A DNA stretch of 49,159 bases from Deltaproteobacteria bacterium. Lineage in GTDB: Bacteria; Desulfobacterota; Syntrophia; Syntrophales; Smithellaceae. Where the stretch lies: the NCBI GenBank assembly GCA_025355175.1, contig JANYAF010000181.1, forward strand, positions 1-49,159, given 5' to 3'. This document shows, piece by piece, positions 1-49,159 of the stretch. Positions within the stretch are counted from its first letter, which is position 1; each line of letters starts with the position of its first letter. The notes below the pieces were generated by a model that was given only the letters and a program-made list of their open reading frames with translations, did no database searches and had not been told where the DNA came from. Made by a program: the position numbers and the translations under genes.

Positions 1-86
1 ACAACAGCAATCGTCTTCATTCTTATTTGGATTACAAAAATCCAAATGATTTTGAAAATAATTTTATTTTGGCTAAAGCAGCTTAA
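1..86 (+). mobile_element. 3' end of an IS3-family transposase (integrase-core C-terminus), truncated by the window start
   Basis: Frame 3 reads NSNRLHSYLDYKNPNDFENNFILAKAA* with stop TAA at 84-86. The RLHS-L-Y-xP-xFE pattern is the conserved tail of IS3/rve transposases. It is not in the ORF track because it has no start in the window. Confidence 0.55.
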
Positions 87-358
87 CCAGGTGTCCGTTT
101 TTACTTGACCAGATCAATTTTAACAGAAAATATTGCCATAAAATTTGGGGCGAAGCATCGATGAACATACGGTATATTCATCAAATGCGAGCCTCACCAA
201 AAAAGCATAAGATTTATCCTTGATTAAACTGTATGCAATTGTTATAAATTTTCTAACAGTTATCAATTGCAAGGTTGGGAGAACACTATTTTGGAAGTCC
301 TGACTTCAGGCAATTGTAATTTAAAGCTGTCATAATTGAAACATAATAATAAATTGCA

Positions 359-1357
359 ATGAGTATATTCAATATAAAAAAGAAAAGAAAAATTATCATT
401 GTTATTCATGGTCTTGCTAATAAACCGCCGAAAAATATCCTCGAAAATTGGTGCAAAATTTCTATCCGCGAAGGTTTGAAAACAATTCACAGGCGGTTTA
501 CTCCATTTTCTTTAAAATTGGTTTATTGGGCCGACCTGCTGCATGAAAAACCGGAGGACATTCAGGAGCAAGACAAGAAGAGCGACACATATCTTAGTGA
601 TCCGTATACTCCGGGAAATCCAGATGAATATATCAATTTTAAACCGAGCGTAAACAAGGAAAAGTTTCTAAATAAGCTGGAAAAGAAGCTTGATGAAATA
701 TATTTCAAAGAAAATCGCTTTATTGATCTCGACTCAATAGCCAATATTTTAGCCAGAAACTTTTTCCAAGACATGGACTACTATTATCATAGCAACTGCC
801 CCGTTGCCCGTTATGCCGGTTTGACGGCCAGGGATGCCATTTGTTTGCGTCTTGCGGAAACATTGGACAAGTATCATGACCGGGATATACTGCTCATTGC
901 TCATTCAATGGGAACAATCATCGCCTATGACGTTCTCACACAAACAATGAAAGATGTTTCGATTAACACACTAATTACCATAGGCTCGCCGCTGGCTATG
1001 CCGCTTATTCTTAAAAATATTTTATTGGAACAGGGGAAAGATTTCAAAAAAGAACATCAACCCTTTACTCCTGAAAATATCATAACCGGCTGGTATAATT
1101 TTTCCGACCTTGATGATCCGGTAGCTTTTAATCATAACCTTGCCGATGACTACCTGCCTAATTCAATGGGTATAGCGCCCAATGATTTTATCATTTACAA
1201 CAATTATAGACATGACGGGTCTCGTTTCCCCCACAAATTGTATGGGTACCTGAGGGCACCGGAAGTGGCAATGGTAATTTATGATTTTTGCGTGGCGGGA
1301 AGATCAGCTTTCATAACAAATCTGAGACAAAAATTGGGGAACATGTTTGGATGGTAG
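359..1357 (+). CDS. alpha/beta hydrolase, lipase/esterase-like
   Basis: 332-aa ORF with an N-terminal IIIVIHGL oxyanion-type strand and the nucleophile elbow LIAHSMGTIIAYDV (GxSxG). Asp and His candidates lie downstream (FSDLDDPV, YRHDG). Confidence 0.65.
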   Translation: MSIFNIKKKRKIIIVIHGLANKPPKNILENWCKISIREGLKTIHRRFTPFSLKLVYWADLLHEKPEDIQEQDKKSDTYLSDPYTPGNPDEYINFKPSVNKEKFLNKLEKKLDEIYFKENRFIDLDSIANILARNFFQDMDYYYHSNCPVARYAGLTARDAICLRLAETLDKYHDRDILLIAHSMGTIIAYDVLTQTMKDVSINTLITIGSPLAMPLILKNILLEQGKDFKKEHQPFTPENIITGWYNFSDLDDPVAFNHNLADDYLPNSMGIAPNDFIIYNNYRHDGSRFPHKLYGYLRAPEVAMVIYDFCVAGRSAFITNLRQKLGNMFGW

Positions 1358-1453
1358 ATGCCATCTGTCATCTGCTATTTGATATTTTGACGATATAATT
1401 CAATATAGTATCGAAACGATTATTGCTTGCAAATTTACATTGGGAGATTAATC

Positions 1454-2623
1454 ATGAGAATTGGAGTTCTAACGGGAGGTGGAGATGTTCCGGGTCTGAA
1501 TCCCTGTATCAAAGCAATTGTCCATAGCGCTATAGATGAGGGAATGGAAATACTTGGCATTCGACGCGGCTGGGCCGGACTGCTTGAATACAATCCTGAC
1601 GATCCGGAAAGTTTTGATCGCTGTTTCTTGAAACTTGATAAACAAAACACTCGAACAATTGATCGCACCGGCGGCACTTTTCTGCATACCAGCCGGATCA
1701 CTCCCAGCAAGGTTCGCCTGCAGGACATGAGCGATTGCTTACGCGGGAAGGTTGTAACCGGAACTCCCGCGCCTGATGCTGTCTTTGATTTAACAGAGCG
1801 GATATTAAATAATATTCCCAGACTTGGCATTGATCATCTTATCGCCATTGGCGGTGACGGTACTCTGGCCTATACCGAGCGCATGAATAAAGAAGGTGTG
1901 CCGATTATCGCCATTCCAAAAACCATGGATAATGATGTCTTTGGAACGGATTACTGTATAGGGTTTTCCACCGCCGTAACGCGCAGCGTGGAATTCATTC
2001 ACCAACTGCGGACATCGGCAGGTTCTCATGAACGCATCGGTATCATCGAGCTCTTCGGCCGCAATTGCGGCGAAGTAACCCTTCTTGCCTCTTACCTTTC
2101 CGGAGTAGATCGCGCGATAATCAGCGAAGTCCCCTTTGATCCGGAAAAACTTGCTCATCTTATATTAAAGGACAAGAAATCCAATCCCAGCAACTACGCC
2201 ATGATTGCCATAAGCGAGGGAGCCAAAATGACCGGAGGGAAAATAGTTGATTATGGTCAGGCGGATGCCTATGGCAACCGGAAATTGGGCGGCATCGGGC
2301 TGATCACCAGCGACACACTGGAAAAAATCACAGGCCAGGATTGCTTCTGTCAGCAAATCTCTTATCTGATGCGTTCCGGTGTCCCGGATAGTCTGGATTT
2401 GATGGTCGCTGTAAACTTTGCCAACATCGCCGTTAAGTTAATAGCCTCAGCGAAAAAGATGGATAATCGGATGGTGTCTCTGCGGGACGGCAATTATACA
2501 AGCGTTCCTGTTGCTGAAATCCACCAGGGAATCAAACGAGTGGATGTGGAAGAACTCTACGACACAGAACAGTACCGTCCCAAAGTTCTCCACGTTGAAG
2601 GGAAACCGATGTTTCTATACTAA
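1454..2623 (+). CDS. pfk: 6-phosphofructokinase (phosphoryl donor not assignable)
   Basis: [38 protein letters not shown] and MRSG motifs. I chose the ATG at 1454, preceded by GGGAG at 1442-1446, rather than the track start at 1427. Confidence 0.9.
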
Positions 2624-2645
2624 TTAATCAACAAAGAGAAACGCA

Positions 2646-2674
2646 TTGACAACTGCAAGTCTTTTGACTAGTAT
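2646..2674 (+). promoter_or_regulatory. sigma70-like promoter candidate for gap-pgk-tpiA
   Basis: TTGACA (2646-2651), 17-nt spacer, TAGTAT (2669-2674). An AAGGAGG RBS lies at 2695-2701 before the ATG at 2708. Confidence 0.35.
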
Positions 2675-2707
2675 TTCGAAAATTTATAAATATATAAGGA
2701 GGATGAT

Positions 2708-3706
2708 ATGGCAATAAAAATTGCTATTAATGGTTTTGGAAGAATAGGACGGCTTGTTTTTCGGGCTGGATACAAAAATAAAGATATAGAGTTTGTGGCG
2801 ATAAACGATCTCGCGGACTCCAAGACACTTGCCCATCTGCTCAAATATGATTCAATCCATGGAATATTTAACGCGGAGATTAAATCCGAAAGCAACTCGA
2901 TTACCGTCGACGGTAAAGAGATTAAGACTTTTTCTGTAAGAGATCCTGAGGCATTGCCATGGAAAGACCTGGGAGTGGACGTAGTTTTGGAAAGCACGGG
3001 AATATTTACTGATAAAGCCGGTGCTGAAAAACATCTTAAAGCCGGAGCCCAAAAAGTTGTCATCTCCGCTCCTGCCAAGGGACCGGACGTAACTTTTGTT
3101 TTGGGGGTCAACCAGGAAGTATACGACAAAACCAAACATCACATTATATCCATGGGATCCTGCACCACTAATTGCCTGGCACCGATCGTCAAGATTCTGC
3201 ACAAGGAATTTGGTGTGGAGTACGGACTGATGACAACAATCCATGCCTATACAAATGATCAGGTTGTTCAGGATGAGCCGCATAAAGACTTAAGAAGAGC
3301 TAGAGCGGCTGCGCTTTCCATGATCCCCACCACTACCGGTGCAGCCAGAGCAATCGCGGAAGTCATACCTGAAATGAAAGGAAAGCTCGATGGCCTGGCC
3401 ATTCGCGTTCCCGTTCCCAATGTTTCTCTGGTAGATTTTGTAGCAACTGTTTCGAAAAGCACAACCAAGGCTGAGGTAAATGCCAAATTCAAAGAGTACG
3501 CAAGTGGTTCCATGAAAGGAATTCTTTTTTGTTCGGAGGAAGAATTGGTTTCACGCGATTTCAACGGCAACCCCTATTCCTCAATCGTAGATATGCCAAA
3601 CACAACGGTAATAGGCGGCAAGATGGTGAAGGTACTCTCCTGGTATGACAACGAGTGGGCGTTTTCCAACAGGATGACGGAACTTCTCTATTTCATCATG
3701 AAATAG
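2708..3706 (+). CDS. gap: glyceraldehyde-3-phosphate dehydrogenase, type I
   Basis: [19 protein letters not shown]ossmann start, catalytic [10 protein letters not shown]-terminal [11 protein letters not shown]. Confidence 0.95.
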
Positions 3707-3736
3707 AAATAGCAATAGAAAGAAAAAAGGCGACAG

Positions 3737-4927
3737 ATGAAATACATTGATCAGATTGATTTAAAAGGAAAACGGGTATTGATCAGGGTGGACTTCAATG
3801 TCCCGCTTAATAAAGATGGTCTTGTTACTGATGATACCCGTGTGCGGGCAAGCTTGCCGACAATAAACTACGCCCTGACAAACGGTGCTAAAGTCATCGT
3901 GGCTTCGCATTTGGGAAGGCCAAAAGGGAAAATAGTCGCGGAGTTCTCGCTAAAACCAGTTGTGCAGGTTCTTTCAGGCCTGTTGAAAAAAGATGTAGTA
4001 TTTGTGGATGATTGCGTAAGTGAAAAAGCCACGCAAGCCGTAAGCAATATGAAAGCAGGAGATCTTGTTCTTCTCGAAAACCTGAGATTTTATCCCGGCG
4101 AAGACAAAAATGACGCAGAATTCGCCAAACAGCTGGCAGCGCTTTGTGACGTATATATTGATGATGCTTTTGCTGTTTCTCACCGCGCGGCGGCATCAAA
4201 TACCGCCATAACTCAGTTTGTAGGTGTCTGCGCTGCGGGATTTCTGCTGAAAAATGAAATTGAATACTTTAATAAAGCCATGGGTAATCCAACACGGCCG
4301 CTTCTTGCCATAATTGGCGGCGCCAAAGTTTCCGATAAGATTGGCCTGCTGGAAAATTTAATTGATAAGGTAGATAAACTTATAGTCGGCGGCGGCATGG
4401 CTTACACTTTCCTTAAGGCCGCAGGCTTTAACATTGGCAAGTCGTTATGTGAAACTGATATGCTTGATCTGGCACGCAAGATTATGGAAAAAGCCAGGCA
4501 GAAAAATGTGCAGCTTTTACTGCCGGTGGATAATGTAATTGCGACTAATCCCGCGGCTGATGCTGAAATAAAAATTTGTGATATCAAAGATATACCCGAA
4601 GACTGGATGGGGCTGGATATAGGACCTGCAACAATCACTTTATTTTCAGACGCTATAAAGAACGCCAAAACGATTGTATGGAATGGCCCACTGGGCATGT
4701 TTGAACTTGCCCCTTTTAGCAAAGGAACATTCTCACTTGTCCACGCTGTTGCGAATTCCGGCGCACTCACGATTGTCGGCGGCGGCGATACGGATACGGC
4801 CGTTCATCAAACCGGAGAAAGCGCAAAAATATCTTTTATCTCAACAGGCGGCGGTGCTTTTCTGGAATTGCTGGAAGGCAAAACCTTACCCGGCGTTGCC
4901 GCCTTAGACTCAGGAGGAAAAATATAA
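3737..4927 (+). CDS. pgk: phosphoglycerate kinase
   Basis: [30 protein letters not shown] and STGGGA motifs in a 396-aa ORF. Confidence 0.95.
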
Positions 4928-5682
4928 TGAGAAATTGGATTGTAGCCGGCAACTGGAAAATGCACAACACCACAGGTGAATCGATTGCTCTGGCTCAGGC
5001 GATCAAAGAAGGCACAAAGGACATTAAAAATGGTGAAGTAATTATAGCTCCACCTTTTACCTCTTTATTCAGCGTTGGTGCGGCGATTAAGGGCACACAA
5101 GTATCTCTGGCCGCTCAGAATATGCATCATGAAGATAAAGGAGCATTCACCGGTGAGATCGCGCCCGGAATGCTTAAAGATGTAGGCTGCACTTATGTGA
5201 TCATCGGCCATTCCGAACGCAGAAAGTATTTTCATGAAAGTGATGAAGACGTAAACTTAAAAGTCAAAAAAGCGCTGGCTGTTGGTTTAAAACCCATACT
5301 CTGCGTCGGCGAGACGGAAGATGAAAGGGTAAAAGGTGTAACCCAGTCTATTATCGACACGCAAATAAAGAAGGCGCTAAGCGGTGTGGAAAATATTGAT
5401 AATGTCGTGATTGCCTATGAGCCAGTCTGGGCTATAGGAACAGGTAAAGTCGCCACGTCGGCTCAGGCAGAAGAAGTACACCATTTTATTCGCGGCATCC
5501 TGAAAGAGCTCTATGGTGCTGTATCCAAAGACATCCGCATTCTCTATGGCGGCAGCGTGACTAAAGATAATATCAGCGAATTAATCGGCATGGAAAATAT
5601 CGACGGAGCGCTCGTCGGCGGAGCCTCTTTAAAACCGGACGCGTTTCTCGGCATAATCAATCAAATCACCGGGAAGAAATAA
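4927..5682 (+). CDS. tpiA: triosephosphate isomerase
   Basis: AGNWKMH, IIGHSERR, YEPVWAIGTG and GGASL motifs. The start overlaps the pgk stop (TAATG). Confidence 0.95.
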   Translation: MRNWIVAGNWKMHNTTGESIALAQAIKEGTKDIKNGEVIIAPPFTSLFSVGAAIKGTQVSLAAQNMHHEDKGAFTGEIAPGMLKDVGCTYVIIGHSERRKYFHESDEDVNLKVKKALAVGLKPILCVGETEDERVKGVTQSIIDTQIKKALSGVENIDNVVIAYEPVWAIGTGKVATSAQAEEVHHFIRGILKELYGAVSKDIRILYGGSVTKDNISELIGMENIDGALVGGASLKPDAFLGIINQITGKK

Positions 5683-5843
5683 TTTCATACCAATTTTTGT
5701 TCTAGAAACAAGTTATGCTGGTAGCCACGAATAAAGGCTCTTAAAGAAAAGGCAGACTTCAACCTGATTGTATCGAACAATACGGGTTTACTCGTTTCAA
5801 TAAAGTAGATTGAAATATTAGTTATTAAATCAATAGGCTCATC

Positions 5844-7868
5844 ATGAAACTGAATTTGTGGACACTGAAATTCGTAGGAATCTCGTCGCAACTCGAAGCT
5901 CCATTTCGAATCGATTACTACCGGGTGTCCCTTCTCCCCATCCGAATATCCCTGATATTGGGAATGCTATTTTACGCAGCTTTCGGTATCCTGGATGCGG
6001 TACTCATGCCGGAACAAAAATACACAATATGGTTTTTCCGGTTTGTTATCGTCTGTCCCGCGCTTGCAGGAACGTTACTGGCATCTTTTTTAAAGTCCTT
6101 TGAACGATATATGCAGCCTCTCCTGGCGACTGTCTTTATTCTGGCTGGTGGGTGCATTATCTATATAATTGTTGTCGCCCCATCGCCGGTAAATTATTTT
6201 CATAATGCCGGCCTGCTGCTTGTTTTGATGTGGGGCTATACTTTCATCCGCATCTTGTTTACATGGGCATCAATTGCCGGATGGGCGCAGGTGGTATTGT
6301 ACGAAATCGCGGCAATCTGGATACATCCCTCACCCCAGTCCGTTCTGCTCAATAACAGCTTTTTTTTCATCAGCGCCAACATCATTGGAATGCTGGCCTG
6401 TTATTCCATTGAATTCTATGCCCGACGTGATTATTTCCTGAGACAGCGGTTAAAGGTTGAGCAGGAAAAGGGTAAAAAAATCCATCAAAAACTGGAAGAG
6501 CGTGTAGAAAAGCGGACGGCGGATTATCAGATCATTAATCAGGCACTGGAACAAGAAATCACCGACCATAAGAATGCCCAGAAGGCGCTGTTGGAGAGTG
6601 AAGAGAATTTTCGCCGGTCTTTGGATGAATCACCGCTAGGTGTTCGCATCGTAACAGCGGACGGTGAGACAATTTATGCAAATCAAGCTATTCTGGATAT
6701 ATACGGCCACGACACCATAGAGGACTTGAAGGCAACCAATGTTATGACACGCTATACCAAGGAAAGCCTTGCCGAATTCCAAATCAGAAGCGAAAAAAGA
6801 AAAAGCGGGGATTATGGTCCGGCCGAATACGAAATAACCATTATCAGGAAAACTGGTGAAGTCCGTTATCTGCAAGTATATCGCAAAGAAATTCTTTGGG
6901 GCGGTGAAAGGCAGTATCAAGTAGTTTACCAGGATATTACAGGCAAAAAGCAGGCAGAAAATGCACTGCGGGAAAGCGAGGCACGGTATCGGACATTGGT
7001 GGAAAATGCGAACGATATAGTCTTTGGAACTGACAACACAGGACACTTCACGTTTGCCAATCCCGCAACTCTGCGTATTACAAAATACGATGAAGAGGAA
7101 GTTATTGGGATGCATTATCCGGACTTGATCCGCCCGGACATGCGTGATGAAGCCATTAGGTTCTTCGGCCGCCAGTTCGTAAAGGGGCTTCAAAATACAT
7201 ATTCAGAATACCCCATTATCACTAAGGATGGCCATGAAGTTTGGCTTGGACAAAATACTCAGCCGATAGTGGAAAATGGCAATGTTACGGGATTTCAGGC
7301 GGTTTCCCGTGACATCACCGACCGCAAGAGGCTCGAAGCAGAATTGAAGGAGAGCGAAGAAAGATACCGCGAACTGAGTATTGTCGATGATCTCACCGGA
7401 CTTTATAATTCCAGGAATTTTTATTTTCAACTTAAAATGGAAATTGAACGACTGGCGCGTTACGAACAGCCGCTAACCATTCTCATGCTTGATCTCGACA
7501 ATTTCAAGGAATTCAACGACGCATACGGCCATATCGAGGGAGACCAGGTCTTACAGCGATTTGGTCAGGTGATCAAAAGATGCCTGCGCGAAACAGATTT
7601 CGCTTATCGTTATGGCGGAGAAGAATTCACCATCCTCCTGCCCATGACAACAAGCGCGGATGGCGCCTTTACAGCGGAAAGAATTCGGATGGAATTCAAG
7701 AAGGAGATTTTTTCTCCATCACCGGGTCAGGAAGTACATTTGACAGTAAGCATCGGGCTTGCGCAGTACAAGCCTCAGGAAGACATAAAGGCTTTCGTCC
7801 GCAGGGTTGACCAGCTTATGTATCAGGGGAAGAAGAACGGAAAGGACAGGGTTTGTTCCGAGTCATAG
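5844..7868 (+). CDS. membrane sensor diguanylate cyclase (multi-TM N-terminus, coiled coil, 2 PAS, GGDEF)
   Basis: About 190 aa of hydrophobic helices are followed by two PAS-like blocks (FRRSLDESPLGV, YRTLVENANDIVF). The GGDEF domain has DLDNFKEFND and RYGGEEF. Confidence 0.85.
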   Translation: MKLNLWTLKFVGISSQLEAPFRIDYYRVSLLPIRISLILGMLFYAAFGILDAVLMPEQKYTIWFFRFVIVCPALAGTLLASFLKSFERYMQPLLATVFILAGGCIIYIIVVAPSPVNYFHNAGLLLVLMWGYTFIRILFTWASIAGWAQVVLYEIAAIWIHPSPQSVLLNNSFFFISANIIGMLACYSIEFYARRDYFLRQRLKVEQEKGKKIHQKLEERVEKRTADYQIINQALEQEITDHKNAQKALLESEENFRRSLDESPLGVRIVTADGETIYANQAILDIYGHDTIEDLKATNVMTRYTKESLAEFQIRSEKRKSGDYGPAEYEITIIRKTGEVRYLQVYRKEILWGGERQYQVVYQDITGKKQAENALRESEARYRTLVENANDIVFGTDNTGHFTFANPATLRITKYDEEEVIGMHYPDLIRPDMRDEAIRFFGRQFVKGLQNTYSEYPIITKDGHEVWLGQNTQPIVENGNVTGFQAVSRDITDRKRLEAELKESEERYRELSIVDDLTGLYNSRNFYFQLKMEIERLARYEQPLTILMLDLDNFKEFNDAYGHIEGDQVLQRFGQVIKRCLRETDFAYRYGGEEFTILLPMTTSADGAFTAERIRMEFKKEIFSPSPGQEVHLTVSIGLAQYKPQEDIKAFVRRVDQLMYQGKKNGKDRVCSES

Positions 7869-7939
7869 CCTCAAGGAAGTATATTGCCGATTGGCAATCC
7901 CTATTACATTTCATGCACAGACCGTTGGCCCGATCATAA

Positions 7940-8815
7940 TCATTTCTGCAACTTTACCACTTTGTAACCACGTTTTCTCAAAAGATCAATCACGCTATTA
8001 TTCCCGACAAGATGCGCCACACCTACTATCACCATAGTGTTTACCGAACTGCCCAGATAGCCCTCAATATCATTAATCCATTTTTTATTTCTATCGAGAA
8101 TTAAGGCCTGATAGAGTTTCGGGTAATTTTTTAACTCATTGAGATTAAGTGCTTCGATTTTTGTTTCATCACCGTTTTTCCAGGCATTAAATATTTCCGG
8201 TCCTTTGGTATTTATCTGCCTGAGCTCTTCTATCGTTTCAGCAATTTGTTCATTGCTCATAAACCTATCCATCAAAGTCAGAAATCCAATCTGTTGATCC
8301 ATTGTCTCTAAACTTCCCACCACCTTTCGATCTTTTTGCGCCTTGTCATTGAAAAAGTAATCAACCCCACTATTTGATTCTGCGCCAATTTTTGCCATTT
8401 CGGACATAGTCAGCGTCATCGCCAGCATCCACGGTCGAAATGATTGATATTGTTCAATTGGATAGTTTCGTTCCCTGCAGAAGGCCTCGACCTTAGAGTA
8501 AGCCTGCGAGGACAGGTGCTGTTTCAGTGTTGAACCATCGCTGTATATTGCCGCACTCATTAATTTCTCCAGATACTCCGGCTTTTCCATATCGCCAATC
8601 GATGCTTCCAATATTATCTTACGGGAGTCCGAATAGGCGCTAAAAAATTCTGATGGTAACGGATGATCTGAAGCCCGAAGAACATGGCAGGATCCGGCGA
8701 GATAGACGGTGGTTGTGGGAGACTTAACAACCCAAACCGACGTTTCAGCCCCAACACTTGCAGCCGCAAGGATGAGAATTAATGCCAATACTGTTCGCAA
8801 TAATTTTAGTTTCAT
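7940..8815 (-). CDS. TraB/GumN family protein, secreted
   Basis: Signal peptide MKLKLLRTVLALILILAAASVGA, then VWVVKS..TVYLAGSCHVL and VGVAHLVG blocks typical of the GumN/TraB family. Confidence 0.65.
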   Translation of the reverse strand: MKLKLLRTVLALILILAAASVGAETSVWVVKSPTTTVYLAGSCHVLRASDHPLPSEFFSAYSDSRKIILEASIGDMEKPEYLEKLMSAAIYSDGSTLKQHLSSQAYSKVEAFCRERNYPIEQYQSFRPWMLAMTLTMSEMAKIGAESNSGVDYFFNDKAQKDRKVVGSLETMDQQIGFLTLMDRFMSNEQIAETIEELRQINTKGPEIFNAWKNGDETKIEALNLNELKNYPKLYQALILDRNKKWINDIEGYLGSSVNTMVIVGVAHLVGNNSVIDLLRKRGYKVVKLQK

Positions 8816-8895
8816 TGTTTTATTCTACCTTTGATAAAATTGATTTGGCTAAAGATAACAATGTTGATGAAGGAAGTGTTTCTGTATGTTTCCCA

Positions 8896-8935
8896 AAGCC
8901 TCATAGCCCAGTATATGCAAGGGGCTATGAGGCTT
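8896..8935 (-). terminator. perfect 14-bp stem-loop downstream of the Pal-like gene
   Basis: AAGCCTCATAGCCC (8896-8909) pairs with GGGCTATGAGGCTT (8922-8935) around a 12-nt loop, 70 nt after the stop at 9005. Only a short U stretch follows on the minus strand, so it is not a textbook intrinsic terminator. Confidence 0.4.
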
Positions 8936-9004
8936 GTTCACGGTTAAAGATCGAGAAATAGCAACAGCAATGGGAAAAATGTGTTGCCGCATTTATCTTT
9001 GAAT

Positions 9005-9496
9005 TTATTCTATGGTTACAACAAAATTATTTCTTCTGTTTTTCGCCCATGCTTCTTCATTATGGCCGTTATCAAGCGGACGGTTTTTACCATAGCTGAT
9101 TGTTTTTATCTGCTTTTTGTTAACACCTAAGCTGACTAAATATTTCATTGCTTCTTTTGCTCTTTTATCACCAAGAGCCATGTTATACGCATCAGATCCT
9201 CTCTCATCACAATGCCCTTCAATAAGGATAGCTGATTTCTTGTTTTTTAAAAAATAGCCTGCATTTTCTTTGAGGATTTTTTTATCAGAAGCACGAAGAG
9301 CATATTTATTGTAATCAAAATAGATGGAGTTAATTGCATTATTCTCAATTTTTGTATCACTGGGAGATGCCGCCTGCTGATTAATCGATCCAGTTGCGGA
9401 TGAATCACTCTGAATTACTTGCTTATTATCACATCCTGTATAAGCACCTACAGCAATAACTAAGATCAAACCAATGATTAAATTTAATCTTTTCAT
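9005..9496 (-). CDS. OmpA-family peptidoglycan-associated lipoprotein (Pal-like)
   Basis: Lipobox AYTGC after the signal peptide. OmpA_C block YFDYNKYAL...LIEGHCDERGSDAYNMALGDKRA...NRRNNF. Confidence 0.85.
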   Translation of the reverse strand: MKRLNLIIGLILVIAVGAYTGCDNKQVIQSDSSATGSINQQAASPSDTKIENNAINSIYFDYNKYALRASDKKILKENAGYFLKNKKSAILIEGHCDERGSDAYNMALGDKRAKEAMKYLVSLGVNKKQIKTISYGKNRPLDNGHNEEAWAKNRRNNFVVTIE

Positions 9497-9599
9497 TTTT
9501 TTACTCCTCCTTTTTTATTTATATCTAATGACATTACACAGGTTATTATTTACTGCAAGTATTTTTTAAGGCATTTATTGAGTAATAAAAATTTTTCTA

Positions 9600-9632
9600 T
9601 TGACAAATACAAATATAGTTGTATTATACAAC
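9600..9632 (+). promoter_or_regulatory. promoter plus palindromic operator candidate for the MarR gene
   Basis: TTGACA (9600-9605), 16-nt spacer, TATTAT (9622-9627). A perfect 7-1-7 palindrome GTTGTAT-T-ATACAAC lies at 9618-9632, with a third half-site AATACAA at 9606-9612. The ATG at 9634 would lie at or near the predicted TSS, so the mRNA may be leaderless. Confidence 0.4.
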
Positions 9633-9633
9633 C

Positions 9634-10107
9634 ATGTTGATAAAAATAAATAAAAACAGTTCTGCCTTAATGGGTGTGCTTAGTGGTCTTTCTCAGGTGA
9701 TGCGCTGCTGTTGCCGTGATGAATCTTTTTGCGAAGGTGTAACATTTCACCAGTTCATGATTCTGGATGCTGTCGCTAAAGTAAAAGAACTCAATATGAC
9801 CGATCTGCATCAAATTTTATCAGTACAGAAAAGCACAACAACCCGCCTGGTTAATCCTCTGCTAAAAAAAGGTCTCTTACGCCGTGATAAGGCAGATCAC
9901 GATTCCCGTTCGATAAAGCTAACACTTACAAAAGATGGGATTGAGGCCCACAAAAAAGTAACGTTGTGCTTGATGGATTTTAATCAAAAAGTTGCGAATC
10001 AGATACCTGAAAAAAAGAAAGCCGAAGTACTGGAATGCGTAAATATTTTTATCAATGCCATAAAAAATGCTTCCAGCGTGTGCAGTTGCGGCAAACAAAC
10101 AAAGTAA
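9634..10107 (+). CDS. MarR-family transcriptional regulator, Cys-rich
   Basis: wHTH core FHQFMILDAV..LNMTDLHQILSVQKSTTTRLVNPLLKKGLLRR..DSRSIKLTLTKDG. Cys clusters RCCCRDESFCEG (N-terminal) and VCSCG (C-terminal). The start is uncertain: TTG 9619, ATG 9634 or ATG 9670. Confidence 0.8.
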   Translation: MLIKINKNSSALMGVLSGLSQVMRCCCRDESFCEGVTFHQFMILDAVAKVKELNMTDLHQILSVQKSTTTRLVNPLLKKGLLRRDKADHDSRSIKLTLTKDGIEAHKKVTLCLMDFNQKVANQIPEKKKAEVLECVNIFINAIKNASSVCSCGKQTK

Positions 10108-10163
10108 TACCAAGTTGCTTTCAAAATATAAAATATGAATTTTTGAAAGCTTACTTGGTATTA
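10105..10163 (+). promoter_or_regulatory. long imperfect hairpin/palindrome between the MarR gene and hgcA
   Basis: TAATACCAAGT-T-GCTTTCAAAA (10105-10126) pairs with TTTTGAAAGC-TT-ACTTGGTATTA (10141-10163). That gives 21 bp with one small internal loop and a 14-nt loop. The left arm starts on the MarR stop codon, and no U tract follows. Confidence 0.4.
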
Positions 10164-17190: not shown

Positions 17191-20100
17191 TTAAATCGTT
17201 ATCTGCTGAGTCTTTTCAGATTCGCTTTCGTGCTTGCCGGAATAGACCATACCGGTCCATCCATCTATACAGATGAAATCCCCCGCCTTTATTGTATGCT
17301 CGTCAATTTTCGCGTAGCCTTGCGACTCAAATACTTTTAGTTTGCTGAAGCCAACAACGCCGACCTTGCCTAACTGCGGAATCGTTACTGCGGCATGTGA
17401 AGTTCCTCCTCCTTTTGCCGTAAGCAATCCTTCAACTTGCAAAAGCACTCCAACGTCATCGGGAACCGTATCAGGACGCAACAGGATAAGGGAAGTTTTC
17501 GGTTCAGCGCCACGGAAGTATGTAATATCCCCTTCTGAATAAACTGCCCTGCCGCAAAGAGCGCCCCCGCTCACCCCTATTCCCATTCCCAGTACTGATG
17601 ATTGCAAGACATCGGAATTCTTAAAGTGCTTCAGTCTTTTTGATTTTATTTGAACCATTTCTCGAGTTTGCAGTATATATAGTTTATCTTTGTCCGGCCC
17701 TTCAAAAGTAAATTCAATCTCCTGATGATTAAAGCCTTTTTCATAAATAAGGATTTCCGCAAGCCGGACCAGTTCCGCATAGATTTCCGGGAATTTTGCC
17801 TCAAGTGATATTTCCTCATCGCGATGTTCGGAAATTCTTTGCTTTTCTGAAATGGGATATGTCTCCACAAGGCCTGATACTATATCGTGTCCCTGAACCC
17901 CAAAAATGAAATCTCCATAAAGGGTTACATCAGATGATGAACCTTTAGGATCGCGGGTAAAAATAACGCCGGAACCCGAGTGCTCATTTAAGTTTCCAAA
18001 AACCATCGCCTGGACGACAACAGCAGTACCCCATTCATCTGAAAGATGCATCTGGCGGCGATAAATCTTCGCCTGCTCAGAATTCCACGATGCAAATACC
18101 TGTTGCACAGCGTGCTTTAGCTGCTCGATAGGCACGTCTGTGAGCGTAACATTATTGTCCACCATGCCCTGCCGATAGGCAAAGGCGAGTTGTTTCATCT
18201 GATCAGGAAGAAAGCGGATCTTTTTAGCTACACTGTATTTATGTTTGAAGCTCTCCATAATGACATCGAAGAAATTACGATTAAGGCCATGGAACATACC
18301 CCAGGTTTGCAGAAACCGTCGGTAGCAATCCCATGCCGCCCACTGGAATTCTTCTTTTTCGCAAAGCCCCTGAGCAATTGACGTGTTGATACCGACATTC
18401 AAAAATGACTGCATCATTCCGGGAAGTGAGACTGCGGCGCCGCTCCGAACCGATAAAAGCAGCGGATTTTTGCTATCACCAAATTTACGTCCGGTCATCT
18501 TCTCCAGCGTGGCTATCTCTTTGTTTACTCTGACGGCCAGATCATTGAAGATGTATTTATCGCCATAAACCGCATCAAAACCCCGAAATACTTCTGTGGT
18601 GAAAATAAACCCCGGAGGAACACGGAAACCAAGGGAAACCAGCTCTTTGAGAAAATATCCCTTGTTACCCAGAAGAATTTGATTATCTAACTTTTTATCC
18701 TTCTTATAAATGGAAGTAAGAGACAGTTCCGGGTTATAGGACATAACAAGTTTAAGGATCCGCTTGTTGTCCTTAAATCTGTCCTGTTCCGCGATGAGGG
18801 TTTTAATGACTGCATGGACAAAGTTATCCAACACCTGTATACTGAAAGCCTCTGACATTAACGCTCGGATAAAATTCTCCGAGTGCTGATAAACAACTTT
18901 TTCTTCCTTTTGCTGGTTTGATTTGGCATCATCAGCGGCATTATGCGGGAATACCTGCCGAATAATAACAGGTAGATTAGTACTGTGCGCGTCGATGTAA
19001 TAATCGCGGAGAATATCCTGAATACCTTTGGAAATGAAGCGGAAAATATCTATGTATTGCTCGAGGGTGAACTGCCTGACAGTCAAAGCGCTGGTCACAT
19101 ATTTGACTTTAGCTACCAAACCCTCTGTCGCAATCCCTTCCAGCTCCATGGCATTGATATAGAGCCACAAATATGTATGGATCTTAGTGATTGTGCGCTT
19201 GGTAATAAATTTCAAATTCAACGATTGAATCAATTCTTCAAAGAGCATGGTAGCCAAGCTCTCCAACCTCAAAGATAGACCGACGGCCTCAAATTTCTCC
19301 TCATGGTATGTTCCATACATCGACGGAATACCCGCCGCAATGTGTCTTTTGTAATAGATGTTTTCATAGAACTTAGTCTTCTCGGGAGAAAGAATCCTGG
19401 CTTTTAATATTGATAAAAATTTTAAAATGACCGTGAGGCTCTTATAATGATTCTTTTTGCCCAACGCAATTTTAAGCGATAATATTTCTGATTTTGGGAA
19501 AGCGTTTACCGCTTCCAGATCTTTTAATAAATCCAGGTACTGGGGATAATATTTTTTATACAACAACTGGTAGAGGCGGATCATAAGTCCGGTGCGCTCC
19601 TGATCACGTAAACTCACTCCTTTAATATGGTGGAACTCTTTTTGCACGCGGGCTTGGTCCCATTCCAGAAACTTACGGGGATCACTTTGAACCTTAGCAA
19701 ATAAATATTTAAATGCTCTGTGCATATCGTCAAAATATTCACCGGAATCCATCACCTGTTCGTAAACCTCGGCAGGAAGATGTTTGCGCACAAATTCCTT
19801 TTCGCCGGAAAACCAGTATTGAAAAATATCCTCCACAAAATCCACCAGCATACTGTTGCTTTCCACGTGGGACTGTTTCCGCAGAAAGTAAACAAGCTTG
19901 TCATTACGTTTCGATAGTTCATCCACATTAGTGGAGACATCTCTTAATTCGCCTTCGGCACCAATCTCGGTAAAATATACCGGAAAGACCCGCAGGAGTT
20001 GTTTTACAAGATTGTATGCCGGCGCTATCTCGGCGTTAAGCAGGGCCGAAATATCTTTCTGGATAAGATCGGTATCGCGGACAAAAATACCGCCAATTCT

Positions 20101-21429
20101 CAAGTTGACAATTAAGGCCGAAAGCAACCTCTTTGTCCATCTGGGTTTCAAAGAAATAATTTCCAGCCAGGATCTTATGTTGGCAATATGGGCGGGATTC
20201 ACCTGAACCTGCCATTCCGCGGTAGCCCCCTTAATTTCCGGATATTGAAAACCATAAGCAATCAGTTCATCGATAAATGTATCTACAAGCTGATGACTGT
20301 TTTGATCGAAGACTTCCTTGGCCATCGTGGTGATGCAATCAATAATGGCACTGCTGAACTCACGCCGGGATTTGCTCTTTTTCAGCAACCCGAAAATTCT
20401 CTGTACAAAATCATCCAGATTATCTTTTTGCCCTTCCTGAAAAACCATTTTCAGGGAATAATTTATTTCTCTCAGAGTAGTGCTGTGAATATCGTTAAGA
20501 CCCGGAACACTCATAATACTAAACAAAAAGTCCAGCTTTGCCAGATGCTGACGTCCTTGGAGGGCTGAGGATTTCTCCAATTGGCATGCAACCTGCGAAT
20601 ATCCATTAACTATCTGGAAATAGTCCGGCATCTCCAGATACTTCTCTGTCCAGCCAATACTAGTGCTTTTTGGTTTCTGACGAAGGGTTTCCAGTTCTGT
20701 GAGACGGAGCCGCAAATGTTCATGACTCAAAGGCTCAATGTAGCGTTTGTAGGAATTGTTTGCATCTGCTGATTCGCCTTCATCCGCGACAAGCCAATCT
20801 GAAGGATCGGGTTGTGAAAGCCAGTGCTGATATGTAATTTTGAACATCCTGTAGAGCAACTGGTCAAACGCAGTAATATCAACATTGATATTATTCTCCA
20901 TAATGTAACGTGTAGTTCTTTTAAGATAGGTTGATGTCTTTTTAAAGATAGCCTCCTCCCCATCAGATTCGGCCAGCAATAAGCCGATGATCTCGGGAAT
21001 TAAAACTAAATTACGGGGAAGTAATTCATTGCTTGAAGCAAGGATAGTGTCGATGTAATCGAACAGATAGTGGATGGCGCTGTCTTTGATATCATCACTT
21101 TGCGGTAATTGGATAACATCAAGGTAAATCTTAAGAATTACTCTAAGAACTGTGAGCCCATCCTGATGATTATTGTAGATGTAGAAATCACCGATGGAAA
21201 TTGATTTCAACTCTTTTAGGACAAATTCCCAGTTGACGAACGGATGATTTAGTTCGATCAGCAGATCCTGCGTTTTTTTCTGCAGGCCATAATGACTTCC
21301 CACAACCTTAAGCAGGGGGGCATATTGCTCAGGTATGGCAACGTCTACAGCCGTTCTTTCGAGATTTACTTTCAGCGCAGACGAAACCCATTTGTCGCTT
21401 TTTTCATCGGCAATATTTTTCAAAGTCAT
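17191..21429 (-). CDS. 1412-aa PPDK/PEP-synthase-like phosphotransferase: unassigned N-terminal region of about 900 aa, ATP-grasp domain and swivelling phospho-His domain, with no PEP/pyruvate domain
   Basis: The C-terminal ~500 aa aligns by eye to PPDK domains: LGNKGYFLKELVSLGFRVPPGFIFTTEVF, NPLLLSVRSGAAVSLPGMMQSFLNVGIN, AVVVQAMVFGN..SGSGVIFTRDP, LYILQTR and catalytic LTAKGGGTSHAAVT. The ORF stops about 60 aa after the His motif. Confidence 0.85.
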   Translation of the reverse strand: MTLKNIADEKSDKWVSSALKVNLERTAVDVAIPEQYAPLLKVVGSHYGLQKKTQDLLIELNHPFVNWEFVLKELKSISIGDFYIYNNHQDGLTVLRVILKIYLDVIQLPQSDDIKDSAIHYLFDYIDTILASSNELLPRNLVLIPEIIGLLLAESDGEEAIFKKTSTYLKRTTRYIMENNINVDITAFDQLLYRMFKITYQHWLSQPDPSDWLVADEGESADANNSYKRYIEPLSHEHLRLRLTELETLRQKPKSTSIGWTEKYLEMPDYFQIVNGYSQVACQLEKSSALQGRQHLAKLDFLFSIMSVPGLNDIHSTTLREINYSLKMVFQEGQKDNLDDFVQRIFGLLKKSKSRREFSSAIIDCITTMAKEVFDQNSHQLVDTFIDELIAYGFQYPEIKGATAEWQVQVNPAHIANIRSWLEIISLKPRWTKRLLSALIVNLRIGGIFVRDTDLIQKDISALLNAEIAPAYNLVKQLLRVFPVYFTEIGAEGELRDVSTNVDELSKRNDKLVYFLRKQSHVESNSMLVDFVEDIFQYWFSGEKEFVRKHLPAEVYEQVMDSGEYFDDMHRAFKYLFAKVQSDPRKFLEWDQARVQKEFHHIKGVSLRDQERTGLMIRLYQLLYKKYYPQYLDLLKDLEAVNAFPKSEILSLKIALGKKNHYKSLTVILKFLSILKARILSPEKTKFYENIYYKRHIAAGIPSMYGTYHEEKFEAVGLSLRLESLATMLFEELIQSLNLKFITKRTITKIHTYLWLYINAMELEGIATEGLVAKVKYVTSALTVRQFTLEQYIDIFRFISKGIQDILRDYYIDAHSTNLPVIIRQVFPHNAADDAKSNQQKEEKVVYQHSENFIRALMSEAFSIQVLDNFVHAVIKTLIAEQDRFKDNKRILKLVMSYNPELSLTSIYKKDKKLDNQILLGNKGYFLKELVSLGFRVPPGFIFTTEVFRGFDAVYGDKYIFNDLAVRVNKEIATLEKMTGRKFGDSKNPLLLSVRSGAAVSLPGMMQSFLNVGINTSIAQGLCEKEEFQWAAWDCYRRFLQTWGMFHGLNRNFFDVIMESFKHKYSVAKKIRFLPDQMKQLAFAYRQGMVDNNVTLTDVPIEQLKHAVQQVFASWNSEQAKIYRRQMHLSDEWGTAVVVQAMVFGNLNEHSGSGVIFTRDPKGSSSDVTLYGDFIFGVQGHDIVSGLVETYPISEKQRISEHRDEEISLEAKFPEIYAELVRLAEILIYEKGFNHQEIEFTFEGPDKDKLYILQTREMVQIKSKRLKHFKNSDVLQSSVLGMGIGVSGGALCGRAVYSEGDITYFRGAEPKTSLILLRPDTVPDDVGVLLQVEGLLTAKGGGTSHAAVTIPQLGKVGVVGFSKLKVFESQGYAKIDEHTIKAGDFICIDGWTGMVYSGKHESESEKTQQITI

Positions 21430-21574
21430 CTTGGAAAGCCTCTAATACTTAGACTAATCAGAATTTGCACAATATTTCAAGTGCAGAAAGTTTACGGTTT
21501 TTCTTAATAATGAAATGTTTTTAAAATAATAAATATTAAACTTATAGATGTAATGGCCGTAGTTTTTGGGGTTG

Positions 21575-21614
21575 TATTTTATGAAAAGGCGGGAAAGTAT
21601 TACCTGTCCCGCCT
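21575..21614 (-). terminator. rho-independent terminator candidate after the acyl-CoA dehydrogenase gene
   Basis: AGGCGGGA (21587-21594) pairs with TCCCGCCT (21607-21614) around a 12-nt loop. On the minus strand the stem is followed by TTTCATAAAAT. It lies 43 nt after the stop. Confidence 0.5.
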
Positions 21615-21657
21615 CCTCAAATTGCTTATATGAAGGATATAACCTCTTACAAAACCG

Positions 21658-22806
21658 TCATCTCTGGCCGAGGAGTTTGCGGGCCACGACAACACGCTGG
21701 ATCTCATTAGTTCCTTCGTAGATCTGACATATCTTGGCATCGCGCATATGACGTTCTGCCGGATATTCCTTGACGTAACCGTAACCACCAAAGATCTGAA
21801 CGCACTCAATTGCCGCTCTCATGGCGACATCGGAGGCAAAATATTTAGACATAGCCGATTCCTTTTCGAAATCATGGCCGTTATCCTCCAGCCATGCTGC
21901 CCTAAGCAGCAGAAGCTCTGCGGCATCAAGTTCGGTTGCCATATCGGCCAGTTTGAACTGGATTGCCTGATTGACTGCGATGGGTTTCCCAAACTGAACA
22001 CGCTCTTTGGCGTAGGCAATCGAATCTTCCAGGCATGCCCGACCAATTCCGCAGGCCTGAGCGCCGATGCCGATACGGCCTGCATTAAGCCCCGCCATCA
22101 TCTGCTGGAAACCCTGCCCATGCTTGCCCAATAAATTTGCTGCCGGAACTTCTGCGTCCTCGAAGACAAGTTCGGATGTACCGGATGCCAAAATACCCAT
22201 TTTCTCTTCGATCTTTCCCACTTTGAAGCCGGGGGTTTCCTTTAAATCTACTATGAGGTTGATAACACCTTTATAACCAAGGGATGTATCCGTAGTTGCC
22301 GCCAAAACACAGTACCGGGCAACATTACCATTGGTAATGAAAGTTTTTGTTCCATTGACAATATACTTGTCGCCCTTCAGCTCCGCTTTGCAACGCAGCG
22401 CCGCGGCATCTGATCCGGCTCCGGCTTCTGTTAAACCATAACAGCCTTCTACCTGCCCACCCGCCACAGGTTGGAGAAATTTTAGTTTCTGTTCATGAGT
22501 TCCGAAAGTCTTGACCGGATGACCGTAAAGAGTGTTGTTCACAGACACGATGACACCACAACTGGCACAGGCTTTAGAAATCTCGATCATGGCCATGACA
22601 TAGGTCACGTTATCCATACCAGCCCCGCCGTACTCTGTAGGAACAGATACTCCCATAATTCCCATTTCGCCAAGCTTACGGCAGATCTCCTCCGGATGAC
22701 GATGAGTGTGGTCCAAATCCGCGGCAACGGGTTTAATTTGCGTTTCGGCAAATTTACGAACCATGTCCCTGACCATTAATTGTTCTTCTGTTGGTGCAAA
22801 ATTCAT
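21658..22806 (-). CDS. acyl-CoA dehydrogenase (short/medium-chain type)
   Basis: 382 aa. LTEAGAGSDAA, ITNG, QIFGGYGY and IYEGTNEIQR motifs. AGGAGG RBS. Confidence 0.9.
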   Translation of the reverse strand: MNFAPTEEQLMVRDMVRKFAETQIKPVAADLDHTHRHPEEICRKLGEMGIMGVSVPTEYGGAGMDNVTYVMAMIEISKACASCGVIVSVNNTLYGHPVKTFGTHEQKLKFLQPVAGGQVEGCYGLTEAGAGSDAAALRCKAELKGDKYIVNGTKTFITNGNVARYCVLAATTDTSLGYKGVINLIVDLKETPGFKVGKIEEKMGILASGTSELVFEDAEVPAANLLGKHGQGFQQMMAGLNAGRIGIGAQACGIGRACLEDSIAYAKERVQFGKPIAVNQAIQFKLADMATELDAAELLLLRAAWLEDNGHDFEKESAMSKYFASDVAMRAAIECVQIFGGYGYVKEYPAERHMRDAKICQIYEGTNEIQRVVVARKLLGQR

Positions 22807-22923
22807 TTAACCTACCTCCTGAATATTTTTATTATGAAATATAACTTAATTTACATTAATTTCTGAAAATCAAAGATAATCATCTTCGGCTTTATCAAAG
22901 AAATAAAGAGAGAATTACTGATA

Positions 22924-23706
22924 TCATTTCCCCTGAAACACCGCTGCTCTGCGTTCGATGAATGATTTTATGCCTTCCTGCACATCTTCACTTTTCATCA
23001 CCTTCTCTAACTCCTGGAAGATAGAATCCTTGGCTGCCTGCTCGCCCTTAAGCGCCGCGGTACGACAGGATTTCAAAATGCTGCGCACACCCAGCGGAGC
23101 AGCACTGGCAACACGCCGTGCAATTTCCAGAGCTTTATCAAACTGTTTTCCTGGTTCGGTCAGATGTTGTACCATACCAAAACGATATGCATCTTCGGCG
23201 CTCCATTCATCACCTGAAAGCAGATAGCGCTGAGCGTTGCCCCAACCAATCTCTTTGGGCAAACGCAAAGTTGCTCCGCCGCAGGGGAAAAATCCGCGAC
23301 GTACCTCTAACATTCCAAACCGCGTGTCCGTCGCGGCGACACGAATATCCGTATTCAAAAGAAATTCAACCCCCCAAGTGTAACAATATCCCTGCACAGC
23401 TATAATTACCGGTTTACTGCAACGAGTATCATTCATCATATAAAACGGATCGATTTCAGTTTTCTTGTCTATGGGAAAACCTTCGCCGCCGCTAAAAGCT
23501 TCGGCCCAGTCGGTTAATTCCAGTCCGGAAGTAAAATGAGGACCTGCGGCATAAACAAGCCCTACACGCAAATCCGGATTTCGATCTAACTCAAAATAGG
23601 CTTGAGCTATCTGGTGAAACATTTCGCGCGTCATCGCGTTATATTTTTTTGGCCGGTCTACTTCCATCAGCAAAATATGGTCTTCTGTTCTTACATTAAT
23701 CGTCAT
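22924..23706 (-). CDS. enoyl-CoA hydratase/isomerase (crotonase) family protein
   Basis: 260 aa. DRPKKYNAM, GPHFTSGLEL, AVQGYCYTWGVEFLL and a PLG...K tail typical of the crotonase fold. Confidence 0.85.
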   Translation of the reverse strand: MTINVRTEDHILLMEVDRPKKYNAMTREMFHQIAQAYFELDRNPDLRVGLVYAAGPHFTSGLELTDWAEAFSGGEGFPIDKKTEIDPFYMMNDTRCSKPVIIAVQGYCYTWGVEFLLNTDIRVAATDTRFGMLEVRRGFFPCGGATLRLPKEIGWGNAQRYLLSGDEWSAEDAYRFGMVQHLTEPGKQFDKALEIARRVASAAPLGVRSILKSCRTAALKGEQAAKDSIFQELEKVMKSEDVQEGIKSFIERRAAVFQGK

Positions 23707-23911
23707 GATGATTTCCTCTTAAGAGATATTTTATTTCTTCTAAACCGAAGGGAGTATAAGTAAAATGATATTGTGTGTCAACGTAATAATGATTCTGCGA
23801 TTTTTTTCAGATAATAGTGATTTTATATCATATATAAGATTTTTTGATCTTGATTTTCAGATGACTTTGAGGTTATTTTACCAAATAAAGATCAAAGAAT
23901 AAGGAGACAAC

Positions 23912-24661
23912 ATGCTGGGAAGAATATTATCAACCTACATACTTATTGTTATGGCAATAACGTTCCCCCTTTTTTTCGTCGCCGCGTTTATAATTTGGCT
24001 TATTACAATTCCTTTTGATAAGCACCTGAAGTTCCTGCATTACTATACCTGCTTTTGGGCATCCGTCTATACATGGCTTATGCCGACCTGGTTTGTAAAA
24101 ATCGAGGGAAGGGAAAAATATAAAAAAAATACTACCTACATGATTGTCTCCAATCATCAATCGCAGTTGGATATTCTGGTGCATTTCAGGCTTTTTTTAT
24201 ATTATAAAATCGTCTCCAAAGCTGAAATTTTCCGTATACCTTTTATAGGCTGGAATATGTATCTTAACCGTTATATTAAACTTGTTCGCGGGAATAAAGA
24301 TGGCGCAAAAGAAATGATGGCAGCCAGTGAAAAAACCCTGGCGGCAGGTGAGTCTGTGTGTATTTACCCGGAAGGAACACGCTCCCACGACAATGAGATC
24401 AAGGCCTTTAAACCGGGTGCTTTTATCCTTGCTAAGCAAGCCAAAATACCGATACTGCCGGTAGTATTAAACGGTACCGGTATCGCCCTGCCCAAATGGA
24501 AAATGAATACCGAAGGCCTTCACCGTATAATCGTACGCGTGATGGATGAAATCCCTTATGAACGTTTCGCCAATCTTTCAGTTGAAGAAACCGCCGATAT
24601 GGTGAGACAAATCATGATTGACGAACTTGCCAAATTAAAAAATGATATGAATAACTTTTAA
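23912..24661 (+). CDS. plsC: 1-acyl-sn-glycerol-3-phosphate acyltransferase
   Basis: N-terminal TM helix, NHQSQLD (HX4D) and YPEGTRS motifs. AAGGAG RBS. Confidence 0.85.
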   Translation: MLGRILSTYILIVMAITFPLFFVAAFIIWLITIPFDKHLKFLHYYTCFWASVYTWLMPTWFVKIEGREKYKKNTTYMIVSNHQSQLDILVHFRLFLYYKIVSKAEIFRIPFIGWNMYLNRYIKLVRGNKDGAKEMMAASEKTLAAGESVCIYPEGTRSHDNEIKAFKPGAFILAKQAKIPILPVVLNGTGIALPKWKMNTEGLHRIIVRVMDEIPYERFANLSVEETADMVRQIMIDELAKLKNDMNNF

Positions 24662-24677
24662 CTTATTAACCATACAA

Positions 24678-26519
24678 TCATTCCTGATAAAGTTTTTCTA
24701 TCTGTTCTTTATATGCTTCCTGCACCCTTGCGCGCTTTAGTTTCATGGTTTGAGTAAGCAAACCGTTTTCCAGTGTAAAATCTTCAGCGGTAAAAATAAA
24801 TTTCTGTGGTATTTCATACCCACCATAAGATTTTCTCAGACGTTTAGTAATGGCTTCAATTAAATATTCCTGGATGTTTTTATTCTGGACAATTTCTTCA
24901 GGAGTCCCTTTTGCCCACATGGCAATCTTCTCATCCCTTTTGATTGTCTCCAGATTCGGCACAATCACGGCAATGTTGTGGGCTTTATTGTCTCCCCAGA
25001 CGAAGGCATTGGCAATATTATGAACAAGCTTGATATCGGTTTCAATCGATTCAGGGTGCACATATTTCCCATTAGAAAGTTTATACTCATCCTTGAATCT
25101 GCCGGTAATGAAAAGAAATCCTTCGGCATCCAGGCGGCCCCGATCGCCCGTGTGGATTCCCGGAAAACCTTTCCAGGTATCCTTTGTCATGATCTGTGCC
25201 GTTTGCTCCGGTTTATTATGATAACCCATCATTACGTGAGCACCATAGGCTAGAATCTCTCCGTCATCGCTATCCGGGCCTACCTGAGATTTGTCGATTA
25301 CTACATGCATATCATCAATAGCCTTACCAACGGAACCGTATTTGTTACCATAAAGTGGAGAGTTCATGGTAATTGCAGGTGCTGTTTCTGTAAGACCATA
25401 GGCATCATAAGTAGGGATGCCAATATCGGCAAAAAACATTGCTATTTGGGGATTCATCACAGCACTGGCTGTAAATACCCCAGTAACCTTACCACCAAAT
25501 TTGGCGCGAATTTTGGAAAACACAATCTTATCCAAAATCTTCAGCAAAAACGATTTTGTGTTCTTGTTTCTGCATTTGGTTGCCTCCGCGACAGCCAGAT
25601 TGAAAAGCAGCTTCGTTGCTCCACCCTTTTCAGCCATCGCCATCTGGATACCGTCGTAAATTTTATTAAAAATCTTTGGCACTGCAATCAGAAAGGACGG
25701 CTGCACAAGTTGGAGATCTTCGGCCAGCTTATCGACAGATTCCATCAGCCCAATCGCTCCGCCGAATTGCAGAAAATTGTGCAGTTCTGCACTTAACCCG
25801 TAACTGTGTGCCCATGGTAAAATTGCCAGAGAAATGGCATTCTCATCTAATGTGGGGAATATTTTGCGTCCGGTTCGTGAACAAGCCGTTAAACTGCCGT
25901 GAGAAAGAAGCACACCCTTGGGATCTCCTGTAGTACCTGATGTATAGATTAATTCGGCCGCGTCATACCAGTTAGGTTTTTCCGATTTGTGCGGATTTTT
26001 TTTACCAATCTCTTCAATTGCCTGAAGATAATTTTCCCCGCCACCATAAATAACATAAATATCCTTCAGCGTTTCAATGTCATTTTTAAAGATTTTTACT
26101 TTTTCCAGTATGGCATCATCCTTGACAAAAAGAAATTTTATGGCGCTGTCTTTGATTATATATTGCCATGTCCGCTGAAGCTCCTTTTCATACATCGGAA
26201 CAAACACCGCGCCCAAGCCATGGGCGGCATTCTCCAAGATAAACCACTCTACCGAATTGCCGACAATGACCCCTAGCGCATCCCCTTTACCCAAGCCAAG
26301 TTTATGCAAACCGGCTCTGGTGTTGTTAATTCTTTCAGCAAGTTTTCTATATGTTATCCATTCAATTTGTTTTGTTTGCGGATTTTTTGTTCCGATAGCG
26401 TTACGATCCGGCCAGCTGACGACGCTGTCTTCAAACAAATCAACAAGATTGCGTGGGTGCTTATAATATTTATCCAGATTAATGATTTGCTCTTCAGTAT
26501 ATTTGATCATCTTTATCAT
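24678..26519 (-). CDS. long-chain fatty acid-CoA ligase (AMP-forming)
   Basis: IYTSGTTGDPKGV, YGLTE, TGDRG and a late K motif. The GGGAG spacing favours the 4th codon (ATG at 26510) as the true start. Confidence 0.9.
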   Translation of the reverse strand: MIKMIKYTEEQIINLDKYYKHPRNLVDLFEDSVVSWPDRNAIGTKNPQTKQIEWITYRKLAERINNTRAGLHKLGLGKGDALGVIVGNSVEWFILENAAHGLGAVFVPMYEKELQRTWQYIIKDSAIKFLFVKDDAILEKVKIFKNDIETLKDIYVIYGGGENYLQAIEEIGKKNPHKSEKPNWYDAAELIYTSGTTGDPKGVLLSHGSLTACSRTGRKIFPTLDENAISLAILPWAHSYGLSAELHNFLQFGGAIGLMESVDKLAEDLQLVQPSFLIAVPKIFNKIYDGIQMAMAEKGGATKLLFNLAVAEATKCRNKNTKSFLLKILDKIVFSKIRAKFGGKVTGVFTASAVMNPQIAMFFADIGIPTYDAYGLTETAPAITMNSPLYGNKYGSVGKAIDDMHVVIDKSQVGPDSDDGEILAYGAHVMMGYHNKPEQTAQIMTKDTWKGFPGIHTGDRGRLDAEGFLFITGRFKDEYKLSNGKYVHPESIETDIKLVHNIANAFVWGDNKAHNIAVIVPNLETIKRDEKIAMWAKGTPEEIVQNKNIQEYLIEAITKRLRKSYGGYEIPQKFIFTAEDFTLENGLLTQTMKLKRARVQEAYKEQIEKLYQE

Positions 26520-26711
26520 CTCCCGTTTAACTGATTAATTTAGTAAGATGGTTATTTTGCCAAAACAATTTCACTGACCTTCCGAATCATTTTGTTATCT
26601 CCCACACAAGGCCAATAGTTCCGTCTTGCTTCCTGCTGCATCAGAAGAATAGCCTATCTAATCCAGCATGTCCATAATAAAATAAATGGATGACATTGTG
26701 ATATTATTTTA

Positions 26712-27911
26712 TCAAGAGATTTTGCTTTGCCCCAGATCTTTACCAAATATCCAAAAATATATTGTCCCGATAAGTCCACAGGCAAATGCCGTCAGAAAAT
26801 TAACTTCTGGGGATATCTGCCAAAGAAATGCTCCACCTATTGCGCCAATGGATACAATGACATCGCGAATTAGATAATACAATCCAAACATTCCTGCTTT
26901 TTTGTCTTCCGGCGACAAATCCATAATCAGAGCCTTACGGGTCGGCTCGCCAAATTCCTTCAACCCCCGGATAACAAAGGCTACAACCATCATCCAGAAA
27001 GAATAAGAAAATAACATCACCAGAGGGAAAATTGTAAAGTTAAAAAATGTAATGACGACGAAAGGCTTCTTCGTGGAACGGTCGGCGAGATAGGCCACAG
27101 GTATATAGACCAAAACTGCAGCAATCATTTCAATGGCGGTAAGCAGCCCGAACTGGGTTGCTGTAATTCCCTGATTTTTAATGCACCAGACCACGACAAA
27201 GGCATAAGGAATCTGCTCGGCAAAACGAATCAAGATGTCAGACACTAGCAAGTTCTTTAGCGCCGGACTCATAAAATGCCAGAGACGCGAAGGCCTTTTT
27301 TCCGCTTTACCCCGAACGCCATCAGCCTCAATCATAACCTGCTGAAGGATAAGTGAAAGTATTCCCAAAAAAAATGCTCCCACAAAAGCAAGCCTTACAC
27401 CTGTTTTATCTCCGTAAATCCCGATGAGAACTCCACCAATTATCGGCCCCAGTGCCATCGGTAGCCGCCGAACAAGCGAATGCATCGTGACACCCATGGT
27501 GCGTTTCTCCTGTGGCAGAACACGGGAAACAAGACTCATGGTTGCCGGAAGCGATATGGCTGACCACGAAAGGAAAAAAATTGCGCCGACAAGCACCGCC
27601 TGCCAGTAGGGAAAAATAATGACAATGGCGTAACCCAAAAGGGCAATTAAGTTAAAAATTAGCAGTGCTTTTTTGTAGCCCATACGGTCGCTCAAATAGC
27701 CGCCGGGGAAGGAATATAGGGCGGAAAGAAGATTAGTCATACCGTTGAGCAGACCGATCGTAAGCGCGCCTCCGCCCAGAGCCATCAGATAAATCGGCAA
27801 AAAACGCTCGGCCATTTTCTCCCCAAGGCCGACCAGGACAACCATGGCGAGCAAGGCCACCATACTTTTTCTCAGGCCGAAAAATTCAGAGATTCTATCT
27901 CGTAAACGCAT
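26712..27911 (-). CDS. MFS transporter
   Basis: 399 aa with about 12 hydrophobic helices and a GGYLSDRMGYKK loop motif between TM2 and TM3. Confidence 0.8.
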   Translation of the reverse strand: MRLRDRISEFFGLRKSMVALLAMVVLVGLGEKMAERFLPIYLMALGGGALTIGLLNGMTNLLSALYSFPGGYLSDRMGYKKALLIFNLIALLGYAIVIIFPYWQAVLVGAIFFLSWSAISLPATMSLVSRVLPQEKRTMGVTMHSLVRRLPMALGPIIGGVLIGIYGDKTGVRLAFVGAFFLGILSLILQQVMIEADGVRGKAEKRPSRLWHFMSPALKNLLVSDILIRFAEQIPYAFVVVWCIKNQGITATQFGLLTAIEMIAAVLVYIPVAYLADRSTKKPFVVITFFNFTIFPLVMLFSYSFWMMVVAFVIRGLKEFGEPTRKALIMDLSPEDKKAGMFGLYYLIRDVIVSIGAIGGAFLWQISPEVNFLTAFACGLIGTIYFWIFGKDLGQSKIS

Positions 27912-27995
27912 TGCCCTATGTCTCTTTAAGATATGCTGCTTCTAACTTTTCTTGTTTGCTGCAATAACCAATACATTTTTTACACCAGACCCTTC

Positions 27996-29189
27996 TTAAA
28001 ACATCCACAGCGAAACACCGATGGTGCCAAGGATAAGCCAGATGGCATCCTTTTTCCAACCGATCAGGTAAACAGCGGAAATGGCAAAGATCGCCCACGT
28101 TTGCCAACTGATGAGCGAGTGAACACCAAATTGATAAACAACGGCCAGTAAAAGACCTATGAAACCGGATAAAAATCCTTTGATAATCACCTTGACGATT
28201 TTATAGTTTTTAATTTTTGCATGAGCGCGTCCAACAAGGATGATAGCTGCAAGCGAAGGTGTAAAAATGCCGATAGTGGCAATCAGTGCGCCGATAATAC
28301 CTTTTACCTTGAAACCGATAAACGTGGCTGTGATAAACACCGGACCCGGCGTAATTTGCCCCAGGGCAATACCATCGCGAAAGGCTGCCAGATTCAACCA
28401 ATGCATCCCGTCAACGACAACATGTTGAATCAGCGGTATGGCGGCATAGCCACCGCCGAAGGCTAATGCACCAATCTTCAGGAAGGTCGCATAAATGGTC
28501 CATGTTCCGGCAATAAACCAAAAGAGCACAGCAAGCAGTCCAGCCATTATCAAAAGCGGCAGATAATTTTGCAACCTCCCGATTTTGGGGACGTCAATTT
28601 CTACTTTTAAATGCCCGGACATTTTTTCCTGCTCAAATTCTCCGCTGAAATAAAAAAACAAAGCACCAAGGACCCCGGAGATCAAGATGATATAAACAAC
28701 ATTCCAATGCAGAAAGGTGATGCCCGAAAAAGAAAGCGCCGCAATAATAATACCCTTGTAAGAATTACGATCCATCTTGGGGAAGACTGATTTACCCATG
28801 ATCAGCGTCGCATTGATCAGTAAGGCAACAACCAGTGCCCCCAGCCCCATAAAGATTGAATGGACAAATTTTAAGTCCCCATAAGTAAAATAAGCCCAGG
28901 CCAGGACGGTAATGGCAATCATGGCGGGCAATACAAACGAAAAAGGCGCGAGTATCCCGCCCCAGGGCTTGCGCAGTTTGTGGCCGATGTAACCAAACAG
29001 GGTCACACCTACAGCGCCCGGCAAAATTGCCGCCAGGCTTAAGGCATTCATGAACTCCTCATCGGAAATCCATGCTTTTTCGTGAACGATGACTTTCTTC
29101 ATCAAGGCCAGAATCGCCGGTCCCCCATAGCCGATAGTCCCGATGTATAAAGCAGTCCTGATTATTTCCAATAAGGTCGGTCGTTTCAT
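27996..29189 (-). CDS. chrA: chromate transporter (CHR family, duplicated-domain type)
   Basis: GTIGYGGPAILALM and a second ALAFGGGYAAIPL repeat, with the LGQITPGP motif. 397 aa and polytopic. Confidence 0.8.
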   Translation of the reverse strand: MKRPTLLEIIRTALYIGTIGYGGPAILALMKKVIVHEKAWISDEEFMNALSLAAILPGAVGVTLFGYIGHKLRKPWGGILAPFSFVLPAMIAITVLAWAYFTYGDLKFVHSIFMGLGALVVALLINATLIMGKSVFPKMDRNSYKGIIIAALSFSGITFLHWNVVYIILISGVLGALFFYFSGEFEQEKMSGHLKVEIDVPKIGRLQNYLPLLIMAGLLAVLFWFIAGTWTIYATFLKIGALAFGGGYAAIPLIQHVVVDGMHWLNLAAFRDGIALGQITPGPVFITATFIGFKVKGIIGALIATIGIFTPSLAAIILVGRAHAKIKNYKIVKVIIKGFLSGFIGLLLAVVYQFGVHSLISWQTWAIFAISAVYLIGWKKDAIWLILGTIGVSLWMF

Positions 29190-29227
29190 TTTTTATGATT
29201 CCCTGAGTGGCCATAAAGCCGGATTTT

Positions 29228-30529
29228 TTAGAAGTAATAGCCTACTCGTAATTCAATACGATAGTCGTTTTGTTTTTCGCCGAAATCCGAATTTCTGGCA
29301 CCAAAGATAATGCCTGAACGGAAACGGAATTCCCAATTGGTAATACCGGTATAAAGAAGCTCCGGCGTTAATGACCAGCTCTGGTCATCCGTGTTCATCA
29401 TTCCGGTGAGCGACGGCGTAAAATAAAGGATATCAAAAGGTTCCTTCTGACTGAAACGGACGTAAATATAATTCTGCATGGCATTGGCACGGGCGTAACC
29501 GGATTCCGCCAACTGCTGCGCCTGGGCAAGCGTATTCGTGTTGCCCGTTGACTGGTAGATGTCATATCCACGATTAATGAAGCCGGAAAAGTTTTTCATT
29601 TCGTCCGAGGTGAAACCTGCGTCGCTGTGGTAAAATTCAATAATCGTGGTCAGATCAAAAGACGTCAAGTGGCGCAAGCCGATAAGAAAACTGTGTGCCT
29701 CTGTTTCGATCTGTCGGGAAACGCCGCTTGCGTCCAGCACATTTTTCCGACTGTTGCGAAAATAGGCATACTCGCCATGCACCTCAAGGCTGGTGGTGAT
29801 GTTGCGGGAAAAATCAAAACCGTAACGATCCGGCCTGCTGCCACCTGCCATAAACATTAAATCGATATCCGTGTCATAAAACAGAAAATAAAACCGACCA
29901 GCCATATTCAGTTTGTTGTTATTGCCGAAGTCGTCGTTCACATGATTATAAACGGGAAGGAGCACGGGGGTGAAAGAAAAGGTTTTCAAGGGCCCCTCGA
30001 AGCTTCGAATATAATCCGCCGTGGCGAGGATGTATCCCTCCATCGCCTGCTCCGGGTCGTCGGGATCTTTTGGCCTATCCACAAAAGCCGCGGGGTTCCA
30101 TGCGTAGCCTTTTCCCCACTTCATCGTTTTCTTCCCCGCATCAAACTTCAGATTGGCTGATGGTTTCACCGAGCCATAGAGTTCGTAAAACGTCGATCTT
30201 TCCGATTCACCCGAATAAGAAGATTTTAAATCCGTATTCGTCTTGGCATAGATCCGAAAGATATTCTTTTCATAGCTACCTTCCAGTTGAATTCGGCCGT
30301 TTGCTTCCAGTAGATTATGACCTCGGGGATTGTTGAAAAAGCGTAGTTTGTAAAAGGCGGATTCCCGTTCAAGCCCATAGAGCATGGGCTTGAACTCGAC
30401 ATATCCGCCGACATGATAGGGTTTCTTCTCTGTTTCACCAAGATCAAAAGTATACGACTCCTCAGCTCTCGCGAGTGTCGGGATCAGACAGACTGTAAAA
30501 AACAAGAAGATGAGCAATAACCTTTTCAT
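29228..30529 (-). CDS. outer-membrane beta-barrel protein of unknown function
   Basis: Signal peptide ending ARA, alternating amphipathic strands throughout, and a terminal RVGYYF (aromatic C-terminus). Its start abuts the LolA-like stop (TAAATG). Confidence 0.55.
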   Translation of the reverse strand: MKRLLLIFLFFTVCLIPTLARAEESYTFDLGETEKKPYHVGGYVEFKPMLYGLERESAFYKLRFFNNPRGHNLLEANGRIQLEGSYEKNIFRIYAKTNTDLKSSYSGESERSTFYELYGSVKPSANLKFDAGKKTMKWGKGYAWNPAAFVDRPKDPDDPEQAMEGYILATADYIRSFEGPLKTFSFTPVLLPVYNHVNDDFGNNNKLNMAGRFYFLFYDTDIDLMFMAGGSRPDRYGFDFSRNITTSLEVHGEYAYFRNSRKNVLDASGVSRQIETEAHSFLIGLRHLTSFDLTTIIEFYHSDAGFTSDEMKNFSGFINRGYDIYQSTGNTNTLAQAQQLAESGYARANAMQNYIYVRFSQKEPFDILYFTPSLTGMMNTDDQSWSLTPELLYTGITNWEFRFRSGIIFGARNSDFGEKQNDYRIELRVGYYF

Positions 30530-31267
30530 TTATCGCAACGATTCCAGATTCGGCATGTAGGGGAGGGTAAAGACCTCATCCTTGAAATTCTTCTTTTTAA
30601 TCTTGGCGAAAATCATAACAGACTTGTATCCCTTGTATAGGGGGCTGTCCGTTTCGATAACAGCGGGACGGACAATGCCGCTGCTAAAATCTTTTACCTC
30701 CTTGAAGTAGAGGGTTTTGATGAGCATGTTGGCTTCTGTCAGGCATTCAATCTTTGTCGGCAGTTTTTTGTCCTTGTCTGCCCAAATTTTGAGCTTGTCA
30801 TAAGCCACGGTTTTTGTCTTGGCCTTAAGATAGAGAAGGTACTCACTGCCTTTTTCATCGACCTTTTCCACATCGTATTCCACGGCATAATCCAGCTGCA
30901 GAATGTCGGCGTTGTTGAAGACACCGCCCACGACCGATTGAAGGCTGGTAATCCTGATCGGCTTACCGATATTGGGGATATAGAGCCACATGTTGTCGCC
31001 AAGCCTGAGCGTACTTCGGCCTTTTTCACTGGCCGGGGCGATGAACAGCGAGGCGACTTTATCAACGCCCTTCTTGACGGTAAAAAGAGTAAATTCCTTT
31101 TTCGCGCCGGAAGGCTCGATGTTGATGAGCTTTCGGTAGGACTCGTAGGATTCGGGTGAAAGGTTTCTGTCCACCTGTTCCAAAAGTGCCTTACCATCTA
31201 TGGCAAAGGCGGGACAAGCCATGGATACAATCATCAGACAAATCAGCAATACCTTTTTAATCATCAT
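30530..31267 (-). CDS. LolA-like outer membrane lipoprotein-sorting family protein
   Basis: Signal peptide followed by the block EKGRSTLRLGDNMWLYIPNIGKPIRITSLQSVVGGVFNNADIL, characteristic of the LolA_like family that accompanies MacB-type ABC systems. Confidence 0.65.
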   Translation of the reverse strand: MMIKKVLLICLMIVSMACPAFAIDGKALLEQVDRNLSPESYESYRKLINIEPSGAKKEFTLFTVKKGVDKVASLFIAPASEKGRSTLRLGDNMWLYIPNIGKPIRITSLQSVVGGVFNNADILQLDYAVEYDVEKVDEKGSEYLLYLKAKTKTVAYDKLKIWADKDKKLPTKIECLTEANMLIKTLYFKEVKDFSSGIVRPAVIETDSPLYKGYKSVMIFAKIKKKNFKDEVFTLPYMPNLESLR

Positions 31268-31295
31268 TCACTCCTTTTTGATTATGCCTTTGTAG

Positions 31296-31316
31296 GGCTC
31301 GCTCCCCGAGCGAGCC
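31296..31316. repeat. GC-rich 9-bp inverted repeat in the permease/LolA-like intergenic gap
   Basis: GGCTCGCTC-CCC-GAGCGAGCC. No U tract on either strand. Confidence 0.3.
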
Positions 31317-31361
31317 ACTTGTTGCGGACTGTTCAGCGATAACTAAAAATGCGTTGAGGCA

Positions 31362-32597
31362 CTAGACATGCCGTAAGGCCTCGATAGGCTCCATCTTGGA
31401 GGCTTTGATCGCCGGTTGAAGACTGGCCACTACGGCGACAACAATGACAATGACTGATATGGTCAACAAATCAGGTGGGTTAAGTGTGGCTTTCAGAAGA
31501 AGCCCTTGCTGCTGGCCGAAATCAAAACGGATACCGACAAGATTGACGATCAATATGACGGCACTTCCAAGCAGACCGCCAACGATGGCGCCGATGATAC
31601 CGAGGCAGAAACCCTCAATAATGAACATGGAGCGAATCTTGCCAGGCAGAGTGCCGATGGCGGCGATCGTGCCGATTTCCCGAATCCGTTCATAGACGGC
31701 CATAATCATAACATTCATAATGCTGATGAGGACGATGGCGATGAGCATGATTTTGATGAAGAAGGTCATGACATCTATCATCCGGGCGATGCTGAAGAAA
31801 GGAGAGAGCTGCTCCCAGGAGTGAACCTCAAACATCGATCGCCCTTCTTTGTTAACCTCGCCTGCAACTTTAGTTTCCAGTTGCTTCACCGCTTTGGGAA
31901 GGTGGCTGAAATCTTTGAGCCGGATCGCCACCTCGCTTACTTCTGCCTCGGGCATACGGAGAACTTCGGCCGCGTCCTCAATGTGTACATATCCGTCGCG
32001 ACCGCCGGGGCCGGTAGCGCTCTCCAGAATGCCCGAGACGATAAACTGCTTGCCATTGACGGAGCCGTCAGCGTTGGTTGCCACAATGACAACCATGTCG
32101 CCCAATTTGACCTTCAAGCCCTTTGCCAAAAGTGTGGGGATCATGATTTCACCGCGGTTCAAAGTCTTTTTGCCTTCCGATATGCGAGAGGTTAACAACG
32201 GAACAGTTTGAAACTCCCGGTCGGGATAGATGCCGTTTAAACGGATATTAGTTGTCTCCACAAAGTTGCTGAACATGCCGCCGAATTTCAGGCGGGGTGA
32301 AAAAGCTGCAACTTCAGGCGTTGCGCCAAGCACGGTGGCAACCTTAGCATAGGCTTGGGGTTTCATGTTTAGATTCAGGGGCAGATTATCTATGGAAGCA
32401 ACATAACTCTTGCGGTGGATCTGGAGGTGCCCCAGCATGGAATCGGTGATCTGTCCGATCATCATGGCCTTGAAAGAACCGGTGATGGAGACAAAGACCA
32501 GGACAAATACAACGCCGATGGTGATAAGCGATGCCGTCAGCAAGGTTCTTCTTTTATAGCGGATGAGGTTGCGGATGGCAATTTTAAAAAGGTTCAT
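31362..32597 (-). CDS. ABC transporter permease, FtsX/MacB-LolCE type
   Basis: 411 aa. TM1, then a periplasmic domain of about 230 aa, then three C-terminal TMs of FtsX-like topology. The N-terminus IAIRNLIRYKRRTLLT is typical. Confidence 0.85.
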   Translation of the reverse strand: MNLFKIAIRNLIRYKRRTLLTASLITIGVVFVLVFVSITGSFKAMMIGQITDSMLGHLQIHRKSYVASIDNLPLNLNMKPQAYAKVATVLGATPEVAAFSPRLKFGGMFSNFVETTNIRLNGIYPDREFQTVPLLTSRISEGKKTLNRGEIMIPTLLAKGLKVKLGDMVVIVATNADGSVNGKQFIVSGILESATGPGGRDGYVHIEDAAEVLRMPEAEVSEVAIRLKDFSHLPKAVKQLETKVAGEVNKEGRSMFEVHSWEQLSPFFSIARMIDVMTFFIKIMLIAIVLISIMNVMIMAVYERIREIGTIAAIGTLPGKIRSMFIIEGFCLGIIGAIVGGLLGSAVILIVNLVGIRFDFGQQQGLLLKATLNPPDLLTISVIVIVVAVVASLQPAIKASKMEPIEALRHV

Positions 32598-33301
32598 CCT
32601 GACTTTGCCCCTCCTTTCATCTCTTTGGCAGTCAGCCTGCCGTCTTCCAGGCGGAAGATGACTTCTGCTTCCCCGACAATTTTGGTGTCATGCGTGGAAA
32701 AGATAAACGTCGTTCCAAAATCGTCGCGCATTTTCTTCATCAGGCCGATGACGGCATAGGCCGTCTGCGAATCCAGGTTGGCTGTCGGTTCATCAGCCAG
32801 AACCAGAGCTGGATTCGTTACCAGCGCGCGGGCAATGGCTACCCGTTGTTTTTGGCCACCCGATACCTGGTGCGGGTACTTGTGGGCTTGATCGGTCATA
32901 TCAACAGCCGCAAGAAGGCGGGCAATCCGCTCCTTGCGCTCCTGCGGTGGTATATTCTGGACCATAATCAGAGGATATTCAATGTTTTCATAAACCGTGA
33001 GTACGGGGATCAAGTTGAAATCCTGAAAAATAAATCCAAGATGTTTTCCCCGGAAAGCCGCGCTATTCTTCCGATCCAGCCCGATAACATCGGTATCGGC
33101 GATGCGGAGGTTCCCCGCCGATGGCTTGTCCAGGCAGCCGATGAGATTAAGGATGGTTGTCTTGCCGCTGCCTGATGGCCCGACAAAGGAAACAAAGGAG
33201 GCGGGTTCGATTTCAAAGTCCACCTCCCGAAGAGCGTGAACAACCACCTCTTCCGTCTGGTAATCCTTGGTGATGTTCTGTGCTTTAATTAATGCCACCA
33301 T
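32594..33301 (-). CDS. ABC transporter ATP-binding protein (LolD/MacB-like)
   Basis: [24 protein letters not shown] and LADEPT motifs. I prefer the start [14 protein letters not shown] at 33301 (AAAGGAG RBS) over the track start at 33352. There is a 4-nt ATGA overlap with the permease. Confidence 0.9.
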
Positions 33302-33475
33302 GTTGCTCCTTTCTTTCTGAGGCCGGATGGACACGTCTATTTGTTCATCCACGACATTCTCATTATTGATATTTTGGTTATTGTAATTACTTGCACCGTG
33401 TTAAGCAAGGCGCGCACCGGAAAGTAATGTAAAATATAGTAAAAGCGGTTCCATAGTCTCGAAGGGATTATTGGG

Positions 33476-34531
33476 TCATTCTGAACTTCCCTGGTGCTTT
33501 GGACATCTCCGGCAGAGAGGGTGCGGACGCGATTCAAAGGACTTTCGAAACTCCCTGTAGTAAGAACTCTTCCAAATAGCCGGCAGCGACTCATCGGCAA
33601 TGCAGCCGAAGATCAACTTCTGGGATTCGACTTCCTCGCCTTCGATCATACGGGACGATCCCATTGCCGGGATGTTAGTAAAAACACAGGGGGAGACATT
33701 TCCGCCCGACGAGACGAACAGGGCTCGGCGGGGATTTTCCGTACAGACCCGGCCTTCCACACTGGGCAAAACCAGATTGTAAAAGAGGCCAAGCCCTTTC
33801 GTTGCTGCTTCTTCCCCCAATTCATCGAAAAGTGATTTCAGTTCCTGGTATTGGGCCTGATTCGCAGGTGTTAAACGCTCGTTCCAAAGATTTTTGTGTG
33901 TGACAAAATCAAGGGTGCTGATGACCACCTGCTCTATCCCAATCCCGGCGAGGGCGGGGACGATCTTGGCAATGTCCGGCAGATGTGAGCGGAGTAGAAG
34001 ATAGGCAACACTGATGGTCGGCGTCAAAACCCGCAGCGCCTTTTTTTGCGCGGCAAGATCGGAGATAGCCTGAAGAATCCGGGTAAATTGCGTTCCGTGA
34101 CGCGCCAGATCGTTTTTCTCACCGATACCCGTCAGTGAAAAGGCGACATGATCGATACCGCTTTTGACAAGCTGATCAATTCTCCGGCGATTGAGTAACA
34201 TCCCGTTGGTGGTAGTTCCCACCTTACAGTCGGTCTTTTTAGCAAGGGCAATCATCTCGAAGAGGGTTGGGTGAAGAAAAGACTCACCCCATCCCTGGAG
34301 GTGGACCATCTTTGTATCGGCAATGACAGGAAGCAGCACCTTAAAGGTTTCTAGGGAAAGATCGCGGTTATCCCAGCAATTGCGATAAGCCGTCCTCGGG
34401 CAATAATGGCAGAGGGCGTTACATCGCGTTGTGACTTCGATCTGCATCCAATCCAACCGGGGCATAGTTTGCAGATCCCACCATCTCCTGCAGTGGCGAA
34501 TCAAAAAAGGTTGCCGTGATGCAATCGTCAT
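33476..34531 (-). CDS. radical SAM enzyme with a C-terminal SPASM/twitch-like Cys domain
   Basis: TTRCNALCHYCP (CX3CX2C), GWGESFLHP and TTNG blocks. C-terminal Cys set: C-TENPRRALFVSSGGNVSPC...GC...CRRC. The start is uncertain (34531, or the internal MPRLDW). Confidence 0.85.
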   Translation of the reverse strand: MTIASRQPFLIRHCRRWWDLQTMPRLDWMQIEVTTRCNALCHYCPRTAYRNCWDNRDLSLETFKVLLPVIADTKMVHLQGWGESFLHPTLFEMIALAKKTDCKVGTTTNGMLLNRRRIDQLVKSGIDHVAFSLTGIGEKNDLARHGTQFTRILQAISDLAAQKKALRVLTPTISVAYLLLRSHLPDIAKIVPALAGIGIEQVVISTLDFVTHKNLWNERLTPANQAQYQELKSLFDELGEEAATKGLGLFYNLVLPSVEGRVCTENPRRALFVSSGGNVSPCVFTNIPAMGSSRMIEGEEVESQKLIFGCIADESLPAIWKSSYYREFRKSFESRPHPLCRRCPKHQGSSE

Positions 34532-34558
34532 ATCTACAGGTGATCCGGAGGTCGGTTT

Positions 34559-35140
34559 TCAGGCGCTCACGGTTTGGGGTTTCACCAAATACTTAGCACC
34601 GCAGGTTCCGCATTGGATCTCTACAGACCACTGATCGTTTGACGCCTCAGGCAGATCAATCAGGGACTGGCATCTGGGGCATTTTGTGGTTGATCTCTTT
34701 TGGATTACAGGTTGCACCGTAATCGGCTTTTCATCAACAGTTTGCTCAAAAGGTTGTAGCTCCGGGGCATGATGCCCGACGGGTTCTGCGGGTTTTGATG
34801 TCACGGGGCGGAATTGAAAGGACGACGCAACGGGACCTCGGGAAAGTTCTGTCTCTTCAGGGTGAATCAAAGCCATTACGGCTTGGCGGATCCGCTCGCT
34901 GTCATCCATACCTTCCAGAGACCTGAATCTTCCAAAATCCTCTTTGGAAAGCGTCAGCTTCACTTCAACCGTATTCGAATTGAGCAACGCCGCTTGAAGA
35001 TCTCCCAGAGTGGAAGCAATGGCCGCCATCCGTCCTGCCGCCTCCAGAAGCTGCGTTTGCAGCTTGCTGATCAGATTAATGGCGGGAAGATTTTGACCTT
35101 CGTAAGATATTTTTACATTTGCCAGATCGATCGTGCTCAT
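34559..35140 (-). CDS. hypothetical protein with a C-terminal MJ0042-type zinc ribbon and a possible RHH-like segment
   Basis: CPRCQSLIDL-x16-CGTCGAKYLV at the C-terminus, a Pro-rich linker, and VKLTLSKEDFGRFRSLEGMDDSERIRQAVMALI, which resembles a ribbon-helix-helix. GGGAG RBS at 7-nt spacing. Confidence 0.55.
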   Translation of the reverse strand: MSTIDLANVKISYEGQNLPAINLISKLQTQLLEAAGRMAAIASTLGDLQAALLNSNTVEVKLTLSKEDFGRFRSLEGMDDSERIRQAVMALIHPEETELSRGPVASSFQFRPVTSKPAEPVGHHAPELQPFEQTVDEKPITVQPVIQKRSTTKCPRCQSLIDLPEASNDQWSVEIQCGTCGAKYLVKPQTVSA

Positions 35141-35449
35141 GCCGTTTCTCCCTTGCTCAATGCCTTCCTGATCGGTGATGATGGAGTTATGCTTAATAAG
35201 TATTTCACTTTATTGCACAAAAGCCGCCTGGACTCAACATCCCCGGAATAGTCAGGAGATGGCAAGCTCCCTTCGCCTTTGAGCGCTGATCCTACTGCAT
35301 AATTTTGAAGATGTAAATATTTTTTTCCATTGCGTGGCCTGTTTTTTTAGATAGGGGCAATCCCCTTAAAATCATTGCCCCGCAGTAAAATGTTATCGTG
35401 GATACAACGGGGACAGGCGTCCTCTATTCGTTCCCCCCTTCTATTCTTC

Positions 35450-35478
35450 TTGACACACAAACCTCTTTTCATTATGCT
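35450..35478 (+). promoter_or_regulatory. sigma70-like promoter candidate for the AAA-kinase/STAS/HD-GYP operon
   Basis: TTGACA (35450-35455), 17-nt spacer, TATGCT (35473-35478). Confidence 0.3.
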
Positions 35479-35585
35479 TTCCGCGAAAAGATGGAGATTT
35501 GTCATATCAAACAAGAATGAACACACTCTTCGGCTTGAGCCTGCCGAAAGGTGTTTACTTTTAACAGCAGGCGTGAGGGTCCCCG

Positions 35586-37226
35586 GTGCCATTTAATGCC
35601 ATCCCCGCAGAAGATTTTCTAAACAGAGAACCCGAGCTAAATTATCTAAAGGGTCTATCCAAATTAAAGGCAAACGCCCTGGGCGGAGATGTGTTCCTTG
35701 ACGGTGCAAGGGGAATGGGCAAGACTGAACTCCTCAAGCAGCTTTACCGTATCCTTTTCTGGGAAAACAATGTCGTACCGTTTTACTATTCCTTCAAGAC
35801 GGCGAACCTGAAGGGAACCTATTTTGCCCAAGACTATTTCACCAGGTTTGTCAGGCAATATATCTCCTTCGTAAAAAAAGATCCTTCGCTCGCAAGTAAT
35901 GTGGCTGAGCCGCTTCAGCGTCTTATGCCGACAATATCTTCGCTCGGTTTGTACTGGCTGATCGACTGCATTGAAGACTTTCAGGGCCATGTAAACAAAA
36001 ATGATTTTTACTGGCAGCTCGTCGCGGCAATATCCGCCCCGGTCATGGCCGCTCAAAAAATGGGAAAGCCGGTTATCGTGATGCTGGACGACTTTGATGC
36101 GGCGGCGCACCTTTACGAGTCCAGCTTGGGCGATGCGCATGGTCTTATCAGCCTCTTCGGGGAATCGATGCGAAACCGCCTCTGCCCTCATGTGATCACC
36201 GGCTCGGCCGGCGCGCTTGAGACTGTATTCACAGACCATTCCCTCATCAGGATGACGGAGCGGATGCGGCTCGGTCCTCTTCCGGAAGACCTGGCCATTG
36301 CACTTTTCAGGGCTCATCTCACAAATCTGAAGATAACCTGCGCATCGGGCGTGCAGTTTGAATTCCTGGATATATTGAGGGGAAACCCTTTTTATATCAA
36401 GAACCTCGCAAAAGCAGCCTGGAAAATGCAGAAAAACGTGATTAATGAAAAGGATTTAATAGAATGTTACGGTTTTGAAGTATCCGATGGTGAAACTGCC
36501 TTTTATTGGGCTTCAGCATTCAGCCGTTATGTTAAAAACTCGGCACAAAAAAAAGCAATGCTGAAGCTCCTCATGCACGCGATTGAAAACGGAGGAATTG
36601 AAGACGGCAAAAGACTCGCCATGGTATCCGGCCTGGGCGAGACCGAGACGGAAACCCTTCTCGGCGCACTTACGACCTCAGGGATCATACGGGCCAAAGA
36701 TGCAGTCCTCCAGGATTTCATCCACTGTCTTTACATGAAGGAAATAGAGGGCAGAAACGCCAACGATGCGAGGGAGAAGATAGAGGCGAAATATATTCAG
36801 GAAAGAGAAGAATCGTGTTTTGAGATGGTAATCCCGATGAGTTCCAATGCGGAACTTGTGGTGGCAAAAGCTGTCGAACAGATTGGCAAAAATATGAATC
36901 TCGACGCCGAGTTTCTGAATTATTTACAGCTCGCGCTGATTGAGGTCTGCATTAATGCAATAGAACACAGCGGAAGTTACGAAAAAAAAGTCTTCCTTAA
37001 ATTCATCACCAGACCGGACAAACTCGAGATCATCGTAGAAAACTCCGGCAGGCCTTTCTCGCTCGAGTCGATCAAGGAAGTCCCCGTGGAAGAGAAGATG
37101 CGGCTGGGCATCAAGAGGGGCTGGGGGTACAAGCTTGTTCATAAGATTATGGACAGCGTGAAGGTGGAGAGGGTAAACGACAGAACGAGGGTTATCCTGA
37201 CAAAGAACATCGATAATGGTTCATGA
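35586..37226 (+). CDS. fusion of an AAA-type ATPase (PF01637-like) with an RsbW/SpoIIAB-like anti-sigma Ser kinase (HATPase_c) domain
   Basis: GTG start after GAGGG. FLNREPELNYL...GARGMGKTELLKQL (Walker A) and VIVMLDDFD (Walker B). The C-terminal ~130 aa, LALIEVCINAIEHSG...IIVENSGRPF...GWGYKLVHKIMDSV, match the anti-sigma factor kinase fold. Confidence 0.75.
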   Translation: MPFNAIPAEDFLNREPELNYLKGLSKLKANALGGDVFLDGARGMGKTELLKQLYRILFWENNVVPFYYSFKTANLKGTYFAQDYFTRFVRQYISFVKKDPSLASNVAEPLQRLMPTISSLGLYWLIDCIEDFQGHVNKNDFYWQLVAAISAPVMAAQKMGKPVIVMLDDFDAAAHLYESSLGDAHGLISLFGESMRNRLCPHVITGSAGALETVFTDHSLIRMTERMRLGPLPEDLAIALFRAHLTNLKITCASGVQFEFLDILRGNPFYIKNLAKAAWKMQKNVINEKDLIECYGFEVSDGETAFYWASAFSRYVKNSAQKKAMLKLLMHAIENGGIEDGKRLAMVSGLGETETETLLGALTTSGIIRAKDAVLQDFIHCLYMKEIEGRNANDAREKIEAKYIQEREESCFEMVIPMSSNAELVVAKAVEQIGKNMNLDAEFLNYLQLALIEVCINAIEHSGSYEKKVFLKFITRPDKLEIIVENSGRPFSLESIKEVPVEEKMRLGIKRGWGYKLVHKIMDSVKVERVNDRTRVILTKNIDNGS

Positions 37227-37249
37227 TAAAAATGCAAAGAGGTGCTTAA

Positions 37250-37612
37250 ATGAAATCAGTTCAATTCAGCGTGGCTTCAAGGCGCGAAGGAGACGCTGCA
37301 ATTATTTACCCCAAGGGATACCTGAACAATCTTTCGGGCGAAAATCTTGTCATTGAATGCGGCATTTACATCGGCAAGGGCATAACGAAAATCGTGGTGA
37401 ATTTCAGCGAGACGGACTTAATCAATTCTATCGGCATATCCATGCTTCTACAGATCATCGAAGATCTAAAGAACATCAAGGGCACGATTTGCTGTACGAA
37501 CATGTCCAAGTTGCTCCGCGACACCTTCGAGATGCTAGGTCTCATGCAGCATATGCTGGTTTTCCCGGCCGAAAGTGATGCATTAACATACCTTAAAACC
37601 GGAAAATTATGA
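37250..37612 (+). CDS. STAS-domain anti-sigma-factor antagonist (SpoIIAA/RsbV-like)
   Basis: 120 aa. VNFSETDLINSIGISMLL contains the phosphorylatable-Ser context (DLINS-IG). The tail LRDTFEMLGL is typical. Confidence 0.85.
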   Translation: MKSVQFSVASRREGDAAIIYPKGYLNNLSGENLVIECGIYIGKGITKIVVNFSETDLINSIGISMLLQIIEDLKNIKGTICCTNMSKLLRDTFEMLGLMQHMLVFPAESDALTYLKTGKL

Positions 37613-38799
37613 GCACGGAACTTAAAAAGGCGCTGTATAACATATCTGCCCTGGCAGACCTGGGACAGGCCATCACCTCTGAAAACGATTTCCATGAAAA
37701 GATTCAGTCGGTGCTTTATGTAATCACCGGCACATTTCTGGCGAATAAGGGCGCACTCCTCTTTTATGACAAACCCACAAACAAACTGAATACTCTGACA
37801 CAAAAGGGTTTTGCCCCGGCTGACCTGGACCGGCTCAACCCTGAAGAACTGATGTCGCTCGGCAGAAACGAACCTTACCTCATCGGAGACGACCCCGTCC
37901 TGGCAGTTGCCGGAGCAGAAATCCTGGCGCCCCTGTGGGTAAGGGACGAGTTTATTGGCGCTCTCCTTCTGGGCGGCAAATTAACTGTCGGCCCTTATAC
38001 ACTGGAAGACCTTGAACTTCTCAACGTCATTGCAAACCAGATCGCAATCGCATTGAACAACCACTCCCTTTTCATGGACCTTTCGGACAAGCTCGAAGAA
38101 AACCGGAGACTTTATGAAGAGATGAGGCATATCTACCACGGCACGCTCCAGGCCTTTGCCGCAGCGATTGATGCAAAAGACGCCTATACGAAAAACCATT
38201 CCCACCGGGTCGCGAAGTATTCAGCCGCGATTGCGCGTGAACTCGGATGGGACGAGCATGAGATAGAAGGCATGTACGTGGCGGGGTACCTGCATGATGT
38301 CGGCAAACTGGCGATCAGTAACACCCTGTTGAACAAGGTAACCCCCTTTACCCCGGAGGAACGCGAAGAAATAAGAAAACACTCGACCTTGTCCCACAGC
38401 ATCACGGCAAAGATAAAATTCCCGTGGAAAAACGTCGAGGATATGGTCTGGCACCACCACGAACGTCTTGACGGACGCGGGTATCCCGAGGCTCTCGCCC
38501 AGGAATCGTTGAGCGACGGGGTCAGGATACTCAGCCTTGCCGATTCGTTCGATGCGATGACTTCTCAGAGGCCCTACAGGGAGAAAATGGACGTGCAGTC
38601 TGCGATTGGCGAATTAAGAAAAAACTTGGAAAGTCAGTTCGATCATAAGGTCATGCTCGTATTCTGTAAGGTTCTGGACAAGGAAATAAAAGGCGAGCTG
38701 CCGGAGCCGGATATCCTGCCTCACCTCGACAGGGATTCGGACCTCTCCGTCATTTCCGCCCTGTTGGAAGGCATAATCGCAGAACTCTCTACGCCGTAA
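37609..38799 (+). CDS. GAF-domain HD-GYP phosphohydrolase
   Basis: ATGA overlap with the STAS gene. N-terminal GAF-like region, then HSHRVAKY, YLHDVGKLAI and HHHERLDGRGYPEAL (HD-GYP). Confidence 0.85.
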   Translation: MSTELKKALYNISALADLGQAITSENDFHEKIQSVLYVITGTFLANKGALLFYDKPTNKLNTLTQKGFAPADLDRLNPEELMSLGRNEPYLIGDDPVLAVAGAEILAPLWVRDEFIGALLLGGKLTVGPYTLEDLELLNVIANQIAIALNNHSLFMDLSDKLEENRRLYEEMRHIYHGTLQAFAAAIDAKDAYTKNHSHRVAKYSAAIARELGWDEHEIEGMYVAGYLHDVGKLAISNTLLNKVTPFTPEEREEIRKHSTLSHSITAKIKFPWKNVEDMVWHHHERLDGRGYPEALAQESLSDGVRILSLADSFDAMTSQRPYREKMDVQSAIGELRKNLESQFDHKVMLVFCKVLDKEIKGELPEPDILPHLDRDSDLSVISALLEGIIAELSTP

Positions 38800-38804
38800 G
38801 AGAA

Positions 38805-39596
38805 CTATAGCTGGACGACAATAACGGTTACGTCGTCATTCCCACCGTTCCGGATGGCTGCCTGCACCAACTCGTCGCACGTTTTCTGGGGCGGAGCATT
38901 TGCTGTAAGTATCTCCTCGATTTCATGATCCGTTGCAAGATCATGAAGACCATCCGTACAGAGCAGAAAAACATCCCCGCGCTCTACATTCTCCACCCTG
39001 GTAAATACTTCAGCCAAATCATCATAGCCCCCCAAGGCTTGCGTTAATATATAACCATAGTAAAGGCTGCTTTCATGCCCCGGTCGGACTTGACCTAGGT
39101 CGATTAAAGTTTGATTTTTCGTATGATCAACCGTCATTCTTTCAAATGAATTTTCCCGGTAGCGATAGATCCGACTATCCCCAATATGTGCAATGAGCGC
39201 TTTTTCATCTGTAAGCACCAACGCGGATAAGGTCGTCCCCATCCCGCGTAATTCTTTCTTCTCCTTTGCGGCATTGATAATGCGATTATGCGCCGACCAA
39301 ATCGCCTTCTCCAGTTTCCGCATTTTCAATTCAGGGTCATCCCCGATATTCTGAAGGATATTCTGAAGTAGGCAATCATCATGATAGTATGCCGCAACGG
39401 TTTCTTCGCAGGCCATTTTGCTGGCAACTTCCCCGGCCGCATGGCCCCCCATACCGTCAGCAACCCCAAAAAACATACCATACTTTTGCAGATTGTAATG
39501 ATTACAGCGCTGGTCAACAATTAAAAAACTATCCTCGTTGTTGCGCCTTTGAAGACCGATATCCGACTTTTCATAATGCCTGACGTTTTCGAACAT
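38805..39596 (-). CDS. PP2C-family (PPM) Ser/Thr protein phosphatase
   Basis: GLQRRNNEDSF, VADGMGGHAAGEVAS, LCTDGL and GGNDDVTVIVV motifs. It is convergent with the HD-GYP gene, with a 5-bp gap. Confidence 0.9.
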   Translation of the reverse strand: MFENVRHYEKSDIGLQRRNNEDSFLIVDQRCNHYNLQKYGMFFGVADGMGGHAAGEVASKMACEETVAAYYHDDCLLQNILQNIGDDPELKMRKLEKAIWSAHNRIINAAKEKKELRGMGTTLSALVLTDEKALIAHIGDSRIYRYRENSFERMTVDHTKNQTLIDLGQVRPGHESSLYYGYILTQALGGYDDLAEVFTRVENVERGDVFLLCTDGLHDLATDHEIEEILTANAPPQKTCDELVQAAIRNGGNDDVTVIVVQL

Positions 39597-39668
39597 ATAT
39601 TATTTTGTCCTTGTTCACTCAACTTTAGCACACGCTCCTGCGCTTCTATCTATTTTTCTGAAGATTTC

Positions 39669-40766
39669 TTAATGGAATTTTTTTGCTACTTCATAGAGTT
39701 CTTTTTCTATTTCAGTAAACGCATCAACGACGTCCGGATCAAAGTGGGTAGCGTATCCATTCTTGATCATGTCGACTGAAAGCTCATGCGGAAAGGGCTT
39801 TTTATACACACGGCGGGTAATGAGGGCATCATAAACATCGGCAACAGCCATTAACCGAGCAGCGATGGGTATATCATCACCCGATAATCCCTCCGGATAG
39901 CCGCTGCCATCCCATTTTTCCTGGTGTGAGTACGCTATTTCGCGCGCAAAAGTAAGAAACGAGGTGGGCGATTCAAGCCGGTTTTCTGCCGCAATAATTG
40001 CGTCACGTCCGTATGTCGTATGCTTCTCCATAATCTCAAACTCTTTAGGGGTCAGCTTCCCCGGTTTCAATAAAATATTGTCGGGAACCCCGACCTTCCC
40101 GATATCATGAAGAGGGGCTGATTTATAGAGCAGGTCAATGTTCTCGTCGGTCAAAAACAATTTAAATCTTGGATTATATTTCAATTTCATGGCCAACATT
40201 TTTACATACTGCTGGGTTCGCCTGATGTGGTTGCCTGTTTCACTATCACGCGTTTCAGCCAGAGAACCCATCGCGATCATGGTAACATCCTGTATTTCAA
40301 CGACCTGCTGCGTCCGCCGTGCTATTTCCTGTTCAAGGAATAAATTTTTATCGATTAGATAATCCCTGGAATCTTTTAATAGAATATGGTTCTTGATCCG
40401 GGCAAGCAGGATAGGTGCGCTGATCGGCTTTGTAATGTAGTCAACAGCCCCGAGTTCAAAGCCCCTTTTTTCATCTTCCACATCAGATTTTGCCGTCAGG
40501 AAAATGACGGGGATTTTCGCCGTTTTTGGGTCTTTCTTAAGGAGGCGACAAACCTCGTAACCATCCATACCCGGCATCATCACATCGAGAAGAATAAGAT
40601 CGGGTGGATCTTCCGAGGATGCTATTTTTAGGGCTTTTCCGCCATCAGTAGCATTTTTTATTCTGTAGGCGTCTTTGAGCAGCCTGCCCATTAACACGAT
40701 AATATCAGATGAGTCATCTACAAGAAGGAGCGTGTATCTTTTCGGAGATTCAGTCAGTTCGGACAT
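39669..40766 (-). CDS. response regulator with HD-GYP output (RpfG family)
   Basis: REC domain LLLVDDSSD...DLILLDVMMPGMDG...KS, then PLHDIGKVGVP and HQEKWDGSGYPEGL. Confidence 0.9.
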   Translation of the reverse strand: MSELTESPKRYTLLLVDDSSDIIVLMGRLLKDAYRIKNATDGGKALKIASSEDPPDLILLDVMMPGMDGYEVCRLLKKDPKTAKIPVIFLTAKSDVEDEKRGFELGAVDYITKPISAPILLARIKNHILLKDSRDYLIDKNLFLEQEIARRTQQVVEIQDVTMIAMGSLAETRDSETGNHIRRTQQYVKMLAMKLKYNPRFKLFLTDENIDLLYKSAPLHDIGKVGVPDNILLKPGKLTPKEFEIMEKHTTYGRDAIIAAENRLESPTSFLTFAREIAYSHQEKWDGSGYPEGLSGDDIPIAARLMAVADVYDALITRRVYKKPFPHELSVDMIKNGYATHFDPDVVDAFTEIEKELYEVAKKFH

Positions 40767-40833
40767 GACACCTCCGCAAATAGCAATAATGGTTTACTAA
40801 AAGGAATTTTTTCATGGATACTTATATGATATC

Positions 40834-42936
40834 TCACGTAATGTCATGGCCTTCACGAATTTTCTCAAATACCTGTTGCGCCCTTTGATAAACCGGACTG
40901 ATTGAAATGGCCTTTTGGGCAAATTGCTCTGCGTCTGAATATCTGCCGAGTCCCAGAGATGTTTCCGCCAGACCGCAATACAGATCCGGATAGAGCAAAT
41001 TGAATCGCTCCAGAGCGTATCCATGTACAATCGCTTCCGTAAATCTCTCCTGTTCTTTCAAAAGATTAAACAGATTCAGCCTGGCTTTTATATAATTCGG
41101 ATTCAATCTGACCGCTTCCGTAAAGCATATTTCTGCATCCTTGATGTGATCGAGTTTTTTATACAGGATCCCCAAAACATAGTGAATGTCCGAGTATTCG
41201 GGGAACGTGAATTTGTAATCTTTAAACAGAAGCACCAGAGCTTCCATGTTTTCTCTGGGGAATACTCCTTTTTCAACAATAGTCATAATATCATTCAGGT
41301 TCGGGCTGATACTCAGATGCGTTATAAATCCCTTGACGAGTTCATCAATCTGATCACTATTGCCAATGTAGGAAGAAAACAAGGGGAGTATTTTAGCAGA
41401 TTCATAGCCATGCATTGCAATAATATTTTGTCCGGCTTCAACCAGAGCCAGCAAATCTTTGTCGGACGGGTTTAATCGGCTGGCACGTTGAAGCATGCTC
41501 AGGGCAAGGTCATATTGCTTTTGCTGGCAATAGAGAACGCCTAATTTCAAAATAGCATCGCTATATCCCGGATTAATCGTGACGGCCTTTTCCAGTTGCT
41601 CGATTGCCTTGGGGATTTGCTTATTGCCGGCGTGGATGATCCCCAGATAATAATAAACATCTGCAAATGCTGGCCTCTTATCCAGAATATACAACAGATT
41701 TCTTTCCGCTTCATCATACTGACCGGCAAATCCCTGACTGATTCCCAACTTGATTCGCGCCTCTGTGTAATCGGGATTGGCATCGACCGCTTTCTGAAAA
41801 CTGCTGATGGCCTGCTCGATTTTGCACTGGCCTAAATGAATGACCCCCAACCGATAGTAAGCGTCCGCATAGGTTGGGTGCGTTTTCATCATCTTTACCT
41901 GTTGGGAAGCTGCCGAATCCCAAGAGAAAAGCCCCGGCAAAACCGTCAGCAGCGATACGGTAGCGACCTTTTCCAGCAGACGTGCGGTCCGCTTGATACC
42001 GTAAGGCTGAATACTCTGCCAGTCATTGACGCCTGTATTGGTGGTAAATCCGAGCAAATACCCGGAAGATGATGCTATTCTTGGTGTTTCCTCGGTGATA
42101 TAAATGAGTTCGCCAACCGGATAAGAGATGCTCAGAACCGGCTGTCCGATATTCTCTTCGATAATCAATTTGGATAATATCATTTCTTCTTTTTGAGAAC
42201 TGGGGTTGATCGTGGATAACACCCGATGGGAATGGGTGTGAGAACCAATAGCGATCTGATGTTGCGCCATTTCCCGAATTTCTTCCCAGGTGAGAATTTC
42301 CTTATCCTGCAACTCAAGGGCCGGAAATGCAACGTCGCAGGCTTCAGAAAGTTCGTTCAGCAGATACTTGGTATGCTCATACTGCTCCTGTCTCATCATG
42401 AGCAGAAAAAAGGCGATGGCATCCTTTCTCTGATCACCCATCGGAAATTGTCTGCCGCCAAAACTGATGAAAGGTTTTTCGCAGCGTTTGATGAGATAAG
42501 CAATGATGTCCCACCAGGACATCTGCCGGGTATTAACCATCTGGGTCGTCACAAACAGAATGGCGGGAACTTCATAGTATTTTAATATCGGATAAGCGAG
42601 AGTATAATTGTCACGATATCCATCATCGAACGTTATCACCACGCAGGGCGCGGATGTCTTTGGAGAAAAAAACCTCCCGTCCTTGTAGTGGTCAAGAAGA
42701 TCCCTTTCAGACATTACAAGCGTGTTGTTTTTTAGCCACTTGACCTGCCTGGCAAACTCATCTGAATTTAAACCGTAGACCCCGTCGTCAAAATCCGTGT
42801 AAAACAGAAAATCACTCGGTCGGATGCGATGATAATTCAGAATGATCAGCTTATTTCTCATCGGCAGGCGCTTGAACAGGTTGACGAGATTGGAATTGTG
42901 CAGGATATTGGCCAGAAGTGCTTTTTTTCCTTCCAT
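40834..42936 (-). CDS. polysaccharide deacetylase (NodB) domain protein fused to TPR repeats
   Basis: ILNYHRI, VITFDDGYRDNY and IGSHTHSH in the N-terminal half. The C-terminal half carries multiple 34-aa TPR units (YYRLGVIH..A..F.KA...NP). Confidence 0.8.
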   Translation of the reverse strand: MEGKKALLANILHNSNLVNLFKRLPMRNKLIILNYHRIRPSDFLFYTDFDDGVYGLNSDEFARQVKWLKNNTLVMSERDLLDHYKDGRFFSPKTSAPCVVITFDDGYRDNYTLAYPILKYYEVPAILFVTTQMVNTRQMSWWDIIAYLIKRCEKPFISFGGRQFPMGDQRKDAIAFFLLMMRQEQYEHTKYLLNELSEACDVAFPALELQDKEILTWEEIREMAQHQIAIGSHTHSHRVLSTINPSSQKEEMILSKLIIEENIGQPVLSISYPVGELIYITEETPRIASSSGYLLGFTTNTGVNDWQSIQPYGIKRTARLLEKVATVSLLTVLPGLFSWDSAASQQVKMMKTHPTYADAYYRLGVIHLGQCKIEQAISSFQKAVDANPDYTEARIKLGISQGFAGQYDEAERNLLYILDKRPAFADVYYYLGIIHAGNKQIPKAIEQLEKAVTINPGYSDAILKLGVLYCQQKQYDLALSMLQRASRLNPSDKDLLALVEAGQNIIAMHGYESAKILPLFSSYIGNSDQIDELVKGFITHLSISPNLNDIMTIVEKGVFPRENMEALVLLFKDYKFTFPEYSDIHYVLGILYKKLDHIKDAEICFTEAVRLNPNYIKARLNLFNLLKEQERFTEAIVHGYALERFNLLYPDLYCGLAETSLGLGRYSDAEQFAQKAISISPVYQRAQQVFEKIREGHDIT

Positions 42937-42958
42937 CGTGAATCACCACCTAAACTGT

Positions 42959-43675
42959 TTATCTTTCAGTGAGTTTGATCATAACTTTCTTGGCGCGTTC
43001 AAATATTTCTTCGTCCAAGCCGTGCAACCACTCTGTTCGTCCCTGCTTGATGTATATATCAAAGTAAATTATGAGAGCAGATAAAATACCATTTAAGCTC
43101 CGGATATCCATTTCCTCATCGGGGCGAAGGCATATCTCGCTTGCAACATGATTATCATCAAGCCGCTGTAATTTCTTTTCAACGGGCGAATCTGCCTGAT
43201 CTACTCCCCGGATTCCTTCCTCCGTATTAAACGGTACGCTGACCCATTTTGTAACCCTGGTCCAATTTAACCGCGTCTCCTGATTCTTTCGTCTATCTCT
43301 CCCTTGACGCCTTTCAATGATTTTCTCTTGGAAAAAATCCAATGAATATGAGTCCCTTCGATCGCTCTCTTCACGACGGTCGAAACCCGTTCTTTTAAAA
43401 TCATTCAGGAAATAGAAAGAAAAAAAGTAAAACGCCGATGCATTGTGTATTTTTAAGTCGTCAAAAAATATTTCTTTGAACGCGATTTTGGCAACGGAAT
43501 CGAAATTGTTATAGGCTCCCCATAAATAAGCGGTGATTGCCGAGATGTAATCGGCTCCCCCGATCGCCCCCATTATTGTTGCTTTGATCTCTTTTTTCGC
43601 ATATGGCGGTTTGAGGCGTTGAGATAAAATATCCTTTATCACCTCATAAAAATTAATTTCCTGTCCCATGCTCAA
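42959..43675 (-). CDS. hypothetical protein with an Arg-rich (D/E)RR repeat segment
   Basis: 238-aa ORF, 22 nt upstream of the deacetylase-TPR gene on the same strand. Its central segment is DRREESDRRDSYSLDFFQEKIIERRQGRDRRKNQ. I recognise no family. Confidence 0.5.
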   Translation of the reverse strand: MSMGQEINFYEVIKDILSQRLKPPYAKKEIKATIMGAIGGADYISAITAYLWGAYNNFDSVAKIAFKEIFFDDLKIHNASAFYFFSFYFLNDFKRTGFDRREESDRRDSYSLDFFQEKIIERRQGRDRRKNQETRLNWTRVTKWVSVPFNTEEGIRGVDQADSPVEKKLQRLDDNHVASEICLRPDEEMDIRSLNGILSALIIYFDIYIKQGRTEWLHGLDEEIFERAKKVMIKLTER

Positions 43676-43991
43676 GCTCCTTTGCTACGGATAGACGAAA
43701 GATTGCACTATGTTTTAAGGGCACGGTTTTTTTGATAAAAACTTATTTTTCTGCGGGAGGAGCATACGAAGACGGGCCTTGTTTGTCAAGGAGATTTTAT
43801 CGCCAATATCGCCTTGCCCTACAAGACCGACAGTCTCTAGACGCCCTTCTTCCAAAAAGGAAACTCTTAATCAGATTGCCCCATCCAGATCTCTAACGCA
43901 TGATGATTAGGTGCGAATTCTGACATTTCCCGACTTTTTACGGGTTCGTCAAGGATGAACGCAGTTTTTTTCCCTGCACGATGAACGGAAC

Positions 43992-45461
43992 CTAGGCGTC
44001 GAGGCGGTACCCCTGCTGTGTAAACAACTTCAAACAGACGTCAACCACCGTGGCGTCGTAGAGACTCCCCCTGTTTTCCCGAATCTCGTCCAGGGCTTTC
44101 TCAATGCCAAGAGAGGGCCGGTAAGGCCGGTGAGATCCCATGGACTCGACGACGTCCGCAACACCGATGATCCGCGCTTCCAAGAGAATCTGATCCCCCG
44201 AAAGTCCACGGGGGTACCCCGAACCGTTCATGCGTTCATGATGTTGAACGATAATGTCGGCAACGGGATAATCGAAGGCGATGCCTTTGAGTATCCCATA
44301 TCCGGCCTCCGTATGATCCCTCAAGATATTTAATTCGTTCTCGCTTATCATTCCCGGTCTGCTCAGGAATTCGGCGGGAACATAGATTTTGCCGATATCA
44401 TGAAGCATGGCGGCAATCCGGACGGCCTTGAGATGATCGTCCGTAAAATGCATTTCTTTCGCGATGGCGATGGCCAGTTCCGTCACCCGCTCCTGGTGAC
44501 CTGCCGTGTAGGGATCCCTGACTTCGATGGCCGTGCACAGTGCTCTGGTGATGCCGTCCATCACTTCGTCGGTTTTCCTTGATGAAATATCCTCAACGGT
44601 GCCCTCATAAAAGAGGTAATTGCCCCGGTCGTCATGCACGGCCCGGACATTCAGGCAAACCCAAACCTTGTCGCCGTCTTTTTTCACATACTGGGTTTCA
44701 AACCCCTTCACCCGGCCGTTCGCCTTCAGCAAATTCCTGAATACAAGGCGTTGCCTCGGATCAGCAAAAAGCAGCTCCTCCATGTTCGACGCGACGGACA
44801 TGAATTCTTCCGGTGAGTCATAGCCCAACATGCGGGTAATGGCATTGTTCGCCAGAGTATAGGTTCCTTCGGCCGTCGTCTGGAAAATACCCTCGACGGC
44901 GTCCTCGACGATGCTCCGGTATCTGGTTTCGCTCTCCCGCAGGGCCTCTTCCGCAATCTTGCGCTCTACAATCTCAAAGAGCAGGTCTTCATTGACTTTC
45001 TGTAGCTCTCGCGTTCTCTGGCGGACCTTTTCTTCGAGTATTTCCCGAGACCGGTGATCTTGCTTTTCCGCTTCTTTGTGAAGCGTGACGTCGGTTCCGA
45101 TGCAGAGGATCTCCGCAATCTCTCCTTTCTCATCAAGGACGGCCCGATTCGTCCACAGGACCCAAACTCTGCTTCCATCTTTCCGCATATTTTCATTATC
45201 ATGGGTCTCATATTGCGCCGGGTTTTTCGAGATGGCCACCATGAAGTTCGACATGTCCCGTCCAGACGATTCCATCTCCGGCAGGATCGTACCCCTTATA
45301 TTTTTCCCGATGATCTCTTCTTGGGTAAAACCGAAAAAGGTCTGTCCGAATGGGTTCATGTACAGGATCTTCCCTGTGCTACCGATCCGCAGGATGATGC
45401 TGTTGGCGTTCTCGATGAGATTACGGTACTCTTTCTCATGCTGTTTCAGATCGTTTTTCAC
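43992..45461 (-). CDS. PAS-PAS HD-GYP phosphohydrolase
   Basis: Two PAS blocks (YRNLIENANSIIL, YRSIVEDAVEGIF), then HQERV, MLHDIGKIYVP and QHHERMNGSGYPRGL. Confidence 0.85.
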   Translation of the reverse strand: MKNDLKQHEKEYRNLIENANSIILRIGSTGKILYMNPFGQTFFGFTQEEIIGKNIRGTILPEMESSGRDMSNFMVAISKNPAQYETHDNENMRKDGSRVWVLWTNRAVLDEKGEIAEILCIGTDVTLHKEAEKQDHRSREILEEKVRQRTRELQKVNEDLLFEIVERKIAEEALRESETRYRSIVEDAVEGIFQTTAEGTYTLANNAITRMLGYDSPEEFMSVASNMEELLFADPRQRLVFRNLLKANGRVKGFETQYVKKDGDKVWVCLNVRAVHDDRGNYLFYEGTVEDISSRKTDEVMDGITRALCTAIEVRDPYTAGHQERVTELAIAIAKEMHFTDDHLKAVRIAAMLHDIGKIYVPAEFLSRPGMISENELNILRDHTEAGYGILKGIAFDYPVADIIVQHHERMNGSGYPRGLSGDQILLEARIIGVADVVESMGSHRPYRPSLGIEKALDEIRENRGSLYDATVVDVCLKLFTQQGYRLDA

Positions 45462-45874
45462 AGTCTTTCATCCCTTCATAAAAACTCGCTTTTTGTGGAA
45501 GTCAGTATAGGAATTTCAGGCTTTTCTGTCAATTAAAACTTACCACAAGATGTGGGGTGCTGTGCCAATGACCCGCTCTATCCTGGACAACGGACGGGTC
45601 TTCGATGGACATCTTTTTATCCTTGCATTTATTAAGCAGTTGATACATGCTCCAATCAGTATAGGGCCTCGGAAAAATTGGGGAATTTGAACCATGAAAT
45701 ATAAAACCAATCCCGGGCACAGCTCTGCTACCTGAAGGACGATCATACCTGCGGCGCGGTTAACGAAAATAAGCCCCGCGAGATCGTCAGCCAACATCTC
45801 TCTAAGGAGGTGGACGAAAAGATCCGAGAGGAGATTCGCGCATGGGTAATCAATCGACCATTCAACTATACAAA

Positions 45875-49159: not shown

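Follow-up and report, generated by a model that had tools for sequence, protein, structure and literature searches.

A conserved three-gene cassette links an AAA+::RsbW-like fusion protein and a STAS protein to a GAF-HD-GYP phosphodiesterase

A 49,159-nucleotide stretch of deltaproteobacterial DNA (contig JANYAF010000181.1), referred to as the window, encodes an anti-sigma-type domain fused to an ATPase, next to genes for a STAS protein and HD-GYP enzymes. The locus raises the question of what such a protein might control if no sigma factor gene accompanies it. The original prediction had proposed a five-gene, sigma-less partner-switching module wired to HD-GYP enzymes. We found that the real unit is smaller, its core being three same-strand genes. 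The AAA+::RsbW-like fusion, the STAS protein and the GAF-HD-GYP protein make up an uncharacterised signalling cassette that is kept in at least two bacterial phyla; our searches of curated families, defence models, riboswitches and the literature turned up nothing that describes it. The region contains the following features:

35450..35478, forward strand: candidate sigma-70-type promoter, TTGACA-17-TATGCT (best consensus match in 35000-41000, 10/12)
35586-37226, forward strand: AAA+::RsbW-like fusion protein, 546 aa (ORF, Pfam and structure model)
35586..36806, forward strand: N-terminal module of the fusion, residues 1-407 (Pfam, Foldseek)
36807..37226, forward strand: RsbW/SpoIIAB-like GHKL domain of the fusion, residues 408-546 plus stop (HATPase_c_2, RsbW profile match, TM score)
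37250..37612, forward strand: single-domain STAS protein, 120 aa (PF01740, 4.1e-9)
37609..38799, forward strand: GAF-HD-GYP phosphodiesterase, 396 aa (HD_5, 1.7e-36; GAF_3, 2.7e-6)
38805..39596, reverse strand: PP2C/PPM Ser/Thr phosphatase, 263 aa (PP2C_2, 2.2e-17)
39669..40766, reverse strand: REC-HD-GYP (RpfG-like) response regulator, 365 aa (Response_reg, 8.6e-27; HD_5, 1.8e-30)

The checkable details of the original prediction, from ORF coordinates to motifs and domains, were all correct. Reading the junctions from the sequence, we recovered the 23-nt gap between the fusion and STAS genes, with an AGAGG ribosome-binding site before the STAS ATG, and the ATGA overlap between the STAS stop and the GAF-HD-GYP start. 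The GAF-HD-GYP and PP2C genes converge with 5 bp between their stops, and the REC-HD-GYP gene follows, as ORF and Pfam analysis also indicated. Other loci showed comparable overlaps or abutments of 4 to 8 nt. The candidate promoter, about 108 nt 5' of the fusion-gene start, is weak evidence because such matches in the region do not exceed shuffle expectation. A comparison of the 445-bp leader/intergenic region with Rfam gave no family match. The GC content across the cassette was unremarkable.

That the 546-aa protein joins a Walker A/B ATPase to a C-terminal anti-sigma-type domain was borne out by ATPase_2 and HATPase_c_2 matches and by its fold. The N-terminal module comprises an ORC/Cdc6-like AAA+ P-loop core, a lid with a GxP motif, a winged-helix-like region and a linker helix. 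It carries GARGMGKTELLKQL at residues 40-53, with Walker A at residues 40-47 (nt 35703-35726) and Walker B, VIVMLDDFD, at residues 163-171 (nt 36072-36098). Residues 11-208 matched Pfam ATPase_2 (1.7e-8) and AAA_16 (1e-5), and the module also gave a weak Pfam match to NACHT (0.0025). Foldseek searches with an AF2 model pointed to ORC2 (1w5t) and Cdc6 (1fnn), and to the archaeal ATPases PABY2304 (2qen, TM 0.61) and SSO1545 (2fna, TM 0.57). Of 65 relatives that carry the kinase domain, all 65 have the first Asp of Walker B, 61 have the Walker A Lys and 60 have the GxP motif. An ATPase relative lacking the kinase domain had an unrelated gene context.

To assess the linkage of the three genes, we compared 41 orthologous Syntrophales and Nitrospirota genome loci with enough downstream DNA. 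The order fusion, STAS, GAF-HD-GYP, all on the same strand, recurred in nearly all of them, which places the arrangement far beyond chance; identities across orthologous loci were 50-99% for STAS and 56-98% for HD-GYP. More distant relatives, whose fusion proteins share 28-40% identity, had a STAS gene downstream in 9 out of 11 cases, followed by an HD_5 gene in all seven (7/7) in which the contig continues, and a GAF-GGDEF cyclase gene lay directly upstream in 5 out of 11. Thus, homologues do keep the linkage to STAS and GAF-HD-GYP genes. The exceptions were one locus with neither STAS nor HD-GYP after the fusion gene (L038), one in which an HDOD protein replaces HD-GYP (L028) and two without a downstream STAS (P0188 and P0135). 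In Nitrospirota, the cassette lies at a constant core-genome site flanked by ftsK-lolA and tsaD, which speaks against a mobile or defence element.

The two reverse-strand genes behaved differently from this core. The PP2C gene adjoins the cassette, on either side, in 12 Syntrophales-type loci; by contrast, we found no PP2C near the Nitrospirota cassettes and no linked phosphatase in any of those loci. The place given to the PP2C in the module therefore holds for Syntrophales only, with varying positions. The protein shows the metal-binding motifs ADGMGGH, TDGL and NDDVT, scored 205 bits against the NCBIfam Stp1/IreP model (under its cutoff of 230) and has tPphA, PstP and Stp1 as its closest structures. 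This model and these structures place the protein with the Stp1/PstP/tPphA type rather than the RsbU/RsbX/SpoIIE type. Phosphatases of the Stp1/PstP type usually partner Hanks kinases, which counts against the partner-switch reading. We regard it as a lineage-specific (Syntrophales) accessory and a candidate STAS-P phosphatase. The REC-HD-GYP gene is a neighbour outside the conserved cassette: linkage to one GAF-HD-GYP enzyme stands, but the plural "HD-GYP enzymes" overreaches because the REC-HD-GYP gene adjoins the cassette in no relatives other than the closest three (L001, L002 and L025).

The C-terminal domain of the fusion does match anti-sigma-type GHKL kinases in both sequence and fold. 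Residues 426-540 matched Pfam HATPase_c_2 (4e-15), the family profile matched Bacillus subtilis RsbW (6m36, 1e-9) and SpoIIAB (1til, 0.0025), and the domain in the AF2 model superimposed on RsbW with a TM score of 0.91 and an rmsd of 1.7-1.9 Å. Calling it a Ser kinase is less secure. The G1-box Asp of GHKL proteins recognises adenine; this position is N486 in the window protein and is N in 27, S in 20 and D in 2 of 50 family members. With Asn or Ser in place of the Asp in 47/50, kinase activity is uncertain. This replacement, together with the strongly conserved Walker motifs of the ATPase and the lack of a linked phosphatase in Nitrospirota, favours an alternative in which the GHKL domain has no nucleotide-dependent kinase activity and only binds STAS in an anti-sigma-like manner. 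What would then drive the switch is whether the AAA+ module holds ATP or ADP, not STAS phosphorylation; the output would still be the GAF-HD-GYP protein. We consider this alternative unlikely. The N-box Glu/Asn/His (E453/N457/H461) and the G2 box RGxG (R511-G512-W-G514) are almost invariant across the family, which one would not expect if the ATP site were dead. The predicted phospho-acceptor of the STAS protein, Ser60 (nt 37427-37429, within the motif INSIGIS), aligns to the SpoIIAA phospho-Ser in 1th8_B; the position is Ser in 37 of 39 orthologues and Thr in two, and every STAS protein of the distant cassettes also has Ser or Thr there, as is typical of a phosphate-bearing residue. One locus (L053) has a second, unlinked STAS protein without the acceptor residue. 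The retention of a PP2C beside the cassette in the Syntrophales-type loci also argues against a pseudokinase.

The likeness of the domain to RsbW and SpoIIAB in sequence and fold would also suit an anti-sigma system of the classical kind that acts on a distally encoded target. The kinase domain would then sequester a sigma factor, or an FlgM-like regulator, encoded elsewhere, and the HD-GYP gene would merely be co-expressed. Indeed, the HptB-HsbR-HsbA system acts on regulators encoded elsewhere (bioRxiv 10.1101/2024.11.25.625174). However, the original statement that the window has no sigma factor gene held up: phmmer with four sigma probes (E<=1) found no sigma-70-family ORF in the 49 kb, and Pfam scans of the main window ORFs found no sigma factor. 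Across 43 loci, no sigma-70-family gene recurred consistently at a distance of up to 10 kb; an ECF-like ORF was present in only two of them, each several kilobases away and not syntenic. A further 16 loci likewise gave no sigma-70-family gene. No cognate sigma factor therefore consistently adjoins the orthologous loci. The persistence of the GAF-HD-GYP linkage, with start/stop overlaps, down to kinase-protein identities of 28-40% exceeds the usual conservation of co-expression, and we judge a distal sigma target quite improbable.

The GAF-HD-GYP protein has intact catalytic motifs, with HD at residues 229-230 (nt 38293-38298) and HHERLDGRGYP at residues 283-293 (GYP, nt 38479-38487). The motifs (HD, HHExxDGxGYP) are invariant in 36 orthologues and in the distant cassettes. 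Besides the catalytic domain, the protein has an N-terminal helix specific to its subtype (LxxLxDLGxEIT) and, at residues 351-396, a conserved C-terminal tail. The GAF subtype stays constant even with a different output domain, such as the GAF-histidine kinase of L042. The closest solved relatives are V-cGAP3 (5z7c, 1.6e-31) and PmGH (4mcw, 2.3e-29); the first is cGAMP-specific, so the substrate may be c-di-GMP or cGAMP, a point against the main reading. An anti-phage or cGAMP-signalling island, with a STAND-like NTPase effector and an HD-GYP nuclease/phosphodiesterase serving defence or cGAMP clearance, would accommodate this relative, the STAND-like ATPase motifs and the kinase-less ATPase relatives that bear other C-terminal regions (one with an Mrr_cat nuclease domain), but it is very improbable given no PADLOC model match save generic HD similarity to Cas3, the fixed Nitrospirota position, high sequence conservation with no patchy island-like context in the loci examined and unremarkable GC content.

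The original proposal is partly supported. The C-terminal domain, the linkage and the sigma factor searches all failed to refute it, and a sigma-less partner switch coupled to an HD-GYP enzyme remains the best reading. We infer, with somewhat better than even confidence, that the three-gene operon is such a module with a cyclic-dinucleotide phosphodiesterase as its output; what the cassette controls is most likely a second messenger of the cyclic-dinucleotide type and not transcription. The GHKL domain would bind STAS as RsbW binds RsbV and phosphorylate Ser60, and a PPM phosphatase would strip the phosphate; in Syntrophales the neighbouring Stp1-like PP2C is the probable enzyme, and in Nitrospirota the gene would lie elsewhere in the genome. 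STAS in one of its phospho-states, or else the kinase domain once free of STAS, may bind the GAF-HD-GYP protein, probably via its GAF/N-terminal helix or C-terminal tail, and alter hydrolysis, with either sign of regulation. Such modulation would set levels of c-di-GMP (or 3'3'-cGAMP). The ORC/Cdc6-like, STAND-like ATPase may act as a nucleotide-dependent conformational or oligomerisation switch that determines whether the kinase domain dimerises or is exposed, providing a second input. Where a PocR-GAF-GGDEF cyclase gene lies immediately upstream, as in some relatives, the partner switch may govern synthesis and degradation reciprocally.

Like RsbW-RsbV-RsbU/RsbX and SpoIIAB-SpoIIAA-SpoIIE of Bacillus, the locus encodes an RsbW-fold GHKL domain of the anti-sigma type, a single-domain STAS protein whose acceptor Ser matches Ser58 of SpoIIAA and, in Syntrophales, a nearby PPM phosphatase. 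It differs in lacking a sigma factor, the linked "target" gene encoding an HD-GYP enzyme; in the fusion of the kinase to an ORC/Cdc6-like AAA+ module of about 400 residues; in the G1 substitution; in the gene order kinase, STAS, target; and in a phosphatase of the Stp1/PstP type that is not linked in every lineage. In the arrangement of its P-loop core, lid and winged helix, the fusion resembles archaeal ATPase_2 proteins (PABY2304, SSO1545), ORC/Cdc6 and STAND NTPases, and it has the hhhhDD Walker B and GxP motif of STAND proteins. Unlike these proteins, it has no DNA-replication context and lacks a repeat sensor (TPR, WD40 or LRR) at its C-terminus, and its effector is a GHKL kinase domain. 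The GAF-HD-GYP protein has the same catalytic domain as PmGH of Persephonella marina and V-cGAP3 of Vibrio cholerae, and an N-terminal GAF domain in common with PmGH, but differs from both in its LxxLxDLGxEIT helix and conserved tail; to our knowledge, neither has been described with a STAS or kinase partner. In SiaABCD of Pseudomonas aeruginosa, the kinase/PP2C pair SiaB/SiaA sets the phospho-state of SiaC, which binds and activates the c-di-GMP enzyme SiaD. Control of a small protein acting on such an enzyme by a kinase and a PP2C would be common to both systems, although the described SiaC partner is a cyclase rather than an HD-GYP protein, and the Sia system has no AAA+ module and a kinase of another family. 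HptB-HsbR-HsbA differs from the cassette in that HsbR is a REC-PP2C-kinase protein under a phosphorelay rather than an AAA+ fusion, its enzyme targets are cyclases instead of an HD-GYP phosphodiesterase, HsbR/HsbA act also on FlgM and RpoS, and hsbD and cfcR lie outside any three-gene operon with overlapping reading frames. Nevertheless, the STAS protein HsbA regulates the cyclases HsbD in P. aeruginosa and CfcR in P. putida, and this partnering of a STAS antagonist with a c-di-GMP-metabolising enzyme makes it the nearest functional precedent for STAS action on second-messenger enzymes (bioRxiv 10.1101/2024.11.25.625174).

The cassette and its two downstream neighbours comprise five ORFs, whose coordinates match the original prediction exactly:

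35586-37226 (+): fusion gene, encoding the 546-aa AAA+::RsbW-like protein, with a GTG start and GAGGG ahead of the start
37250-37612 (+): STAS gene, encoding a 120-aa, single-domain protein (PF01740, 4.1e-9)
37609-38799 (+): GAF-HD-GYP gene, with GAF and HD_5 (1.7e-36) domains and intact HD and HHERLDGRGYP motifs
38805-39596 (-): PP2C gene, with PPM metal-binding motifs
39669-40766 (-): REC-HD-GYP gene, with REC and HD_5 domains

The predicted junctions were also recovered. The STAS gene starts 23 nt after the fusion gene, with AGAGG inside the gap, the STAS and GAF-HD-GYP genes share an ATGA start/stop overlap, and the PP2C gene converges on the cassette with 5 bp between the stops. Judging by sequence, the cassette genes are probably translationally coupled.

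The proposed union of a Walker A/B ATPase with an anti-sigma-type kinase domain was borne out by Pfam, by profile comparison and by the AlphaFold2 fold. Residues 11-245 of the fusion protein matched ATPase_2 above the Pfam cutoff (1.7e-8), AAA_16 (1e-5) and, weakly, NACHT, the last below threshold (18 bits vs 26.7). The Walker A segment GARGMGKTELLKQL occupies residues 40-53, and VIVMLDDFD lies at residues 163-171. We compared the AlphaFold2 model (mean pLDDT 81.5, pTM 0.67) with the PDB using Foldseek: the N-terminal two-thirds resembled ORC2 (1w5t), Cdc6 (1fnn) and the archaeal ATPase_2 prototypes PABY2304 (2qen, TM 0.61) and SSO1545 (2fna, TM 0.57). The protein carries the P-loop core, Walker A Lys, Walker B acidic pair, GxP lid and winged-helix region expected of an AAA+/ATPase_2 protein. 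These residues were widely retained among 65 kinase-bearing relatives, with the Walker A Lys kept in 61, the first Walker B Asp in all 65, the second acidic residue in 56 and GxP in 60. From the hhhhDD Walker B and GxP motifs we infer a resemblance to STAND NTPases; Pfam detected no C-terminal repeat sensor (TPR, WD40 or LRR) of the STAND architecture in the 546-aa protein. NCBIfam returned RsbW/SpoIIAB matches below threshold and no other curated family.

The C-terminal domain has the anti-sigma-type GHKL Ser kinase fold of partner switching. It matched HATPase_c_2 (PF13581) at residues 426-540 (4e-15), and a profile built from 49 family members matched Bacillus subtilis RsbW (6m36, 1e-9) and SpoIIAB (0.0025). 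In the AlphaFold2 model, it superimposed on RsbW with a TM of 0.91 (rmsd 1.7-1.9 A) and on SpoIIAB with a TM of about 0.78. Across the family, the Glu/Asn/His of the N box and the RGxG of the G2 box hardly vary. The G1 position, by contrast an Asp in both RsbW and SpoIIAB, is Asn in 27, Ser in 20 and Asp in 2 of 50 family members. In GHKL proteins, the G1 Asp touches adenine N6. Because this residue is mostly Asn or Ser here, ordinary ATP-dependent kinase activity is not to be assumed, and the predicted kinase chemistry is uncertain. The strongest rival to an active kinase starts at this box: a pseudokinase version of the switch, with the AAA+ module as its driver, set against the near-invariant N and G2 boxes and the conserved acceptor residue of the STAS protein.

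That acceptor, Ser60, aligns with the phosphorylated Ser of SpoIIAA (the SpoIIAA Ser58/RsbV Ser56 position). The position is Ser in 37 and Thr in 2 of 39 STAS orthologues, and an acceptor residue is retained in every distant cassette STAS protein; an unlinked STAS protein at locus L053 is without it. In make-up, the cassette STAS protein is a one-domain antagonist whose phosphorylatable Ser stands where partner switching has it.

The fusion family is well conserved and nameless, with 331 matches, mostly of about 549 aa and 52-95% identity, whose source annotations read only 'ATP-binding protein' or 'anti-sigma regulatory factor'. We surveyed 43 loci, one genome per species, labelling the ORFs of every locus by comparison with the window proteins; 41 of these loci were orthologous. 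They came from Smithellaceae, Syntrophaceae and Syntrophus MAGs (59-96% identity) and from Thermodesulfovibrionales, Nitrospirota, Ca. Sulfobium and Dissulfurispiraceae (45-64% identity), and one Smithellaceae MAG (L001) was essentially syntenic with the window. Nearly all loci with enough downstream DNA had the order fusion, STAS, GAF-HD-GYP on a single strand, with STAS proteins 50-99% and HD-GYP proteins 56-98% identical and with frequent 4-nt overlaps at the junctions. There were three exceptions: at L038, the fusion gene is followed by a histidine kinase and an NtrC-like regulator; at L039, the GAF gene is truncated; and at L028 (11632-13234), a STAS gene with Thr as acceptor is followed by an HDOD protein in place of HD-GYP. 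The Nitrospirota cassette is in a stable core-genome position, preceded by ftsK and lolA and followed by tsaD.

The original prediction had counted the PP2C and REC-HD-GYP genes as part of the module. Its fusion/STAS/GAF-HD-GYP core stood, and synteny placed these two genes outside the conserved core, as lineage-specific extras. PP2C adjoins the cassette in 12 Syntrophales-type loci, in some downstream and convergent and in others upstream and divergent, and in none of the Nitrospirota loci; REC-HD-GYP does so only in L001, L002 and L025. When we sought a conserved phosphatase near the Nitrospirota cassettes by clustering flanking ORFs, only housekeeping proteins (FtsK, LolA, TsaD and BacA) emerged. 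The nearest structures and family models of the window PP2C were tPphA, PstP and Stp1, and its SpoIIE match was partial and weak.

When HMMER was run exhaustively with only the ATPase module (residues 1-410) as query, it yielded 354 cluster representatives. Among the 100 long representatives, 66 had a kinase domain and fell into two length classes, one of about 550 aa and one from about 740 aa upward. The longer class (P0139, P0142, P0152, P0172 and others; about 740-830 aa) has an insert of ~200 residues that separates the ATPase module from the kinase domain and matched nothing in Pfam. One longer fusion, at L043 (8192-10402), has GAGAGE as its Walker A, without the Lys. In the remaining long relatives (P0178 and others), of about 590 aa, other C-terminal regions take the place of the kinase domain, and the Walker B is hhhhDE rather than hhhhDD. 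Among these regions, the sole Pfam match was an Mrr_cat restriction-endonuclease/nuclease domain in one relative. Such domain exchange suggests that the ATPase module serves as an NTP-dependent switch that can be reused with different effectors.

Linkage persisted at this distance. We inspected the contigs of 11 kinase-bearing representatives (28-40% identity): a STAS gene came immediately after the fusion gene in 9, an HD_5 gene was next in all 7 contigs that run on far enough, and none of the 11 encoded a sigma factor. A GAF-GGDEF gene lay directly upstream in 5 of the 11, in four cases as PocR-GAF-GGDEF. Gene context around one kinase-less relative (P0166) was unrelated. Whereas the window holds a three-gene form, three loci hold a four-gene form with abutting or overlapping genes (L047, 3837-9260; L052, 3867-9972; L059, 1616-6869) in the order PocR-GAF-GGDEF, AAA+::kinase, STAS, HD-GYP, so that the switch lies between a cyclase gene on one side and a phosphodiesterase gene on the other. 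All three cyclases have an intact GG(D/E)EF motif and an RxxD I-site. At an actinomycetotal locus (L042, 89-2445), a histidine kinase of GAF-HisKA-HATPase_c architecture lies between a stand-alone 158-aa kinase gene and a STAS gene, and its GAF domain is of the same subtype as that of the window cassette (2e-23); the GAF module thus stays constant and the output domain varies.

As predicted, the window encodes no sigma factor. A phmmer search of all 49 kb with four sigma-factor probes turned up no sigma-70-family ORF at E<=1, Pfam scans found none among its other main ORFs, and none lay near the cassette in 16 further loci. The probes do work, since they picked up two ECF sigma factors at other loci. 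These ECF-like ORFs, in just 2 of 43 loci, lie several kb off and are not syntenic. The cassette therefore lacks the cognate sigma factor that partner switching would sequester. A classical anti-sigma role, the second rival, has the RsbW-like fold on its side and would need a distal sigma factor.

The HD and HHExxDGxGYP motifs of the GAF-HD-GYP protein show no variation among 36 orthologues and a further 8 distant ones. HD-GYP proteins of the distant cassettes are orthologues of the window protein at 38-51% identity, sharing its N-terminal LxxLxDLGxEIT helix and C-terminal KE-x-x-G...P-x-I-x-P-x-L tail. Its closest solved structures are V-cGAP3 (1.6e-31), which is cGAMP-specific, and PmGH (2.3e-29), a c-di-GMP-active GAF-HD-GYP enzyme; with these nearest relatives, either c-di-GMP or 3'3'-cGAMP could be its substrate. 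Of the rivals, a role in defence or in clearing cGAMP fares worst: it can draw on the V-cGAP3 likeness, but PADLOC matched none of the fusion, STAS, PP2C and upstream 193-aa proteins and gave only generic Cas3-HD similarity for the HD domain.

The 445 bp upstream of the cassette gave no sign of a riboswitch or another RNA element: Rfam had no match in 35100-35650 at E<=1 or, at gathering thresholds, over the entire window. Promoter and terminator scans produced counts not above shuffle expectation. Other genes of the window include:

5844-7868 (+): PAS-GGDEF cyclase
15344-16189 (+): stand-alone HDOD protein
33476-34531 (-): radical SAM/SPASM gene, upstream of the cassette
34559-35140 (-): 193-aa protein, divergent from the kinase gene, with a zinc-ribbon-like C-terminal CxxC...CxxC
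40834-42936 (-): polysaccharide deacetylase-TPR protein, 700 aa
42959-43675 (-): 238-aa protein with no Pfam match
43992-45461 (-): PAS-PAS-HD-GYP protein

Beyond the cassette, c-di-GMP genes are unusually many in the window, namely those for the PAS-GGDEF, HDOD, REC-HD-GYP and PAS-PAS-HD-GYP proteins, and 8 kb of it holds three HD-GYP genes. The 193-aa protein, which had no Pfam or PADLOC match, keeps its position in 8 Syntrophales-type loci (43-97% identity). The Nitrospirota loci lack it, and it may be an accessory that the cassette has in one lineage only. The deacetylase-TPR and 238-aa genes accompany the Syntrophales cassette: in L001-L003 and L025 they lie downstream of it, whereas L007 and L011 have them upstream on the cassette strand, a linkage that hints at an exopolysaccharide or biofilm output. 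The radical SAM/SPASM gene, intact in the window, appears only as short ORF fragments (67 and 151 aa) in L001 and L002 and is unmatched in L003; this pattern could be due to gene decay or assembly differences.

Elsewhere in the window, a 1412-aa protein (17191-21429, -) has PPDK_N and PEP-utilizer domains confined to its last ~500 residues, its N-terminal about 900 residues being blank in Pfam. There are two GAPDH-family genes, a canonical one in a pfk-gap-pgk-tpi glycolytic cluster (2708-3706, +) and a divergent one encoding 425 aa with much weaker domain scores (12584-13861, +). GC content is 0.51-0.56 at the right end (44001-48000) vs 0.38-0.46 over the first 28 kb, and the ORFs at 45902-46666 and 46967-47467 had no Pfam match.

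Co-inheritance of the three genes, their conserved functional residues and the missing sigma factor are the observed grounds for a mechanism. The fusion, STAS and GAF-HD-GYP proteins very probably form one functional module. For the specific mechanism, we lean towards a sigma-less partner switch with GAF-HD-GYP output; this central idea of the original prediction survived its tests, with the kinase chemistry left uncertain by the G1 box. In such a switch, the GHKL domain would bind STAS in the RsbW-RsbV manner and phosphorylate Ser60, and a PPM phosphatase would undo the phosphorylation. STAS in one of its states, or the kinase domain freed from STAS, would then bind GAF-HD-GYP and alter hydrolysis. 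Depending on nucleotide, the AAA+ module would change its conformation or oligomeric state and so gate the kinase domain, and in operons with a GAF-GGDEF cyclase, the switch may govern synthesis and degradation reciprocally. A more speculative extension, which we consider improbable as a whole, is a toggle in which the STAND-like AAA+::GHKL protein sets the STAS phospho-state, STAS alternates between the GAF-GGDEF cyclase and GAF-HD-GYP, and the family-wide G1 change from Asp to Asn or Ser may shift nucleotide preference, for example to GTP. Such a toggle would amount to direct reciprocal partner switching on cyclic-dinucleotide synthesis and degradation without a transcription factor, and a GTP preference would tie it to the guanine-nucleotide pool that supplies c-di-GMP synthesis.

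Partner switching is the textbook control of sigma factors. To our knowledge, few non-sigma outputs have been described, those related to c-di-GMP act on cyclases, and the regulation of HD-GYP enzymes is little understood. The cassette, which spans at least two phyla and pairs an AAA+::RsbW-like fusion with HD-GYP and sometimes also with a cyclase, would add a post-translational layer of control to cyclic-dinucleotide turnover and would supply HD-GYP enzymes with a defined protein partner. Its carriers, Smithella/Syntrophus-type syntrophs and Thermodesulfovibrionales, are key anaerobes of digesters and sediments, where aggregation and biofilm matter. The joining of AAA+ to an RsbW-like domain is a new kinase architecture. 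Among the papers searched in full text, none treated an ATPase_2-HATPase_c_2 fusion or a STAS/HD-GYP partner switch; neither the fusion nor the STAS/HD-GYP pairing was found to have a curated family, PADLOC model, Rfam element or paper in that set. A STAS-only review made no mention of c-di-GMP enzymes, and a Streptomyces paper on a 'PDE as anti-sigma antagonist' concerned the EAL protein RmdB and is hence unrelated.

Among known systems, the cassette resembles RsbW/RsbV and SpoIIAB/SpoIIAA in its working, but differs in having no sigma target, in the architecture of the kinase, in the G1 box and in the type of phosphatase; the window PP2C is Stp1/PstP/tPphA-like, unlike the RsbU/RsbX/SpoIIE kind of phosphatase used in partner switches. 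The stressosome combines two STAS scaffolds (RsbS and RsbR, the latter with an N-terminal sensor domain) with RsbT, whereas the cassette has a single 120-aa STAS-only protein. In HptB-HsbR-HsbA, HsbR is a REC-PP2C-kinase protein fed by an Hpt phosphorelay; the fusion has neither a REC nor a PP2C domain, and no Hpt gene adjoins the cassette. SiaABCD, which regulates a cyclase, is one of the two nearest functional precedents. The other is HsbA, which acts on the cyclases HsbD and CfcR (bioRxiv 10.1101/2024.11.25.625174). Both Hsb and SiaABCD thus have cyclase targets and kinase proteins unlike the fusion, whereas the cassette is linked to HD-GYP.
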